Assembly (NCBI GenBank): GCA_964594075.1
Contig: CAZQKW010000009.1
Coordinates: forward strand, 11,912 to 75,911
Direction: 5' to 3'
Length of the DNA stretch: 64,000 nucleotides
Source of the DNA: an uncultured Thermodesulfobacteriota bacterium
GTDB lineage: Bacteria > Desulfobacterota > WTBG01 > CAIYCZ01
Shown: piece by piece, positions 1 through 64,000 of the stretch
How positions within the stretch are numbered: the stretch's first letter is position 1
Layout: every line of letters starts with the position of its first letter
Translations under genes and position numbers: made by a program
The notes under the pieces: model-generated
Told to the model about the DNA's origin: nothing
What the model saw: the letters and a program-made list of their open reading frames with translations, nothing else
Database searches by the model: none

Positions 1-52
1 GTTGCGTTCGCTGCCCGATGCTATGCGGCGCGCCCAAAGCCCTTTAAAATTC

Positions 53-775
53 TTACATGGTAAATTTTTCTCCAAGATAAATACGTCGTGCGCTGCTGCT
101 TTCAATAATATCTTGAGGTGCCCCCTCTTCCAGAACCCGGCCATCATGAATAATATAAGCCCGCTGGCAAATGCCCAACGTCTCTCTCACGTTGTGGTCA
201 GATATTATCACCCCAATTCCCTTTGCGGTCAGGCGCAGAATGATGTTTTGAATGTCATGTACGGCGATTGGATCAACACCGGTAAACGGCTCATCAAAGA
301 GAATAAACGATGGCGAGGTTACCAGGGCACGGGTTATCTCTACCCGCCGGCGTTCGCCGCCCGACAGCAAGTATGCCTTCCGCTTGGCAATGCCGGCAAT
401 ATTAAGCTCGTTTAAGTGTTCCTCAAGCCGCTCCAGCATCTCTTCTCTTGAAATGGGGAGCGTTTCAAGGATGGCAAGGATATTCTCCTCAACCGTTAGT
501 TTTCTAAATATGGACGTTTCCTGGGGCAAATACGTAATGCCCATGCGCGCCCGCAGATACATGGGGTATTCGGTAATATTCTGGCCATCCAGATACACGG
601 CCCCGCTGTCCGGGTGATACAGGCCAACCATCATATAAAACGTTGTGGTTTTTCCCGCACCGTTTGGCCCCAGCAGGCCGACAATTTCACCGCGTTCAAC
701 CTCTAGCGAAATATTGTCAACAACTTTTTTCTCTCCAAAATATTTAACCAGTGCCTCGGTTCTGAGATGGGTCAT
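53..775 (-). CDS. lptB: LPS export ABC transporter ATP-binding protein LptB (start moved to internal ATG at 775, MTHLRTEAL...)
   Basis: Walker A GPNGAGKTT, ABC signature LSGGERRRV, Walker B ILFDEP; immediately downstream of lptA/lptC/kdsC/kdsD in conserved order. Confidence 0.85.
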   Translation of the reverse strand: MTHLRTEALVKYFGEKKVVDNISLEVERGEIVGLLGPNGAGKTTTFYMMVGLYHPDSGAVYLDGQNITEYPMYLRARMGITYLPQETSIFRKLTVEENILAILETLPISREEMLERLEEHLNELNIAGIAKRKAYLLSGGERRRVEITRALVTSPSFILFDEPFTGVDPIAVHDIQNIILRLTAKGIGVIISDHNVRETLGICQRAYIIHDGRVLEEGAPQDIIESSSARRIYLGEKFTM

Positions 776-874
776 AAATTCTTTGTTGGCTATGCACGCA
801 TATTGATACTTTACCACAGGATGCACATAAAACCATACTTTTTGTATGGATCCGCACGAGCTGCATCGCTAGCG

Positions 875-2098
875 TCACGGCGCGGTTTTCTGCCCCTTTT
901 TTTTGGGAACAATCGTTGCGCTCACCCGATTTGCCGTGCTGCCTTCAACAATGCTGCGTTCTTCCTTGATGAAGACCGTAATTTTCTCGCCATTGATGAC
1001 ATTGTCGCCCTGCCAGACCCGCGGGTTTCCGGTCAGCACAATTTTCTGCTCTTCATTATAATAGGTGATAACATCGCCGGTGGCAATCCGGTCGCCCTGA
1101 ATGATTTTTACACCACCCCGAGCTTCAATTTGCCGAAGCTTCCCTTGGGTTTCATAGGTTACATTCATGGCATCGGCGAAAATGACCATGTCGCCCTGGC
1201 GGGCAACCACGTGCCCCTTAAAGGCAACCATGTTGCGTTTATTGTCATATTCAAGGGTATCAGCATTAATATTTACCGGAAGGTTGGAACCAAAAGAAAG
1301 CGGCCCTCTTTTCTTCTGCGCTTCATCTGCTGTGCGAGGCGGTTTTTTATCCTCGCCCGACGGCACGGCAGCGACGCGGGCGCGCTCTTCCTCTGCCACA
1401 GGTTGCTCTGGCGCTGCGGCAGAAGGAGTCTGTGCCGGCATTTCAGATTTTTCAATCGAGGCTGGCGGAGGGGCTGAGGTCGTGGCACCATTTTCTTCTG
1501 CTCCGGAAGGAAGCTCCTGCTCAGCAGGTGGCGGCTGTTTCTCCGCCTCTTCGGCAAGCAGTTCTTCAGGGGGTTCAGGCCGTGGCGCTTCCTCGCTGGC
1601 ATCCGGTTGCTGAGGTTCGCTGAGAAGGGCCTTTTTCATGATTTCCGGCTCCAGCTTTTGCGCAATGGTGCGGATCAGAACGTCAAGCACCGTTCCCTCG
1701 GCAAACGCCTTAAAGTAAGCGCCCTTTTCGGCGCTGTTAAAGAGCTGTACATCAATGCTCATATCGTTTTGTATTTTGGTCATGCTGCCAAACACGATAA
1801 ATTGCGCATTAAGGGCTTGTGCGATTTCAGCGAGGGCAGTTTCGTGTAGACGTTTATCCTTTCTGTTTTGCAAAATAGCAGCGATTACCTCATAGCTGCA
1901 CGTGAATATTCGAGGATTAAGCGCCATCTGCTGCGCAAGCTGAATGGAAAGCTCTTTGCCCAGATTGGGCATTTCTTCCATGCTGAAAATATCAAATGGC
2001 ATTACCGCCACGCGCACTGCCGGCGCCTGTTGGGCGCTGAGGCTACCTGACCATAGCAGCGCTATCAGGATGAGGAGCATCGTGCGTTTGTAGTTCAT
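875..2098 (-). CDS. lptA: LptA/OstA-family periplasmic LPS transport protein with unusual N-terminal TolB-N-like domain and Pro/Glu/Ala-rich linker
   Basis: Signal peptide MNYKRTMLLILIALLWSGSLSA; C-terminal ~135 aa OstA-like beta-jellyroll (NINADTLEYDNKRNMVAFKGHVV...GDVITYYNEEQKIVLTGNPRV); position between lptC and lptB. Confidence 0.6.
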   Translation of the reverse strand: MNYKRTMLLILIALLWSGSLSAQQAPAVRVAVMPFDIFSMEEMPNLGKELSIQLAQQMALNPRIFTCSYEVIAAILQNRKDKRLHETALAEIAQALNAQFIVFGSMTKIQNDMSIDVQLFNSAEKGAYFKAFAEGTVLDVLIRTIAQKLEPEIMKKALLSEPQQPDASEEAPRPEPPEELLAEEAEKQPPPAEQELPSGAEENGATTSAPPPASIEKSEMPAQTPSAAAPEQPVAEEERARVAAVPSGEDKKPPRTADEAQKKRGPLSFGSNLPVNINADTLEYDNKRNMVAFKGHVVARQGDMVIFADAMNVTYETQGKLRQIEARGGVKIIQGDRIATGDVITYYNEEQKIVLTGNPRVWQGDNVINGEKITVFIKEERSIVEGSTANRVSATIVPKKKGQKTAP

Positions 2099-2664
2099 TT
2101 GTTCTCCGTTACCTTGACGTTGGCAAGCAAATCGATTTTTTCTTCCTTAATGTTAATAATCATGCCCACACCTTCCATATACGACCGCTCGCGGGTAATG
2201 ATTACTTTATCCGACGTGGTTACGATGCGCTTGGCATTGTCATATAAAAATGATTCGGTTGCAATCTGGGTGTTGTTCGGCAGCGTTCCTTTTACCTCAC
2301 CTTGAACAGTAATATTCTGGGTATCAATGTTAAGCTCTCCATACTTTCCCGAGAGCTTGTAGGTTTGGTTATTGGGCCGGTAGAGAATGACTTCTATGTC
2401 CTCAAGTTTTACCAGCTTCTGGTCTTTAAAATACCGGGCTTTTGCCGCTTTAAGCTCCCATTCCTTCTCATTATTTTTATTCGTATAGCCAAATGAGACG
2501 CCCGTGACTTCAAGGTTTGCGTCGCCTGGCGGAGGCTGCGTATCTGGTACTTTTATTATGAAGGGCGCGCGTTTTTCCTTTACCGCAGAACCTACGACGA
2601 TTACGATAATAACCAGCGCCACGCCGAGCAGCGCCACCTGAAGCCGCCGCATACTGCGGTACAT
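2095..2664 (-). CDS. lptC: LPS export protein LptC (start probably at internal MYRSMRRLQ / MRRLQ, N-terminal TM anchor)
   Basis: Single N-terminal TM helix LQVALLGVALVIIVIVVGSAV followed by beta-rich periplasmic domain; between kdsC and lptA; listed ORF start at 2760 would overlap kdsC by >70 nt. Confidence 0.55.
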   Translation of the reverse strand: MYRSMRRLQVALLGVALVIIVIVVGSAVKEKRAPFIIKVPDTQPPPGDANLEVTGVSFGYTNKNNEKEWELKAAKARYFKDQKLVKLEDIEVILYRPNNQTYKLSGKYGELNIDTQNITVQGEVKGTLPNNTQIATESFLYDNAKRIVTTSDKVIITRERSYMEGVGMIINIKEEKIDLLANVKVTENK

Positions 2665-2683
2665 GCTGTTGGGTGGTTGCCGA

Positions 2684-3193
2684 CTAAAAATAGCGCGCGG
2701 TAACTGATTCCCAAACGCCGCGAGCCTTGAGAATAATTTCGCATACCTCCCGGACAGCACCCTTTCCTGCCTCCTTCTGGGTTACATAATCAACCTCCCG
2801 CTTGACTTCATCCACACTGTCAGGAACTGCAACAGAAAATCCGCATTTTCTCAGGATCGGGAGATCCGTCAGGTCGTCACCCATGACACACAGCTCTTCA
2901 TCGCGCAAATTTTGTGTTGCGCGTATTTCCTCGTAGGCCTCAATTTTATTCAGCGCTTTTTGAAACACCAGACGTATGCCAAGATCCCGGGCCCGGTGCT
3001 CTACCGCAGCAGATCGTCTGCCGGTTACCAAAGCAACCTCAATGCCCGCGCGCAACAACAGTTTAATGCCATGCCCATCCTTCACATCAAAACACTTTAG
3101 TTCTTCGCCCCGGTCAGAGTAGATAATTTTTCCGTCAGTAAGCACTCCGTCAACATCAAGAATGAGCAGTTTAATGGCGCGCGCCTTTTCCAT
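2684..3193 (-). CDS. kdsC: 3-deoxy-D-manno-octulosonate 8-phosphate phosphatase KdsC (HAD family)
   Basis: HAD motif I LILDVDGVLTDG, typical KdsC length (169 aa), synteny with kdsD. Confidence 0.8.
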   Translation of the reverse strand: MEKARAIKLLILDVDGVLTDGKIIYSDRGEELKCFDVKDGHGIKLLLRAGIEVALVTGRRSAAVEHRARDLGIRLVFQKALNKIEAYEEIRATQNLRDEELCVMGDDLTDLPILRKCGFSVAVPDSVDEVKREVDYVTQKEAGKGAVREVCEIILKARGVWESVTARYF

Positions 3194-3225
3194 ATCTTGT
3201 GCCCCGCCGCGTTTTGCAGCAGCCT

Positions 3226-4194
3226 CTACACAATCCCTGCCTTAAGAATGTCATGCAGATGAATTACTCCCTCAGGCCGTTTTTTCCCGGACTCTGACAC
3301 AATAAACAATGCGGTAATAGCATACTGCTCCATCTTCTGCAGCGCCTGTTGTGCCAGCGCATTTTTTTCAATGGTTTTAGGATTGACCGTCATGACTTCC
3401 CGGGCAGAGCGGGCAAGAAGGTTTTCATCGCGTTCAAGTCCCCTGCGCAGATCGCCATCAGTGATAATGCCGGTTAGTTCGCCGCTTTCATTAACAACCC
3501 CAGCCAGGCCTAACCTTTTGGACGTCATCTCAATGAGCACCGCTTTCATAGGATCCTGCTCAAATACCAACGGGAGCGCATCTTTGACATGCATCAAATC
3601 CTCAACCCGGAGCAATAATTTGCGTCCTAATGTGCCGCCAGGATGGAGCAGGGCAAAATCTTCTTCTCTGAACCCGCGCCGCTCCAGGAGCGCCAGCGCC
3701 AGTGCATCCCCCATTGCCATTGCTGCGGTGGTACTGGCGGTAGGGATCAGCCCCAGCGGACACGCCTCTTCCGGAACGCTGATGTCAAGGACAACGTCGC
3801 CACTTTTTGACAAGACTGAATCCGGATTCCCGGTTAACACGATGAGTTTTATGCCCAGGCGTTTGATGACCGGCAATATCTTCAGCAGTTCATCGGTTTC
3901 ACCGCTGTTGGAAACCGCTATCACCACATCATCCTTTGATACCATGCCAATATCGCCGTGAATGCCCTCTGCCGGATGGAGGAAAAAAGCCGGTGTTCCT
4001 GAACAGGAAAGCGTGGAAGCAATCTTCTGGGAGATTATGCCTGATTTCCCAATACCGGTCACAATGACTTTGCCGGAACATGATTGCAGAATGTTCACCG
4101 CCTTGACAAAATCCTCATCAATGCGATCGATGAGCGCAAGAATTGCGTTTGCTTCCTTGCGAAAAATCTCTTTTGCATGTGTGAGAATGGTCAT
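3226..4194 (-). CDS. kdsD: arabinose-5-phosphate isomerase KdsD (SIS + tandem CBS domains); start at internal ATG 4194
   Basis: SIS domain (GIGKSGIISQKIASTLSCSGTPAFFLHP), C-terminal CBS pair; synteny kdsD-kdsC-lptC. Confidence 0.8.
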   Translation of the reverse strand: MTILTHAKEIFRKEANAILALIDRIDEDFVKAVNILQSCSGKVIVTGIGKSGIISQKIASTLSCSGTPAFFLHPAEGIHGDIGMVSKDDVVIAVSNSGETDELLKILPVIKRLGIKLIVLTGNPDSVLSKSGDVVLDISVPEEACPLGLIPTASTTAAMAMGDALALALLERRGFREEDFALLHPGGTLGRKLLLRVEDLMHVKDALPLVFEQDPMKAVLIEMTSKRLGLAGVVNESGELTGIITDGDLRRGLERDENLLARSAREVMTVNPKTIEKNALAQQALQKMEQYAITALFIVSESGKKRPEGVIHLHDILKAGIV

Positions 4195-4316
4195 GCGATC
4201 TCCTGTCGCAACGTGCCGCCTATGGCTAACATATAACCCATAACCACAGCCGGGACACCTGAAAGCCTTCAGGATTTCGGGCACACCCAGAATTTAGTAA
4301 ACGCTGAAAACTGCCG

Positions 4317-5153
4317 TCAGCCGGATCGGGTTATGCGGTCAATCTGCTTTATGACCTGTAACAGCCGGGGCACTTGCGCCAGCCGCAGTGAATTTGGTCC
4401 GTCACAGAGCGCGTTGTCCGGTTGTTCGTGCACTTCTAAAAATAGCGCATCCACGCCCACTGCTGCAGCTGCCCGGGCAAGCGGTGCCACAAACAGGCGC
4501 TCTCCACCAGACGCAGCGCCACCGGCTCCCGGAAGCTGGACACTGTGTGTGGCGTCAAATACCACCGGAAATCCGAACTGACGCATAATAACCAGCGAAC
4601 GCATATCAACGACTAGATTATGATAACCGAAGGTGGCACCTCGTTCGGTAATCAAAAGACGCCTATTGCCGGTGCTGGTAACCTTTTCAATAATGAAACC
4701 AACATCGTCGGGAGCAAGAAACTGTCCCTTTTTAATATTCACTGCTTTGCCCGTGCGGGCAACTTCTATAATAAAATCGGTCTGCCTGCATAAAAACGCT
4801 GGAATTTGCAGAACATCCAGCACTTCTGCAGCAGCTTCAATCTCTTCAAAACGATGCACATCAGAAAGCACTGGGATTTCAAGCTGGCGCCTGATCCGTG
4901 CTAAAATTTCCAGCCCCTGCTCATATCCCGGCCCCCGGAAAGATGTGAGTGAAGTCCGGTTCGCCTTATCGTATGATGCCTTAAAAATAAACGGCATTTC
5001 TGCAGCAGCAGCAATTTTTTTTAGCTTTTGAGCTACTGCGCAGGTTTGTTTCCATCCTTCTATTACGCACGGTCCAGCAATAAGAACAATTGGAGCTTGT
5101 CCCCCAATCCTGATGTTGCCAATCCTGACCTGTTCTGATTTAGATACCGTCAT
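4317..5153 (-). CDS. kdsA: 2-dehydro-3-deoxyphosphooctonate aldolase (KDO-8-phosphate synthase)
   Basis: DAHP/KDO8P synthase family signature (IAGPCVIE..., KASYDKANRTS, DVHE), 278 aa. Confidence 0.85.
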   Translation of the reverse strand: MTVSKSEQVRIGNIRIGGQAPIVLIAGPCVIEGWKQTCAVAQKLKKIAAAAEMPFIFKASYDKANRTSLTSFRGPGYEQGLEILARIRRQLEIPVLSDVHRFEEIEAAAEVLDVLQIPAFLCRQTDFIIEVARTGKAVNIKKGQFLAPDDVGFIIEKVTSTGNRRLLITERGATFGYHNLVVDMRSLVIMRQFGFPVVFDATHSVQLPGAGGAASGGERLFVAPLARAAAAVGVDALFLEVHEQPDNALCDGPNSLRLAQVPRLLQVIKQIDRITRSG

Positions 5154-5190
5154 GCAAAAACTATACAGAAAACTTAAGGGTTAATCAAGA

Positions 5191-5223
5191 CTAAAATCCC
5201 CCCAGACAATCTCTCATCTGAGG
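5191..5223 (-). terminator. putative intrinsic terminator downstream of the TPR-like gene
   Basis: 8-bp stem (one G-U) CCCUCAGA/UCUGGGGG with 10-nt loop followed by GAUUUUAG on the minus strand. Confidence 0.35.
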
Positions 5224-5265
5224 GAATTTAAGATGAAACAGGAATATAGAAATAGATACTTCGCG

Positions 5266-6228
5266 TTACGCCATGTAAGCATCAACGGGAGCAGTATCCG
5301 AAAGCCAGGTAAGTGCACCGGGCGTCTGTTGCCACAGTTCTAATGCAAGTGCCGCATATTCGACCGCTTCATTTTTGTCACCTATAGCTACATAATCAGG
5401 AAGATATCGCGGCAGCCGCTTTTTACCCAGGAGAAACAACGGGACAAAACGATTATATGCTTTTGCCTCCTGCAGAGCCGCGCGGGCACGCTGACTGTTT
5501 CCGTCTTTGCGAAACAGCAATAACGCACGGCTATACAGCCAGGTCGCGGATCGGTCATCTTCATAGGTATGCAAAAGATTTTCGAGTTCCTGGTCCAGGG
5601 CTTCAGCAAGCAAGCAATTGGCAAGCAGATACCGAATGCCCTGATTATCATTGGGGTTGAGTCGCAGCAAATCCCGATAGTGATCCAACGCCTCCTTCCG
5701 GCTGCTAAGCAGCCACAAGCATTGCGCCAACCCGGCCCGCGCCCGCATATAGGGGCGCGTCTCCAGTATGCCCCAAAAATTGCCAACTTCATTTTTAAAC
5801 ATTTTTGGTCCCAGGGCGCGCTCCCCTGCCTGAACGCCTTGTTCAAAGAGATTTTTTTGTTCCTCAAGGGTGTGCGTCGCCTCTTCTGCAAGGAGCACAT
5901 AGGCATCAGCACAATCGGGGCATATTTCAAGTGCCTGTCGAGCCAGTTCAACCCGTTTTTTTCCGGAAGCCTCGAATGCTTCATAAACAAGTTCCTGGGC
6001 TTTTTGCAGAGCCGTAGCGTTTTCTGCAGGCGGCAGTTCCCCGGTGGTCAGCAGGTCATGTAAAAAAGACTTCGCCTCTTCTACAGAACCAAACTGCTGC
6101 TCATTCAAAATAGCGGTCAAATCAGACAGGGCTTTTTCTGCTGCTCGCATGTCTCCAGCCCGTTTACCTTTTTTTGACCTGGTGTTTGAGACTTTATTTC
6201 CTTTCCGCTGGGTTTTTTTAGTCTTCAT
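5266..6228 (-). CDS. hypothetical protein with TPR-like helical repeats and Lys-rich N-terminus
   Basis: Long ORF; alpha-helical repeat-like sequence; no recognisable catalytic motifs. Confidence 0.4.
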   Translation of the reverse strand: MKTKKTQRKGNKVSNTRSKKGKRAGDMRAAEKALSDLTAILNEQQFGSVEEAKSFLHDLLTTGELPPAENATALQKAQELVYEAFEASGKKRVELARQALEICPDCADAYVLLAEEATHTLEEQKNLFEQGVQAGERALGPKMFKNEVGNFWGILETRPYMRARAGLAQCLWLLSSRKEALDHYRDLLRLNPNDNQGIRYLLANCLLAEALDQELENLLHTYEDDRSATWLYSRALLLFRKDGNSQRARAALQEAKAYNRFVPLFLLGKKRLPRYLPDYVAIGDKNEAVEYAALALELWQQTPGALTWLSDTAPVDAYMA

Positions 6229-6670
6229 ATTATAACATCCTCCCCATATCGCGCTTGTGCCGCGCGTGTTTCCGACTTACTTTCAGCAGCGTTTATGTGC
6301 GTCAATGAAAATGCCCGTAACAACTGGATAAATCAATCCTTCATTACCTGACGGTTGGTGCAGGTTAATATCCCCTCATGGTAGTAGCATACTGCTCAAA
6401 AGCACTAGCATAGGTGTCAATCGCAGATAATGCGGTTTAAACAGAAGCACCTGAATACAGTGTTTTGTTGCTTTGGCTCCCTGTTCTGAAGAAGCAACTT
6501 ATCTGATAGTTTTCTTGAGAAGACTGGGGCCGGGAACTCCTTTCATTGGATTTCCCCTTTTATTAAATTTTAATCCGATAGCTGACCCTTGCCACACAAG
6601 CAGGCAAGGACATCCTTCTCTTTTTCCGAAATAAAGCCCTTTTTATTTCTGTTTCTTGCAATATAAAATT

Positions 6671-7744
6671 TCAGGATAGCGCGTATTCTTCTCTCAGTCG
6701 CAGGGAAACATCGCTTAACATCTGCAGCACCTTCAGTGCGGATTCTTCACTGAGCGACCCCATGCCGCAACTTGGGGTTATAAGGGACTGGCGGATAATT
6801 TTCTCCCGTGCAACACCGGCCGAAGAGAGTTGCTGCACTTCTTCATTCCACAGGTCTAAAAGATTATTAAGGGTTACCCTCTCAATGACCTCTTCTGAAT
6901 GGGTTGGCACAAGGCCCCAGGCAATGGTTCCTCCTCTATTAAGAAAACCAACCAGCTCCTGTTTGAATAACAACACCCGGTCAAAAAAACCATAGGCATC
7001 AAAATTTAAAACATCAATGTCACTCTTCAGCAGTATTGCCCAGTCGGTATTTTCACAGCAGTGGACGCCGGCCCACGCTGTAGTATTATGAATCAGGCTA
7101 ACTACTTCGTTGAGGTCTTTAGTAATATCTTCAGCCTGAACGCCCAGATACGCGCTGGAACCGAACCCGCACAGCGACGGCTCATCCAGAAACATGAGCA
7201 CGGAAACACCGAACTGCTGAAGTTTTTTTATTTGCCACAGCGCTTTCAAGCCGACATGTTTTACGATGATATCCCTTAACTGGGTGTTATAATAGGCATA
7301 TTTACCGTGCTGGTCTTTAAGTCCGGTGGATAGGGTAAAAGGGCCGGTTACCTGACCTTTGACGATTGTGGCGGGCAGATGTTTTTTTTTGGCAAGGAGG
7401 TCAATAAAAGAAAAAAACCCCCGGGCCCGATTCCGTGATATGGCAAAACGCTCTAGAGATGCGGGTGAACCTCCCTCGGTAACCGCCAAATAATCCTCAT
7501 AAAAGCGCAGCACAGCCGGTTCAAATTCCGCGTGTTCGGTATCAAAGTAGCTGCGCTCGGCAGTCTCATATATTTCGGGCAATCCTTCATTATACTGTTC
7601 AAGCATTCCTTCACCCGGAAATTTGGGTAGCTGCACCCATGAAGGGAGCAAGGGAGCATATTTAAATATCAATGCGGTTGCTTCCTCCGGGTCAGTGAGC
7701 GGAAGGCTACCGATAGTGGTTGCGCGCAAATCACCGTTGAACAT
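6671..7744 (-). CDS. cobalamin-independent methionine synthase (MetE C-terminal/UroD-like) family protein
   Basis: MetE-like motif RATTIGSLPLT (cf. TTTIGSFPQT), His-Cys (VHCCEN) and later Cys (PSCGMG) at positions matching MetE zinc ligands. Confidence 0.5.
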   Translation of the reverse strand: MFNGDLRATTIGSLPLTDPEEATALIFKYAPLLPSWVQLPKFPGEGMLEQYNEGLPEIYETAERSYFDTEHAEFEPAVLRFYEDYLAVTEGGSPASLERFAISRNRARGFFSFIDLLAKKKHLPATIVKGQVTGPFTLSTGLKDQHGKYAYYNTQLRDIIVKHVGLKALWQIKKLQQFGVSVLMFLDEPSLCGFGSSAYLGVQAEDITKDLNEVVSLIHNTTAWAGVHCCENTDWAILLKSDIDVLNFDAYGFFDRVLLFKQELVGFLNRGGTIAWGLVPTHSEEVIERVTLNNLLDLWNEEVQQLSSAGVAREKIIRQSLITPSCGMGSLSEESALKVLQMLSDVSLRLREEYALS

Positions 7745-7793
7745 AGCAAGCCCCTTTTTTTATCTTGACTATACACCGGGACTGAAAAAATGC

Positions 7794-7826
7794 AAAAATA
7801 AAAAACTGACAGCGGTTAGCGGTCAG
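7794..7826 (-). terminator. intrinsic terminator of glmS
   Basis: Minus strand CUGACCGC-UAAC-CGCUGUCAG hairpin followed by UUUUUUAUUUUU, ~60 nt after glmS stop. Confidence 0.45.
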
Positions 7827-7883
7827 CTCGAGGTTCGAAAAAGAGATACTTGTAACAGTCCTGGTACGAAAATATTTTTTAAA

Positions 7884-9713
7884 TTATTCAACCGTCACGC
7901 TTTTTGCCAGATTCCGCGGCTGGTCCACATCAGTGCCCTTTATAACTGCCACATGGTAAGCAAAAAGTTGCAGAGGTATAACCATGAGAATGGGGGTTAA
8001 CAGCGGGTTTGTTTCTGGCACAAACAGCACATGGTTGGCCTTCTGGGCTATTTCAGTGTCTCCTTCAGTAGCGACAGCAATAATACGCCCTTTGCGTGAT
8101 TTTACTTCTTCAATATTGCTCATGACTTTTTCATAGTTTGCGCACCGTGGGGCTACCACCACAATCGGCATCTCTTCGTCAATCAAGGCAATTGGACCGT
8201 GTTTCATTTCCCCTGCCGGATAGCCCTCGGCATGAATATAGGAAATTTCTTTCAGTTTCAGCGCTCCTTCCAGCGCAATGGGGTAGTTGATGCCGCGGCC
8301 AAGATATAAAAAATTTCTCGCATCAGCATATATGCGGGCAGTCTTTTCTATTTCTGCACTGGTTTCAAGAACTCGTTCCATAAGATGCGGCAACCGTACC
8401 AGATCTTGAATCAATTGACCTGCACGCTCTTCGGTAACCGTACCCTTGGCTTTGCCTAAAAACAGCGCCATGAGAAAAAGGGCGGTAACCTGGCTGGTAA
8501 ATGCCTTGGTTGAGGCAACACCGATCTCCGGACCGGCATGGGTGTATAATACGCTGTCGCAATCACGGGCAAGGCTGCTCTCTACCACATTGCAGATGGC
8601 AAGCGTCCGGGCGCCTTTTGCTTTTCCTTCTCGCATGGCGGCAAGAGTATCGGCGGTTTCCCCTGACTGGGAGATTAAAATAATGAGCGTCTGATCATCC
8701 ACCAGCGGGTTGCGATAGCGGAACTCTGATCCCAGATCCACTTCCACCGGGATGCGGCTCAGCTCTTCTATCATAAATTTCCCTACCAGACCAGCATAGT
8801 AAGAAGTGCCGCAGGCAATGCAGCAGACGCGCCTAATGGCATGCAGGTCCGGCACCTCCGCTTCAAACCCATTTAAAAAAACCTCACCGGTATCTGCGGA
8901 AATTCTCCCGCGCAGCGTATCCGTAATGGCACGGGGCTGTTCAAAAATTTCCTTTTGCATAAAGTGCTTGAACCCGCCCTTTTCAGCCATGATGGGATCC
9001 CAGGTAACTACCTTAACGGAGCGCTCAATGGGCTCACCGGCAAGATTTTTTATTACCACTGACTCAGCATCCAGCAGCGCCAAGTCGCCATCTTCAAGGA
9101 AAATCATTCTGCGCGTATAGGGCAGGATTGCCGGGACATCTGAGGCAACAAAATTTTCACCGGACCCGAGCCCGATTACCAGCGGGCTTTCATTGCGGGC
9201 GGCCACTAATTGACCGGCCGCAGCTTCATTGAGGACTGCAATTGCGTATGACCCTCTGATGAGGGCGAGTCCCTTGCGCACCGCCTCCTCAAATGAACAA
9301 CCCGCTGCACAGAAGCGCGCAAATAGGTGGGAGAGCACCTCGCTGTCTGTTTCCGATTGAAACTGGTGTCCCTCCTCTTTCAGCATGTTTTTCAACTCAA
9401 GATAATTTTCTATAATGCCGTTATGCACCACGGCTATGCCGTTATAGAAATGAGGATGGGCATTCTCTTCTGAGGGACGGCCATGTGTTGCCCAGCGGGT
9501 ATGACCAATACCGGCACCGCCATTGAAGGTTGCATTGCAGAGAATATTTTCCAGATTACACAATTTTCCCTGGCAGCGGCGGACGGCAATTTTACCATCA
9601 TTAAAAATTGCAATGCCAGCCGAATCATAGCCGCGATATTCCAGCCGCCGGAGTCCTTCCAGCAGCACCGGACAGGTATTTCTGCTGCCAATATAACCAA
9701 CAATTCCACACAT
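7884..9713 (-). CDS. glmS: glutamine--fructose-6-phosphate aminotransferase
   Basis: N-terminal MCGIVGY class-II amidotransferase nucleophile, two SIS domains, C-terminal ...KSVTVE. Confidence 0.9.
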   Translation of the reverse strand: MCGIVGYIGSRNTCPVLLEGLRRLEYRGYDSAGIAIFNDGKIAVRRCQGKLCNLENILCNATFNGGAGIGHTRWATHGRPSEENAHPHFYNGIAVVHNGIIENYLELKNMLKEEGHQFQSETDSEVLSHLFARFCAAGCSFEEAVRKGLALIRGSYAIAVLNEAAAGQLVAARNESPLVIGLGSGENFVASDVPAILPYTRRMIFLEDGDLALLDAESVVIKNLAGEPIERSVKVVTWDPIMAEKGGFKHFMQKEIFEQPRAITDTLRGRISADTGEVFLNGFEAEVPDLHAIRRVCCIACGTSYYAGLVGKFMIEELSRIPVEVDLGSEFRYRNPLVDDQTLIILISQSGETADTLAAMREGKAKGARTLAICNVVESSLARDCDSVLYTHAGPEIGVASTKAFTSQVTALFLMALFLGKAKGTVTEERAGQLIQDLVRLPHLMERVLETSAEIEKTARIYADARNFLYLGRGINYPIALEGALKLKEISYIHAEGYPAGEMKHGPIALIDEEMPIVVVAPRCANYEKVMSNIEEVKSRKGRIIAVATEGDTEIAQKANHVLFVPETNPLLTPILMVIPLQLFAYHVAVIKGTDVDQPRNLAKSVTVE

Positions 9714-9786
9714 CTGTCAGTCCCTTTCTTTGCCAGAGCGGTGACGGGTTGCCCTGGTATTAAAAGTCCCGATGGCGACTTATGGC

Positions 9787-11190
9787 TTATTTTTTTTCTG
9801 GCTCCTTGGTTTTGCGCCCCCGGCGCGACACCCTGAACCACTGCTCATAATTGGTCTGGCGGCCTCGCCCCACCGCAAGCGCGCCGGGCGGCACATTTTT
9901 GGTTATAGTTGAGCCCGCCCCGATGACCGCATCCTTTCCTACGGTTACCGGAGCCACCAGCGAGGTGTTGCTGCCAATAAACGCGCCGTCTTCGATAACG
10001 GTCGGATGCTTCGCTGTGCCGTCATAATTACAGGTAATCGTCCCGGCGCCAATATTGACGCCTTCGCCTATGGTAGTATCACCGATATAGGTGAGATGAT
10101 TAGCTTTTGAGCCTTTGCCAATCCGGGATTTTTTTACCTCTACAAAATTACCGATGCGGCCGCCCTCTTCTATGCGTGTCTGCGGACGGAGATGCGCAAA
10201 GGGCCCTATGGTGGCGTGCGCACCGATAAAGCTCTCGTCAATAACTGAAGCTGGTTTAATGTGCACGCCGTCGCCGATTACGGAATTGCTGATAATGCAA
10301 TTCATATCGATGATACAGTTGCTGCCAATGACTGAAGCGCCCCGGATGCTGGTATTGGGATAGATGACAGTGTCCGGCCCAATACGTACCGCATAATCAA
10401 TATAAGTTGTAGCAGGATCAATAATGCCGACCCCCTCCTGCATGTGCTGTTTGAGAATCCGCTGCATCATGACCTGTCCCGCCTCTGCCAGCTCAATCCG
10501 GTCATTAATGCCCTTTACCTCTGTGAAATTATCGGTAAGTATCGCTGCGGCAGGTTGTTTCTCCTTCACCGCAAGGGCAATGATGTCGGTCAAATAATAT
10601 TCGCCCTGGTTGTTGTCCGGAACAATTTTTTTCAATGCATAAAAAAGAAACGGCGCTTCACAGCAGTATATGCCGGTATTTATCTCCTGTATCGCTTTGG
10701 TTGCGTCATCAGCATCGCGATGCTCAACAATTGCCCGGAGGGCACCCGCCTCATTGCGCACAATTCTGCCATAACCGGACGGGTCAGCTACTATAACGGT
10801 TAGCACGCTCACCACTGCCCGCGACTCACGATGGCGATGCAGAAAACGGTTGAGCGTTGCCGTGCTAATCAGCGGCACGTCTGCACACATTATAAGTACG
10901 GTTCCGGTAAAATTGCTCAGCACTCCTTCCGTTACAGCCACGGCATGTCCTGAACCAAGCTGTTCCTTTTGCAGTACCGTCGTAATGCCCGCAGGCTTAA
11001 GAATTGTTTCAACCGCTTTTCCTTGATGGCCTACCACTACCACCAGTTTTTCCGGCGCAAGCGCCTGGGCTGTTTGTACGGAATATAAAATCATTGGCTG
11101 ACCGGCTAAAGGATGCAGGACTTTTACTATATTTGATTTCATCCTGGTGCCTTTTCCTGCAGCCAGTATAATAATAGACAGGTTATGCAT
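9787..11190 (-). CDS. glmU: bifunctional GlcNAc-1-P uridyltransferase / glucosamine-1-P acetyltransferase
   Basis: N-terminal LAAGKGTRM nucleotidyltransferase motif, C-terminal left-handed beta-helix hexapeptide repeats. Confidence 0.9.
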   Translation of the reverse strand: MHNLSIIILAAGKGTRMKSNIVKVLHPLAGQPMILYSVQTAQALAPEKLVVVVGHQGKAVETILKPAGITTVLQKEQLGSGHAVAVTEGVLSNFTGTVLIMCADVPLISTATLNRFLHRHRESRAVVSVLTVIVADPSGYGRIVRNEAGALRAIVEHRDADDATKAIQEINTGIYCCEAPFLFYALKKIVPDNNQGEYYLTDIIALAVKEKQPAAAILTDNFTEVKGINDRIELAEAGQVMMQRILKQHMQEGVGIIDPATTYIDYAVRIGPDTVIYPNTSIRGASVIGSNCIIDMNCIISNSVIGDGVHIKPASVIDESFIGAHATIGPFAHLRPQTRIEEGGRIGNFVEVKKSRIGKGSKANHLTYIGDTTIGEGVNIGAGTITCNYDGTAKHPTVIEDGAFIGSNTSLVAPVTVGKDAVIGAGSTITKNVPPGALAVGRGRQTNYEQWFRVSRRGRKTKEPEKK

Positions 11191-11288
11191 GCTTATTACA
11201 ATCGGTAATATATTGACAACAGTAGTTGTTCATGGCACTATCAGCTCAATGTTATCAATAAACCGCTTAATTTAATCATTTTATCGAA

Positions 11289-12143
11289 ATGAAAAACACT
11301 GTGCTCAAGCACTTTTTGTGCATCCTGCTTTTGGCCGGCGCTTATGCCTGCGCTGCCGCGCCAGATATTAAAAAACCGCAAACCGATGAAGACTACTATA
11401 ATAGGGCCATGGCGTTTTTCAAAGCACGCAACTATTTTGATGCCATCCCGGCATTTCAAGAGCTTAAAGAAAAGTTCCCCTTAAGTCCCTATGCGGTGCT
11501 GGCCGAGTTGCGGCTCGGTGACTCTCATTTTTACAAGGAGGAATATGTTGAAGCTATACATATGTATGAAAATTTTCGGCGGCTGCACCCGAACAATCAA
11601 AGCGTTCCTTACAGCATTTATATGACCGGCATGTGTTACTATAATCAGATATTAACTATTGACCGTGACCCCACCTTTGCCCGCCAGGCGGCAGAACAGT
11701 TTCAACAGCTCTTGGAACTGTATCCTGCCAGCCCCTATACGGGAAAAGCGCTCTTCAAGCTGAGCGAATCACGCCGCATCATCGCTGAACACGAATTTCA
11801 CATAGCCGAGTTCTATCTGTTTTACAAAAATTATTCAGGAGCCATTAACCGGTTCAATACGATTCTGAAAGAATATCCGTATGCCATCCCGCGGGAGCGG
11901 GTGATTTTTTATATTGCCAAGGCATATTTCTTATCTGACCAGAAGGAACGCGGTCAGAAATTCTTGAATTATATTATACGAAAATATCCTGATAGCCCCT
12001 ATGCAACACAGGCCAAGGAGCTCTTAGCCTCGGCGGCGCCCAAGAAAGAAGCGCAAAAACTGGTGCAGGAAGCACAAGACAAAGCCGCTGCGCCTGCACC
12101 GGCTACCAAAAAGAAGAAGACTAAGAAATTCCTTATCTTTTAA
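11289..12143 (+). CDS. bamD: outer membrane protein assembly factor BamD (TPR lipoprotein)
   Basis: Lipoprotein signal (LLAGAYAC), TPR repeats, typical BamD opening YYNRAMAFFKARNYFDAIPAFQEL. Confidence 0.75.
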   Translation: MKNTVLKHFLCILLLAGAYACAAAPDIKKPQTDEDYYNRAMAFFKARNYFDAIPAFQELKEKFPLSPYAVLAELRLGDSHFYKEEYVEAIHMYENFRRLHPNNQSVPYSIYMTGMCYYNQILTIDRDPTFARQAAEQFQQLLELYPASPYTGKALFKLSESRRIIAEHEFHIAEFYLFYKNYSGAINRFNTILKEYPYAIPRERVIFYIAKAYFLSDQKERGQKFLNYIIRKYPDSPYATQAKELLASAAPKKEAQKLVQEAQDKAAAPAPATKKKKTKKFLIF

Positions 12144-14791
12144 GACTTAGACCCCAGCATTTCAACAATGGCTGCAACCTTTTCAAGAGCTTCATCTAGC
12201 TTTTCCGGACATTTTCCTCCCGCCTGCGCCAGCTCGTCCTTCCCGCCACCTCTGCCGTCTATGAGCGGGGCAATTTTTTCTATAATCAGCTTTGCCGGAA
12301 ACTGTTTGGCGATATCTTTGGTCACCATCGTAATGACCTGAGCCGTATCTGCTGCTGCGGAACCGACCACTACGATTCCTGATCCGAGTCGGTCTTTGAG
12401 GCGATCCCCATAATCCCTGAGCGCTTTGACATCCGCCGCCTCAACCCGGGTTACCAGCACTTTCACCCCGCCAATGGTGCGCATGTTGTTCAACGCGCCA
12501 CCGGATTGCTGGGTAATTAATTGAGCTTTAAGTGTGGCGACCTCTTTCTCAAGTTGTCTGAGGTCATTCACCAGCCGCTCCACCCGCGACACCACTCCCT
12601 CACGCTCTGTTTTTAAAAGCTGAGACACCTCGCGCAGCATGGACTCCTGTTTTTTCATATAGTTGAGCGCTGCGCGGCCCGTGACAGCCTCAATGCGTCT
12701 GACGCCTGCAGCAACGCTGCCCTCGCTGACTATTTTAAAAATGCCGATATCCCCAGTCCTCCCGACATGGGTCCCGCCACACAGCTCACTGCTAAACTCA
12801 GCAATGTTCACAACCCGAACCTGCTCACCGTATTTTTCGCCAAACAAAGCCGTGGCTCCCTGGGAAAGCGCTTCAGCGAGGGGGACAATGTTCACAAAAA
12901 GGGGTGTGTTCTGCTGGATCCGTTCATTAACCAGTGTCTCTATGGTTTCAAGCTCATCTGTGCTGAGTGGCGCAAAATGGGTAAAGTCAAAGCGGAGCCG
13001 TTCCGCGTTTACCAGAGAACCTGCCTGCTTCACATGATTCCCCAGAACCTGGCGTAGAACCGCATGGAGAATGTGGGTTGCGGTATGGTTATTTGCGGTC
13101 GCCTGCCTTTTTTTCCGATCCACCCGCAGCATCACTTTGTCTCCGCACCGAATCGTTCCCGCTGTTACCTGACCCCGATGGACAATCAGATCAGGCAGCG
13201 GGCGTATGGCAGTGCTAATTTCCACGGTGACTGACTCATTGAATATGTTGCCGCAATCGCCCGCCTGTCCGCCTGCTTCACCGTAGAAGCAGGTCTTTTC
13301 TGTTATCAATTCAATCTGATCGCCTTGGGCAGCATGGCTTACAACCTCTCCATTTCGGATGATGGCGCGCACATGCGATGAACTTTCACAGCATTCGTAG
13401 CCTTCAAAAACCGTCTGAACACCATCCTGAACGAGCCGTTTATATACCGATGCGATTTCATCAGCGCCGGAGCCACGCCAGGATTCTCGGGCGCGCCTGC
13501 GCTGTTCAACCAGCGCCTGTTCAACCTCAGCCACATCTATCTGCATACCGTATTCTGAAGCAATGTCCTGAGCCAGGTCAAGAGGAAACCCGTAGGTATC
13601 ATAGAGCTTAAATACAACCCCCCCGGGGATGAAGCTGCGCCCCTCCTGCTGTAAAGCTTCTATGTGCTCTTGGAGCATTTTAAGGCCTGCTTCAAGGGTT
13701 GACGAGAAATGCTCTTCCTCGTTGAGGACGACCCGTTCGATGTAGTCGCGGGATCGGCTCAGCTCGGGATAAACTGGTTGCATTTCCTGGGCCACAACTT
13801 TAATCGCAGAGCATAAAAACGGCTTGGTCAGCCCCAGTTTTTTCCCGTGACGAGCAGCACGGCGCATAATTCTGCGCAGCACATAGCCCCGGCCTTCATT
13901 TGTCGGCAATACGCCGTCGCCGATGAGAAATGCTATGGCGCGGCTGTGATCAGCGATGATTCTGATCGAGATGTCATGCTCGGGATTTTTTCCATACGGC
14001 GTGCCCGCATATTCTTCGACAAAGTGGACGAGAGGAAGAAACAGATCCGTGTCATAGTTGCTGCCAACACCCTGAACGATGGCAGTAATGCGCTCCAGCC
14101 CCATGCCGGTATCTATGCTGGGGCGTGGCAGCGGAGTTATCTTTCCCTGCTGATCGCGGTTATACTGCATGAATACCAGATTCCAGAGTTCAAGATAGCG
14201 GTCGCAGTCGCATCCGACCCTGCAGTCTGATTTGCCGCAGCCACATGCCGGGCCCTGATCAATAATAATTTCGGAACAGGGACCGCAGGGACCGGTTTCT
14301 CCCATTGACCAGAAATTATCTTTTTCTCCCATGCAAACGATGCGCGCCGGATTCAACCCGATTCGCTCGCGCCAGATGACAGCCGCCTCCTCATCTTCTT
14401 CAAACACGCTTACCCAGAGTTTTTCCACCGGCAGATTAAAATGGCCGGTCAGTAATTCCCAGGCCATGCAGATTGCTTCCTCTTTAAAATAATCGCCAAA
14501 AGAAAAATTGCCCAGCATTTCAAAGAATGTATGATGGCGGGCTGTCCGGCCGACATTTTCCAGATCATTATGCTTGCCGCCGGCACGTACACACTTCTGG
14601 GAAGATGCGGCGCGCCGGTATGGGCGGGTCTCCTCTCCCAGAAACACCCCTTTAAATTGAACCATGCCGGCATTAGTGAACATCAGGGTAGGGTCGTTAG
14701 AAGGAATGAGGGAAGCGCTTGCAACCACCGTATGATTTTTGTTTCTGAAAAAATCTAAGAATTCTTTTCTGATCTCAAATGATGTCTTCAT
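12140..14791 (-). CDS. alaS: alanine--tRNA ligase
   Basis: 883 aa; class II aaRS motifs, editing domain HxxxH...CGGTH, C-terminal DHHA1. Confidence 0.9.
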   Translation of the reverse strand: MKTSFEIRKEFLDFFRNKNHTVVASASLIPSNDPTLMFTNAGMVQFKGVFLGEETRPYRRAASSQKCVRAGGKHNDLENVGRTARHHTFFEMLGNFSFGDYFKEEAICMAWELLTGHFNLPVEKLWVSVFEEDEEAAVIWRERIGLNPARIVCMGEKDNFWSMGETGPCGPCSEIIIDQGPACGCGKSDCRVGCDCDRYLELWNLVFMQYNRDQQGKITPLPRPSIDTGMGLERITAIVQGVGSNYDTDLFLPLVHFVEEYAGTPYGKNPEHDISIRIIADHSRAIAFLIGDGVLPTNEGRGYVLRRIMRRAARHGKKLGLTKPFLCSAIKVVAQEMQPVYPELSRSRDYIERVVLNEEEHFSSTLEAGLKMLQEHIEALQQEGRSFIPGGVVFKLYDTYGFPLDLAQDIASEYGMQIDVAEVEQALVEQRRRARESWRGSGADEIASVYKRLVQDGVQTVFEGYECCESSSHVRAIIRNGEVVSHAAQGDQIELITEKTCFYGEAGGQAGDCGNIFNESVTVEISTAIRPLPDLIVHRGQVTAGTIRCGDKVMLRVDRKKRQATANNHTATHILHAVLRQVLGNHVKQAGSLVNAERLRFDFTHFAPLSTDELETIETLVNERIQQNTPLFVNIVPLAEALSQGATALFGEKYGEQVRVVNIAEFSSELCGGTHVGRTGDIGIFKIVSEGSVAAGVRRIEAVTGRAALNYMKKQESMLREVSQLLKTEREGVVSRVERLVNDLRQLEKEVATLKAQLITQQSGGALNNMRTIGGVKVLVTRVEAADVKALRDYGDRLKDRLGSGIVVVGSAAADTAQVITMVTKDIAKQFPAKLIIEKIAPLIDGRGGGKDELAQAGGKCPEKLDEALEKVAAIVEMLGSKS

Positions 14792-14881
14792 ATCCTGAAA
14801 TGTGAGAGCAGAACCGGTAAAAAAACGCGGCCATTATTTCAGCGTATTCTGCAAAACAGCCCTATGCCGTCGTATCCTTTC

Positions 14882-15364
14882 TTACCGCTGCCATTTTCCG
14901 TTATCGATGTTGTCCGCATCCAGATTTTTGCCAATGGCATCCTGAGTAAAGCCCCGCGACTGTAAAAAGCGAACCATCTGTTCCCGCGACGGCTGGCGGC
15001 CTGTTCGGCTATAGTGTTTTTGCAGCGCGGCACGGGCGACGTCGGCTTCATCAAACGTGTGCCAGATCTGTTGCTGCACCCGATCAATCACTTCGCGCTC
15101 AATACCCTTATGCATGAGATATGCTTTGACCTTATGCCGTCCCCAACAGCGCTTTTCCACAAGCGAAAGCGCCCACTGTAAGGATGTCTTTTCATCGTTG
15201 ATATATCCCAGCCGTTCGACAACTTCAAGCACATGACCAGCGACAGTTGGGTCAAAACCCTTTTTGAGAAGCTTGGCCTTCAGCTCTTCCTGACTATGCG
15301 AGCGGCGGGCAAGAAGGCGATACGCTGCGGCGAGCGCCTGCCGGAAAACTGCCTCACTTTCCAT
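14882..15364 (-). CDS. recX: regulatory protein RecX (start at internal MESEAVF)
   Basis: RecX-like helical repeats; immediately downstream of and slightly overlapping recA. Confidence 0.7.
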
Positions 15365-16418
15365 CCCGGGGCTTGGCTTTTGGCGAGCTGTCAACAGGTT
15401 TCTGGGCAATGCCAGCACGCGTAAGAATGGTTTCTTCTATTTCACGTGCTATCTCGGGGTGTTCTTTTAAAAACCCCTTGGCATTTTCCCGGCCCTGCCC
15501 GATGCGTTCATTTTTGTAGGAAAACCAGGCGCCACTCTTTTCAATAATATTTTCCGCAACGCCCAGATCAATAATATCTCCCACCCGTGAAATTCCCTCG
15601 CCAAACACGATGTCAAATTCTACCTCCCGGAAGGGTGGCGCAATTTTATTTTTCACTACTTTTACCTTGGTCCGATGTCCGGTAACATTGTCGCCATCCT
15701 TGATCATGCCTATTTTCCTGATATCCAACCGTATTGTGGAGTAAAACTTGAGGGCGTTTCCGCCGGTCGTCGTTTCCGGGTTGCCAAACATCACCCCTAT
15801 TTTCATTCGGATCTGATTAATAAAAATGACTGCTGTCATGGACTTGCTTATGGCAGCCGCCAGTTTGCGCAAAGCCTGTGACATCAGACGCGCCTGTAGC
15901 CCCATGTGCGCATCGCCCATTTCTCCTTCTATTTCTGCCCGCGGTACCAGTGCCGCCACAGAATCAATCACCAGAACGTCAATAGCACCGCTGCGCACCA
16001 GCATCTCGCTAATTTCCAACGCCTGCTCGCCATGATCCGGCTGCGAGACAAGCAGCTCATCGGTTTTAACCCCCAGCTTGCGTGCGTAGGAAATATCCAG
16101 TGCATGCTCGGCATCAATAAATGCTGCATTGCCGCCCATCTTTTGCGCCTCAGCAATAATATGCAGCGCCAGCGTGGTTTTGCCGGATGACTCGGGACCA
16201 AAAATTTCAATAACCCGTCCGCGCGGGATCCCCCCCAGCCCGAGGGCTATATCCAGGCTGATCGAGCCGGTAGGTATGACCGGCAGGTCGGGAATCAGTG
16301 CCCCCTCATCGCCCAGACGCATGATCGCCCCTTTCCCAAACTGTTTTTCAATCTGGCTTAATGCCATATCAATTGCTTTTGCCTTGTTGTGGTCTTTTGT
16401 GGGTACTTCTTTAGTCAT
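15354..16418 (-). CDS. recA: recombinase RecA
   Basis: Canonical RecA sequence (GPESSGKTT Walker A, L1/L2 loops), 354 aa. Confidence 0.95.
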
Positions 16419-16449
16419 GAAAAATATCCTCCGCTTTTGGCTGCGGCCT

Positions 16450-16464
16450 GGTTTTAATTAGACC
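16450..16464. promoter_or_regulatory. imperfect palindrome GGTTTTAATTAGACC ~32 nt upstream of recA start; candidate SOS (LexA-type) operator
   Basis: GGT...ACC inverted repeat in the recA promoter region; does not exactly fit a published LexA-box spacing I can recall. Confidence 0.2.
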
Positions 16465-16490
16465 TGCGACTGCACCGATCCGCTGCTGAT

Positions 16491-17063
16491 TTAAAGGTGT
16501 ATGGTTTTTAAAGAAGAATAAACCGGCCCTTCTGGAACCAGGTCACTTCTATAAAACACCAGGGTATCTGCTGTGAAACATCCCAAATGGTGATTTTTAT
16601 AATTTTCTATCAGGTTTTCAATATGATGCTTTCCCCTACGTTCTTTCACTCTGCCAAGAGTCAAATGGGGTGCATAGAGGCGCTTTTCCGGAGCAAAACC
16701 TATGGCCGCAAGAGCCTCTTCCAGTTGTTTCTGAAACTGCATAAGGGGCTGCACAGGGTCATTTATGCCAACCCAGATGACTTTTGGGTTGCGGGGATTG
16801 GGGAACGCCCCGACCCCGGCCGCATGCAGCGTAAAGGGTCTTATGCCGGTTGCGACGTCCTCAAAAATGCGGGCAATCAATGCTACTTGAGATTCTGCAA
16901 TGGCACCTAAAAATTTCAGCGTCAGATGGATATGGTCCGGCTTAACCCATCTGACGCAATCGGTCTGATTACGCAGTTCATCCTGAAGGTTTTGCAGGCT
17001 TTTTTTTAGATCTTCAGGCAAATCTAATGCAATAAACGAGCGGACTTTTGCCATCGGATACAT
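16491..17063 (-). CDS. thpR: RNA 2',3'-cyclic phosphodiesterase (2H phosphoesterase, LigT/ThpR)
   Basis: Two H-x-T/S-x motifs (HLTLKFLG and HLTLGRV), ~185 aa. Confidence 0.75.
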   Translation of the reverse strand: MYPMAKVRSFIALDLPEDLKKSLQNLQDELRNQTDCVRWVKPDHIHLTLKFLGAIAESQVALIARIFEDVATGIRPFTLHAAGVGAFPNPRNPKVIWVGINDPVQPLMQFQKQLEEALAAIGFAPEKRLYAPHLTLGRVKERRGKHHIENLIENYKNHHLGCFTADTLVFYRSDLVPEGPVYSSLKTIHL

Positions 17064-17408
17064 AAGCTAATGCTATTGAACACCTATCACAGACGCACGC
17101 CATTGTCAACGCGAACCACCCTCCAATACTTTTCACCAAAAAAATAATTTTGTTGCTGTGTGCATAGCACTCAGGTTTTTTTCAATCCACCAGAATCGCT
17201 TTGAGCCTGCGGAACAGCAGGGACTTTCAAATGCTGCACAGCCTGCTCCAGTGCATTTTAGCCATAGCGAAGAATTAGGCGCCGCTGAGTTGACGCCCGC
17301 ATCTCAAGATATTGATGTGAGGGCAACTCCTTATTAAGCATCTCGTTTCTGCCGGGAGTTCCTGCAAAACTTTGCAGCCACCTCCTCGAACCAGCATCAA
17401 TATCAGCG

Positions 17409-18662
17409 CTATACAGTCCTATGAGCAGATAATATAAATTTGCGCAAATTATTTAACGCTATTTGCGCTGACATCAGTTTAATCTGTTCACGGCTCCCAA
17501 ACAAGCAATAATTGTTTACCTCAATAGTATGGGTGGAAGCTATGCCGATAAAAACTGTTCCCACAGGCTTTTCAGCAGTGCCTCCGGTCGGTCCGGCAAT
17601 ACCGGTCACTGATAAACCAAACGTTGTTCCCGAACGTTCCCGCACCTGTTTTGCCATAAGGCGGGCCGTTTGCTCGCTTACCGCACCATGTTCCTTGAAA
17701 ACTGACTGCGGTATGCCCAGTAATTCTGATTTAGCACGATTGCTGTAAACCACTACGGATCGCTCGAAATAATTAGAACTTCCGGAGATGTTAGTAATGC
17801 GGTGACTGATAAGTCCTCCGGTGCATGACTCGGCAACAGCAAGGGTTGCCCGGTTTGCGCCGAGCAGCTTTCCGACAACCGCCTCCAGAGGTTCATCATC
17901 AACAGAGTAAACAAATTCTCCAATTTTCTCATTTATAATGCCGATTATGGAGTCAAGATTCTTCTGGACTGTTTTTGGGTCGGCACCGATGCCGGTTAAT
18001 CTCAGTCGAACTTCAGGATAAGTTGGCAGATAGGCAAGAGATACCGCCGTGTTCCCTGAAATAGCACCCTTCAAACGTTCTTGAATTGCCGATTCCCACA
18101 GGCCGAAGACCCGCAGCGTGCGGTTGATTATAACCTGCAGGCCCCCGGTTTTTTTGCGCAGATAAGGCAAGAGAAAAGATTCGGTCATAGCTTCAACTTC
18201 AGCGGGAACGCCCGGCAAGAACATGAACTCCTGCCCGCGGTTTTCGATAATAAAACCACTTGCCGTACCAACCGGGTTGGGAATTAATCGTACCCCTTCA
18301 GGCAGCAGAGCCTGCTTGCTGCTGGGAAATGGCATCTTCATATGCACGCCCTGGAATATTTTTTCTATCGCAGCCAGTGCCTCCTGGTTCAGCACCAGGC
18401 GTTTGCCAAATGTTTGTGCAGCAGCAGCTGCGGTGCAGTCATCGTCGGTTGGCCCAAGCCCTCCGGTTACGATAATGAATCGGCTTTGTGGCAAAACCGT
18501 ATTCAAACATGACACTATATCATCTATCGCATCGCCCACCGAACTCATGCGGGATACGCTGAGGCCAATAGTAGTGAGGCTACGCGCGATAAACGCAGCA
18601 TTGGTGTCAACAGTTTCGCCCGACAGCAATTCATTACCGATAGTTATAATTTCAACCGACAC
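17409..18662 (-). CDS. cinA: competence/damage-inducible protein CinA (MoCF-binding + NMN deamidase PncC domain)
   Basis: N-terminal IITIGNELLSGETVDTNA MoCF-binding motif and C-terminal CinA domain (TLAVAESCTGG). Confidence 0.8.
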   Translation of the reverse strand: MSVEIITIGNELLSGETVDTNAAFIARSLTTIGLSVSRMSSVGDAIDDIVSCLNTVLPQSRFIIVTGGLGPTDDDCTAAAAAQTFGKRLVLNQEALAAIEKIFQGVHMKMPFPSSKQALLPEGVRLIPNPVGTASGFIIENRGQEFMFLPGVPAEVEAMTESFLLPYLRKKTGGLQVIINRTLRVFGLWESAIQERLKGAISGNTAVSLAYLPTYPEVRLRLTGIGADPKTVQKNLDSIIGIINEKIGEFVYSVDDEPLEAVVGKLLGANRATLAVAESCTGGLISHRITNISGSSNYFERSVVVYSNRAKSELLGIPQSVFKEHGAVSEQTARLMAKQVRERSGTTFGLSVTGIAGPTGGTAEKPVGTVFIGIASTHTIEVNNYCLFGSREQIKLMSAQIALNNLRKFILSAHRTV

Positions 18663-18679
18663 GTGAACAGTATCCTTCT

Positions 18680-19141
18680 TTATAAAAGCACCTGTAATAT
18701 CTGCATTACAATGTTTGCGTACACACCTGCCAGCACATCGTCAAGCACGATACCATATCCTCCCGCCACATGCTGATCAATCCACCTGATGGGATAGGGC
18801 TTTACAATATCCATAATCCGGAACAGGATAAACCCTGTTATGATATACCCCCACGATGGCGTAATCCCTGCCATAGCCACGAGGTACCCGGCAATTTCAT
18901 CTATGACAACCTGCGGCGGATCTTTTTTTTGAAATATGAGGGCAGCCCTGGCTGCCCACCAGATGGCGAAAAAAATAAAGGCTATGACGGTGGTGCAATA
19001 AAGGGGAAATAAAAGAGGGGCGAGGGCCAAAAAAAGAACGACGCCCATGAGTGAGCCGGCAGTGCCGGGAATGCCGGGGAAAAAACCGCTGTAGCAGCCT
19101 GTCGCAAGGAGCACAACCAGCCAGTTTTTTCGCACACTCAT
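18680..19141 (-). CDS. pgpA: phosphatidylglycerophosphatase A
   Basis: PgpA family membrane protein (GFFPGIPGTAGSL motif). Confidence 0.75.
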   Translation of the reverse strand: MSVRKNWLVVLLATGCYSGFFPGIPGTAGSLMGVVLFLALAPLLFPLYCTTVIAFIFFAIWWAARAALIFQKKDPPQVVIDEIAGYLVAMAGITPSWGYIITGFILFRIMDIVKPYPIRWIDQHVAGGYGIVLDDVLAGVYANIVMQILQVLL

Positions 19142-19518
19142 CCTGATGCCTTTTCCACCCGAATGGCAGCCCCTGCCTTGAGCTGGTGAAGGACTGATAG
19201 GTCCCCAATAACGTTTCCAAAAACGTTGACCGCGCTTGCCGGTCGGATTTCGGTTCCCGTGCTTGCAGGAGTTGGGCCGAAAAATATACAGAAGGCGGGG
19301 CCGCTCGGCCAGTAACCCAGATCGCCCTTCTGAACAACTTCATGCGCGGTATCATCGAGGTTTATGTGTACAGGAATGATAAAATAAATTTCATCACCCC
19401 AGGTTTGGGCAGTGCTGGTCAAGGGCAATGCATCCCAGATGGCATCAGCTGTGGGACAGTCATGCAGAATGCCGGTAATTTCCTGTGAGCCTGACACAAT
19501 TCTAATCTTACGTTCCAT
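19138..19518 (-). CDS. cyclophilin-like fold protein (TM1367/DUF369-like)
   Basis: 126 aa, pattern GDLGYWPSGPAFCIFFG typical of the cyclophilin-like family; ATGA overlap with pgpA. Confidence 0.5.
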   Translation of the reverse strand: MERKIRIVSGSQEITGILHDCPTADAIWDALPLTSTAQTWGDEIYFIIPVHINLDDTAHEVVQKGDLGYWPSGPAFCIFFGPTPASTGTEIRPASAVNVFGNVIGDLSVLHQLKAGAAIRVEKASG

Positions 19519-20461
19519 CCGGTCCCCCCTCCTTTAATGCGGCAGCCAGAAGCGGAATCATAATTTCATGATGGCCTGTGAGGACAAACCCTTTGCCCCC
19601 TCTTGCCACCGGGCGGCTGGCAACATTAGTCAGCGGCCGGTAGTGTCGCAGAAAATCAAGTGTAACAGTGGTAAAATGGTTGACGGTGTGGCCCAGATTT
19701 CGTGCCAGATTGACAGCCTTCAGAAACACCTCCGGAAGAACGACCGCCGAGCCAATATTGAGATACGCACCGCCTTCAAGGTGTCCTACAATTCCCGTCA
19801 GCAGGCGGAAGTCCCGATGGCTTGCTTCACCATGGTCAGATCCACTGCATGACGGATGCATGTGGATGATATCGGTTCCTATCGCCACATGGACGGTAAC
19901 AGGGATGCCGCGCGCAGTTGCAGCGGCAAGGAGGCTTTCCTGAATATACGGAAAGCCGCTGTCCAGAAGTGCCTCCCCCACAGATTCCCCCAAGCCTTTG
20001 CCGCTCGCAACCCCGCGCGAAACGGCAGTATTTATAAATATGGCAGGCTCCTCTGCCATGCCAAAATCGCCGCTGTCAAGTTCTGATGCCACATCTTCAG
20101 ATGTCTGCCCCAGCATAGCCATTTCTACATCATGGATGACGCCGGCGCCATTTAATGCAAGGGCGGTTACAAAGCCCCGGTCCATAAGGTCGATTAGAAT
20201 CAAAGAGAGTCCCACCTTGATGACATGGGCGCCGATACCCCACAGAATGACTTTATTATTTTTACGGGCGGCACTGAGACTCTGGACTATCTCTTTAAAA
20301 TCCCGGGCAGCCAGGATATCAGGGAGACTCTGCACAAAATCCTTTAATAGTAACGGGCTTCTGCACACGGAGCCCAATTTTTCCCGCGCAACTAGGCTTT
20401 TTCGTCGTTTAAGTGAACGAGTTCGTGCGCAGTGTAAGTCAACGGGTTTAAATCGCTTCAT
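19508..20461 (-). CDS. deoxyhypusine synthase-like family protein
   Basis: ILWGIGAHVIKVGLSLILIDLMDRGFVTALALNGAGVIHDVE aligns to the DHS Rossmann segment (...VLVTTAGGVEEDL); later GTDIIHMHP; ~317 aa. Confidence 0.5.
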   Translation of the reverse strand: MKRFKPVDLHCARTRSLKRRKSLVAREKLGSVCRSPLLLKDFVQSLPDILAARDFKEIVQSLSAARKNNKVILWGIGAHVIKVGLSLILIDLMDRGFVTALALNGAGVIHDVEMAMLGQTSEDVASELDSGDFGMAEEPAIFINTAVSRGVASGKGLGESVGEALLDSGFPYIQESLLAAATARGIPVTVHVAIGTDIIHMHPSCSGSDHGEASHRDFRLLTGIVGHLEGGAYLNIGSAVVLPEVFLKAVNLARNLGHTVNHFTTVTLDFLRHYRPLTNVASRPVARGGKGFVLTGHHEIMIPLLAAALKEGGPDGT

Positions 20462-20479
20462 AGAGAGCCAGGGGTAGTT

Positions 20480-21070
20480 TTACGCTTTTGCCAGGAAGTG
20501 TTCTTCTACCAGAGCACAGAGAATATGACCGGCACATAAATGCACCTCTTGAATTTTCGCAGTATCCTGCAAAAAAACGGTCAGGCACAGGTCTGTTGTC
20601 TTTGCGATCGCACCGCCATCACGCCCGGAGAACGCAATAGTCATGAGGCCCATGGCGCGCGCTTGATTGCAAGCGTTGATTAAATTTCGCGAGGTGCCGC
20701 TGGTGGTCAAGCACCAGGAAACGTCCCCCTTGGTGCCAAGTGCCTCTATCTGGCGAGAAAATATATCGTCAAAGGAAAGGTCATTGCCAATGCTGGTTAA
20801 AACCGAGCTGTCGGTATTGATGGCAATGGCCGGCAACGGCTTGCGGTATGCAGCAAGCTTGTTAACCAATTCTGCCGCGAAATGCTGTGCATGCGCCGCA
20901 CTTCCCCCGTTGCCAAAAATAAGCAGTTTGCCACCCCGTTCAAAACAGGAAATAAGTTCATGAGCCATCTGCGAAATTACATCACAATTTTCTTTGCCAC
21001 AGGCAAAAACAGCTTGGGACGTTTCGGCAAACAGCCGCAAAATCTTTTCCTTCACCGTGAATATCTCCAA
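20480..21070 (-). CDS. gmhA: SIS-domain phosphoheptose isomerase (GmhA/DiaA-like); TTG start
   Basis: Collinear with GmhA over its length (FGNGGSAAHAQHFAAEL..., TTSGTSRN). Confidence 0.65.
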   Translation of the reverse strand: MEIFTVKEKILRLFAETSQAVFACGKENCDVISQMAHELISCFERGGKLLIFGNGGSAAHAQHFAAELVNKLAAYRKPLPAIAINTDSSVLTSIGNDLSFDDIFSRQIEALGTKGDVSWCLTTSGTSRNLINACNQARAMGLMTIAFSGRDGGAIAKTTDLCLTVFLQDTAKIQEVHLCAGHILCALVEEHFLAKA

Positions 21071-21447
21071 AATTTAATCTGGCAGTAATCTTATAAGTCG
21101 CCGGAAATAGTGTCAAGAATAATTATCCAAGCGGCCTTTGGCCTGAAGAAAACCTCGCCGCCCGCCACGGGAACAGAGCGTGTGGCACCGCACAATTCAC
21201 CAAAAAAATGATTTTTTAGGAATCCATTTAATCTGTCCGACAGCAATGTCAGCAAGGATCAAGAAATGATGGGGATGGCAGGGTTAATTAATAATTACAA
21301 CAGGGGTATGAAAACCGGCATAAAAAGAAGTCTGGTATGCTCTGTATTATTTTTTTGGATCACCGCAAAACGATTCGGCATCAAGTTGCTCAAGAGGGCA
21401 ACTTTGTTAAGCAACACCTCCGGCAAGGTGGCCAGAGGTGTTTGGTG

Positions 21448-21690
21448 TCACAGTTCAGTATCTTGAGCCGTGCCCTCTTCTTCGGCAAGTCTTTTTCTGC
21501 TCTTTTCGTCAAGTCGCACCTTGCCTGCTGCAATTTCCCGTAAGGCAATGACAACTAATTTATTATCGGGAGCATTAACCAGCGGTTTTGATCCTTTAAG
21601 AAGCTGTTTGAGACGCTGGTTTGCCATGTGAACAATCACAAACCGGTTGTTAACTCTTTTGAGACAATCTTCAATAGTTATTCGTGCCAT
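21448..21690 (-). CDS. rpoZ: DNA-directed RNA polymerase subunit omega
   Basis: [30 protein letters not shown] typical RpoZ N-terminus. Confidence 0.8.
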
Positions 21691-21867
21691 ACTTTATTAA
21701 ATAACCTCCAAAAAACATTTACCAAAAAACCCCCAATACCCAATAAATTGTGTTTTTGTTGTCTTTCAACTGCACAGGAATGGAAGGCAAACCACCAGGT
21801 GCAAAATTAAAGAATTTATTTGCAGCATGATATAGCAATAATTAAACATTATCGCAAGCTAAATATT

Positions 21868-22056
21868 CTTCAGGACTTTCCCAAAAAATGTCTTATTGAT
21901 GGGGAAAAGAAGCGTCTGGGGTTTTTCTCTGCACCAACAATGTGCAAGGTGCTCATTAGTTGGTATCACGACCCCAAACTGTGTCTATCCTGCCGTGGGC
22001 AGGCAGCCAGTTGCGCCGTCGCCACCGGTGAGGTACGGGGGGGGACTGTGGTTACA
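21868..22056 (+). mobile_element. 5'-fragment (~190 nt) of a MITE-like element (copy A), beginning with the terminal repeat TTCAGGACTTT
   Basis: Collinear similarity to 23537..~23700 (e.g. cttcaggactttcccaaaaaatg... / gtctggggtttttctctgcaccaacaatgtgca... / ggcaggcagccag); ends where the dsbA-like gene 3' end begins. Confidence 0.5.
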
Positions 22057-22650
22057 TTAACCAAACTGCTGAATTGTTTCCCGAAAAACGGCGAACGGCT
22101 GGGCACCAACAATCACTTGGTGTTCGTTTATGACAAAGGTTGGCACGCAGCTAACATTATACCTGCGGCCGGCTTCTTGTGCTGCCCTGAGCCGTGGCGC
22201 ATAGCGCCCCTGACGCAGCGCATCCTGCAGTTCCTTAACGTCAAGCCCTGATGCAGCAGCAAGATCCTGTATTACATCGCTTTTGCCAATATCCCGTGCT
22301 TCAGTAAAGTAAGCTTGAAAAACTTTTGCAGAGAAAAAATCATATTTTCCCTGATCGCGCGCATATTCACTTGCTTCCAGTGCCATGCGGGAATTAGAAA
22401 GCACGGTCACCGTACCAAAGGCAATATTATAGGGCGCTCCCAGACGGCGGAGGTTATCATATGTGCGTTCCCAGTCAACTTCGGGAAGCCGCACTGCAAG
22501 AGGAACTCCTTCCGAAGGCGTTTCCGGATGAATTTCAAAGCTGATCCATTCATCTACAACCGGGAATTCCTTTTTCAGCGTATCGACAATACCCTTGCCG
22601 ATGTAGCAGAAGGGTCAAATGTAGTCTGAAAAAATTTTAACTGGTATCAC
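22057..22650 (-). CDS. DsbA/FrnE-like thiol-disulfide oxidoreductase, candidate selenoprotein (in-frame TGA at 22615..22617 read as Sec; GTG start at 22650)
   Basis: Listed ORF 22057..22494 is the C-terminal DsbA-like part; upstream in the same frame is GTG-IPVKIFSDYI-TGA-PFCYIGKG, i.e. the FrnE N-terminus (cf. MKIEIWSDVVCPWCYIGK) with TGA at the first Cys of CxxC; AGGGA before the GTG; tRNA-Sec present in window. Confidence 0.6.
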
Positions 22651-22865
22651 AGTCCCTGCTGTTCCCCGTTTATCTTTTTTCTGTACTTTTTAAAAAGTGC
22701 TTGTAGATTCTTTTCCGAGTCATGGACGGCGTTCTCATGGTCGGTCAACAACAGACGCATAATTTCTTCCGGCGGAATGTCTTTGCACTGGCCTATTAAT
22801 TCCTCAATGCGCTTCTCAATCTTGCGCCACAGGCAACTAACCGCGGTTGTATTCTTTTCATCCAT
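22647..22865 (-). CDS. hypothetical 72-aa protein translationally coupled (GTGA) to the DsbA-like gene
   Basis: Stop TGA overlaps the GTG start of the downstream dsbA-like gene; no recognisable domain. Confidence 0.35.
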   Translation of the reverse strand: MDEKNTTAVSCLWRKIEKRIEELIGQCKDIPPEEIMRLLLTDHENAVHDSEKNLQALFKKYRKKINGEQQGL

Positions 22866-23142
22866 GAGAAATGTTCACCTTTTATCTTTTATTAATGGCA
22901 TTACACAGCTTGTAACATAAAATAAAAAAGATAAAATTTGAAACTAAAAATCCCAAACCCTTGTGTAAACTCAATGGATTTGGGAGGGAGGTATTGTATG
23001 TTTCCTGCGCATCCGCTGCAAACGCAGAAAGATCCCGCTGTTAGGTTTTTATTCAGACAATAAATACCAGAAGGCTTAATAAAAAGATAGAGGGAAAAGA
23101 TTGAGGGGCAGCCATACAAGAATATTGTTGCACATCTTTCTA

Positions 23143-23433
23143 TCAGACTTCTTTTGTTATTTTAAGAAACTCTTCAATTGGTATTGCCTGCATTGATTCT
23201 GCAGATATTCTTCCTGACGAGCATATTTTGAGAATAGTAGCGGTAAAAGCGCTTTTGTCCGGCATCTCCATAATGGTCATCACATCATACTCACCGATTA
23301 AGCCATAAATACAAAGCAATTTCCCACCGTGAGATTCGATAATTTTTTTGACTGCCTCAAATCGTGAGGCAGTGTTGCGAATATCCATTAGACCATCTCT
23401 GGTATATTTCCAGAGGGTAATGTAAACGGGCAT
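23143..23433 (-). CDS. GYD-domain protein
   Basis: ~96 aa with GEYDVMTIMEMPD motif characteristic of the GYD family. Confidence 0.7.
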   Translation of the reverse strand: MPVYITLWKYTRDGLMDIRNTASRFEAVKKIIESHGGKLLCIYGLIGEYDVMTIMEMPDKSAFTATILKICSSGRISAESMQAIPIEEFLKITKEV

Positions 23434-23536
23434 AGCAACTCCCCTCCTTTCCCTTTAGAACTCTGGCCGCCCCCAATCATGCGGCAAACCCAAGTATAAA
23501 GTAGCATATTATGGCGCACAAATTCAAGAGAAGTTT

Positions 23537-23888
23537 AATTCAGGACTTTACCTAAAATGCTTTATTCCCGGGAATAAAGAACGGTCTGGAGGTTTTTATC
23601 AGCCACAACAATGCACGCATCCGCTGGCATCACGACCCCGGCACCGCGCATATTCGGCCCCGTGCAGGCAGCCAGCAGAGTCTTCGTCCCTGGTGATGCA
23701 CGGGGGTCTGGGGACGAAAGAACATAACGGCCCCTGCCGTGTTCCCGGCACGGACGGTTATGTTGTGGTCATAAGAGACCCCTCAGATGCGTGTGAGTTG
23801 ATGTTCCACATAATACCCATTGCGCGTTTGTGTTCTCATGCGGGTTGCCTGAATTTCAGTTTTCATTTTTTGACGAAAGTCCTGAATT
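23537..23888 (+). mobile_element. MITE-like non-autonomous element (copy B, intact) with 13-bp perfect terminal inverted repeats AATTCAGGACTTT / AAAGTCCTGAATT
   Basis: TIRs at 23537..23549 and 23876..23888; internal region shared with 21868..22056 (5' part) and reverse-complement of ~43060..43420 (3' part); internal hairpins 23682..23719 and 23721..23766. Confidence 0.6.
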
Positions 23889-24013
23889 TTGGTTAAAGTG
23901 GATTTTAATATCCATAGTTTTGTGGTAAAGGTTATCAACCATTAATACATAACCACAGAATGTTTTGTTGGCAGCACAACAACCAATCTATCCAGGAATT
24001 TAGGAGTTATGCG

Positions 24014-26032
24014 ATGAATCAAAAACAAGCCCCTATGGAACAGCTCTGTATCAATACTATTCGCACTCTTGCAATGGATGCTGTGCAAAAAGCACATTCA
24101 GGCCACCCTGGCACTGCTATGGCATTAGCACCACTGGCCTATGTATTGTGGATGAAATTTCTCCATTTCAATCCGCGCAATCCGTCCTGGTTCAACCGGG
24201 ACCGGTTTGTGCTCTCATGCGGCCATGCTTCAATACTTAACTATATTATGCTCTTTTTAACAGGCTATGACTTGAGCATTGATGATATTAAAAATTTCCG
24301 CCAATGGGGCAGTAAAACTCCCGGCCATCCGGAATTCGGGGTTACTCCCGGGATAGAAACCACAACGGGGCCGTTAGGGCAGGGCTTAATGAATGCCGTA
24401 GGCATGGCAATGGCAGAAGCACGTCTTGCCGCAATTTTCAACCGTCCTGGATATGAGGTTGTTGACCACTTTACCTATGGATTTTGCAGCGACGGGGACT
24501 TGATGGAAGGCGCTTCCCATGAGGCTGCATCAATTGCCGGCCATTTCGGTTTAGGCAAGCTGATTTTTATCTATGATGATAACCGCATAACCATTGAAGG
24601 AGAGACAGCGCTTACCTATTCTGATGACGTATGCAAGCGGTTTGAAAGTTATCACTGGCACGTGCAGAATATCGGCGATCGGGCAAATGATTTGGCGGCG
24701 CTTTCGGCTGCGCTGATCGAGGCACAAAAAGAACAGAACCGTCCATCGCTTATTATTGTGCGCTCGCACATCGGCTACGGGTCGCCAAACTTCCAGGACA
24801 CCAAGGAGGCACACGGCCAGCCACTGGGTGAAGAAGAGGTAAAACTAACCAAAAAGCATTATGGTTGGCCTGAAGAGGCTTATTTTTATATACCGGAAGG
24901 CGTTCTCCAGCACATGTCTCAACCAGGACAGCGCGGTGCACAGCTTGAAGCTGCATGGCGCGAAACCCTGACTCGCTACCGCCAGGCATATCCCGAGCTT
25001 GCTGAGCAGTTTGAAGCCACGTTGCGTGGCGACCTTCCGGATGGATGGGATCATGAAATGCCGGTGTTTACCCCGGACAGCAAATCAATAGCCACCCGCA
25101 GCGCCTCAGGAAAAGTCCTTAATGCCATAGCAAAAAAAGTTCCTTGGCTTATGGGCGGGAGCGCAGACCTTGGCCCTTCAACGAATACAATTATTTCTAA
25201 CCACGGATATTTTGCCAGAGATAATTATGCCAGCCCAAACATTGCCTGGGGTATTCGGGAGCACGCCATGTGCAGTTGCTCTTCCGGCATGGCGCTGCAT
25301 GGAGGTGTGCGTCCTTACGCAGCCACTTTCTTTGTTTTCACTGACTATGCCCGGCCGGCAATCAGGCTTGCTGCCATGATGCATTTGCCGGTTATTTATG
25401 TAATGACCCATGACTCAATTGGGCTGGGAGAGGATGGCCCCACCCATCAGCCGGTTGAACATCTCGCTTCATTTCGCGCCATGCCCGGCATCTGTGTTAT
25501 CCGGCCGGCTGATGCCAATGAAGTTATCTTTGCCTGGCGTGCAGCAATGGAGCGCACCGGCGGCCCGACTATGCTCGTCCTCAGCAGGCAGAATCTCCCC
25601 ATCCTTGACCGATCAAAACTCTCCGGGGCAGAAGGAGTGCTTAAAGGAGCATACATTTTATCCAAGGAGAATGCGGGGCAACCGGATATTATACTTATCG
25701 CTTCCGGGTCGGAAGTGCATCTGGTACTGCAAGCACAGGAGCAGCTTTTGCTCGATAGGATTAATGCCCGTGTGGTCAGCATGGCAAGCTGGGAGCTATT
25801 TAGAGAACAGCCGCAGAACTACCGCGATGAAGTGCTTCCTCCGAAAATAAAGGCACGGCTTGCAGTAGAAGCAGGATCACCGCTTGGCTGGCGCGACTGG
25901 GTTGGTGATACCGGCGACATCATTGGCATAACACGATTTGGCGCCAGCGCTCCGGCAAAGGAGCTGTTCAGCAAGTATGGCTTCACCGTGGAGCATATTG
26001 TGGCGCGGGCGAAGCAAATTGTTACCAAATGA
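24014..26032 (+). CDS. tkt: transketolase (start at ATG 24014, AGGAG RBS)
   Basis: TPP-binding motifs (GHPE/GHPG..., GDGDLMEG), 673 aa. Confidence 0.9.
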
Positions 26033-26388
26033 AGAGGGGCTGAGGGTATTGTTTAGTGATCCTCTTTGGTTAAAAGGTTTTTTTAAAAGAGATTTTTTCA
26101 GCGCCCCAAAGGATGTCCGTTATTGATTCCTCTCATGCTGCTTAAAAAAGTAAACCTGCGCTATACCTCTCTTTAAACCTTTAGCAAAGCGATTCAAGCC
26201 ACATTAGAGGAAATAGGCTGCCGATTCATAACATAAATTTCAAATATTTTATCTGAGAGTGCATTATAGTTACAAAAACCGATGTCAGCAGCTGCTCGAA
26301 ATAACGGAACTATATTTAACTTATTGAAATTGCTTTATTTATTTTCAAATAAGGCTTAACCTATTGAAATTTAATTATAATTTTTTAT

Positions 26389-26417
26389 TTGACATGCACC
26401 ATAAACTTTCCTATACT
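26389..26417 (+). promoter_or_regulatory. near-consensus sigma70-type promoter TTGACA-N17-TATACT
   Basis: TTGACA 26389..26394, 17-nt spacer, TATACT 26412..26417; ~295 nt upstream of the NlpC/P60 gene. Confidence 0.45.
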
Positions 26418-26600
26418 CCGTCCAGACCGAAGCCGGGGGGCAGCAGTCTACCATTTTTAGTTTTCATGTAGAACACCTTCTCACATTGACCAAACGTCTG
26501 TATATAGTGGCACTTCTGCTACTGAGACCCAGGTTGAGCTAAACAAAAACTAAATGCAACAGCCGTGCACAATGGTTGCTACATCTCTCAGCCATTGAGC

Positions 26601-26642
26601 TTGTGCAAAAATATCCAGAATATGGATACATTTTTGCATAAA
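26601..26642. promoter_or_regulatory. ~17-bp imperfect palindrome TTGTGCAAAAATATCCA-gaa-TATGGATACATTTTTGCATAA; candidate operator just upstream of NlpC/P60 gene
   Basis: Inverted repeat seen directly; cognate regulator unknown. Confidence 0.3.
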
Positions 26643-26712
26643 AATGAAGGATTCAGGCTGTTTAACTGACTGTGGAGAGGCTATGTTTCCATCAGATAAC
26701 AGAAAAAACGAG

Positions 26713-27972
26713 ATGTTTGTTGGTCGCTCAATACATCGCACTATTCATATCATTCTTGTCATAATCATTACGTTCTGCACTCATAGTGTTTACGGAAAAA
26801 CAAGGGTCGCTTCTTCCCGGAAGAAATCGGGCATCCCGGTCTCTATTCAGCACCAGCGATTGCTCCAAAACGAGATGAAGAAATACCTTGGAACGCCCTA
26901 CGAACTGGGCGGTACCGGCTTAGATGGCATTGACTGCTCTGGCTTTGCACGGCGAATTTATAAAGATGTGTATGGCGTCAATCTCCCCCATAATGCGGCG
27001 TCACAGTCAAAATGTCCGCCCTCGGTGCTGAAAAAAGTGCCGTTAGAAAACCTGAATCCGGGCGATCTTATTTTTTTCTCATCTTCCCCTCGAAACAAAC
27101 AGCGGATAACACATGTAGGCCTTTATCTTTCAGATGGCGAATTTATCCATGCTTCCCGTGGAAAAAAAAGTGTCGTTATTTCAAGCCTGAATGAGGGTCA
27201 TTGGCGTTCAAAGATAGTTTCAACCAAAAGGCTATCACGTCTTGATCCGTGGGATGAATGGCAGGCAGAACGTTCAAGCAACATATCTCTGGCAGCTAAT
27301 AAGAAAAATAGGCTTAGACTTTCATATAAGAAAACCGCCAAACCCTCGCCGACTACTGAACCCAGTAAATACGCCGCTATTTATTACCGTGATCAGTTTC
27401 ACGATTTAGACCTTCAATACACCAGAACATTATGGGATAACACCTGGAATGTCACTATGAGCATGTTTCAGCAGCAGGCGCTCATAGGTGATGGCAGGAT
27501 GTTCTCAAACCCTTATCCGGTGCCAACGGGACAACTGGTATGTGACGGGCACTTTACGTCTGCGTACAACCGAGGCTTTAGAATGAGTAGTGACTTTAGA
27601 CCGGTTAACTGGCTTAACATAATGCCTTCAATAACGTATTTTAATCATGGTCCGGCAATACAGAACAGGGAACTCCCCCGCCGCGTCATGGGCGTTGATA
27701 TAGACCTTATTTCTCAAGACAGTACGTGGTCATTGTCCACGGGAGTCCAGTATGCGGATCTCAAGCAGCCCAGCATTTCTGTGGTGAATTACCGTAAAAA
27801 TGATATTAATGAACTCGATATGTCATTAAGATATCGCCAGCAGGTAAACGATCGCCTGAATATAACGGTAATTGGGCAGCGTATTCAACAATCAAGCTCA
27901 GGTATTGAACAGTATCTGGATAATGAACGGACAGATCAAAGCATTTCTTTCCGCCTGAATTTTGTCTACTAA
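26713..27972 (+). CDS. NlpC/P60 (C40) peptidase fused to C-terminal putative outer-membrane beta-barrel (autotransporter-like); start at internal ATG with signal peptide
   Basis: Signal peptide IHIILVIIITFCTHSVYG; NlpC/P60 catalytic Cys (GIDCSGFARRIY) and His (ITHVGLY); C-terminal ~250 aa with alternating hydrophobic pattern ending ...RLNFVY (aromatic C-terminus typical of OMP barrels). Confidence 0.55.
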   Translation: MFVGRSIHRTIHIILVIIITFCTHSVYGKTRVASSRKKSGIPVSIQHQRLLQNEMKKYLGTPYELGGTGLDGIDCSGFARRIYKDVYGVNLPHNAASQSKCPPSVLKKVPLENLNPGDLIFFSSSPRNKQRITHVGLYLSDGEFIHASRGKKSVVISSLNEGHWRSKIVSTKRLSRLDPWDEWQAERSSNISLAANKKNRLRLSYKKTAKPSPTTEPSKYAAIYYRDQFHDLDLQYTRTLWDNTWNVTMSMFQQQALIGDGRMFSNPYPVPTGQLVCDGHFTSAYNRGFRMSSDFRPVNWLNIMPSITYFNHGPAIQNRELPRRVMGVDIDLISQDSTWSLSTGVQYADLKQPSISVVNYRKNDINELDMSLRYRQQVNDRLNITVIGQRIQQSSSGIEQYLDNERTDQSISFRLNFVY

Positions 27973-28145
27973 TAACCTCATTTCACGATTGCATGTGACA
28001 AAGCAATACCACGGAGATGGGCCGCATGCGTGCCAGCCGCCGTGGTTTTGCTGAAATGCTGAACTATCAGGCGTTCCGCACATTACCCGTGAAAATAAGC
28101 CTGCCTGATAAAGACAACCCCCCCTTTGACGCTGCTTACACGGAA

Positions 28146-28161
28146 ACACTATTTCTTGTGA
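28146..28161. promoter_or_regulatory. possible NrdR box ACACTATTTCTTGTGA upstream of nrdJ
   Basis: 13/16 match by eye to the NrdR-box consensus acaCwAtATaTwGtgt; no clear second box at the expected helical spacing. Confidence 0.2.
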
Positions 28162-28367
28162 GACTTGTGTCGCAAAAATCCCTTGTGAAAAAGTAATAAT
28201 TGCAATAATAAATATTGCTATATCCATTAATTGTCGGTTGTGCTGGTTTACCTCGACTTTTCTTCCGTGAGGTGCACATAGTCTATTGAGGTTTGGAGCG
28301 TGCGGGTGCAAGGATTCAGGTATTATGGTGAACATTATACAGCATTAATCTCACCCAAGGGGTAATC

Positions 28368-30485
28368 ATGCAGGTTCTTCCGCAAACGATACGTAAGCGT
28401 GACGAGTCTCTGGTGAGCTTTGATAACCAGAAAATATGGCGCGCCATCTATAGGGCTGCTTTTGAAGTTCTGGCAGATGAATCAAAAGCCAGAGAGTTAG
28501 CAGATGGCACACTTGGCAAGGTATTGGAAAAAATTTCACTTCGTTATGCCAATCTCGTTCCTTCCGTTGAAAATATCCAGGATACGGTAGAAGAAACACT
28601 GATGGAGGAAGGCAACAGCGTTATTGCCCGAAGTTATATTCTCTATCGGGAGGAACATAAATACCTCAGACAGGCAAAAAAAATCTTTGGTATTAAAGAT
28701 GACCTTAAACTCCCCTTAAACTCTCTTTTTGTGCTAAAAAATCGTTATTTGCTGAAAAATGATGATCAGCAGGTAATAGAAACCCCCCGCGAACTCTTTC
28801 AACGAGTCGCAAAAGCTATAAGCCAAGGCGAGCTGAATTACAAATCGCCGTATCAGAGGGAGGAAGTTGAAGCAACCTTTCTGCAGATGATGACCAGCCT
28901 AAAATTTATGCCAAATTCACCCACCCTCATGAATGCGGGAACAGAGCTCGGGCAACTTTCTGCCTGTTTCGTGCTGCCTGTTGAAGATTCCATTGAAGGT
29001 ATTTTTGAGACTCTGAAAAACATGGCCCGCATTCATCAGACCGGCGGTGGAACCGGGTTCGATTTTTCGCGTCTCAGACCGCGGGGCGATATTGTTAGTA
29101 CCACAAAGGGGGAAGCATCAGGGCCGGTTTCATTTATGAGCATTTTTAACCAGGCTACGGGAATAATCGTTCAAGGGGGACGGCGACGCGGCGCCAATAT
29201 GGGCATACTGCGCTGTGACCACCCCGATATTGTTGACTTTATTCAGGCCAAGCAGCAAGAAGGGGCATACTCAAACTTTAATCTTTCGGTGGCCGTTACT
29301 GACGCTTTTATGGATGCTGTCCGCAAAAATGGCTCATATGACCTCATCAATCCCCGGAACGGGAAAAAAGTCAAATCCATCCGCGCTAAGTCCACATTTG
29401 ATCTTATCGTGCACGCTGCATGGCGTTCGGGTGACCCGGGACTGGTATTCCTTGATGAAATCAACCGCCATAATCCCACGCCAGTAATGGGGAAAATAGA
29501 AGCCACTAACCCGTGCGGAGAAATCCCGTTACTTCCTTATGAAAGCTGTAACCTTGCATCAGTCAATCTGGCAAAATTCGTAAATGGAAGAACTATTGAC
29601 TGGGAAGGACTAAAAGAGTGCATCTGGTGGGGAGTTCGTTTTCTTGACGATGTTATTGAAGTCAACAAATATCCCCTGTCCCAAATCAAAGAAATTACAT
29701 TTGCAAACCGCAAAATAGGGCTGGGGGTCATGGGATTTGCCGATATGCTAATAAAATTAGGCATTCCCTATACTGATCCTCAGGCACTCACTACGGCAAA
29801 GACGCTTATGCAATTTTTTCAGCAGGAAACGCGCAATGCTTCAATGCGCCTTGCCCGTGAACGAGGGGCCTTCCCGGCTTATGAGAAATCCATATATCCG
29901 GCGATGAACCTGAAACTGCGCAATGCAACGGTCAACACTGTAGCGCCGACGGGAACTATCAGCATTATCTGCGGCTGCTCCAGCGGTATAGAGCCGTTAT
30001 TCGCGTTGAGCTATGTGCGGAACGTCCTGGCGGGAGCAAAACTGTTTGAAGTCCATCAGCTCTTTGCACAGGAACTTCGCCAGCGGGGTCTTTACCATAA
30101 AGATCTTATGGCAGAAATAGGAAAATCAGGTTCGATCCAGCAGCTCAATGAAATACCCGAAGAGCTGAGAAAATTGTTTGTCATTGCTTTTGATATATCG
30201 CCTGACCAACACCTTGAAATTCAGGCAGCGTTTCAGCAGTTCACGGATAATTCGGTTTCCAAAACCATAAACCTTCCCCCTGATGCGAGCATTGAGGATG
30301 TGGCACATATTTATCTGCGCGCCCATGAATTGAAATGCAAGGGTATAACGATTTACCGTTACGGCACGAAAGAAAATCAGGTGCTTTCTTTTGGCGCGGA
30401 GGAGTGGGAAGAAGAAGCAGAAGAGCTTATTACTGCAGATGCTGAATATTCCGGGGGATGTTTTTCCGGAACCTGTGTTTTTTAG
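28368..30485 (+). CDS. nrdJ: class II (adenosylcobalamin-dependent) ribonucleotide reductase with N-terminal ATP-cone
   Basis: ATP-cone (VSFDNQKIWRAIYRA), NPCGEIPLLPYESCNL active-site region, C-terminal Cys pair CFSGTCVF. Confidence 0.85.
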   Translation: MQVLPQTIRKRDESLVSFDNQKIWRAIYRAAFEVLADESKARELADGTLGKVLEKISLRYANLVPSVENIQDTVEETLMEEGNSVIARSYILYREEHKYLRQAKKIFGIKDDLKLPLNSLFVLKNRYLLKNDDQQVIETPRELFQRVAKAISQGELNYKSPYQREEVEATFLQMMTSLKFMPNSPTLMNAGTELGQLSACFVLPVEDSIEGIFETLKNMARIHQTGGGTGFDFSRLRPRGDIVSTTKGEASGPVSFMSIFNQATGIIVQGGRRRGANMGILRCDHPDIVDFIQAKQQEGAYSNFNLSVAVTDAFMDAVRKNGSYDLINPRNGKKVKSIRAKSTFDLIVHAAWRSGDPGLVFLDEINRHNPTPVMGKIEATNPCGEIPLLPYESCNLASVNLAKFVNGRTIDWEGLKECIWWGVRFLDDVIEVNKYPLSQIKEITFANRKIGLGVMGFADMLIKLGIPYTDPQALTTAKTLMQFFQQETRNASMRLARERGAFPAYEKSIYPAMNLKLRNATVNTVAPTGTISIICGCSSGIEPLFALSYVRNVLAGAKLFEVHQLFAQELRQRGLYHKDLMAEIGKSGSIQQLNEIPEELRKLFVIAFDISPDQHLEIQAAFQQFTDNSVSKTINLPPDASIEDVAHIYLRAHELKCKGITIYRYGTKENQVLSFGAEEWEEEAEELITADAEYSGGCFSGTCVF

Positions 30486-30539
30486 ACACGGTGCCAAACA
30501 ATTTCTTTCCCAATTTATCTGCTGACAGGAGTTTAAACC

Positions 30540-31187
30540 ATGCAAAGCGCACAGAAACGAATAGGTGCGATTATCAAAATTCTCCGACAAAACTATCCCG
30601 TTGCCTGCACAGCACTTAATTTTGAAACGCCGCTGCAGATTCTTGTCGCGACCATTCTTTCAGCCCAGTGCACTGACGAACGGGTTAATAAAATAACTCC
30701 GGCACTCTTTAAAAAATATTCTTCCGCAAAACATTTTGCGTGCGCTCGGCAGGAAGACCTGGAAAGAGAAATTCGGTCCACCGGATTCTTTAGAAATAAA
30801 GCAAAGAATATCATCGCAGCGGCAAAAAAAATTTGTAATGACTACGGCGGGCACGTGCCGGATTCCATGGAAAAACTTTTAACGCTACCGGGCGTTGCGC
30901 GTAAAACAGCCAACATTGTGTTATCCAGCGCCTTTAAAAAGGCGGAAGGTATTGCGGTAGATACGCATGTCAAGCGGTTATCTGAACGTCTGGCGTTGAG
31001 CACGCATGAAGATCCGGAAAAAATTGAAAAAGATCTCATGGCGTTGGTGCCCAAAAAGGACTGGCTGGATTTTAATTATCTGCTGGTCAATCATGGCCGG
31101 GCAATTTGCACGGCACGAAAGCCGAAATGCCTTGAATGCCCGATACAACATCTCTGCCCGTCGGCAAAAAAATTCTCCACTGGCTAA
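30540..31187 (+). CDS. nth: endonuclease III
   Basis: HhH-GPD (LPGVARKTANIVL), catalytic Lys/Asp, 4Fe-4S motif C-x6-C-x2-C-x5-C (CTARKPKCLECPIQHLC). Confidence 0.85.
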   Translation: MQSAQKRIGAIIKILRQNYPVACTALNFETPLQILVATILSAQCTDERVNKITPALFKKYSSAKHFACARQEDLEREIRSTGFFRNKAKNIIAAAKKICNDYGGHVPDSMEKLLTLPGVARKTANIVLSSAFKKAEGIAVDTHVKRLSERLALSTHEDPEKIEKDLMALVPKKDWLDFNYLLVNHGRAICTARKPKCLECPIQHLCPSAKKFSTG

Positions 31188-31203
31188 AAAGCCAAGATGC
31201 ACA

Positions 31204-32124
31204 ATGGCTAAAAAGTTAATGGGCATTTTTTATGGCTTTTACCCGTTAACCCCTATGCAGCGAGGAAATATGCTATTTACCAACTCAGTTATCAAAGAAG
31301 CCTGTGCAGATTTGCAGTCCCGCTATGTTGACTATCTTATCAATCATTTTGCAGATTGGCGCGTCTGGGCGGAGGCTTCCGCTAAAGTTGCGAACCGGGA
31401 ACCGGTGCGGGAGGAAGAAATTCCCGTGGCGTTTCGAACAGAATTCAAGATAACCAAAGTCATCGTGGAGATGGAAGACCTCGGGAAATTTGACTGGCAA
31501 AACCCCACGCTGCTAAAACTGTTTGGTGAACTTGCGCAAGGAGAATTTTATGCCTTTTTTGGCGATATGATAACCCAAATTGCCCTGCGTCTGTCACAGT
31601 CAACGGGGGTCAAAACCCTCTTTGAGATCGGGGCCGGCAGAGCAAATCTAACCAAGATTATGCTTGACCAGATGAGGGCGATGCAGGTAGCGCTGCCTAT
31701 CATAACCACAGATTCCCAGCCGATTATTTTAGATACTATTGAAAAGCTGAAATCAGAATACCCCGAGGCAGAAATTTATCCCGGCCTCTGGAATATTACC
31801 GACGATCCTTCCGATGAACTGTTCACCGTAATTCAGCATCCGGTTCTTCTGTATGAGCGCTACACGCTTAACTATGCAAACGTGAGTGCGATCAAAAATA
31901 TCTCACGAATTGCAGACATTGTGGTGCTGGGGGACTGGTTTAACTATACCGGCGAACTGTTTGCCTATGACGAGATATTTAAAAAAATTGGTGCGATGCC
32001 CCTGTTTTTTAAGGACATAAAACCCCATCTTGATAAATATTTTCCCAATCAGTATATTTTTGATCAGCGCGCCCTTGATTCAATCAAGCTTCCCAATATA
32101 ACCCTGCTTATAGCGTGGAAGTGA
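31204..32124 (+). CDS. putative class I SAM-dependent methyltransferase (start after nth stop; ORF-track upstream extension overlaps nth)
   Basis: Motif-I-like LFEIGAGRANLTKIM; otherwise uncharacterised. Confidence 0.4.
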   Translation: MAKKLMGIFYGFYPLTPMQRGNMLFTNSVIKEACADLQSRYVDYLINHFADWRVWAEASAKVANREPVREEEIPVAFRTEFKITKVIVEMEDLGKFDWQNPTLLKLFGELAQGEFYAFFGDMITQIALRLSQSTGVKTLFEIGAGRANLTKIMLDQMRAMQVALPIITTDSQPIILDTIEKLKSEYPEAEIYPGLWNITDDPSDELFTVIQHPVLLYERYTLNYANVSAIKNISRIADIVVLGDWFNYTGELFAYDEIFKKIGAMPLFFKDIKPHLDKYFPNQYIFDQRALDSIKLPNITLLIAWK

Positions 32125-32133
32125 TGGATCAAT

Positions 32134-32847
32134 TCAATATTTGAGAGCAGGATTGAGCATGTCGGCAGGAAACTGCCATCTGCCCCGCAGCGTCTTATGC
32201 TTTAATGCTTCCCTGAGCAAACGCAGAAACTCTGCGCGAGGAATCTCCCGTGCTCCGAAATTAACCAAGTGTTGTGTGGTAAGCTGGCAATCAATTAACG
32301 AGAACTTTTTTGCCTGCAAAAACCAGACCAGATATACAAATGCTATCTTGGACGCATTGCTTACTCGGGAGAACATTGATTCACCAAAAAAAGCCCTTCC
32401 CAGAGATACGCCATAAAGTCCGCCAACCAGCGCACCATGTTGCCAGCTTTCAATCGAATGCGCGAAGCCTTCCTGATGGAGACTGCAATAGGCTTCAACC
32501 ATATCATCGGTGATCCACGTAGCGCTTTGATGCGGCCGCTTAATGCTGGCGCACCCCTTTATTACTTCATCAAAAGCCTGGTCAAAAGTAATGTCAAACG
32601 GTTCTTTTTTTATAAGGCGCATGAGGCGCCGGGAAATTCTCAGTTCCCCAGGATTAAGAATAAGCCGGGGGTCTGGCGACCACCATAAAATGGGCGTTTC
32701 TTTACTAAACCAAGGGAAAATCCCCATTCGATACGCCAAGAGCAGCCGCTGAACACTCAAGTCTCCGCCAACAGCAAGCAAACCATCCGCATCTGCATAG
32801 ACTGGCGAAGGGAATAGGAGTTGTTCCGTAAGCTTAAAGACGGTCAT
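32134..32847 (-). CDS. aat: leucyl/phenylalanyl-tRNA--protein transferase
   Basis: L/F-transferase family (GIFPWF, GGLYGVSLGRAFFGESMFS). Confidence 0.8.
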   Translation of the reverse strand: MTVFKLTEQLLFPSPVYADADGLLAVGGDLSVQRLLLAYRMGIFPWFSKETPILWWSPDPRLILNPGELRISRRLMRLIKKEPFDITFDQAFDEVIKGCASIKRPHQSATWITDDMVEAYCSLHQEGFAHSIESWQHGALVGGLYGVSLGRAFFGESMFSRVSNASKIAFVYLVWFLQAKKFSLIDCQLTTQHLVNFGAREIPRAEFLRLLREALKHKTLRGRWQFPADMLNPALKY

Positions 32848-32915
32848 GGTATGCGCAGATAATATAAACGATAATTTTATAATACGCTATACTGTGATAA
32901 TAATCCATAATTTGT

Positions 32916-32944
32916 GTTGACACCGGGCAATCATCTTTCTATAT
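32916..32944 (+). promoter_or_regulatory. sigma70-type promoter TTGACA-N17-TATATT upstream of the SDR gene
   Basis: TTGACA 32916..32921, 17-nt spacer, TATATT 32939..32944. Confidence 0.4.
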
Positions 32945-33029
32945 TTTTTTTATTCAAACCGGCAACTATCGGAAAGAAAATCAGTGTTATGTGTCAAATC
33001 CGGTGTTTGAGTGCACAGGGAGAACCAAG

Positions 33030-33719
33030 ATGACTGGCACAGAAAAAATCGTTGTAGTAGCAGGTGCCACGGGAAGGACAGGAAGGCACATTATACATGA
33101 AGCGCTGAAACAGGGGTATCGGGTGCGAGCGCTTATATTACGGGCAGGTGGCGCATACGACAAGTCATTTCTCAAGCAGCCGGGAGTAGAATCTGTTGAA
33201 GCCCGCCTTGAATCGGTCGCGTCACTTGAGGAGGCAATGAAGGGTGCTGATTATATAATTAGTGCAATCGGATCTAAGAAACCATTCAACAGGAGGGAGA
33301 ATGATCGTGTTGATAATAAGGGCAATCAAAATCTGGTGCTGGCAGCTAAAGCGCGGGGATTAAAACATGTGGTGGTGATATCATCAATCGGGGTGGGCAA
33401 CAGCCGCAATGCTTTAATGTGGCTGTTTCGCTTATTAATGGGCCCCGTGCTCAAGGCAAAGGAAAAATCAGAAAATTTTATCAGGGCAAGCTGCATTGAT
33501 TACACGATCATTAGACCGGGGGGCTTAACTGATACACCGCTTATGGGTAACATTGCATTCGGCGAAGGCGGAAAAATTAGCGGGCGCATAACCCGCGAGG
33601 AGGTGGCGCGTGTCTGTGTTGCAGCGTTGACTGATCCGGCACTGAAAAATAGAACGCTTGAAGTAGTTAACGCGACTACGGTAAGGGCGGATCGGCGGCG
33701 TTTTCTGATTAACCCCTAA
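33030..33719 (+). CDS. NAD(P)H-binding atypical SDR (NmrA-like) oxidoreductase
   Basis: N-terminal Rossmann motif VVVAGATGRTGRH. Confidence 0.6.
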   Translation: MTGTEKIVVVAGATGRTGRHIIHEALKQGYRVRALILRAGGAYDKSFLKQPGVESVEARLESVASLEEAMKGADYIISAIGSKKPFNRRENDRVDNKGNQNLVLAAKARGLKHVVVISSIGVGNSRNALMWLFRLLMGPVLKAKEKSENFIRASCIDYTIIRPGGLTDTPLMGNIAFGEGGKISGRITREEVARVCVAALTDPALKNRTLEVVNATTVRADRRRFLINP

Positions 33720-33867
33720 ATCAAGCCAGTAGCTATATCGCCAAGAAGAGTGTTTGGGGAACGTATTCCCATAAATTCGCAACCTTCTTGGAACATCTCG
33801 CTTATTATCATCGCAGGGGTTCTTTATTTATTTTGCCAATTGCAACCAGCAGGATAAGGATCGCGGC

Positions 33868-34659
33868 ATGCACCAAGCAGAAATACCATATCCCTCCAAA
33901 CTTGATGATCCTCGAGCGCTGCAATACATCTTTCATCCCCGCAAAGACGATGTGGCCTCTCCGCCTCATGGCGCAGTTGATTATCCTATAGCTGTTGAGG
34001 AAGGGATAACCATCGGATGCAGATTTTATACTGCAGGCGCACAGGCGCCTTCGATTCTTTTTTTTCACGGAAACGGTGAAACAGTGAGGGATTATGATGA
34101 GATAGGTCAAGTGTATAATCAGTATGGGTTGAACCTGCTGGCAGTTGAATATCGTGGCTACGGAACAAGCAATGGAACGCCTACCGTTACCGCAATGCTC
34201 AAAGATGCACTGGTAATATGCCAAGAAGTGCAGAAGTGGCTCAAAAATAATAACATGAGGGCACCGCTGTGGGTTATGGGGCGATCGCTGGGCAGTGCGC
34301 CGGCTCTGGAGCTTGCGTCCCGCTATCAAACAGATTTTGAAGGACTGATTATAGAGAGCGGGTTTGCCTTTACTGTGCCACTGTTAGATTTTCTTGGTGT
34401 GGATACCAGGGCTCTGGGCATTACTGAAGCGGATTGTTTCCGGCACATAGAAAAGATTAGAACGGTGTACAAACCCACGCTGATCATTCATGCTCAGTAT
34501 GACCAGTTTATTCCTGTTTCAGATGCGGAAGTCTTTCTGAAAAATTCACCGGCTGCAAAAAAAGCTTTGAAGATAATACCCCGAGCTGATCATAACACCA
34601 TTTTGATGATTGCCGGCAGAAGCTATTTTGAAACTATACTGCAGTTTATAACGCACTAA
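33868..34659 (+). CDS. alpha/beta hydrolase
   Basis: Nucleophile elbow GRSLG, HGNGE oxyanion region, C-terminal His (RADHN). Confidence 0.6.
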   Translation: MHQAEIPYPSKLDDPRALQYIFHPRKDDVASPPHGAVDYPIAVEEGITIGCRFYTAGAQAPSILFFHGNGETVRDYDEIGQVYNQYGLNLLAVEYRGYGTSNGTPTVTAMLKDALVICQEVQKWLKNNNMRAPLWVMGRSLGSAPALELASRYQTDFEGLIIESGFAFTVPLLDFLGVDTRALGITEADCFRHIEKIRTVYKPTLIIHAQYDQFIPVSDAEVFLKNSPAAKKALKIIPRADHNTILMIAGRSYFETILQFITH

Positions 34660-34665
34660 GGCTTT

Positions 34666-35349
34666 ATGAATATAACCGCCATTAAGGCAATACTCCGCGA
34701 CACTCTGGGTATAAAAAAAGAAGTTATTGCGTTAAAATGTGCGAAGGAACCTCCAGCCCATATCAACGCTTACGGAGACATGAATAATATCTGCTATATG
34801 ATGGGCGAGGTGCTTGAAGAAAAGAAGACTTTCTATACTACTCTTAAAGACCATGTGTGCACGCTGGGGTGTGCTGCCACCGGACTTGATCCGCGGCTGC
34901 AGAAGATGGATGATGCGGCGCGAAAGGAGACCGAAAACTATCATGTCGCCACGGTAAACATATTTCCAACGCAAGAAATTCAGGCGCGGGCAGAACAAGA
35001 GGCGCAAATGCTCTTCCCCCATTTTAATGAAACCTATGCCGCGGTCATAATGGGGACGCTGGGAGACGTTCTGGAGCCCGATGCGTTGCTGCTGTTCGGC
35101 ACCCCTGAACAGATACATGTGCTGACCCGGGCGTATTGTTATGCAGCGGGAACATTTATCAAGGGCTTTGCGGGAATGGGGGCCTGCAGGATGCTGCTGC
35201 CGTACGCCATCATTAATAAAGAACCAATTTTTACAATCAGTGACCGGGCATGGCGTAGAGCTTTAGCGCTTGCTCCTGAAGAGCTTACCCTTGCAATGCC
35301 ACCAGACAAGCTTCTTATTATGCTGGAGCATCTTGACAAGGTGCGGTAG
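34666..35349 (+). CDS. DUF169-like uncharacterised protein
   Basis: ~227 aa, Cys-containing pattern recalled as resembling DUF169 family; low certainty. Confidence 0.35.
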   Translation: MNITAIKAILRDTLGIKKEVIALKCAKEPPAHINAYGDMNNICYMMGEVLEEKKTFYTTLKDHVCTLGCAATGLDPRLQKMDDAARKETENYHVATVNIFPTQEIQARAEQEAQMLFPHFNETYAAVIMGTLGDVLEPDALLLFGTPEQIHVLTRAYCYAAGTFIKGFAGMGACRMLLPYAIINKEPIFTISDRAWRRALALAPEELTLAMPPDKLLIMLEHLDKVR

Positions 35350-35423
35350 CAATGCACATCCTATCCGGAAGGCTTTTTGTTTTAATTGAAGTTTAGGGCG
35401 GTTACCTTGTCTGGGGCGAGGGT

Positions 35424-35870
35424 TTATTTGGCTTTTGTCATATCTCCCATTATTGCTTTTCCCTGCATATTATATAATGTGCCGCTTTTCAGCCTGCCGC
35501 CTTCATAGACAAGGTCAGCTTTTAATTGTCCATTCAAATAATATTCTTTAGTCACGCCCTCCCGTTTGCCATTCCTGTAATGAATCTCTGACCACACCGT
35601 ACCGTTTTCATAATAGCGCTTAAAGACACCCTCAAGCTTACCATTCACATAATGTGCTTCTGTCTTTATTTTATCGCTTGGGTAAAAGGTTCTTTTTATT
35701 TCCTCATTGTGGTCTTCTGCGGCGCACTTAACGGCCAGCACGCAAAAACAGGACATACATGCCGATACAAACAATAGTTTTGAAAAATGACTGATGCCAG
35801 AGAGAACCACGAGTTTTTGTCCAAGGCGTTTAGAGATGCGCTGGGCGAGAGAAGAGAGGAGGTGGGGCAT
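35424..35870 (-). CDS. MORN-repeat (YwqK-like) secreted protein; start at internal MPHLL...
   Basis: Repeated Y-x-NG-x-x-EG motifs (HYVNGKLEGVFKRYYENGTVWSEIHYRNGKREGVTKEYYLNGQLK); signal-like N-terminus. Confidence 0.5.
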   Translation of the reverse strand: MPHLLSSLAQRISKRLGQKLVVLSGISHFSKLLFVSACMSCFCVLAVKCAAEDHNEEIKRTFYPSDKIKTEAHYVNGKLEGVFKRYYENGTVWSEIHYRNGKREGVTKEYYLNGQLKADLVYEGGRLKSGTLYNMQGKAIMGDMTKAK

Positions 35871-35877
35871 AAGACAA

Positions 35878-36471
35878 TCAGGCCTTTGTTTTTGCAGCGG
35901 GCCGGGGAACGGAAATATGCTTGAACTCTTTGCCGTTTCCGCTGTCCCGATTTTGCAGCATTTGCTCCAGGTCATCAAATTTTTTCATATCAAAAGAATG
36001 TTCTAAATACCCCTGTGCCACAAGCATAACTTTTTTGGAGATTGCAATAAGCTGCGGGGCAAGTTTTGATTGCATAATTATCTGAGTTTTTGGCGGAAGA
36101 AAAGAAACAAGGATTAATACCCCAACACAACAAACCGCCATGCCTTTTAAACCACCGAAGATGATCCCTAATATTCTATCGAGCCACCCCAGCTTGATAC
36201 TTTTCACGACCCTTCGTATTCCTTTGCCCACTAAAAAAAGCGGAATATAAATAGCAAAAAACAGGGCGGCGAAACTGATTAATGTGTTTATCTGCTGATT
36301 ATTAAGGTAGGCAGAAAGTTCCTTGCTTATTTCGTCATGAAACGAAAATGCACCATAAAGGCCCAAGCACAGTGCGGCGAGAGAAAAAGCGGCCCTGATG
36401 AGCCCTTTGCTCAAACCAGACACGGCAAAAATGAGACAGATTAAAAGAATGGCAATATCCAAGGAATTCAT
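35878..36471 (-). CDS. cvpA: CvpA family membrane protein
   Basis: Four TM helices and family-typical N-terminus MNSLDIAILLICLIFAVSGLSKGLIR. Confidence 0.7.
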   Translation of the reverse strand: MNSLDIAILLICLIFAVSGLSKGLIRAAFSLAALCLGLYGAFSFHDEISKELSAYLNNQQINTLISFAALFFAIYIPLFLVGKGIRRVVKSIKLGWLDRILGIIFGGLKGMAVCCVGVLILVSFLPPKTQIIMQSKLAPQLIAISKKVMLVAQGYLEHSFDMKKFDDLEQMLQNRDSGNGKEFKHISVPRPAAKTKA

Positions 36472-36975
36472 ATGCCGATGCAGGGAATAGGAACAGCACC
36501 AGAAATTTAAAAATATTCAAACAGGGTTGAATTAGATTAAAATTACATTAATTGTATTTTTTCATATATTTTTTTTTAGTCAAGATTTATTTTAGTTTCA
36601 GGTTGCTGCTCAAAAATATTGCTTTCAGCACCCGTGAGTTCATTCTCAACATGCTAACTTCACAAAAGTTTTTAGCATCGCCATTAAACTCATATAAATA
36701 AAATGGCAAGGTAAGGTAAAACGCAACGTTTTGAATAGTAAAATTGCTCACAAGTTTATTATATTTTAAAATAAAAAACGAATTTAAAAAATATAAAATA
36801 GCTCTTGCAATTATTTGTCTGAAGTAATATTTTATTCACATTGATCCTGCATTATATTCATTTATTGGTATAAATTTCTTCTGCGGATTGTATAAACGTA
36901 TAGGTATAGAATTTGTTGGTATGGATGCCAGAGGTAAGATACCAATAGGTTTTCAGGTTTCTGCATTCATAAAAG

Positions 36976-37020
36976 CTCCTATCAAATAGTAACTAGTGCA
37001 CGGTAGGAGTTTTTTGTTTT
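36976..37020 (+). terminator. terminator-like hairpin + T-run ~20 nt upstream of the start codon of the 37040 gene (possible attenuator / end of an unannotated sRNA)
   Basis: CTCCTATC-N18-GGTAGGAG (8 bp, one G-U) followed by TTTTTTGTTTT. Confidence 0.4.
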
Positions 37021-37039
37021 AATAGGGAGGGGTTGTCGC

Positions 37040-37420
37040 ATGAAAGAAAGAAAATTATTTTTCAAAATAACTCTGGTGCTTTCATTTATCGCAGGCTTTG
37101 CATTAATGTTATACGATGCCGGAGAACGCTACACGATTTTTAGAGATAGTCTGGCACGGGAAATAGTGATAAAGAAAACCAATAATGATTTTGCAGATAA
37201 CGCTGGCTATATAGATGCAGCAGCATCAGGAAAGAACTCGGCAACGGAGGTCTTGCAGGAACTCTTGAACAAAGAAAAACAGGCAATAGGGTTCATGGAT
37301 GTAATCAAGAATACCAGGTTTGGCATATTTATGGGGACCTTTTTCCTATTGGGTTTTGCCCAGATCTGGATGCTGTATTTTCTCATTATGCTGGGATTAA
37401 CCAGCAAAAAAAGACGCTGA
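37040..37420 (+). CDS. hypothetical small membrane protein
   Basis: GGGAGGGG RBS; N- and C-terminal TM helices; AT-rich codon usage. Confidence 0.4.
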   Translation: MKERKLFFKITLVLSFIAGFALMLYDAGERYTIFRDSLAREIVIKKTNNDFADNAGYIDAAASGKNSATEVLQELLNKEKQAIGFMDVIKNTRFGIFMGTFFLLGFAQIWMLYFLIMLGLTSKKRR

Positions 37421-37442
37421 ACAGCGGGGCGTTGCACTGCCT

Positions 37443-37973
37443 ATGAATCTCAAAATAAAGATTTCAGCACTCAATAGTGAAATATCTCTGGTAGACAACA
37501 AATTTCAACTTTACTTTTTAGGCGAAGAAAGAACGCCGCCCATAAAAGAATTTGAGCGACTAAAGCAGCAGGTGAGTATTCTGCAAAATGAAAAACCCCC
37601 TTCTGTGAGCGGTCAATTTCTCACCAACAGTTTTTTGCGTCGCTTTGCAGCCTATCGAAACAAATGGGAGCGGTTGCTAAGAGATATTGAAGAAGGGAGA
37701 AAAAAGCCCAGCAAGCATTTCTTCGTAAAGGCGCCCCAAAAAGTATTGCCCCCGACCGCGCTGCCAGATGAGGTGGTAAAGGAAATTGATTTGGTGGTTG
37801 CCCAGTTTGCAGAATACACAGAGAAACATTCAGGAAAAAAATTAAATAGAAAAACTTTAAAGCACCAGCTTGCAGAAAAAGCCCGCGATATGTATGTTCA
37901 GTATGGCGACAGCTATTATTTGGATCTTTATTATGATGACACCGGCATTGAAATTCGAACCATTAAACGGTAG
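37443..37973 (+). CDS. hypothetical protein
   Basis: 176-aa ORF, no recognisable motif. Confidence 0.4.
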   Translation: MNLKIKISALNSEISLVDNKFQLYFLGEERTPPIKEFERLKQQVSILQNEKPPSVSGQFLTNSFLRRFAAYRNKWERLLRDIEEGRKKPSKHFFVKAPQKVLPPTALPDEVVKEIDLVVAQFAEYTEKHSGKKLNRKTLKHQLAEKARDMYVQYGDSYYLDLYYDDTGIEIRTIKR

Positions 37974-38002
37974 ATAAGATGCTCATATAATCCAAATGTT
38001 TT

Positions 38003-38428
38003 TTGAGGACAGAGGAACAAGAAATGAAAAAAATCTTATTATTGACCGCAATCGTAATACTCACAGGTTGCAGCACAAAAAGGCCGGTGCTGTATCCCAA
38101 TGAACACCTGCAAAAAGTTGGACAGGCACAGGCGCAGCTTGATATAGAAGAGTGCTGCAGAAGGGCTGATGCATATATTAAGTCAGAGCCCGGCAAAGAA
38201 ATCGCTAAAGATGCAGCTCAAGCAGGGACAGTCGGCGCTGCAACCGGCGCAGCTGTTGGGGCAGTCTATGGAAAGGCAGGGCGGGGCGCTGCCGCAGGTG
38301 CCGCAGGTGGAGCTGTTGCTGCAACAACCAGCGGCATTTTCAGGTCAAAAGAACCAAGCCCGGTTTATCAAAATTTTGTAAATCGCTGTCTGCGCGAAAA
38401 GGGGTATGAACCCATCGGATGGCAATAA
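38003..38428 (+). CDS. glycine-zipper lipoprotein
   Basis: Lipobox LTGC; Gly/Ala zipper GTVGAATGAAVGAVYGKAGRGAAAGAAGGAVAATT. Confidence 0.5.
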   Translation: MRTEEQEMKKILLLTAIVILTGCSTKRPVLYPNEHLQKVGQAQAQLDIEECCRRADAYIKSEPGKEIAKDAAQAGTVGAATGAAVGAVYGKAGRGAAAGAAGGAVAATTSGIFRSKEPSPVYQNFVNRCLREKGYEPIGWQ

Positions 38429-38488
38429 CCGTGTGTTTAACGCGAATATTTGGATCGGAAGACATTACGGCACTGGTTTGCAGTTTAT

Positions 38489-39208
38489 TTACGCGCCGAA
38501 TAAAAATTCCCGCAAATACCGCTCGCTCCATGCTAAGCCAAAATGATGCTGCAATGGCGTACTGCCAGGATCATAGGCAATATAATCCTCCCGATATTGT
38601 TTCAGATATTCATTGCGTCTCGTGCGCAACGCGGCATCCGTAAGCGGCGTAGCTTTGTGAATGCACAAACAAAACACCTGCAGATAATCTTTAAACGCGG
38701 CTTCTATTTGAGGAAGATACTGAGGATCGCACCACCGGTACAGAGCATATCCTGAATCATATTTTTTAGCCCAATCATGGACTTCAGAACGTCCGCCTTC
38801 TGTTTTAGGAATCCATGCGTATTTTTCAGAAATGCTTTTTAGTGGCGCAAGATATTTTGCTGTGTATTCCTTGTCTTTTGCAACAGGATGAAGATCAAGA
38901 ACCGCTATTAAAAATTTGCTTGCGCTGGCAAAGGTAAAGCCAAAAACCGGAAAATCGTAGTCAGTGCCCGGTTGTATGCTGCCAAAATGCACTATCATGG
39001 AACCGGCAAAATGCATGGCACCCATGCGTATGCCGCTTGTTTTGGGACAGGCAAAAAACTCATTTTTAATAAAAATAGTTTTATCTCCAGAATCCGCATA
39101 CTTTACAGCAAACACCGGTTCAAGCGGCAATGGCTTTAACGGAAAAGCTTTCCCCATTTCATCTTTAAGGATCTCATTAAACCGTATTGTAACTGTTTTT
39201 TCTTCCAT
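38489..39208 (-). CDS. ferredoxin-dependent bilin reductase (PcyA/PebA/HY2 family) homolog
   Basis: KTIFIKNEFFACPKTSGIRMGAMHF...FPVFGFTFASASKFLIAVLDLHP aligns with PcyA [20 protein letters not shown]...LPMFGCDLVGGRGQISAAIADLSP; C-terminal HHFGLAWSERYLREFLF matches FDBR motif FG..W.ERY...LF. Confidence 0.6.
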   Translation of the reverse strand: MEEKTVTIRFNEILKDEMGKAFPLKPLPLEPVFAVKYADSGDKTIFIKNEFFACPKTSGIRMGAMHFAGSMIVHFGSIQPGTDYDFPVFGFTFASASKFLIAVLDLHPVAKDKEYTAKYLAPLKSISEKYAWIPKTEGGRSEVHDWAKKYDSGYALYRWCDPQYLPQIEAAFKDYLQVFCLCIHKATPLTDAALRTRRNEYLKQYREDYIAYDPGSTPLQHHFGLAWSERYLREFLFGA

Positions 39209-39685
39209 ACTGATTTCCTTCTTTAAAGACCTGAAATTAATTTAACACCTCTACCATACAACTCTTTTTTTTGTTTAAGCTCGCCTTAACCCGCATTCAA
39301 TGACCTGCCAGCCAGTACCTATCAGATTTCTCCCCTGATATTGTCCCGAGGATAAAAACCGTAGATGCGATCTGTGACATAAGCTCCCTGCGAGGATCAT
39401 TTGACTCGACAAACCCTACCATTCCCGACACGATAAAGCCAGCAATATTTCCCGCCGTTATCTGTATGCCCAGTTTTTCAAAAAGCAAAAAATAAATAAA
39501 TTTTGGGAGAGATCTTTTAAAACCCGCTGTGTAACGCAGACCCGTTTCCCTGTGACTTCACATGAACAGAGATACATGATAATTAAGAAGTGCAGGTCTG
39601 AAAAGGATTGGGTGCACTGACAGACCGCCATAACTAAGAAGATGAATATGTTGTGAATATCGAAATGCCTGATGGGACATACTGA

Positions 39686-40282
39686 ATGGATACGCTTGCT
39701 CATGGACTCTGGGCCACTGCTGCTGTTAAAACAAACAATATGTTTTTTCGTATAAAAATCCGCACCGCATGGTTTGTCTTTTGGGGCGTGTTGCCGGATT
39801 TATTTTCTTTTACACCAGTAGTGGTGTGGCTGTTATGGCAGGTTATTGTGCAGGGCATTCCTTTTTCAGAAGTGCCGAGGCCAGAATTGCTGCCCCCTGA
39901 AATTCGAAAGACTGTTCCCGTGTTTCGGCTGACCAATGGCCTGTACCATCTTAGCCATAGTCTGATAATTTTTACGGCAATATTTTTGCTGATATGGGCT
40001 ATTCGCTACTATTGTTTAAAGTCTCTGCGAGCGACACAGATAAGCCACACCGAGCTAAATCGGCTGCGGCCTCCCTGGGAACTCAGCGGATGGATACTGC
40101 ACATCCTGATTGACATACCAACGCATACCCGAGGGTTGTATCCCACGCCGTTTCTCTGGCCGCTTTCAGATTTTACCGTTGACGGCATCTCCTGGGGCAG
40201 ACCGTGGTTCCTGGCGATAAATTATTCCTCTCTGCTTATGGTGTTTTTGCTGCTGCGGATGAAATCCATGAAAAAACAATGA
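39686..40282 (+). CDS. YdjM/DUF457-like membrane-bound metal-dependent hydrolase
   Basis: LPDLFSF, YHLSHSLIIF and LHILIDIPTHTRGLYPTPFLWPL segments parallel E. coli YdjM (LPDIDHP, GFTHSLLAVF, LSHILADMLTPAGVPLLWP). Confidence 0.5.
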   Translation: MDTLAHGLWATAAVKTNNMFFRIKIRTAWFVFWGVLPDLFSFTPVVVWLLWQVIVQGIPFSEVPRPELLPPEIRKTVPVFRLTNGLYHLSHSLIIFTAIFLLIWAIRYYCLKSLRATQISHTELNRLRPPWELSGWILHILIDIPTHTRGLYPTPFLWPLSDFTVDGISWGRPWFLAINYSSLLMVFLLLRMKSMKKQ

Positions 40283-40327
40283 ACGGGCATTGAGAAGCGG
40301 GGACGATATACGCCGGACAGGTAATTC

Positions 40328-41248
40328 TTAGCCTACTATATCCCGAAGCGCCATCTCTGCATCCGGGAAGTTAAAGCTAAACCCTGCTTCAAGCAGGCGT
40401 TTGGGCTGCACCCGTTGGCCTGCCAGAATCAACTCTTCTGCCATCTGGCCAAACATGATGCGCAGGACAAAACCAGGAACTGACAACCACGAAGGCCTGC
40501 CCATAGCAGACCCGACCGCACGGAAAAAATCCCGAGCGCGCAGAGGATGCGGTGCACAGAGATTAAACGGGCCTTCAAGCCTTTCCTGTTCAAGCAGAAA
40601 ACAGACCGCTTCCACCTCATCTTTTATATGAATCCAGGAAAGCCACTGTTGTCCATTTCCCATGTGGCCACCCATAAACAGGCGAAACGGCAGCATCACC
40701 CGCGAGAGAAATCCGCCATCCCGGCCAAGCACAATACCGGTCCTTATAATCACATGACGCACGCCCTGATCTGCGACAATTTTTGTTGATGCCTCCCACT
40801 GTTGGGCAACGTCTGCTAAAAAACCGCTTCCAGGGAGTGAATTTTCATTTACCACTTCATCGCCGCGATTTCCGTAATACCCGATACCTGATGCTTGAAT
40901 AACCACCCGGGGCTTATGGTGTGCCTGCTCAACCGCTGCAACTATTGCTTTTCCAGCATCAAGCCTGCTCTGAAGTATTTTTTCTTTTTGCGCCTGTGTC
41001 CATCTTCCTGCAGCTATATTTTCTCCGGTCAAATTTATAATTCCCCGTGCACCGTCCGCATATTGAGACCAGCCCGCAGTGCTTCGCGCATCCCAGCCGA
41101 CCACGGTGACGCGATCTTCCCATGCCACGGATGCTGTCGCAGGATTTCGGGAAAGAGCCACTACCGCGTAGCCGCGTGCCATTAATACCCTGCAGAGCAT
41201 TCTCCCGATAAAACCGGTTGCACCACTCACAATAACAGTTTGCGCCAT
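40328..41248 (-). CDS. TIGR01777 (YfcH-like) NAD-dependent epimerase family protein
   Basis: VSGATGFIG Rossmann motif, ~306 aa with DUF1731-like C-terminus; GGAGC RBS. Confidence 0.7.
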   Translation of the reverse strand: MAQTVIVSGATGFIGRMLCRVLMARGYAVVALSRNPATASVAWEDRVTVVGWDARSTAGWSQYADGARGIINLTGENIAAGRWTQAQKEKILQSRLDAGKAIVAAVEQAHHKPRVVIQASGIGYYGNRGDEVVNENSLPGSGFLADVAQQWEASTKIVADQGVRHVIIRTGIVLGRDGGFLSRVMLPFRLFMGGHMGNGQQWLSWIHIKDEVEAVCFLLEQERLEGPFNLCAPHPLRARDFFRAVGSAMGRPSWLSVPGFVLRIMFGQMAEELILAGQRVQPKRLLEAGFSFNFPDAEMALRDIVG

Positions 41249-41308
41249 GTGGCTCCTTTCAAAGTATAGCGCTGGTCAGCATATATTCGGTAACGCATTT
41301 TCCTCTCA

Positions 41309-41905
41309 TCAGGGAACAGAAGCGCCGTCTGAGATCAGGAGCATGATTCCCTTACGCACCATCATAACACCGATTGCTGCTAAAATGAGGCTTGCGAGCT
41401 TTGATATTGTTTTGGTGCCTGAGGTGCCCAGGACGCGGTTTATTGAGCCTGCCATCCAGAACACTATGCCGGCAATAATGATATTGACTATTGTTGCAGA
41501 AACTGTCGGGATGAGTCCATATTGGTTAATAAGCAGAATTGTCGTGGTAAGAACGCCGGGTCCTACGATGAGCGGAACTCCGAGGGGCACTGCCCCCACC
41601 TCTTCCGGCTCCATCTGCAACCGGCGTTTTTCAGTTGAGATCAAATCGCTGAGTGAAATAACAAAAAGCAAGGTGCCTCCTGCAATCATAAAATCCGCAA
41701 CAGTTATACCGAGTAGCATGAGAATTCCCTTGCCAATAAAAAGGAAAACCAGGGCGACCATCATGGCGGTAATAACCGATTGAAAAATAATTCGTCTGGT
41801 TCGTGAACGTGTTAATCCCTGAGTAAGCCCCATGAATAAGGGCAGAATTCCCAGTGCATCTACGGCAACAAACAGGGGCACAAAACAGAGCCAGAAATTA
41901 TTCAT
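41309..41905 (-). CDS. MarC-family (UPF0056) integral membrane protein
   Basis: Six predicted TM helices; family-like N-terminus FVPLFVAVDALGILPLF. Confidence 0.7.
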   Translation of the reverse strand: MNNFWLCFVPLFVAVDALGILPLFMGLTQGLTRSRTRRIIFQSVITAMMVALVFLFIGKGILMLLGITVADFMIAGGTLLFVISLSDLISTEKRRLQMEPEEVGAVPLGVPLIVGPGVLTTTILLINQYGLIPTVSATIVNIIIAGIVFWMAGSINRVLGTSGTKTISKLASLILAAIGVMMVRKGIMLLISDGASVP

Positions 41906-42059
41906 AAACGCGGCGATAACTTTAGGTACGATACAAAGCGCCGGGCTTTCAGCAGCTCGTTTTATAGGTTTTTAAGCCCTAAGCGCTCGGATACTTTTTC
42001 TATTGTGCGGATTACTTTCAAGAGACAGCGAAAGGTTTTGTATTTCATGCCGGTTTCCC

Positions 42060-43031
42060 CTAAATGGGGTCACCCGGTTTCCACTCATAAATAAGAGCAG
42101 GATTATTTATATACCTCATCAGATGCTCATGAAAAGGGAAAGCCGCACCGGCATCAAAGGCGCGGTGGTCTATGGTGCCCATAACAGACATAACGCTGCG
42201 CGGAACTATTTCTCCGCCAACTACCAGGGGCGCTACATGCAGATCACCTATACCTATGAAAAATACTTCGGGTGGAACTATTACCGTAACGGTCTGAATA
42301 CCGGGAAGCATCATGCCGATGTTTGCAACGGTGCAGGTTGCGCCCATGATGTCCTCCGGCTGGAGTTTTTCCGTTTCCGGCACATTTGCTGTTGCGGAGT
42401 CAGGTTTTATGCCGGTTATAAAACGGGCTCGCAGAAAGATCAAGAGAGAGTACAGGCCTCTAAAATCAACCTGCCGAATGGCCGTCCAGAGGAGCTTTTT
42501 CGCGGCCTTGTAGTAGAGTTCATCCTGGTTTGTACGACGAGCCTTGCGTGCCAGAATGCGCATTTCCTGCGCCACTGTTTCCAGGTCTTTGAGATGAGGA
42601 TTGTGAAGGACGGGCCGCACAACGCCAACCGGTGTATTGACCGTAAAACTGAGATTGATGTCTTCAGCTTCATACAACGTGCCGCCATGGCTCAGCGGGC
42701 GATAGTCAAGAAAACTGTTCAGCGCCGGCACGTGGTATAAACAATGTGCAACAGCCTTGATGAAAAATGCAGAAAAATTTTTTCGAATCGCACGCTGCAA
42801 CAGCTTCTTGTCCGAATTTTCAGCCTGTTCTGCAGCCGCTTCTTGTGATGAAGCCTTTGCATATTCCACCAGCGGTGTTACATCAAGCTGAAGAATCATC
42901 GCTGCATGGGGGATTTTCTTGGCAGATTCAGACAGGAGATGAGCGACACTTTCCCGAAGCAGGCTAAATCTCCGTGCTTGGCGCACTTTAACATTTTGCA
43001 GTTGATAGGCTATTTTATACGGTTTAAACAT
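42060..43031 (-). CDS. stand-alone 2-oxoacid dehydrogenase E2 / CAT-like acyltransferase catalytic domain protein
   Basis: Catalytic motif TIDHRAFDAGAAFPFHEHL (cf. E2 DHRVIDGA); no lipoyl or E3-binding domains. Confidence 0.55.
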   Translation of the reverse strand: MFKPYKIAYQLQNVKVRQARRFSLLRESVAHLLSESAKKIPHAAMILQLDVTPLVEYAKASSQEAAAEQAENSDKKLLQRAIRKNFSAFFIKAVAHCLYHVPALNSFLDYRPLSHGGTLYEAEDINLSFTVNTPVGVVRPVLHNPHLKDLETVAQEMRILARKARRTNQDELYYKAAKKLLWTAIRQVDFRGLYSLLIFLRARFITGIKPDSATANVPETEKLQPEDIMGATCTVANIGMMLPGIQTVTVIVPPEVFFIGIGDLHVAPLVVGGEIVPRSVMSVMGTIDHRAFDAGAAFPFHEHLMRYINNPALIYEWKPGDPI

Positions 43032-43059
43032 GAAAAAGTCCGTTTCAAAAAACGCGATA

Positions 43060-43420
43060 TCGTCTCAATATCTAAATAGGAAAAATAAACCTGTCAAGGA
43101 AAAATCCAGAAGGACGTTCCCCAAAATGTTCCCATGAAATTCAGGTAAACTACATGAGAACCCAAAAAATCAATCACATAAAAGGGAAATGAAAAGCACC
43201 GGCACATGGGGATTTTTATCGCCACAACACAACCGTCCGTGCCAGGAACACGGCAGGTGCCGTTATGTTCTTTCGTCACCAGCCCCCGTGCATCACCGGT
43301 GACGAAGACTCTGCTGGCTGTCTGCACATTGCAAAATATTTTTGTGGGAATGTTTTAAAAAACCAGCACGGGTATTTTTTAAATACTTAATGATACATTA
43401 AATAATAAGTGATTCATGCA
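43060..43420 (-). mobile_element. degenerate MITE-like element (copy C), reverse orientation, ending ~30-60 nt upstream of the E2-like gene
   Basis: Reverse complement of ~43215..43335 is ~90% identical (by eye, ~110 nt) to 23671..23780; flanking parts align with indels; TIRs degenerate. Confidence 0.45.
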
Positions 43421-43581
43421 CATTTTTAATCCTTTGTAAAGGGTACCTTTTTCGAAAAATTGTGCTATAGATAAGGAAAATTCGACGCTGTTTTATCATC
43501 TCCGGTTTCTACAATTTTTTGGATCATAATTATAGTGCTGAACTCTTTGCAAGTAATATCCCAAAAGGAGCGTAACAGGTT

Positions 43582-44697
43582 ATGGAATCACAGACCATAG
43601 CGGTAATCGGCGCAAACGGTTTTATCGGAAGCAGACTTGTTGCAGAAGCGTTACAACACCAGGTGCGGGTCATCGCACTCGCGCGCCGGCGCAAAAAACA
43701 TTCTGCGGAGAAACGGGTGTATAATGAACTTGAGGACAATCTTACCCCGGAACAAATTAATTGCTTCAAAAAGAATCTTATTGTTATTGACTATGATTTA
43801 CAAGAGCCACAGATAGGCCTGGCGCAAGATGAGATCACGATGATTCGCGAGGAGTGCCAGCATGTTTTTAACTGCGCGGGAGATACCACGTTTTTCCCGC
43901 GGGACACTTCGCAGCTTTTTTTTACTAACGTTGACGGTCCAGCCCGCTTGATTGAGGAGCTATGCAGTAATGGCGCTGTATTTCACCATGTGAGTACCGC
44001 CTATGTGGCCGGCAAGCGTTCGGGCGTAATATATGAGTCGGAGCTTGATATTGGCCAGCAGTTTAATAATCCCTATGAGGAGAGCAAGCATTTAGGGGAA
44101 AAGAGAGTTCATGAAGTATGTGCACAACGGTGCGCTCAATATAATATCTACCGGCCAAGCATTGTTATCAGAAATCATGTAATTCCCGGCAAAACCCCGC
44201 ATTTGAATCACTTCTATCTGTTTTTTAATGTATTAAACAGTTTATATCGTGATGTGGAGAAAAGCGCGCAGATATTGGAGAATGGTTATTATTATATTCC
44301 GGTGCGATTTTTAGCCTTACGGGACGCCCGACTGAATATTGTTGACCTCGATTTTGTAACACAAGCGCTTTTCCACATTGGCATGAATAGCTCCGTGAGC
44401 GGCAAAACTTTTCATTTGGTCAATCCCCGGCCACTCAGCAATCAGGAGTTTCTTGATAATATAATCCAAGAGATTTATAAAATAAAAGGACTTATGATAG
44501 TTGAACGGCAGGAAGATTTGAACAATCCGAATGCTTATGAAAAAATGATTCAGGAGTGGCTATCCAACTATATGGTATATTTTTCACTAAAGCTGAATTT
44601 TGATATGACCAATACCAACAACGCTTTGCAGGGGAGCGGCATTAGCCACCCAACTTTTGACAGGGCATATGTGGCGCGCGCTATTGGGCGTGCCTAA
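43582..44697 (+). CDS. NAD-binding acyl/thioester reductase-like SDR (NAD_binding_4 / 'male sterility' domain)
   Basis: VIGANGFIGSRL Rossmann motif and STAYVAG motif; ~371 aa. Confidence 0.55.
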   Translation: MESQTIAVIGANGFIGSRLVAEALQHQVRVIALARRRKKHSAEKRVYNELEDNLTPEQINCFKKNLIVIDYDLQEPQIGLAQDEITMIREECQHVFNCAGDTTFFPRDTSQLFFTNVDGPARLIEELCSNGAVFHHVSTAYVAGKRSGVIYESELDIGQQFNNPYEESKHLGEKRVHEVCAQRCAQYNIYRPSIVIRNHVIPGKTPHLNHFYLFFNVLNSLYRDVEKSAQILENGYYYIPVRFLALRDARLNIVDLDFVTQALFHIGMNSSVSGKTFHLVNPRPLSNQEFLDNIIQEIYKIKGLMIVERQEDLNNPNAYEKMIQEWLSNYMVYFSLKLNFDMTNTNNALQGSGISHPTFDRAYVARAIGRA

Positions 44698-44713
44698 TGA
44701 ATAAAAAGATAAA

Positions 44714-44746
44714 AGGCATTGGGAATGGTGTCCAATGCCTTTTTCT
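44714..44746 (+). terminator. intrinsic terminator
   Basis: AGGCATTGG-gaatggtgt-CCAATGCCT followed by TTTTTC, 17 nt after stop of 43582..44697. Confidence 0.6.
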
Positions 44747-45058
44747 ATATCCCCTTATGCCGTGAAAATATAGCTCATTTGACTAATAATTATATGGTTT
44801 TTTTCCCCTATTAGTAAGAGCATATATTTTAAAACACGAACATACGAGACACAGTCACTTTATCGGCACAATGCTGCATCATAATGAAATAAAAAACGGG
44901 CAAAGGGATAAACCAGCCTTTGCCCGCAGTCTTGTGTTTAATAGATCATTGCTCTCTGGTGAGTAGTTGAAAAACCCTCACTGATTATTGTAAGCGATAG
45001 CGAAGAATCTCTAACGCGCTGTTCAGACCACCCTATAAAATAATTTGACGCGTTTCTT

Positions 45059-45868
45059 TTAAATGACCTTGTCGCCTTTGCTTTTGCCCCTGTTCGGCCC
45101 TTTATTTTTTTCCTTGCCTTTTCCCGGATTAATGACCCGCACCTCATCTGTTCCTTCGTATAATGTGTCTTCGCCTTGGAGTTGCCACTGCACCAGAAAT
45201 TTGACAGTTGCAGGGAACTCTGCTACGTTTGCTTTGATAAGATCCAATACTGCTTGATTGCTAAATTTGACATTCAGCACATCATCAAACATGTCGACCA
45301 TCACCCGTTGCGCTGGAATCCATTCTTCTGTGAGTTCGCCCGTATCTTTCACTATAAATAATTTAAAGGATTCCGGAATAATGTTTTCAAGATCAAACTC
45401 CTCCGGCATCCTAATATTTGCGCCAATAAATTGTCCGTTGCGCTTGAGGTTAATGGTATGGGGAGTTATGTCAACCAGCGTGGAAACATTTCCTTGGACA
45501 ACAATTTTTTCAATATCCTCGAGTACTACCGGATCATCTTTACCCGGAACGCCAGTATAGAGAAGAACAACAACCGCATAACCTCCGTGTTCAGGAGGAA
45601 CAATTGCTTCCTGAACAGTAAACTGGATATTCTCCGCTGTGCAATCCTGGGGTGGATTGGTAAATATCTGGATCATTATTTTATTTTCTACTGATGTCTG
45701 AAGGGTAAAGGGAGCACGAGCTCCATCGTCGCAGGCAAATGTCCCAGTAATTGCCACAATCACCGGTGGGCCATCTGAAATAGCAACTGCGTCAATTGTG
45801 TCTGCCCAAGAAGTGCTTCCAGTAAAAAGAACAAACATGCTAATCAATAAAACATAAAATTTTTTCAT
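45059..45868 (-). CDS. hypothetical secreted protein with Lys/Gly-rich C-terminal tail
   Basis: Signal peptide MKKFYVLLISMFVLFTGSTSWA; no recognisable domain. Confidence 0.45.
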   Translation of the reverse strand: MKKFYVLLISMFVLFTGSTSWADTIDAVAISDGPPVIVAITGTFACDDGARAPFTLQTSVENKIMIQIFTNPPQDCTAENIQFTVQEAIVPPEHGGYAVVVLLYTGVPGKDDPVVLEDIEKIVVQGNVSTLVDITPHTINLKRNGQFIGANIRMPEEFDLENIIPESFKLFIVKDTGELTEEWIPAQRVMVDMFDDVLNVKFSNQAVLDLIKANVAEFPATVKFLVQWQLQGEDTLYEGTDEVRVINPGKGKEKNKGPNRGKSKGDKVI

Positions 45869-46409
45869 AAAAAAACCTCCGTTTTAATAGTTGAACAAAC
45901 TGGTTACCCTGTCGTGTTAATTTCTATTTTAGAACATTTCAGCCTCAACTATCACCCCCCTTAAAATTTTAGCTATTCTCAAAGCGTAAATGCAGAGACT
46001 GCGGAGTGCGCTGAGCTCATTTTTTTATACTTTTTATCAATCTTTTAAAACAAACAGTTTCTGCGTTCCAAATTAAGACCGTTCATTTCGGAAAAAGCTT
46101 TCCCCTGTCTTTTTGCAGTTTAAAATATCTTACCAAAAACCATGCCAGCTCACAGCATAAAAATTTTATAAATTTTCGGCAAATTTGTTTGAAAAATTCT
46201 GTAGTCACGGTGAGATATAAAAAAATTTAAACGCCTTCGTATTATTTTGTTATGAGCCTACTCGCAAGACCGAACAGACTGCTTCGCGATTTTAAGAACG
46301 GTTCATTCCGTAAAATTTGTTTTGCCGACAAATAATTAACATTATTGACCCAAACGGGATAAGATGATAAAAATCTTCAATATAATTATAAGGGGGTAAC
46401 AAATTATCC

Positions 46410-46507
46410 GGAAGTGGACAGGGCACTGGTGGCCCTCCTGGACTTCAAATCCAGTGGGAGGCGTGAGCAACGTCTCCGGTGGGTTCGATTCCCATGCACT
46501 TCCGCCA
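46410..46507 (+). tRNA. selC: tRNA-Sec (anticodon TCA), CCA encoded
   Basis: 98 nt; anticodon arm CTGGA-CTTCAAA-TCCAG (UCA); long variable arm GGAGGCG-TGAGCAA-CGTCTCC; T-arm GGTTCGATTCC; G discriminator + CCA; closely parallels E. coli selC (GGAAG...CTTCCGCCA); TATAAT ~30 nt upstream. Confidence 0.85.
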
Positions 46508-46588
46508 TTTTATAGCAAAAAGCTTTTAGCCATCAGCTTAGAAAGCTTGGGCTGATAGCGGAAAGCTCACCACAAACGGAAATTGATT

Positions 46589-47581
46589 ATGACAAAAGGA
46601 CGGATATTCAGCGGTATTCAGCCAACCGGTATCATTCATCTCGGCAATTATGTGGGCGCCATACAGCAGTGGGTTAAGCTTATGCATGATTACGACTGCA
46701 TTTACTGTATCGTGGACTATCATGCGATTACTATTGAATATGATAGGCAGACGTTGCGGGACAATATTATGGAGGCTGGGGTAACGCTTATTGCCTGCGG
46801 CATTGATCCTGAACGCTGCACGCTGTTTGTTCAGTCGCAGGTGCCGGAGCATACAGAACTGGCCTGGATTTTTAACTGTATCACCCCGATAGGGGATCTT
46901 GAACGGATGACACAATTCAAGGAAAAATCCGCGCAGCACCGCGAGCATATAAATATGGGATTGCTGGACTACCCAGTTTTGCAGGCTGCGGACATTCTTA
47001 TTTATAAGGCCGGATTTGTCCCGGTCGGCGAAGATCAGGTGCAGCACATAGAATTGACGCGCAGGACTGCACGACGGTTTAATAATCGGTTTGGAGAGAC
47101 ATTTCCCGAACCACAAGAGATACTCACGCCCACATCGCGAATCATGGGAACAGACGGCAAAACCAAAATGTCAAAATCATTGAATAATTATATCGGGATA
47201 CTTGAACCGCCGGACGTAATCTGGGAAAAGCTGAGAACTTCGGTCACCGACGAGAATCGCAAGCGCCGTAACGATCCGGGGAATCCTGATATCTGCAACC
47301 TTTTTACCATCCATAAGGTATTTTCAGCGCCGGAAGATATCGCACGAATTAATCGCGCCTGCAGAACCGCGGAGATTGGCTGCATTGAATGCAAGAAAAT
47401 TCTTTTTAATTATTTGATGGCCCACCTTGAGCCTATTCAGCAAAGCGCGGCAAAGCTCCGTGATAAACCTGAACTGGTTATTGATGCACTTGATGAAGGC
47501 GCGCGTCGGTGCAGAGAAATGGCAGCCCACGTGATGGATGAAGTGCGGGTAAAAGTGGGACTGTTGCCTTGCACCAAATAA
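46589..47581 (+). CDS. trpS: tryptophan--tRNA ligase
   Basis: Class I motifs (GIQPTGIIHLGNY HIGH-like, KMSKS). Confidence 0.9.
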   Translation: MTKGRIFSGIQPTGIIHLGNYVGAIQQWVKLMHDYDCIYCIVDYHAITIEYDRQTLRDNIMEAGVTLIACGIDPERCTLFVQSQVPEHTELAWIFNCITPIGDLERMTQFKEKSAQHREHINMGLLDYPVLQAADILIYKAGFVPVGEDQVQHIELTRRTARRFNNRFGETFPEPQEILTPTSRIMGTDGKTKMSKSLNNYIGILEPPDVIWEKLRTSVTDENRKRRNDPGNPDICNLFTIHKVFSAPEDIARINRACRTAEIGCIECKKILFNYLMAHLEPIQQSAAKLRDKPELVIDALDEGARRCREMAAHVMDEVRVKVGLLPCTK

Positions 47582-47928
47582 AAACTGAACCATAGCACAA
47601 GTTTCTCAGCATATTCTCAAGGGTTGCTTTTATGTGCGACCAGTCCGGAGCATGATCGCGGAGACAAGGTCGCGCCTATAAATGCTTCAGCAAAATCTCT
47701 GCCTAACAACTTGAATCAATAATCCGTCTGAACCCCAACATTTTACATACTGTTTACATTCACGAAATACAGGCGATACAAAGCCGTGCTACATTAAATC
47801 CTAAATAACGGCAGCCGTTTTTCCCGGAGCAGTAAAGCCGGAGGTCGGGAAATTAACTTTCCAGGCATGCAGGCTGTGTTGCCATGCCATAACAATAAAG
47901 AACTCATGTAATGAAAGGAGAGATGTAT

Positions 47929-49257
47929 ATGACAAAAGACAAAGAATACGTATTAAAAATGGTCAAAGACCAGAATGTCCGGTTTATCCGCCTCTGGTTT
48001 ACTGATGTTCTCGGATTTTTAAAAAGTTTTGCTATAACACCGGATGAGCTTCAAGGGGCGCTTGAGGAAGGCATGGGCTTTGACGGCTCTTCAATTGAAG
48101 GATTTGCCCGCATTGAGGAAAGCGATATGGTCGCACTGCCCGATCCAAACACGTTCTGCCTTTTGCCATGGCGCGGCACTGAAACACCGGTTGCACGCAT
48201 GTTCTGCGACATCATGCAACCTGACGGCACTCCGTATGAGGGCGACCCGCGCTATGTTTTAAAACGCATGATGAAAAAAGCAGCAGAAAAGGGCTACACA
48301 TTTTACACCGGTCCGGAGCTTGAGTTTTTCTTTTTCAAAAACCAGGATGCACCGCCGATTACACTTGACCGTGGCGGATATTTTGACCTGACCCCTCTTG
48401 ATGTTGCCAGCGATCTGAGACGTGAGATAGTCCTCACCTTGGAAGAGATGGGTATTGTCGTAGAATACAGCCATCACGAAGTAGCACCAAGCCAGCACGA
48501 AATTGATCTGCGCTATGCCGATGCACTTACTATGGCTGATAATGCCATGACTTATCGTTTGGTGGTCAAAGAAATTGCCATGCGCCAAGGCGTTTATGCT
48601 ACATTTATGCCCAAACCCTTGTTTGGCCAAAATGGCAGCGGCATGCATACCCACCAATCTCTCTTTAAAAAGGATAAAAATGCCTTTTTTGACGCCACTG
48701 ATGAATACCACCTCTCGGCCGATGGAAAATCCTATATTGCCGGCATTCTCACCCATGCGCGCGAGATTTGCGCGGTACTCAGTCAGTGGATTAACTCCTA
48801 CAAGCGGCTGGTGCCCGGATACGAGGCGCCGGTGTATATTTCCTGGGCGCGGCGCAACCGCTCTGCCCTGGTCCGTGTCCCCATGTATAAACCGGGGAAA
48901 GAAAAAGCAACACGCATTGAACTGCGTTGTCCAGACCCGGCATGCAATCCATACCTTGCGTTCGCGGTGATGCTCGCAGCAGGACTGAAGGGTATCGAAG
49001 AAAAGTATAAACTGCCAGACCCGGTTGAGGAAGATATATTTGAAATGAGCGATGCCGAACGCGAGCGGAGAGGGATCGGATCTCTTCCCGGCAGTCTGAA
49101 TGAAGCAGTTAATGAAACGGAAAAAAGTTCTTTGGTCAAAGAAGCACTGGGAGACCACATCTTTAACAAGTTCATTGAAAACAAGAAAATTGAATGGGAC
49201 AATTACCGCGTTCATGTATCGCAGTTTGAGCTGGAGCGCTATCTGCCCGTTCTATAA
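47929..49257 (+). CDS. glnA: glutamine synthetase type I (start at ATG 47929 after AAAGGAGAG)
   Basis: GS beta-grasp and catalytic domains (FDGSSIEGF, GPELEFFF, NGSGMHTHQSLF). Confidence 0.9.
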   Translation: MTKDKEYVLKMVKDQNVRFIRLWFTDVLGFLKSFAITPDELQGALEEGMGFDGSSIEGFARIEESDMVALPDPNTFCLLPWRGTETPVARMFCDIMQPDGTPYEGDPRYVLKRMMKKAAEKGYTFYTGPELEFFFFKNQDAPPITLDRGGYFDLTPLDVASDLRREIVLTLEEMGIVVEYSHHEVAPSQHEIDLRYADALTMADNAMTYRLVVKEIAMRQGVYATFMPKPLFGQNGSGMHTHQSLFKKDKNAFFDATDEYHLSADGKSYIAGILTHAREICAVLSQWINSYKRLVPGYEAPVYISWARRNRSALVRVPMYKPGKEKATRIELRCPDPACNPYLAFAVMLAAGLKGIEEKYKLPDPVEEDIFEMSDAERERRGIGSLPGSLNEAVNETEKSSLVKEALGDHIFNKFIENKKIEWDNYRVHVSQFELERYLPVL

Positions 49258-49300
49258 TATGCAAAGGTACGTGGCTGGGTAACGACCGAGAAGTTTTGAG

Positions 49301-49975
49301 ATGTTTTTAATTCTTGAGCACGAACCTGCAGAAGGGCCGGGTATATTTCTGCCCCAACTTGTTGAGAGAGGAATATCTTATAGAAGGATAAGTCTTTTTA
49401 GCGGACAGCCGATACCCGAAACAAAGGACCTGAACGGCGTTTTGATTATGGGCGGGCCGATGAATGTTTATGAAGAATCGGCCTATCCATTTCTGGCAAA
49501 AGAAGACCGCTTTATAAAATACTGCATGCGCACCGCCGTTCCCGTGCTTGGCATTTGCCTTGGCGCGCAGCTCATTGCAAAGGCAGCCGGTTCAACAGTA
49601 TACAAAGCCCCGCATAAGGAAATAGGATGGTATGAAGTGCGGCTGACGGAAGAAGGTCGGCGTGATCCTTTGCTGGCAGAATGCCCGTCAACTTTTTCGG
49701 TGTTTCAATTTCATGAAGATACCTTTGATATTCCAACAGGCGCCGTGCATATTATAGAAGCACCAACGTGTCCTCATCAAGGATTCAGGATTGGCACCAC
49801 TGTTTATGGCCTTCAATTTCATGTTGAAGCCACTGCTGAAATGATTGCAGAGTGGATTGCAGATCAGGAAGTAAATGAACGAGAGATACGACAGCAGACA
49901 GCGCATAACATGAATTCCTGTCAACAGATAGGCAAAAATTTTTTTAAAAACTTTTTAGCCCAGTGCAGGCGATAG
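49301..49975 (+). CDS. class I glutamine amidotransferase-like protein
   Basis: Catalytic Cys in GICLGAQL, His/Glu in C-terminal part. Confidence 0.6.
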   Translation: MFLILEHEPAEGPGIFLPQLVERGISYRRISLFSGQPIPETKDLNGVLIMGGPMNVYEESAYPFLAKEDRFIKYCMRTAVPVLGICLGAQLIAKAAGSTVYKAPHKEIGWYEVRLTEEGRRDPLLAECPSTFSVFQFHEDTFDIPTGAVHIIEAPTCPHQGFRIGTTVYGLQFHVEATAEMIAEWIADQEVNEREIRQQTAHNMNSCQQIGKNFFKNFLAQCRR

Positions 49976-50012
49976 CGTGCACTGGGCAGTGTTAAAAACA
50001 GGAGGTAATGAT

Positions 50013-50387
50013 ATGGCAATTAACTGGGGGCCTCACTTCATTGTTCCCTCGAAAAAATTGACGCACCTTTCCGGCAAGGTTGTGCTTCGGGAAAGTTTTG
50101 ATGAAGAACTATTAAATAAAGAACTCGCGTCTTGCGGTGTTACCGGAAGTCCGGTTCGGGCAACCAATCCGTGGTACTACCGCAAAAAAAATGCGGAGAC
50201 CTGGATAAAAATAGGCGAATCTTCAGATCGGGGAAATTGGTTTTCTGTTTCCTGGGACACTACAGAGTTGGAAAATGGCGCCTACCAGATACTGGGAGTG
50301 ATGCATGTTTTCATTAGAGACGGAGATCGGGAACAGGTAGTATGCAGAGAAAATATAGTGGATGTGATGGTCGAGAATCCGGCTTAG
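50013..50387 (+). CDS. hypothetical protein
   Basis: AGGAGG RBS before ATG 50013; no recognisable motif. Confidence 0.35.
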   Translation: MAINWGPHFIVPSKKLTHLSGKVVLRESFDEELLNKELASCGVTGSPVRATNPWYYRKKNAETWIKIGESSDRGNWFSVSWDTTELENGAYQILGVMHVFIRDGDREQVVCRENIVDVMVENPA

Positions 50388-50576
50388 CACATTCAGGTAA
50401 TGTCGCTCGCTCACATGATAAAATGAATTTATAAACGGGTAAGCAGGGTCTGGTCATGGATTTAACATTTTTAAGGGGTTTGCATTTGTAATTTTCTGTT
50501 TGTTTTGGTATTTATAAATATTTTCTGTCAAAAAGTGGCAAGTGGGCTAAAAGTATTTTATATATTAATCAGATTT

Positions 50577-50990
50577 ATGGAACGCGAATTCACTCCCAGC
50601 ATCCTCATATTCTGTTGTCAGAATGCAGTTGTTTCTCCCAAAAAACTGATTGAAGAATTTGATCACCCTGAGACCATAACGGTAATCGAACTTCCTTGTT
50701 CGGGTAAGATGGAGACCATCTATGCATTGCAGGCTTTTGAAAAGGGCATTGATGGCGTTTGCGTAACCGGCTGCAGGGAAGGACAATGTCATTACCTTGA
50801 GGGCAACCTGAGAGCGGCAAAACGAGTCCATCAAATTGCAGTGGTGCTGGATGAGTTACATCTGGGCGCTGATCGGGTGCAGATGCTGAATGTAGATTCT
50901 GCTGATGATTCGGCATTTAAGCAGTCTGCGGGGGCTTTTATTCAGCGGCTTAAAACCATCGGACCAAATCCCTTGAAAAAGGGGGACTAG
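50577..50990 (+). CDS. MvhD/FlpD-like hydrogenase-delta-subunit-type iron-sulfur protein
   Basis: ILIFCCQNAVV N-terminal Cys pair and CVTGCREGQCHY cluster typical of the FlpD/MvhD family. Confidence 0.5.
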   Translation: MEREFTPSILIFCCQNAVVSPKKLIEEFDHPETITVIELPCSGKMETIYALQAFEKGIDGVCVTGCREGQCHYLEGNLRAAKRVHQIAVVLDELHLGADRVQMLNVDSADDSAFKQSAGAFIQRLKTIGPNPLKKGD

Positions 50991-51087
50991 TTAGCCACCC
51001 CAGCGTCTTTTATTCCTGTCGTGCCGGCAGGCTGTGTTACGGTTAGTTCTTCCATTTACTTGTTCAAGCAGTAAAGGTCACATAACT

Positions 51088-52479
51088 ATGCCCAAAAAGT
51101 ATCATATTGATTTCAAGCAGGCTGCGCCCCGCTATACGCCGCTGGGCAAATCGGGGATTATTGATTTTCGGGAGGGATGCACCCGCTGCCGTCCCTGCGC
51201 AAAAAAGGCCTGTGTATACAATGTGTATGATAAGCGCAATTTTGACAATGTATTGATGCTGGATTCCATAGATTACCTCTGTAAAAACTGTTTTCGGTGT
51301 GTTCAGCAGTGCAAAAAAGGCCTTTTAACCAAGTCCACCAATCCGGAATATGAAAAAATGGGCGATGCCTATTGGACGCCGGAAATTATCGCTACTAACT
51401 GGGCGCAGGCTGAAACAGGGAAGATTCCTGTTTCAGGGGCCGGTTACGGCGGGCCGTTTGCTGGGCCCGGATTTGACAGCATGTGGACAGATATGTCAGA
51501 AATTGTGCGCCCCACCAGAGACGGGATTCACGGCAGGGAATATATAAGCACCGCGGTTGATATAGGGAAAAAACTGCCACAGCTCTATTTTAATGACGCA
51601 GGAGTCCTTGCATCCCCGTTTCCCCCGCTAATCGAATTGCCCATACCCATGATAATGAGTTTTCCCTCATTCGGGCATATAAGCAAAAACGTGAAGAGTG
51701 CACTGGCGCTGGCGGCATCAAAGGTCGGAACCATGCTGCTGATATCGGCAGAAGATTATGAAGACTATTTAATAAATTATAAACAGTGTCTCATACCCCA
51801 GTTCTCTGAGGAACACTATGCGATGCTACAAGACAAGATTGCTGGACATCGCGCAATTGAAATAGTGTATTCAAAAGGCAGCAGCGAGCTGTTTAAAGAA
51901 ATTAAACAGAAATTCCCTGATGTTATTGTTTTTTTCAAAGTACCGCTGGACGGGAGAGAACTGGAAATCAGTGAAGAGCTTGTTTCTCAGGGTGCCGAAG
52001 TTATCCACCTGTATGCCGATGACAACGGGAATGAAATTGGCAAAACAAATCCGCGGTTTATCAAAGACATGATTCGGCGCGTACACCTGCGACTGGTAGA
52101 ACTATGTCTGCGCGATCACATCACACTAATCGCAGGCGGTGGCATTGCCATGGCGGAGCATGTAGCCAAAAGTATTATATGCGGGGCAGATGCAGTGGTA
52201 ATGGATATTGCACTGCTCATTGCGCTGGAATGCCGGCTCTGCAAACGATGTATAAAAAATCGGCCATGCCCCGTTACTATTGACAGTATAGAACCCGCCT
52301 GGGGATCGCAGCGCGTAATGAATCTGCTCTCAGCTTGGCGCAACCAGCTTCTGGAAGTGCTTGGCGCCATGGGCCTTAGAGAAGTGAGGCGACTGCGGGG
52401 TGAGGTGGGACGTTCTATGTTTTTTGAGGAATTGGAAGCAGATGTTTTCGGGAGGCTTTTTGGAAAGAGATTAACATGA
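51088..52479 (+). CDS. glutamate synthase domain-2 (FMN)-like protein with N-terminal 2x[4Fe-4S] ferredoxin motifs; divergent paralog of the next gene
   Basis: CTRCRPCAKKAC and CKNCFRCVQQCKKG Cys clusters; IAGGGIAMAEHVAKSIICGADAVVMDIALLIALECRLCKRC parallels the next gene's IASGGIRTAHDVAKAIALGADGVVIGTADMVALECVRCHNC. Confidence 0.5.
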   Translation: MPKKYHIDFKQAAPRYTPLGKSGIIDFREGCTRCRPCAKKACVYNVYDKRNFDNVLMLDSIDYLCKNCFRCVQQCKKGLLTKSTNPEYEKMGDAYWTPEIIATNWAQAETGKIPVSGAGYGGPFAGPGFDSMWTDMSEIVRPTRDGIHGREYISTAVDIGKKLPQLYFNDAGVLASPFPPLIELPIPMIMSFPSFGHISKNVKSALALAASKVGTMLLISAEDYEDYLINYKQCLIPQFSEEHYAMLQDKIAGHRAIEIVYSKGSSELFKEIKQKFPDVIVFFKVPLDGRELEISEELVSQGAEVIHLYADDNGNEIGKTNPRFIKDMIRRVHLRLVELCLRDHITLIAGGGIAMAEHVAKSIICGADAVVMDIALLIALECRLCKRCIKNRPCPVTIDSIEPAWGSQRVMNLLSAWRNQLLEVLGAMGLREVRRLRGEVGRSMFFEELEADVFGRLFGKRLT

Positions 52480-54029
52480 CAGCACAGAGTAAGATTGCAG
52501 AACCGGCAGACCGCCGCCAAACGTTTCCGCCAATTAAACGCGCTCCGTCGCGATTCAGAAACCCCATCGGAAAATATAAAATCAGAAGGGGGGCGCAGTG
52601 CATTGCCTGCGGGAAATGCGCCACACTGTGTCCGGAGGGTGTTCACGTAAAGGCGGGAGACGCAATGGGTAAACCGCATGACTTTTACTGCCTGGGGTTT
52701 TCCTGCAAAAACAATTCATTTTATTGTATTGATAATTGCCCGGTACATGCGTTGCGGCTGGTCGAGAACCCGTTGTGCCAGACGTTAGGCGATTTGCGCT
52801 GGACCAGCGATCTGCTGATTAGCACCTGGTACATGGCCGAAACCGGCGAAGTTCCCCGGGCAGACATTGAGTATTGCCTCGGCAACAGTAACGGGGGGTT
52901 TGACAAGCTGAGATTTAAAGCTGCCGCCACAATGCCGGGAGCCGAAGTTTCTGATGATGAAATTTCTACCGCAATTGATCTTAACCGCAGCAATGACGGA
53001 CGCCCCTTGGTGACCATTCAGGTTCCTTTTTATGGCGGCGGCATGTCGTTTGGCTCGGTAAGCTTAGCCACCATGGTGTCGCGGGCGAAAGCTGCTGCGG
53101 CGTGGGGGTCCTTTGGTTGTACGGGAGAAGGCGGCTATCCTGAGCACCTCATACCATATGACAACCATATGATCACCCAAGTCGCGACTGGTTTGTTTGG
53201 TGTCCGCGAGCAGACAATTCAGCGCGTGCGCATTGTAGAATTTAAATACGCGCAAGGCGCTAAACCCGGTCTTGGCGGTCATTTGCTGGGCGACAAGGTA
53301 ACGCCGGGCGTGGCCAAAATGAGAGAAGCGGTGGTCGGCAACGCCCTGTTTTCTCCCTTCCCCTTTCATAGCGTGTATTCGGTGGAAGACCACAAAAAAC
53401 ATGTTGACTGGATAAAACATGTAAATCCACAGGCGCTGGTATCCGTTAAAGTATCCACGCCCACCGATGTGGATATGGTTGCGGTGGGCATATATTATGC
53501 GGGAGCGCATATCATTCACCTTGACGGCAGTTACGGCGGAACTGGCGCAGCACCTGATATTGCGAAAAAAAATATCGCTATGCCCATTGAATATGCCATA
53601 CCCAAGGTGCATCAGTTTCTTTTGGAAGAGGGTATTCGGGATCGTATTACCCTCATTGCCAGCGGCGGTATCCGCACCGCCCATGATGTGGCCAAGGCAA
53701 TTGCACTGGGCGCAGACGGCGTAGTTATTGGTACTGCTGATATGGTGGCGCTTGAATGCGTGCGCTGCCACAACTGCGAAAGCGGGCGGGGATGCGCCCG
53801 AGGCATTGCCAGCACGGATCCCCGTCTGTCGGAAATGATAACAGTTGAATGGGGTGCCCAGCGGATAATAAACCTCTATACAGCATGGCGCACGCAATTG
53901 GTGCAGATACTCAAGCAATTCGGCATGCGCAGTATAAAAGAACTGGTTGGACGAACTGACTGCTTGTATCATGTTGATTATGTGGAGGGAAAGGATTCCG
54001 TGCACAGAGCAGCAGGAGGAGGAAACTGA
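52476..54029 (+). CDS. archaeal-type glutamate synthase FMN-binding subunit (GltB domain 2-like) with N-terminal ferredoxin motifs
   Basis: 4Fe-4S motifs (CIACGKCATLCPEG), Glu_synthase FMN domain segments (GGGMSFGS, KPGLGGHL, IASGGIRTAHDV); ATGA overlap with upstream paralog. Confidence 0.65.
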   Translation: MTAQSKIAEPADRRQTFPPIKRAPSRFRNPIGKYKIRRGAQCIACGKCATLCPEGVHVKAGDAMGKPHDFYCLGFSCKNNSFYCIDNCPVHALRLVENPLCQTLGDLRWTSDLLISTWYMAETGEVPRADIEYCLGNSNGGFDKLRFKAAATMPGAEVSDDEISTAIDLNRSNDGRPLVTIQVPFYGGGMSFGSVSLATMVSRAKAAAAWGSFGCTGEGGYPEHLIPYDNHMITQVATGLFGVREQTIQRVRIVEFKYAQGAKPGLGGHLLGDKVTPGVAKMREAVVGNALFSPFPFHSVYSVEDHKKHVDWIKHVNPQALVSVKVSTPTDVDMVAVGIYYAGAHIIHLDGSYGGTGAAPDIAKKNIAMPIEYAIPKVHQFLLEEGIRDRITLIASGGIRTAHDVAKAIALGADGVVIGTADMVALECVRCHNCESGRGCARGIASTDPRLSEMITVEWGAQRIINLYTAWRTQLVQILKQFGMRSIKELVGRTDCLYHVDYVEGKDSVHRAAGGGN

Positions 54030-54174
54030 CGCTAAAAATCCTTAACGTTACCTGCGACCCTCTGTGCCACTTTACAAATTTAACCCATCCCGGCATGGGG
54101 GGTGAGGATTTGGGTTTCAGGGTTTAGTATCCCAAAGCTATTTAAGCATCGAGGCTATTTAATTTATTCATACC

Positions 54175-56805
54175 ATGAAAGATATAGCTGTTATTCAAAA
54201 AATTATTGCGTCGCGCAGAACATTGATACCTGCCCAAGCAAGCCGCCACTATCAGAAGGTGGAGGAAGAAGGGGGGTGCGGTGTTACCGGATTCGCCTCA
54301 TCAATTCCGGTAGGCGGCAAACACATCTTTGAGCCCTCAGTGCAGATGCACAACCGCGGCAATGGCAAAGGGGGAGGAATTGCGGCGGCCGGCTTGTGCG
54401 CCGACGACCTGGGTGTCACGCAGGAAATCCTTGATAATGATTATCTGTTACAGGTAGCTTTTCTTGACCCGCATGCTCGCGAGCAGGTTGAACAGGAATG
54501 CATCCGGCCATTTTTAGACATTGATAATGCGGAACGGATTCCCACCATAGATGATTTCCGCGAGATAGCGGGCCTTGAGACGCGTCCTCCGGATGTATGG
54601 CGCTACTTTGTGCGGGCGAAGGAAAAGGTCCTTGCTGATTTCAGAGAAAAACATGGTTTGGAAAAGCTGGATTATAGAAAAGCGGAGGATGAGTTTATCT
54701 ACCAGAATTCCTATCGCTTGAACCAGAAATTTTACACCTCGTTAGGCGAAAAACGGGCGTTTGTTCTTTCCCACGCGCGCGACATGATGGTGCTGAAAAT
54801 TGTTGGCTATGCCGAACAGGTGGCACAGTATTATAAACTTGAAAATTTCAAGGCGCATATCTGGATTGCCCATCAGCGCTACCCGACCAAAGGTAAGGTC
54901 TGGCACCCGGGCGGCGCGCATCCATTTATTGGGATGCATGAAGCATTGGTGCATAACGGTGATTTTGCCAACTATTACTCGGTGACGGAGTATCTTCGGC
55001 AGCGAAATATTTATCCGCAATTTCTCACAGATACCGAAGTCTCAGTGCTGTTATTTGATTTGTGGAACAGAGTGTATGGATATCCGCTTGAATATATCAT
55101 TGAGGCGTTGGCGCCCTCGGGCGAAATGGATTTTGATTGTCTGCCGCCAGAAAAACAAAAAATTTACCGGGCCATTCAGGCAGCACATATTCATGGCTCA
55201 CCTGACGGCCCGTGGTTTTTTATAATTGCTCGGCATGATCCCTACACCAATCGCTATCAACTGCTGGGAATTACCGATACCTCTATGCTTAGGCCGCAGG
55301 TATTTGCCCTGCAGGAAAGCGAGGCCGTGCAGATCGGTCTCATCTGTTCTGAAAAACAGGCCATTGATGCGACGCTGCATAGTCTCTCGGAAGAAGATAA
55401 ACGGTTCGGCCCCATCGCAGACAAATACTGGAATGCGCGCGGGGGAAGCCATACAGATGGCGGCGCCTTTTTGTTTGAATTTACCAAGAACGGCTCGTCC
55501 ACTGCGGCCGCAGGTTTTACCTGTCGAGACAAATTTGGCAGGATAATATCTACGGCACAGAACCAGCAGCATCGTGATCGCAGCATCGAAGTCTTTTCAG
55601 CCCCTGCCCCTGCCTCTGGCGCGGCAGACGTGCTATCTGCATTTGAAGAAAAAACCGCGGTGGAGATGTTTGAAGTAATAAGAAATAAGATTCAGCAGTG
55701 GGATTTTACCACCTGTGGCTGGTGTTTTGATCAGGTGAGCGCGTTTGGCAGCCGTGATGGGGCGGCCTACGAGAAAGCTCTCGGAGTTCTTACGCGCCTG
55801 ATTGATTACCGTTATGCAACCGGCAGCAAAAAACGCAGCTCGCTACTTGAACTGCTCAATCGCAGCCTGTATAAATTGTTTGCCAGTGTGCCCCAGATCA
55901 TAGACCCGGCCACCGTCCCTTGTAAGCGGATTGACTGGCAGTTGCGCCAGCACCTGCGGCCGCCGGCGGCTTCGGAAACGACGCTCATTGTTTATGCGCG
56001 AGACTTTCCGCCCGAAGGCGAAGACTGTGATGCGCGCCTGTTATGTGATGCTTATAAACTGGGATGGAAACGTTTTATTGTCTATGGATGCCGTGGCCAG
56101 CGTTTTTATGGATGCGGATTTGGGCCGGATACGAGCGGGGTGCGTATTGATGTGTACGACAGCTCGGGCGATTATCTGGGATCCGGCGTTGACGGTATGG
56201 AAATATATGTGCACGGCAATGCTCAGGATCAGCTCGGGCAGATAATGAAGGCCGGTAAGCTGGTGATTTACGGCGATGTGGGACAAACCTTTCTTTACGG
56301 GGCCAAAGGGGGCGAGGTGTTTGTCATGGGTAATGCGGCAGGACGCCCGCTTATTAATGCAGTTGGCTGTCCCCGGGTCGTTATTAATGGCACCTGCCTT
56401 GATTACCTTGCTGAATCATTTATGGCGGGAGACCCGCTCAAAGGGGGTGGCTTTGTTGTGCTTAACGGACTGGAATATGATGAAAACGGTGTCGTCAGAG
56501 AACAGGCCGTCCCCTATCCCGGATCAAACCTCTTCTCGTTGGCTTCTGGTGGAGCCATTTATGTTCGCGATCCCCATAAACTGGTTGTTGAGGAGCAGCT
56601 GAACGGCGGCTCATTGGTTCCCCTTGCGCAGGAGGACTGGCACCTGATCCTGCCCTATTTGCAGGAAAATGAAAGATTGTTTGGTATATCAATTGAAAAG
56701 GATCTCCTGACGGTCAACGGCTCAGTAAAGACCCCGTACGAAGTGTACCGAAAAGTTGCGGCAGTAAGGCTTGCCGTGCTGACCGACGTTGATGATGATG
56801 CATGA
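54175..56805 (+). CDS. glutamate synthase amidotransferase (class II GATase) + GXGXG domain fusion (GltB domains 1 and 3-like)
   Basis: Cys nucleophile in GGCGVTGF after a ~33-aa putative propeptide; C-terminal GXGXG repeats (GDVGQTFLYGAKGGEVFVMGNAAGRPL). Confidence 0.65.
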   Translation: MKDIAVIQKIIASRRTLIPAQASRHYQKVEEEGGCGVTGFASSIPVGGKHIFEPSVQMHNRGNGKGGGIAAAGLCADDLGVTQEILDNDYLLQVAFLDPHAREQVEQECIRPFLDIDNAERIPTIDDFREIAGLETRPPDVWRYFVRAKEKVLADFREKHGLEKLDYRKAEDEFIYQNSYRLNQKFYTSLGEKRAFVLSHARDMMVLKIVGYAEQVAQYYKLENFKAHIWIAHQRYPTKGKVWHPGGAHPFIGMHEALVHNGDFANYYSVTEYLRQRNIYPQFLTDTEVSVLLFDLWNRVYGYPLEYIIEALAPSGEMDFDCLPPEKQKIYRAIQAAHIHGSPDGPWFFIIARHDPYTNRYQLLGITDTSMLRPQVFALQESEAVQIGLICSEKQAIDATLHSLSEEDKRFGPIADKYWNARGGSHTDGGAFLFEFTKNGSSTAAAGFTCRDKFGRIISTAQNQQHRDRSIEVFSAPAPASGAADVLSAFEEKTAVEMFEVIRNKIQQWDFTTCGWCFDQVSAFGSRDGAAYEKALGVLTRLIDYRYATGSKKRSSLLELLNRSLYKLFASVPQIIDPATVPCKRIDWQLRQHLRPPAASETTLIVYARDFPPEGEDCDARLLCDAYKLGWKRFIVYGCRGQRFYGCGFGPDTSGVRIDVYDSSGDYLGSGVDGMEIYVHGNAQDQLGQIMKAGKLVIYGDVGQTFLYGAKGGEVFVMGNAAGRPLINAVGCPRVVINGTCLDYLAESFMAGDPLKGGGFVVLNGLEYDENGVVREQAVPYPGSNLFSLASGGAIYVRDPHKLVVEEQLNGGSLVPLAQEDWHLILPYLQENERLFGISIEKDLLTVNGSVKTPYEVYRKVAAVRLAVLTDVDDDA

Positions 56806-56887
56806 CCGGGAGGTTCACGCGTACCGTGCGCAATAAACAGTTTTCATACGGTAATTTTTGGAGCGCAAGGCAGCGCGAGGGTTGTTT

Positions 56888-58009
56888 ATGAAAGCCATTT
56901 TAGCATTAGAAGACGGGAGCGTTTTTACCGGCACATCCTTTGGCGCAACCGGCGAGCGGTATGGGGAGGTGGTATTTAATACCAGCATGACCGGTTACCA
57001 GGAAATCCTAACCGATCCATCGTATAAAGGGCAGATCGTAGTCATGACGTATCCCCTGATTGGCAATTACGGCGTCAACGATGAAGATGTGGAGTCGGCA
57101 CTGCCCCAGGTAGAGGGATTTGTGGTACGGGAAGTAAGCCGCATGAGCAGCAATTGGCGATCGCAGCAGACGCTTGCGCAGTACCTCAAAGAACATAATG
57201 TGGTCGGCATTGAAGGCGTTGATACCCGCAAGCTTACCAAACACATCCGCACAGTGGGCGCGATGAAAGCAGTGCTGTCCAGCGAGGATCTGGATGAGCG
57301 GCGGCTGGTAAAAAAAGCCAAGGACTCACCGGGCTTGGTCGGGATTGATCTGGTCAAAGAAGTCACCTGCCGGCAGCCGTATTCATGGAACACGCTGCGT
57401 GGACAAACTGGCATCACCGCCTGCGATAACGCGTCGCCGGCAGGCCGGTTTTCTTATAAGGTGGTCGCCATAGACTGCGGTATAAAATATAACATTCTGC
57501 GGCTCTTGCAGACTGCGGGATGCGATGTAACCGTGGTGCCTGCCCATACCAGCGCGCAAGAGATTACCGCCATGAATCCCCACGGAGTTTTTTTGTCCAA
57601 CGGGCCGGGCGATCCCGCCGGTGTGCCCTATGTGGTTGAAACGGTGCAAAAGCTTATGGGTTCGTATCCCATTTTTGGCATTTGTCTGGGGCACCAGATG
57701 CTGGGCCTTGCCTACGGTGGCAAAACCTATAAATTGAAGTTCGGCCATCGCGGCGGGAACCAGCCGGTCAAGCACCTTGCAACAGGCAAAGTTGATATTA
57801 CCTGTCAGAATCATGGTTTTTGTGTTGACGTAACATCCCTTAACCAGGACGAAGTGGCACTGACGCATATCAATTTAAATGATCAAACCATAGAGGGGAT
57901 GCGGCATAAAAAATATCCGGTATTTTCCATACAGTATCATCCCGAATCATCCCCCGGTCCCCACGATGCCCGCTATCTGTTCAACGAATTTATAAAACTG
58001 ATGCAATAG
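56888..58009 (+). CDS. carA: carbamoyl-phosphate synthase small subunit
   Basis: CPSase small-chain N-domain + GATase1 (GICLGHQ catalytic Cys). Confidence 0.9.
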
Positions 58010-58031
58010 TTTCCCTGCGCGTACTAATCAC

Positions 58032-61000
58032 ATGCCACGCAGAACAGACATCCATAAAATTCTCATCATTGGTTCCGGCCCCATAGTCATTAGCCAGGCC
58101 TGCGAATTTGACTACTCCGGCACGCAGGCATGCAAAGCGCTGAAAGAAGAAGGGTTTGAAGTGGTTCTGGTTAACAGCAATCCGGCAACTATCATGACCG
58201 ATCCGGAGATGGCTGATAAAACCTATATTGAACCCATTACCCCGGATAGTGTTGAACTGATAATCAAACGCGAGCACCCCGATGCGCTGCTGCCCACCAT
58301 GGGAGGGCAGACAGCCCTCAACGTTGCATCACTGCTGGCGGAGAAAGGCGTGCTAGAGCGCTACGGCGTGAAGATGATTGGCGCGCACTATGAGGCAATC
58401 CGCAAGGCGGAAGACCGGGAATATTTCAAGAACGCAATAAAAAAGCTGGGTCTTGACCTGCCGCAGAGCGGACTTGCCCACACTATGGATGAAGCGCGCG
58501 CCATAGCCGCGCGCTTAGGATTTCCGCTCATCATCCGCCCCAGCTACACGCTGGGCGGCACGGGCGGCGGGATTGCCTACAACACGCAGGACTTTGTAGA
58601 GATCGCAGCCCAGGGCCTGCAGTGCAGCATGATCAACGAGATTCTTATTGAAGAATCGGTAATCGGCTGGAAAGAGTATGAGCTCGAGGTGATGCGTGAC
58701 CTGAAAGACAATGTGGTCATTATCTGCTCGATTGAAAATCTTGATCCTATGGGCATCCACACCGGCGACAGCATCACCGTTGCGCCTGCGCAGACGCTGA
58801 CCGACAAGGAATACCAGCAGATGCGGGATGCCGCCATTGCGATTATCCGGGAAATCGGGGTTGAAACCGGCGGATCAAACATTCAGTTTGCGGTGAACCC
58901 GGAAAACGGGCGCATGGTGGTCATAGAAATGAATCCCCGGGTTTCGCGAAGTTCCGCCCTTGCTTCAAAGGCCACGGGGTTCCCCATTGCAAAAATGGCG
59001 GCAAAACTTGCAGTCGGCTACACCCTTGACGAAATACCTAATGATATTACCAAAGAGACGCCGGCTTCCTTTGAGCCCACCATTGATTATTGTGTGGTTA
59101 AAATACCGCGCTTCACCTTTGAAAAATTCCCTGAAACCGACCCGACGCTGGGCATTTCCATGAAATCAGTGGGCGAAACCATGGCGATCGGCAGAACCTT
59201 CAAGGAAGCGCTGCAAAAGGGGTTGCGCTCCCTTGAAATTGGGCGCTGGGGGCTCGGCGCAGACGGTAAAGACCCGGTTGTTGCCGATCAGCAGGAATGG
59301 ACGGCGCTGGTGAGAAAAAAACTAGCGACCCAGAATGCGGAGCGCATCTTTTATGTGCGCCATGCTTTTCAATTGGGAATGTCCCTGGCCGAGATTCGCG
59401 ATCTGAGCAAAATTGATCCGTGGTTTTTAGATAACATAAAACAGATTGTTGACACTGAACAGCAGATACAAACAGCGGTTAGGACATGGTGCACTGCACC
59501 GGCTCATACCCAGAACCCGATTGCAGGGCACACCACATTTCTCTGGAAGATTAAACAATATGGATTTTCTGACCGGCAGCTTGCCTGGCTATCAGGCCTT
59601 GACGAAGATTCCGTTCGCCAGATGCGGGAACAGGCGGGCATCAAACCGGTATTCAAGCTGGTTGACACCTGTGCGGCAGAGTTTGAAGCCTATACGCCCT
59701 ATTATTATTCAACCTATGAGCGGGAAAACGAGGTCAAAAAAACCACCTGCAAGAAAATTATGATACTGGGCGGCGGTCCGAACCGCATCGGCCAGGGAAT
59801 TGAGTTTGATTACTGCTGTGTGCATGCATCATTTGCTTTGCGGGATCTGGGGTATGAGACCATCATGGTCAACAGCAACCCGGAAACAGTAAGCACTGAT
59901 TATGATACCTCAAGCAGGCTTTATTTTGAGCCCTTAACCCTGGAGGATGTCCTGAATATTGTCGCAGCAGAGCAGCCTGACGGGGTCATTGTGCAGTTTG
60001 GGGGACAGACGCCACTCAATCTCGCGGTGCCGCTGGCGCGACACAATGTGCCGATTATTGGCACCTCGCCCGACAGCATTGACCGCGCGGAGAACCGCAA
60101 GCGCTTTACCGCGGTGCTGACAAAACTGGGGCTTCGCCAGCCGCCCAATGCGACAGCGACCTCGGTAGCTGAAGCGGTACACAAGGCCCGCGAACTGGGG
60201 TTTCCGGTGCTGGTGCGGCCATCGTATGTGCTGGGCGGCAGGGCAATGCGGATTGTTTATGATGAAGATACCTTGCGCCGGTTTGTGCATGAGGCCATAA
60301 CCGTCAATCCCGAACACCCTATTCTGGTGGACAAATTTCTTGAGGACGCCATAGAAGTTGACGTGGATGCGGTTGCAGACGGGGAGAGCTGTGTTATTGC
60401 CGGCATCATGGAGCACATTGAACAGGCCGGCATTCATTCAGGCGACAGCGCCTGTGTCATTCCGCCCTATTCACTGTCAGACCGCATACAGGAAATTATA
60501 CGGCATAATACCTTTGCCCTGGCGCGCGAACTCAATGTCGTAGGCCTTATGAACATCCAATGTGCCATAAAAAACGACACTGTTTACATTCTGGAGGTTA
60601 ATCCCCGGGCATCACGCACCGTGCCGTTTGTCAGCAAGGCAACCGGCAGACCCTGGGCAAAAATCGCGGCCCGGGTCATGGTCGGGAAAAAACTTCAGGA
60701 GCTTGGCATAACCAGCGAGGTGAGGATAGGGCACTTTGCAGTCAAGGAAGCAGTGTTTCCGTTTAATCGGTTTCCGGGCGTGGATCCGATTTTAGGCCCG
60801 GAGATGAAATCAACGGGCGAAGTCATGGGCATCGATGAGGACTTTGGCAAAGCATTTCTCAAATCGCAGCTTGCTGCAGGCCAGCGGTTGCCGCGAGACG
60901 GAACGATCCTTATTAGTGTCAATGATCGGGATAAAAAATTAATAACAGAAAGTGCAAAACAGATGGAAGCATTGGGGTTCACTCTGGTGGGCACTGTTGG

Positions 61001-61304
61001 CACCGCCCGGTATCTCAAGGAGCAGGGAATCACCATCAGTGCTGTGTCAAAACTTGGGGAAGGACGGCCCAATATTCTGGACCTGATAAAAAATGACGCC
61101 ATTAATCTGGTAATCAATACACCGTCAGGCAAGGAGTCTGCACACGATCAGATAACCATTCGGCGCAGTGCAATACAGTATGGCGTTCCCTATATTACGA
61201 CTATTCCGGGGGCTGCGGCTGCCGTGCGCGGCATTGCATCCTTGAAAAAAGGTACCCTCACGGTTAAAACGATTCAGGAATACCATCAAAAAAGCAAACC
61301 ATAA
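58032..61304 (+). CDS. carB: carbamoyl-phosphate synthase large subunit
   Basis: 1090 aa; duplicated ATP-grasp halves, MGS-like C-terminal domain. Confidence 0.95.
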
Positions 61305-61449
61305 CTTCAAAATTCTAAAACTAAATAATATCAAATCTCACCCACTAAAGAGTTTAGAATTTAGAAATTCGGATTTAAGTTTTAACTAAAAACTGAGTAT
61401 AGTAATTATTCAATTTATACTAACCCCATTGCCAAAAAGAGGCAGAGAA

Positions 61450-62820
61450 ATGATGAAATATATGCCTTTGTCACGAAGTTTGCGTGAAGAGTGCGGCATT
61501 TTTGGCATTTATCATCATCCACATGCGGCTGAGATTGCCTACCTGGGCCTGTATGCCCTTCAGCACCGGGGCGAGGAGAGCGCCGGCATAGTTGTTTCTG
61601 ATGGCACGCGTGTTATAGGCCATAAAGGTATGGGGCTTGCAAGCGAAGTGTTTAACCCTGAAATTCTCCGGCAGCTCTCAGGACACCATGCCGTGGGACA
61701 CATCCGCTACTCCACCACCGGCGCATCAGAACTTAAAAATGCGCAGCCGTTTCTGGTGGAATATTCGCAAGGGCCGGTTGCCATTGCCCACAACGGTAAC
61801 CTGGTCAATATCAGAGAATTAAGAGCTGCCCTTGAGCAGCGTGGTTCAATCTTCCAGTCAACCATGGACAGTGAGGTGATTGTCCACCTTCTGGCCTGTT
61901 CGCAAAAAAACGCAGTAGAGGATCGGCTCATAGATGCGCTCGCGCAAGTGAAGGGCGCATATTCCCTTATTTTCCTTTTTAAGGATAAGCTGATCGGAGT
62001 CAGAGACCCGCGCGGATTCAGACCGCTCTGTCTGGGAATCTTGAATGGCTCGTATGTGCTTGCCTCTGAAACCTGTGCATTGGACATTATACAGGCTCAT
62101 TATCTCCGAGACATTGAACCGGGAGAAATTGTAATTATAGATGATTCTGGAATACGATCCATGTATCCCTTCCCTCCGGAAAAACATGCCTTTTGCATCT
62201 TTGAATTCATTTACTTTGCGCGACCGGACAGTGCCATTTTCGGCAAGGGGGTTTATAGTGCCCGCAAGGAACTCGGGCGGCAGCTTGCCCATGAAAGTCC
62301 TATTGCGGCAGATATTGTTGTTCCCATGCCCGACTCCGGAAACTGTGCGGGGCTTGGGTTTGCAGAGGTATCAGGGATACCGTTTGAGATGGGCATCATC
62401 CGTAATCATTATGTGGGAAGAACGTTTATTCAGCCCGCGCAATCATCCCGTGACCTGCGGGTAAAGATAAAACTAAACCCTGTACGGGAAGCAATAGCAG
62501 GGAAACGCATTGTGCTGGTAGAAGACTCCATTGTGCGCGGCACCACCAGCCGTATCAGGATCAAAAACTTTAAGGAGGCCGGCGCACGAGAAATTCACAT
62601 GCGCGTCAGTTGCCCGCCCCACCGCTATCCCTGCCTGTACGGCATTGACTTCCCCACCCGCGAGGAGCTGGTGGCGTCCTCCCACACCGAAGAAGAAATA
62701 CGGCAGTTCCTCGGCCTTGAAACCCTCGGCTACTTAAGCATCGAGGGAATGCTTAAAGCCATGCCCCTGCCTTCAGAAGAATTCTGCCTTGCCTGTTTTA
62801 CTGGCAAATATCCAACCTGA
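61450..62820 (+). CDS. purF: amidophosphoribosyltransferase (with short propeptide before Cys1)
   Basis: CGIFGIY class-II GATase nucleophile after propeptide; PRTase domain; C-terminal Cys residues suggesting 4Fe-4S type. Confidence 0.85.
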   Translation: MMKYMPLSRSLREECGIFGIYHHPHAAEIAYLGLYALQHRGEESAGIVVSDGTRVIGHKGMGLASEVFNPEILRQLSGHHAVGHIRYSTTGASELKNAQPFLVEYSQGPVAIAHNGNLVNIRELRAALEQRGSIFQSTMDSEVIVHLLACSQKNAVEDRLIDALAQVKGAYSLIFLFKDKLIGVRDPRGFRPLCLGILNGSYVLASETCALDIIQAHYLRDIEPGEIVIIDDSGIRSMYPFPPEKHAFCIFEFIYFARPDSAIFGKGVYSARKELGRQLAHESPIAADIVVPMPDSGNCAGLGFAEVSGIPFEMGIIRNHYVGRTFIQPAQSSRDLRVKIKLNPVREAIAGKRIVLVEDSIVRGTTSRIRIKNFKEAGAREIHMRVSCPPHRYPCLYGIDFPTREELVASSHTEEEIRQFLGLETLGYLSIEGMLKAMPLPSEEFCLACFTGKYPT

Positions 62821-63679
62821 TACCATAGAATCTGGGATACAGAAGTAAGATGACAAAATATTAATGCTGACAAAAAAGTCGGTCCGTTAATCTATCCCGA
62901 ACCATTCTGGCAAACAATCTCAAATGGCTCGGGACATATTTGTAGATGCTCGTTTAGCCGCAAAACTATTGCGCATAAATGCGCTCTTGCAGGAATTTAA
63001 TATGTTTTAATAGTGTTAGAGTACTGCTGTTGCCTTTTTCCACACCCACTCAATCAGTGAAATTCCCATAAAGCATGCAAGTGTCCAGTCGGCATTACCG
63101 AGCAGCAGACTTCCAGTAAAAATCTTCCCGTCTCTTTATTGCCTCGATTCCCAGCCCGTGACGCTGTGCCCGGTCATAAAAGCAAATAGTGAGCATGCAA
63201 ACAATGAATGAAAGCAAGTTTATCACAACGCCCCTGTCAGAATACCGAATTGATAAATAACAGATGGATCAATGCCAAAGTTAAAAGTCCAAAAAATGGC
63301 CGCCAGAAAAACCGTGCGCCCTTGTTAATGTTTTCTTCGATATCTTCTGCCTTGTAAACGTATTATGCGATTAAGTAATAACACCTGCACATGCGCTATG
63401 CTGCTTGATTTTGTTCACTATATGGGTATATAAACAAAAAAAATACACGCACGGTTAACACTATTAGAACCAATATTATAATTGATGTAAACTGATGTTT
63501 GAAACAACCAAACTCAGCCGATTAAAAACTAAAAAAGCCATGGTTCAAGAAGGATTGAAATTATTAATTAGTATTAAAAGGCAGAGACAAATATGGGAAA
63601 TTGAAAGGTCAGCTCAAATGGGATGATTAATCTTGAAAACAATAGTAAAACGCGATTGCGTATCCTAATGGTAGAAGCA

Positions 63680-64000
63680 TATGCAAAAAATTCTCATCAT
63701 AGATGACGATGTCCGGTTGGTAACAAACGTTGAAACCTACTTAAAAGACTTTGGGTATCGGATTGACGCCGCCTTCAACGGGTCTGATGGATTACAGAAA
63801 GTAAAATCTTTCCAGCCGGATCTGGTTGTGCTTGATCTGATGATGCCCGGACTTGACGGGCTTGAAGTATGCCGGCAGATACGCCGGGATAACGCAGTCC
63901 CCATTATAATGCTTACTGCCCGCGGCGAGGAGTCTGACGTGGTCGCCGGACTTGAAATGGGCGCAGATGATTATCTGACGAAACCGTTTAGCTTGCGCGA
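63680..64000 (+). CDS. OmpR-family response regulator (receiver domain; 3' end beyond window)
   Basis: MQKILIIDDD...DLVVLDLMMPGLDG...LTAR...GADDYLTKPF receiver-domain motifs; runs off the window end. Confidence 0.7.

Follow-up and report, generated by a model that had tools for sequence, protein, structure and literature searches.

Ferredoxin-dependent bilin reductases (FDBRs) are commonly regarded as enzymes with which oxygenic phototrophs make pigments. The discovery of pre-PcyA in heterotrophs moved the origin of FDBRs into non-photosynthetic bacteria (Rockwell et al. 2023). Here we ask what role an FDBR-like gene can have in an uncultured bacterium of the sulfate-reducer type (Thermodesulfobacteriota), where it lies on a 64-kb stretch of DNA (64,000 nucleotides, referred to below as the window).

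The FDBR-like gene and its surroundings

The gene and its likely ribosome-binding sequence are located as follows.

38489 to 39208, minus strand: coding sequence of the 239-aa FDBR-fold protein (Fe_bilin_red family), an intact ORF with an ATG start
39216 to 39220, minus strand: Shine-Dalgarno-like AAGGA, read from the sequence, 7 nt 5′ of the ATG at 39208-39206

Homologues of 239-240 aa use the same start as this ORF. The gene is under purifying selection with a dN/dS of about 0.2 (0.21 with a 95%-identity orthologue and 0.18 with an 82%-identity orthologue; L005/L006), and 41 columns are invariant over homologues that are 56-95% identical. By these measures the ORF is a real, functional gene rather than a chance reading frame. 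Strong purifying selection combined with many invariant family-specific residues favors a specific, maintained function.

The proposal that the gene encodes an FDBR-family protein was borne out by profile search. Pfam PF05996 (Fe_bilin_red) matched with E=1.3e-32 and 113.7 bits, against a cutoff of 31, over profile positions 4-227 of 228, and Pfam gave this family only, with no match to the RCCR family. The PDB sequence matches of the protein (HMMER) were GtPEBB, PebA, PcyA, and HY2. An AlphaFold2 model computed from 16 homologues reached a pLDDT of 90.4 and a pTM of 0.89. In Foldseek, the top TM-score of this model among PDB matches was to tomato HY2 (TM 0.86-0.87), and it also matched GtPEBB (E 8e-14, TM 0.82), PcyA (TM about 0.79), and PebA (TM 0.78). 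RCCR structures (E about 1e-8, TM 0.71-0.76) scored below all FDBRs save PebS and PcyX, the latter (5owg) reaching only E 5e-3 and TM 0.50, and coproporphyrinogen oxidase (HemF) was a weak, marginal match only. By profile and predicted fold, the 239-aa protein is a true member of the FDBR superfamily.

The window carries many housekeeping genes, encoding Lpt proteins, KdsA/KdsD-like proteins, GlmS/GlmU, BamD, AlaRS, RecA/RecX, transketolase, ribonucleotide reductase, Leu/Phe-tRNA transferase, TrpRS, GlnA, and CarA/CarB, together with split glutamate-synthase-like genes, an MvhD-type subunit, and a tRNA-SeC. The FDBR-like gene is flanked by a convergent Gly-zipper lipoprotein gene and a divergent gene for a YdjM-like membrane protein, and it appears to be transcribed alone. 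Neither a promoter and terminator scan nor an alignment of upstream regions revealed a conserved regulatory motif. A horizontal-transfer island was ruled out by an unremarkable GC content and by a gene order that is kept in relatives at 82-95% identity. The best explanation is a cytoplasmic, vertically inherited protein with the full FDBR fold.

The host lineage looks strictly anaerobic, judged from MvhD and tRNA-SeC in the window and from aldehyde:ferredoxin oxidoreductase (AFOR) and FmdE in relatives, which makes an O2-dependent heme oxygenase (HO) a poor fit. Scanning all sizeable ORFs of the 64 kb against Pfam turned up no domain of the heme oxygenase, globin, V4R, B12-binding, GAF, or phytochrome kind. 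The original prediction of a non-phototrophic anaerobe with no HO, phytochrome, or phycobiliprotein gene near the FDBR-like gene therefore agrees with the Pfam scans of the window and of 17 related loci, and with the Thermodesulfobacteriota MAGs that carry the family.

Active-site residues of the family

Several codons are needed to follow the comparison of the active site with those of characterized FDBRs.

38984 to 38986, minus strand: codon TTT of Phe75, at the position of PcyA His88 and of the PebA and PebS Asn (MAFFT alignment)
38933 to 38935, minus strand: codon ACC of Thr92, at the position of PcyA Asp105, PebA Asp84, and PebS Asp105 (HMMER, MAFFT)
38789 to 38800, minus strand: codons of Glu137-Gly138-Gly139-Arg140 (HMMER alignment, column statistics)
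38756 to 38758, minus strand: codon GAT of Asp151, a candidate relocated proton donor (column statistics)
38570 to 38572, minus strand: codon GAT of Asp213, part of a retained Asp-Pro with Pro214 (alignments)

The residue aligned with the catalytic Asp of PcyA had been read as a non-Asp residue within the motif GFTFA, and it is Thr92. Three independent HMMER pairwise alignments and a MAFFT alignment of 142 sequences agree in placing this residue (FGFTFA) opposite PcyA Asp105, and its position is also that of the central Asp of GtPEBB. Thr is invariant in this column within the family and absent from 127 FDBR-superfamily members outside the family and its sisters, among which Asp (104), Glu (16), and Asn (4) were counted. 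At the position of PcyA His88, Phe75 is likewise invariant in the family; 95 of the 127 other sequences have Asn there, as does PebB. A gapped HMMER pairwise alignment placed His74 opposite PcyA His88 instead. We rejected this pairing, as Phe75 is given both by the multiple alignment and by an ungapped register that takes Pro80 = Pro93 and Gly90 = Gly103 as anchors; His74 itself varies within the family (His, Gln, or Asn).

The alignments show that both catalytic residues of the central beta-sheet are lost, the Asp being replaced by Thr92 and the His/Asn by Phe75. The catalytic residues Glu76, His88, and Asp105 of PcyA correspond to Gly63, Phe75, and Thr92, leaving none of the PcyA triad in place. 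Only one residue of the PebA pair is present, with Asp84 replaced by Thr92 and Asp205 kept as Asp213. The same is true of the land-plant HY2 pair, where Phe75 occupies the position of AtHY2 Asp116 and Asp213 is the equivalent of Asp256.

Other parts of the pocket are retained or specific to the family. Pocket residues that are conserved across the fold are kept, including P80, P87, D105, P108, S152, Y175, D213-P214, G224, and W227. In the HMMER alignment, Arg140 lies opposite PcyA Arg149, a position that we take to bind a propionate, and Trp146 lies opposite Trp154. The EGG insertion that precedes Arg140 is invariant in the family and otherwise occurs in the nearest sister lineages only. Asp151 turns an ‘FS’ motif into ‘DS’; all family members have Asp in this column, where the Asp fraction of other FDBRs is 0.00 and nearly all have Phe (93). 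Further family-specific invariants are His144, Trp159, Cys160, and Cys180. The equivalents of Asp213 are PebA Asp205, PebS Asp206, HY2 Asp256, and PcyA Asp220 (Table 2, PMC13446030), and this C-terminal Asp is the A-ring proton donor in those enzymes.

Loss of the central acid has precedents among active enzymes. Pre-2 D91N is as active as the wild type, and biliverdin reduction persists in Pre-1 E91Q (Frascogna et al. 2026, PMC13446030). Together with the natural Asn of land-plant HY2, these cases set a precedent for A-ring reduction without the central acid. Heme and protoporphyrin IX are recovered together with the purified Pre-3 variants D96N and E217Q (Frascogna et al. 2026, PMC13446030).

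The disappearance of both central catalytic residues, in a context that is housekeeping and unconserved, could also be expected of a catalytically dead relic or of a pseudo-enzyme that keeps the fold for a structural or regulatory purpose. We consider this improbable given the strong purifying selection, the many invariant family-specific residues, and the retention of the pocket residues and Asp213. The family has also expanded by paralogy, with a tandem pair in locus L015 and three copies in MAG MFD04716.bin.2.301, which argues against a relic as well.

Distribution, phylogeny, and neighboring genes

A word-indexed search of 5.8 billion proteins returned 56 close homologues at 56-95% identity, all of them metagenomic, and the next matches were cyanobacterial PebA-like proteins at 30-33% identity. 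In GTDB contigs with one genome per species, the family is found in 15 loci from MAGs labeled Thermodesulfobacteriota, ‘delta proteobacterium’, or Proteobacteria. The window RecA is closest (84-89%) to MAGs labeled Proteobacteria (89%) and Desulfobacterota/Thermodesulfobacteriota (84%). Using HMMER on 1.84 billion 50%-identity representatives, we collected 352 FDBR-superfamily representatives at E <= 1e-3, and the entire family is just one of these, P0041. The nearest relatives in this exhaustive scan are the uncharacterized lineages P0068, P0069, P0070, P0074, and P0076 (205-113 bits). An RCCR-like identity for the ‘other half’ of the FDBR tree was rejected, as ten representatives gave Fe_bilin_red alone by Pfam.

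The family is monophyletic in all NJ trees, with 100/100 replicates under Kimura distances and 200/200 under Scoredist. Its sister group is made up of uncharacterized bacterial lineages only: of 200 replicates, 101 give P0068/69/70/74/76 by themselves, and 57 give these plus other odd lineages. Placement of the family as sister to, or nested in, PebA, PebB/HY2, or the PcyA/pre-PcyA-like group alone was seen in 0 of 200 (NJ, Scoredist); the pre-PcyA references in these trees were recognized by residue signature only, and the deep branching order is beyond the resolution of NJ. Since most of the nearest sister lineages still have Asp at the central position, Thr92 is a derived feature of the clade. 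On the sequence evidence, the family is a separate small clade that so far occurs only in uncultured Thermodesulfobacteriota MAGs. Two uncharacterized FDBR clades of uncertain placement have been mentioned by Frascogna et al. (FEBS J 2026, PMC13193486), and the clade described here may be one of them. The text supplements of FDBR papers, whose published trees are images, gave no match to Desulfo-, Thermodesulfobacteriota, or the MAG names.

Scores against characterized FDBRs also place the protein outside the known enzyme types. None of the NCBIfam equivalog cutoffs was reached: PebA gave 90.8 bits against 263 (NF009720) and 38.2 against 290 (NF009719), PcyA 58 against 206 (NF002760), and PebB 57.6 against 327. 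When searched against the PDB, the family profile scored 82.7 bits with PebA, 81.1 with GtPEBB, 55.5 with HY2, 46.8 with PcyA, and 33 with PebS, and left PcyX and RCCR unmatched. HMMER searches of the PDB with the single protein also gave no match to PcyX.

For 17 non-redundant loci, we surveyed by Pfam the ORFs up to 4.5 kb away from the gene, 143 in total. The most recurrent neighbor is AFOR, of the tungsten aldehyde:ferredoxin oxidoreductase family, with 6 ORFs in 5 species. L003, L011, and L020 have it directly next to the FDBR-like gene in the same orientation; the association is confined to a more distant subclade and was not seen in the window or in the closest relatives of the window gene. 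A BamB-type identity for this neighbor was unassignable, as it scored equally against FOR, BamB, and AOR. Other recurrent neighbors are MFS transporters (5) and DUF169, FMN_red, PNPOx_N, and YdjM (3 each). In L001, L011, and L020, the gene immediately 5′ of the FDBR-like one codes for a 258-aa PNPOx_N protein that has a CNDCH heme-c motif (CxxCH) and a signal peptide; L018 has a copy farther away. We rejected this protein as a HugZ-type heme oxygenase, since it has no HugZ/HutZ/ChuZ match in the PDB and looks exported.

Genes that would mark a bilin or heme pathway are missing from these neighborhoods. The recurrent families of the 143 ORFs do not include Heme_oxygenase, the 17 loci show no repeated occurrence of a globin, V4R, or phytochrome gene next to the FDBR-like gene, and none of them has an adjacent gene for heme, siroheme, or cobalamin biosynthesis or transport. 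In sister lineages the contexts are of anaerobe type, with Fe-S, Nitro_FeMo-Co, and ferredoxin genes and no HO nearby. At one such locus, L025, genes for a ferredoxin, an FAD-binding oxidoreductase, and a PNPOx-like protein lie in one gene string, and another lineage (P0139) contains a natural Fer4-FDBR fusion.

These results bear on the suggestion that the protein is a divergent or repurposed FDBR such as the pre-PcyA and PcyX types. The divergence is confirmed; the affiliation is not. An ordinary enzyme of this kind would draw on an HO, and serve a BBAG globin or phytochrome acceptor, encoded elsewhere in the genome. Active FDBRs are known in heterotrophic bacteria, HO is encoded at a distance in some pre-1 and pre-2 genomes, and our view of the genome is 64 kb. 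However, the protein scores nearer to PebA and PebB than to PcyA and has no PcyX sequence match, Thr occupies the Asp105 position where pre-1 has Glu and pre-2/3 have Asp, and 0 of 200 NJ bootstraps make the family sister to the PcyA/pre-PcyA-like group alone, with references assigned by residue signature. Pre-1/3 genes cluster with HO, a BBAG globin, two V4R proteins, and an Fe-S protein, and pre-2 genes with a B12-binding protein and a globin (PMC10151467, PMC13446030); clusters of HO, BBAG, V4R, and Fe-S genes or of B12 and globin genes are found in 0 of the 17 loci. We therefore regard an ordinary pre-PcyA/PcyX-type enzyme as very doubtful.

Proposed function and comparison with characterized FDBRs

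The substrate is probably a tetrapyrrole, and our best guess is that the protein, with its proton-donor chemistry altered, either acts on a tetrapyrrole as a ferredoxin-linked enzyme or binds one. We tentatively favor, as a reading that is quite possible yet short of probable, a reductase that would pass two electrons from ferredoxin to a linear tetrapyrrole and would use Asp213 and a recruited second donor. A propionate-bearing tetrapyrrole would bind at the usual face of the sheet and, as a biliverdin-like compound or an oxygen-independent heme breakdown product, would be reduced by two electrons. Biliverdin from an HO encoded outside the window might serve as substrate, or these anaerobes might offer another linear tetrapyrrole. 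Asp213 would act as a proton donor, as in HY2, PebB, and PebS, and the family-specific Asp151 or His144 are candidates for the second donor that would replace the central Asp. An AFOR encoded next door could provide reduced ferredoxin in the family's more distant half. Ferredoxin dependence in these uncharacterized lineages is plausible given the Fer4-FDBR fusion of P0139, the ferredoxin gene of L025, and AFOR as the top recurrent neighbor. The profile score, the superposition on bilin-bound PebB and HY2, the kept pocket residues, and the dN/dS all speak for a reductase; the lack of a substrate source or acceptor gene in the window and the replacement of the central residues by poor proton donors speak against one.

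Loss of the central Asp might also have shifted the preference of the pocket from linear to cyclic tetrapyrroles, so that the protein would bind or process heme, protoporphyrin, or an intermediate of the siroheme/cobalamin pathway as a carrier, chaperone, sensor, or enzyme in the tetrapyrrole metabolism of anaerobes rather than reduce a bilin. The fold is common to RCCR, which Foldseek recovered at E about 1e-8, and to the O2-dependent coproporphyrinogen oxidase, and such a role would suit an anaerobic host with no HO nearby. The invariant Cys160, Cys180, and His144 of the family and the analogy with the Pre-3 mutants that hold heme and protoporphyrin IX (PMC13446030) point the same way. However, the Pre-3 data come from engineered mutants of a distant lineage, the retained Asp213-Pro214 is typical of catalytic FDBRs, and the neighborhoods lack adjacent genes for heme, siroheme, or cobalamin metabolism. 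We rate a cyclic-tetrapyrrole role as the main alternative, though an unlikely one.

Both a linear-tetrapyrrole reductase and a tetrapyrrole binder can be accommodated in a more specific picture, which we put forward with low confidence. The family could have split from other FDBRs close to the ‘pre-PebA’ or ‘archae-FDBR’ type, which remains to be found according to Frascogna et al. (2026), and could have been repurposed in strict anaerobes for the ferredoxin-based reduction or holding of a tetrapyrrole that does not come from HO. It is conceivable, at a similarly speculative level, that the ligand is an oxygen-independent heme breakdown product or a cyclic porphyrinoid and that the site was rebuilt on Asp213, Asp151, and His144. 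No less speculatively, the ferredoxin would be reduced by an adjacent tungsten AFOR in some species, and HO and light-sensing partners would have no part in the system.

As far as its sequences tell, the family is a distinct FDBR clade of anaerobes, outside all characterized branches, with a rebuilt active site. Its anaerobic hosts have no obvious oxygen-dependent route to biliverdin, and its natural loss of the central Asp mirrors the engineered pre-3 change that shifted binding to heme and protoporphyrin. The clade bears on the origins of FDBRs and on the chemistry of the fold beyond pigment synthesis, with a new function so far only a candidate. One assayed member would show whether the fold works outside bilin pigment synthesis and would help to root the FDBR tree. 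At 50% identity, the 1.84 billion representatives include just one for the whole clade, so that results on one or two of its proteins would hold for every member.

PebA (15,16-dihydrobiliverdin:ferredoxin oxidoreductase) and PebB are the best-scoring characterized relatives of the window protein, with which they have in common the fold (TM about 0.8), a length of about 240 aa, and the C-terminal Asp-Pro (PebA Asp205 = Asp213). However, identity is only about 23-33%, the PebA score is far under its equivalog cutoff (90.8 against 263), and the central Asp84 and Asn of PebA are Thr and Phe in the window protein. PebA and PebB belong to cyanobacteria and algae, whereas the window protein comes from a non-phototrophic anaerobe, its gene is not in a pebB/HO/phycobiliprotein operon, and it falls outside the PebA and PebB clades.

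Land-plant HY2, the phytochromobilin synthase, is the sole characterized FDBR that naturally lacks the central Asp (AtHY2 Asn133), and its two-electron A-ring reduction relies on the C-terminal Asp256 (PMC13446030). HY2 compensates with Asp116 at the His88 position, where the window protein has Phe75. It is also a plastid enzyme whose substrate comes from HO and whose product goes to phytochrome, and it has no close phylogenetic tie to the window protein.

The pre-PcyA proteins (pre-1/2/3) resemble the window family in coming from non-photosynthetic bacteria, mostly as MAGs, and in having non-canonical catalytic residues. They retain an acidic residue at the Asp105 position (Glu in pre-1, Asp in pre-2/3), in contrast to the invariant Thr of the window family, and they belong to the PcyA branch, whereas the window family groups with other lineages in the NJ trees, where pre-PcyA was assigned by residue signature. 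Those lineages, P0068/69/70/74/76, are <45% identical to the window family, and the sister relationship has about 50% bootstrap support. P0068/69/70/74 have Asp at the central position and Asn or Thr at the His88 position, P0076 being the exception, and all five have in common with the window family an EG(G/A)(R/K) insertion and an NDPG motif.

Neighbours of the FDBR-like gene

We observed that in three species the gene directly upstream of the FDBR-like gene encodes a 258-aa protein that combines a signal peptide with a CNDCH heme-c motif and, at its C-terminus, a PNPOx-like split-barrel domain. From these features the protein is predicted to be an exported cytochrome-PNPOx fusion, and a further copy is found at a fourth locus (L018). 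Five species, all within the 55-63% identity subclade, carry tungsten-type aldehyde:ferredoxin oxidoreductase (AFOR) genes on the same strand as the FDBR-like gene, either adjoining it or a few genes away. The AFOR neighbour scores equally against FOR, BamB and AOR, so that no sub-type can be separated.

Neighbouring genes at loci from other genomes and in the window
L001 9082-9858, cytochrome-PNPOx fusion
L011 9214-9990, cytochrome-PNPOx fusion
L020 8947-9723, cytochrome-PNPOx fusion
L018 2544-3341, cytochrome-PNPOx fusion, further copy
L003 6010-7928, AFOR, same strand
L011 10814-12778, AFOR, same strand
L020 10707-12653, AFOR, same strand
L001 13386-15350, AFOR, same strand
L016 5839-7740, AFOR, same strand
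L001 15467-16114, DUF169
L011 12806-13513, DUF169
Window 34666-35349 (+), DUF169

In three otherwise unlike contexts a DUF169 (COG2043) gene turns up no more than about 5 kb from the FDBR-like gene. At L001 and L011 this gene is the next one after AFOR. The partner of DUF169 may be AFOR rather than the FDBR.

Ferredoxin links and gene copies

The 327-aa protein P0139, which represents an uncharacterised bacterial lineage of the FDBR superfamily, carries a 4Fe-4S ferredoxin domain at its N-terminus (residues about 3-57) and an FDBR domain behind it (135-318). In this natural fusion the ferredoxin domain looks like a built-in electron donor. At the sister-lineage locus L025, genes for an FAD-binding oxidoreductase, a ferredoxin, a PNPOx-like protein and an FDBR are consecutive (5178-8393). 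Gene calling divides the FDBR gene here into fragments of 132 and 130 aa, suggestive of a frameshift or of an error in sequencing, and another FDBR gene lies at the end of the contig.

The FDBR-like gene can also be present in multiple copies, as a tandem duplicate in one Thermodesulfobacteriota MAG (L015, 8992-9756 and 9971-10717) and as three copies in MAG MFD04716.bin.2.301 (L009, L010 and L021).

Other genes of the window

Window 42060-43031 (-), 323-aa protein
Window 46410-46507 (+), tRNA-SeC, anticodon TCA
Window 50505-56805 (+), MvhD/FlpD-like gene, then three glutamate-synthase-domain genes

The sole domain of the 323-aa protein is a 2-oxoacid dehydrogenase acyltransferase catalytic domain; its gene stands alone, lipoyl and E1/E3 genes being absent from its surroundings, and its synteny is kept in close relatives. 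Judging from the tRNA-SeC gene, found a short way upstream of the one for TrpRS (46583-47581), the source organism uses selenocysteine. The glutamate-synthase set adjoins glnA and carAB and encodes, in order, Fer4 plus Glu_synthase, Glu_synthase, and GATase plus GXGXG, a split layout of the archaeal type.

Follow-up and report, generated by a model that had tools for sequence, protein, structure and literature searches.

The window, i.e., the whole 64-kb stretch of DNA that was analysed, encodes a probable four-protein glutamate synthase (GOGAT), widespread in anaerobes, which would be a variant of a known enzyme. We lean towards a reading in which the region is a glutamine-centred nitrogen-assimilation cluster and its core, mvhD-A-B-F, would act as the four-protein GOGAT, with A as the electron-entry adaptor and MvhD as the usual input. 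It is gene context that makes these roles of A and MvhD probable. At 47911-62820 on the + strand there are ten co-directional genes, and all ten reading frames of the initial annotation were found where it had placed them. Throughout, A and B are the two PF01645 paralogs and F is the 876-aa glutaminase + GXGXG fusion.

47911..49257, + strand: glnA, type I glutamine synthetase, makes glutamine (PF00120, PF03951; TIGR00653, 553 bits against a cutoff of 429)
49301..49975, + strand: stand-alone class-I glutamine amidotransferase (GATase), GuaA-N/PRK07053-like, function unknown (PF00117, 75 bits)
50013..50387 (alternative start 49977), + strand: conserved small protein, 122-132 aa, function unknown (479 homologs, 60-80% identity)
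50577..50990, + strand: mvhD, MvhD/FlpD-type [2Fe-2S] electron-transfer protein (PF02662, 104 bits)
51088..52479, + strand: GltS paralog A (PF01645, 61 bits, C-terminal ~100 aa only)
52476..54029, + strand: GltS subunit B (PF01645, 316 bits)
54175..56805, + strand: GltS subunit F (PF01493, 48.9 bits; PF13522, 26.5 bits, just under the cutoff of 27)
56858..58009, + strand: carA, carbamoyl-phosphate synthase glutaminase subunit (TIGR01368, 534 bits against a cutoff of 307)
58032..61304, + strand: carB, carbamoyl-phosphate synthase large subunit (1090-aa ORF; CPSase_L domains on the identical gene in L002)
61429..62820, + strand: purF, amidophosphoribosyltransferase (TIGR01134, 526 bits against a cutoff of 350)

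The domain assignments by Pfam and NCBIfam agree with the earlier proposal that the cluster joins a maker of glutamine with its users, and the ATGA overlap joining A to B is present in the sequence. The listed mvhD frame opens at TTG 50505, while ATG 50577 is the start supported by homologs and by the JGI gene call. The best NCBIfam model for the GATase at 49301..49975 is PRK07053 (178 against a cutoff of 250), and this gene recurs before mvhD in L051 and L063 and after glnA in L089. The small protein at 50013..50387 has no family match in Pfam or NCBIfam; it is associated with nitrogen-regulon genes, its homologs adjoining glnA-GATase1, amtB-PII-glnD or a sigma-54 activator. The genes may be co-transcribed. 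No terminator-like sites were found in the intergenic gaps, an AT-rich gap of 189 bp lies 5' of mvhD, and scans for the sigma-54 consensus and for sigma-70 promoters and terminators gave results indistinguishable from shuffled sequence. The Rfam scan returned a tRNA-Sec only, with no glutamine riboswitch or leader.

B is the predicted canonical FMN/2-oxoglutarate synthase subunit, consisting of an N-terminal 2x[4Fe-4S] domain, the synthase barrel and a four-Cys cluster. It matches the FMN domain of Azospirillum GltS alpha at 8e-56 with the KxAQGAKPGxGG (Lys), Arg and GGTGA motifs intact, and all 12 of its Cys are 100% conserved. The PF01645 barrel with Lys, Arg and GGTGA, a feature of GOGAT, is present in B and absent from A. 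The [3Fe-4S] motif of classical GOGAT, CX5CX4C, was not found in A or B; at the homologous site both carry CX2CX2CX5C with four invariant Cys, which probably holds a [4Fe-4S] cluster.

F comprises a leader (1-34), a predicted Ntn class-II glutaminase (Cys35 to about 450), a helical linker (about 480-570) and a GXGXG beta-helix (about 600-876). The split GltS that had been described, with a degenerate paralog, a canonical FMN subunit and a glutaminase + GXGXG fusion with a leader before the Cys, is therefore borne out, except that the leader has 34 residues and not 33, the nucleophile being Cys35. F appears to keep the full catalytic motif set of an Ntn glutaminase, with C35, R235, N261-G262 and D286 invariant in 52 F sequences. 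As judged by sequence, this domain is very divergent: hhalign gives a probability of 0.3% against the E. coli GltB glutaminase, with no sequence-level similarity. Among the families named in the initial annotation, PF01645, PF01493 and PF02662 were matched in the cluster, but PF00310 was not matched by F in the Pfam scan. The AF2 model of F (pLDDT 79) finds GltS large subunits as its best Foldseek matches (6e-12), and the fold also matches GlmS and PurF. The beta-helix matches PF01493 at 48.9 bits against a cutoff of 32.5, and hhalign gives 88.8% against its E. coli GltB counterpart. A separate GltS central domain (PF04898) was not found in the cluster.

A had been described as one of two tandem FMN-subunit paralogs, which is wrong for this protein. 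It shares 28% identity with B across the full length of A and lacks the 44-aa GAKPG...Arg...SPFPFH segment (the 2-oxoglutarate loop), GGTGA and TGEGG. Since all of these are missing, A is probably an Fe-S-only subunit, catalytically dead and unlikely to be an FMN subunit. Its AF2 model is a TIM barrel. The GGI/GAD phosphate-binding strand is retained, so that residual FMN binding may persist. The description as a degenerate paralog holds; loss of its FMN and Fe-S ligands was to mark it as a pseudogene, but all 12 invariant Cys (8+4) are kept, a number that suffices for three Fe-S clusters. Matches to the family number more than 7700 at 50-60% identity across phyla; it forms about 261 clusters at 50% identity (E<=1e-30), and has about 120 invariant columns, the 12 Cys among them; A appears to be under strong purifying selection. 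A and B form single fusion proteins of ~1000 aa in five genomes from different phyla, and a GlcD-like FAD/Fe-S module is fused to the N-terminus of A in P0265, P0274 and P0278; MvhD-A fusions numbered zero among 150 representatives. We rejected A as the counterpart of the GltS central domain, since hhalign gives 0.7% against E. coli GltB 440-850 and 87% against the FMN domain, and the HMM match of A on E. coli GltB is confined to residues 974-1113. At most a functional analogy with that central domain is possible.

The F gene is found in at least 587 species of Desulfobacterota, Dehalococcoidia, ANME-1, Nitrospirota, Planctomycetota and other groups. Because the family is mostly bacterial, the label "archaeal-type" given to it earlier is misleading. 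A-B precede F in nearly every surveyed locus with enough upstream sequence. The order glnA-mvhD-(metV)-A-B-F-carA-carB-purF is repeated in an unrelated Desulfobacterales genome and the core of the module recurs across phyla, so the arrangement is not due to chance. The genomic context of the module is nitrogen assimilation: its neighbours across loci are glnA (upstream in 17 related loci), amtB, PII, carAB (carA immediately 3' of F in about 14 loci), purF and nadE. A full-text literature search found no description of an mvhD-A-B-F module, and the papers that contain both "MvhD" and "glutamate synthase" concern GltD-like domains or unrelated genes.

We suggest the following mechanism. The 34-residue leader of F would be removed to make Cys35 the N-terminus, and glutamine made by GlnA would be hydrolysed at this residue. 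The ammonia would pass to B and add to 2-oxoglutarate, and the imine would then be reduced by FMNH2. Electrons may reach the FMN along a relay of Fe-S clusters, namely the [2Fe-2S] of MvhD and three each in A and B. A would be a duplicated synthase subunit that has lost its substrate site and probably its FMN site, kept as an electron-entry adaptor and as a structural partner or scaffold of B in a 1:1 ratio. MvhD would be the usual plug linking A-B to a low-potential donor, either ferredoxin or a hydrogenase-/Hdr-type partner encoded elsewhere. Swappable donors on a split GltS have a precedent in the F420-linked FGltS I/II (PMC3448663).

The protein at 50577..50990 matches solved MvhD chains at 8e-23 and has the PF02662 fold with the four Cys for a [2Fe-2S] cluster, which are 96-100% conserved in 51 module-linked MvhDs. 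mvhD lies upstream of A-B-F in 46 of the ~51 loci with enough upstream sequence, a linkage that fits an electron-input role. The initial annotation had gone further and called MvhD a dedicated input of this GOGAT. The linkage stands, but "dedicated" goes beyond it, as in 30 of the 46 loci mvhD and A are set apart by metV or metV-metF, and HdrA-like-MvhD-MetVF units lie alongside in some; MvhD could belong to MetVF instead. Across related loci, metV (PF12225) and metF (PF02219) are found near mvhD in 24-30. The exact mvhD-A-B-F order of the window occurs in the other 16. In ANME-1 and L073 a GlcD-like FAD+2x[4Fe-4S] protein is encoded directly upstream of A, and in ANME-1 it takes the place of MvhD. 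The partner of A, MvhD or GlcD-like, thus seems to be interchangeable. No FrhB/FdhB-like F420 dehydrogenase domain was found in any cluster gene by Pfam or NCBIfam.

These observations leave room for a less probable alternative, that A-B-F is a ferredoxin-dependent GOGAT fed through its own 2x[4Fe-4S] domains, MvhD being a co-located MetVF/Hdr-type part left behind where metVF has been lost. A ferredoxin-like entry domain is already present on both A and B, the 30 loci with metV or metV-metF after mvhD would be explained, and HdrA-like-MvhD-MetV-MetF units exist as separate neighbours. The pairing of MvhD with MetV is known from the Moorella HdrABC-MvhD-MetVF complex (PMC5736913). However, the 16 loci with an intact mvhD directly 5' of A come from several phyla, include the window, have metVF nowhere near and keep the four Cys. 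Moreover, L069 has two mvhD copies, one ahead of metVF and one ahead of A, and six loci have MetV without MetF. A rough NJ tree of MvhDs did not separate GltS-adjacent from MetV-adjacent copies, for which the sequences are not long enough and the method is not refined enough.

The usual partner of MvhD is HdrA, and a bolder alternative builds on this. Here the module would serve as high-potential acceptor arm in flavin-based electron bifurcation by an Hdr/HdrL-type system, with MvhD docking GOGAT, and often MetVF too, onto an HdrA-like flavoprotein, so that reduction of 2-oxoglutarate plus glutamine by NAD(P)H or H2 drives ferredoxin reduction. MvhD bridges to HdrA in every solved complex (PDB matches), HdrA-like (930-1490 aa)-MvhD-MetVF units abut the module in L018, L020, L057, L063 and L069, and it is established thermodynamics that the methylene-THF and 2-iminoglutarate couples are both more positive than NAD(P)H. 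But of 80 related loci only about 5-7 have an HdrA-like gene near the module, tblastn found no HdrA-like sequence within the 64-kb window, HdrB, HdrC, MetV and MetF were not found there either, and energy metabolism far exceeds anabolism in flux. We consider this alternative improbable. The potentials of the GltS FMN and clusters are given in PMC8097209. The generalization of this alternative is similarly doubtful: ammonium assimilation in many anaerobes (Desulfobacterota, Dehalococcoidia and others) would be wired into Hdr/MvhD redox machinery, glutamate synthesis being a high-potential bifurcation arm, MvhD docking GOGAT and often MetVF onto HdrA/HdrL or a hydrogenase, and the dead A serving as a universal adaptor for MvhD or GlcD-like donors.

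It is very unlikely that the complex is another amidotransferase or redox enzyme built of GltS-like parts, e.g., N-methylglutamate-synthase-like with a GlnA-like ligase. In its favour, the glutaminase and GXGXG domains have diverged far from those of classical GltS, and other chemistry is known for split GltB1/2/3-like proteins, namely MgsABC. Against this, B has the full 2-oxoglutarate/FMN motif set and its strong match to GltS alpha, the neighbours include amtB, PII, carAB and purF, no sarcosine-oxidase-like genes are present, and the ORF and Pfam survey of the cluster found no mgdABCD-like genes. The specific N-methylglutamate synthase/GMAS reading is ruled out by glnA, which scores above the curated TIGR00653 equivalog cutoff for type I glutamine synthetase, and by gene context. 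The idea that A is a copy of B decaying into a pseudogene, as its missing catalytic loop and its match to just a third of PF01645 might suggest, can be dismissed, given an intact reading frame, thousands of relatives, Cys that do not vary, and fusions to B and to GlcD-like modules that are themselves conserved.

Ammonium is assimilated mainly through GOGAT, and to our knowledge the only characterised forms are the NAD(P)H and the plant/cyanobacterial ferredoxin enzymes. Among the species with the present architecture are sulfate reducers, Dehalococcoidia and ANME-1, the dominant organisms of anoxic sediments. Split GltS forms have never been purified (PMC8097209). If our favored reading of mvhD-A-B-F is true, it would define a fourth class of GOGAT, provide a clear example of a paralog that lost catalysis but was kept as an electron-transfer subunit, and tie nitrogen assimilation concretely to the redox modules (MvhD/Hdr/MetVF) that anaerobes possess. 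Thousands of genes that now carry the labels "ferredoxin", "hypothetical" or "glutamate synthase-related" would also have their annotation corrected.

The system shares with the classical GltS large subunit (NADPH-GltS alpha/Fd-GltS; PDB codes: 1EA0, 1OFD, 7MFM) a predicted Ntn glutaminase, the FMN/2-oxoglutarate TIM barrel with a neighbouring Fe-S cluster and the GXGXG beta-helix. In contrast to it, these parts are encoded by separate genes, with glutaminase and beta-helix in one protein and the FMN barrel apart; there is no PF04898 central domain as such, the Fe-S-only paralog A is extra, a 2x[4Fe-4S] domain stands at the N-terminus of A as well as of B, the four-Cys motif replaces CX5CX4C, a GltD beta subunit is missing, and an mvhD gene is attached. 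Archaeal-type split GltS ORFs, in which single GltB domains are separate genes, have been noted but are uncharacterised (PMC8097209), and FGltS I/II are putative F420-dependent split forms (PMC3448663). The likeness lies in a stand-alone FMN subunit with a ferredoxin-like N-terminus and in a modular electron-input subunit that varies by lineage. Unlike them, the glutaminase and GXGXG domains are fused here, the dead paralog is a partner that the system always includes, and most of the organisms that have it are bacteria; the input is MvhD or GlcD-like, not the FrhB/FdhB-like F420 dehydrogenase of FGltS. The split GltS of L086 (Syntrophaceae) is a GOGAT of the same lineages, also with a Fer4+PF01645 subunit near nitrogen regulators, but in it GXGXG is fused to a GltD-like module of the NAD(P)H type, and it has neither A nor MvhD. 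The Moorella thermoacetica HdrABC-MvhD-MetVF methylene-THF reductase differs in that its HdrA, HdrB, HdrC, MetV and MetF have no counterpart in the window, where the reductase is GltS-like. In both systems, however, MvhD (with MetV, with or without MetF, in 30 related loci) adjoins a flavin/Fe-S reductase whose substrate has a relatively high potential, and in some genomes HdrA-like-MvhD-MetVF units adjoin the module itself.

The ten contiguous plus-strand genes at window positions 47911-62820 are most economically read as a GS-GOGAT cluster with a four-protein GOGAT. The ORF list and the Pfam and NCBIfam scans confirm the co-directional arrangement described in the initial annotation. The gaps between cluster genes measure 1 to 189 bp, and the junction between A and B is an ATGA overlap. 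Of the domains expected at that stage, PF01645, GXGXG and PF02662 are present, but PF00310 gave no match. The start first listed for mvhD is corrected to 50577, which is the JGI gene call on an identical metagenome contig.

Genes of the cluster, in order:
47911-49257, plus strand: glnA (TIGR00653, 553 bits; cutoff 429)
49301-49975, plus strand: stand-alone class-I GATase
50013-50387, plus strand: small protein, no family match in Pfam or NCBIfam
50577-50990, plus strand: mvhD, MvhD/FlpD-type electron-transfer protein (PF02662, 104 bits)
51088-52479, plus strand: A, glutamate synthase paralog (PF01645)
52476-54029, plus strand: B, FMN/2-oxoglutarate synthase subunit (PF01645), adjacent to A
54175-56805, plus strand: F, 876 aa, weak class-II GATase signal and GXGXG domain
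56858-58009, plus strand: carA
58032-61304, plus strand: carB
61429-62820, plus strand: purF

Outside the cluster, the window carries ordinary Gram-negative housekeeping genes (lptA, kdsD, glmS, glmU, alaS, tkt, nrd), and among the matches listed the nearest genomes are those of uncultured Deltaproteobacteria/Desulfobacterota. A tRNA-Sec gene (46410-46507, plus strand, anticodon TCA; Rfam RF01852, 74 bits) lies just 5' of a tRNA-synt_1b gene (46583-47581), which is followed by glnA; its presence indicates that the organism uses selenocysteine. The product of 50013-50387 is a small nitrogen regulon protein of putative role. It belongs to a conserved family of 122-124 aa that is without a Pfam model (479 matches at 60-80% identity), with members also at 7001-7369 in each of the related loci L086 and L089. 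The neighbours of this family are glnA-GATase1, amtB-PII-glnD or a sigma-54 GAF activator. The largest gap of the cluster (50388-50576, 189 bp) is AT-rich and directly precedes mvhD. It is a candidate site for an internal promoter, and mvhD, A, B and F may form their own transcription unit. Neither a sigma-54 nor a convincing sigma-70 consensus was seen in this gap. Across the cluster, promoter and terminator counts are not above those of shuffled sequence, and none of the terminator-like matches falls inside an intergenic gap.

We suggest that B would be the sole catalytically competent synthase subunit of the GOGAT. Against the FMN domain of Azospirillum GltS alpha its alignment reaches 8e-56, and it keeps the KxAQGAKPGxGG loop and the Arg that follows it, SPFPFH...YS(V/I)ED, GGTGA and the GGI...GAD strand. 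Its eight N-terminal Cys are enough for two [4Fe-4S] clusters, and CX2CX2CX5C stands at the position of the CX5CX4C [3Fe-4S] ligands of classical GltS; all of these cluster Cys are 100% conserved. Ammonia would be supplied by F. In sequence, the predicted glutaminase domain of F barely resembles those of classical GltS. It has four invariant motifs, EEEGGC35GVTGF, R235 (QRYPTKG), N261-G262 (HNGDFANY) and D286 (TDTEV), which we take, from established knowledge of PurF and GlmS, to be those that carry out catalysis in Ntn glutaminases. When the AF2 model of F (pLDDT 79) is compared with structures, GltS large subunits nonetheless score best (6e-12 to 1e-8), with GlmS and PurF ranking next. The leader before the nucleophile Cys35 has 34 residues, rather than the 33 first counted. 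In this leader (window 54175-54276), which is predicted to be helical, I10, S13 and L17 are conserved and R14 is invariant, and this conservation exceeds expectation for a disposable propeptide.

It is likely that the complex is a GOGAT in which A is a non-catalytic Fe-S subunit. Over its whole length, A shares 28% identity with B. In family-level alignment it is without the 44-residue block that carries the Lys/Arg 2-oxoglutarate loop, and without TGEGG, GGMSFG and GGTGA, but it keeps eight N-terminal and four barrel Cys. These 12 Cys are invariant across 50 sequences, so that A is not a pure pseudogene devoid of ligand residues, a case that the initial annotation had raised. More than 7700 members of the family can be detected at 50-60% identity, with about 261 clusters (50% identity) at E<=1e-30; the size of the family and a near-invariant segment at residues 105-153 also rule out a pseudogene. 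By Foldseek, the barrel of A falls among FMN-type TIM barrels, including 1OFD. In five genomes of different phyla, A and B are one protein of about 1000 aa, with the A motifs in the first half and GAKPG/GGTGA in the second half only. Translational coupling and these natural fusions imply an A:B ratio of 1:1. We read A as a duplicated B of which only the roles of Fe-S carrier and structural partner are left.

The segment at residues 105-153 of A (window 51400-51546; PVSGAGYxGPFxGPGFDxMWTDMSEIVRPTRDGIHGREYI) has no counterpart conservation in B. In the monomer AF2 model, residues 115-152 are unstructured (pLDDT <50) and the barrel is confident. Near-invariance together with this lack of monomer structure suggests an interface, and the segment probably forms an interface or another putative functional site. 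Several related loci (L001 1-750, L006 2354-3928, L007 1282-2913, L075 1-1692, L079 451-2028) carry, upstream of glnA, a third Glu_synthase-like paralog of about 524-550 aa whose PF01645 match is weak and partial; it is absent from the window.

At least 587 species-representative genomes carry an F-type gene; all of the F-type proteins listed are 60-77% identical to F of the window. The carriers are Desulfobacterota, Dehalococcoidia/Chloroflexota, ANME-1 archaea and Latescibacterota, and further Nitrospirota, Planctomycetota, Poribacteria and a Marinifilum. Cultured carriers with relatives are Desulfobacca acetoxidans, Desulfonema limicola, Desulfosarcina and Desulfobacula. In 80 retrieved loci, whose ORFs were called and then classified by BLAST, A-B lies upstream of F wherever the sequence suffices, except in a few Latescibacterota and one ANME-1 locus. 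Flanking nitrogen genes include glnA (17 loci), carA and carB (14), amtB and PII (10), purF (8) and also nadE. Desulfobacterales CP070768 shares the window's order glnA-...-F-carA-carB-purF, and the ANME-1 order is glnA-...-F-carB-carA.

The MvhD protein has four conserved Cys and closely resembles MvhD chains of known structure. Of the roughly 51 loci whose upstream sequence spans 4.5 kb or more, 46 carry mvhD upstream on the same strand: 16 have mvhD-A-B-F as in the window, 24 have mvhD-metV-metF-A-B-F (L015, L016, L022, L023 and 20 more) and six have mvhD-metV-A-B-F (L001, L042, L065, L075, L079, L081). MetV is PF12225 (DUF5981) and MetF is PF02219 (MTHFR). The placement of these genes inside the nitrogen-assimilation cluster is accounted for by none of the explanations examined. 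In ANME-1 and one Desulfobacteria locus, a 613-aa GlcD-like protein (FAD_binding_4, FAD-oxidase_C and 2x[4Fe-4S]) replaces mvhD directly upstream of A (L029 5105-6946, L056 71-1981, L073 5273-7144). In an exhaustive representative search, proteins P0265, P0274 and P0278 proved to carry this module joined to the N-terminal end of A. It appears to be another kind of electron-input module. Since the upstream partner of A varies by lineage and is sometimes fused to it, A is best seen as an electron-entry adaptor, on which MvhD would be the usual input plug.

The interpretation in the initial annotation is partly supported; our reading agrees with it on MvhD as electron input, for which gene context is the sole basis, and we lean slightly towards MvhD being a genuine subunit or input of the GOGAT. 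Two alternatives stem from the frequent metV-metF insertion and the HdrA-like-MvhD-MetVF neighbours, which a simple ferredoxin-GOGAT model leaves unexplained. MvhD could belong to MetVF or Hdr systems and be merely co-located with the GOGAT, or GOGAT and MetVF could share one Hdr/MvhD-type redox hub, possibly bifurcating. Units of HdrA-like (930-1490 aa)-mvhD-metV-metF adjoin the module in five loci, and L069 contains a copy of mvhD ahead of metVF and another ahead of A. HdrA, MetV and MetF were not found within the window, where mvhD directly precedes A. Coupling of the GOGAT to Hdr-type bifurcation seems improbable to us. The proposed electron input of this GOGAT variant is a specific, testable hypothesis.

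As a variant of a known enzyme, the module is widespread and conserved and apparently undescribed. Neither A nor F is covered by a curated NCBIfam model, database labels read 'ferredoxin', 'hypothetical' or 'glutamate synthase-related', and no description of the module was found in the full-text literature, a scope exclusive of subscription-only journals. In a Syntrophaceae locus (L086 9447-14369), another split GltS consists of a 376-aa protein, a Fer4+PF01645 protein (544 aa) and a GXGXG-GltD-like fusion (>777 aa) whose GltD-like part is an NAD(P)H/FAD module; it adjoins a sigma-54 activator. The coexistence of this split type in Syntrophaceae underlines the modularity of these enzymes. The module shares its three catalytic parts, of which the glutaminase is a putative one, with glutamine-dependent glutamate synthase, and putatively its way of working. 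It departs from classical GltS in having no PF00310 match, no central domain, no cluster motif of three Cys and no GltD subunit. Similarities exist to the 'archaeal' split ORFs that reviews mention as uncharacterised (PMC8097209) and to the F420-dependent FGltS that has been proposed (PMC3448663). Unlike both, the module has a glutaminase-GXGXG fusion, an obligatory dead paralog and MvhD/GlcD inputs.
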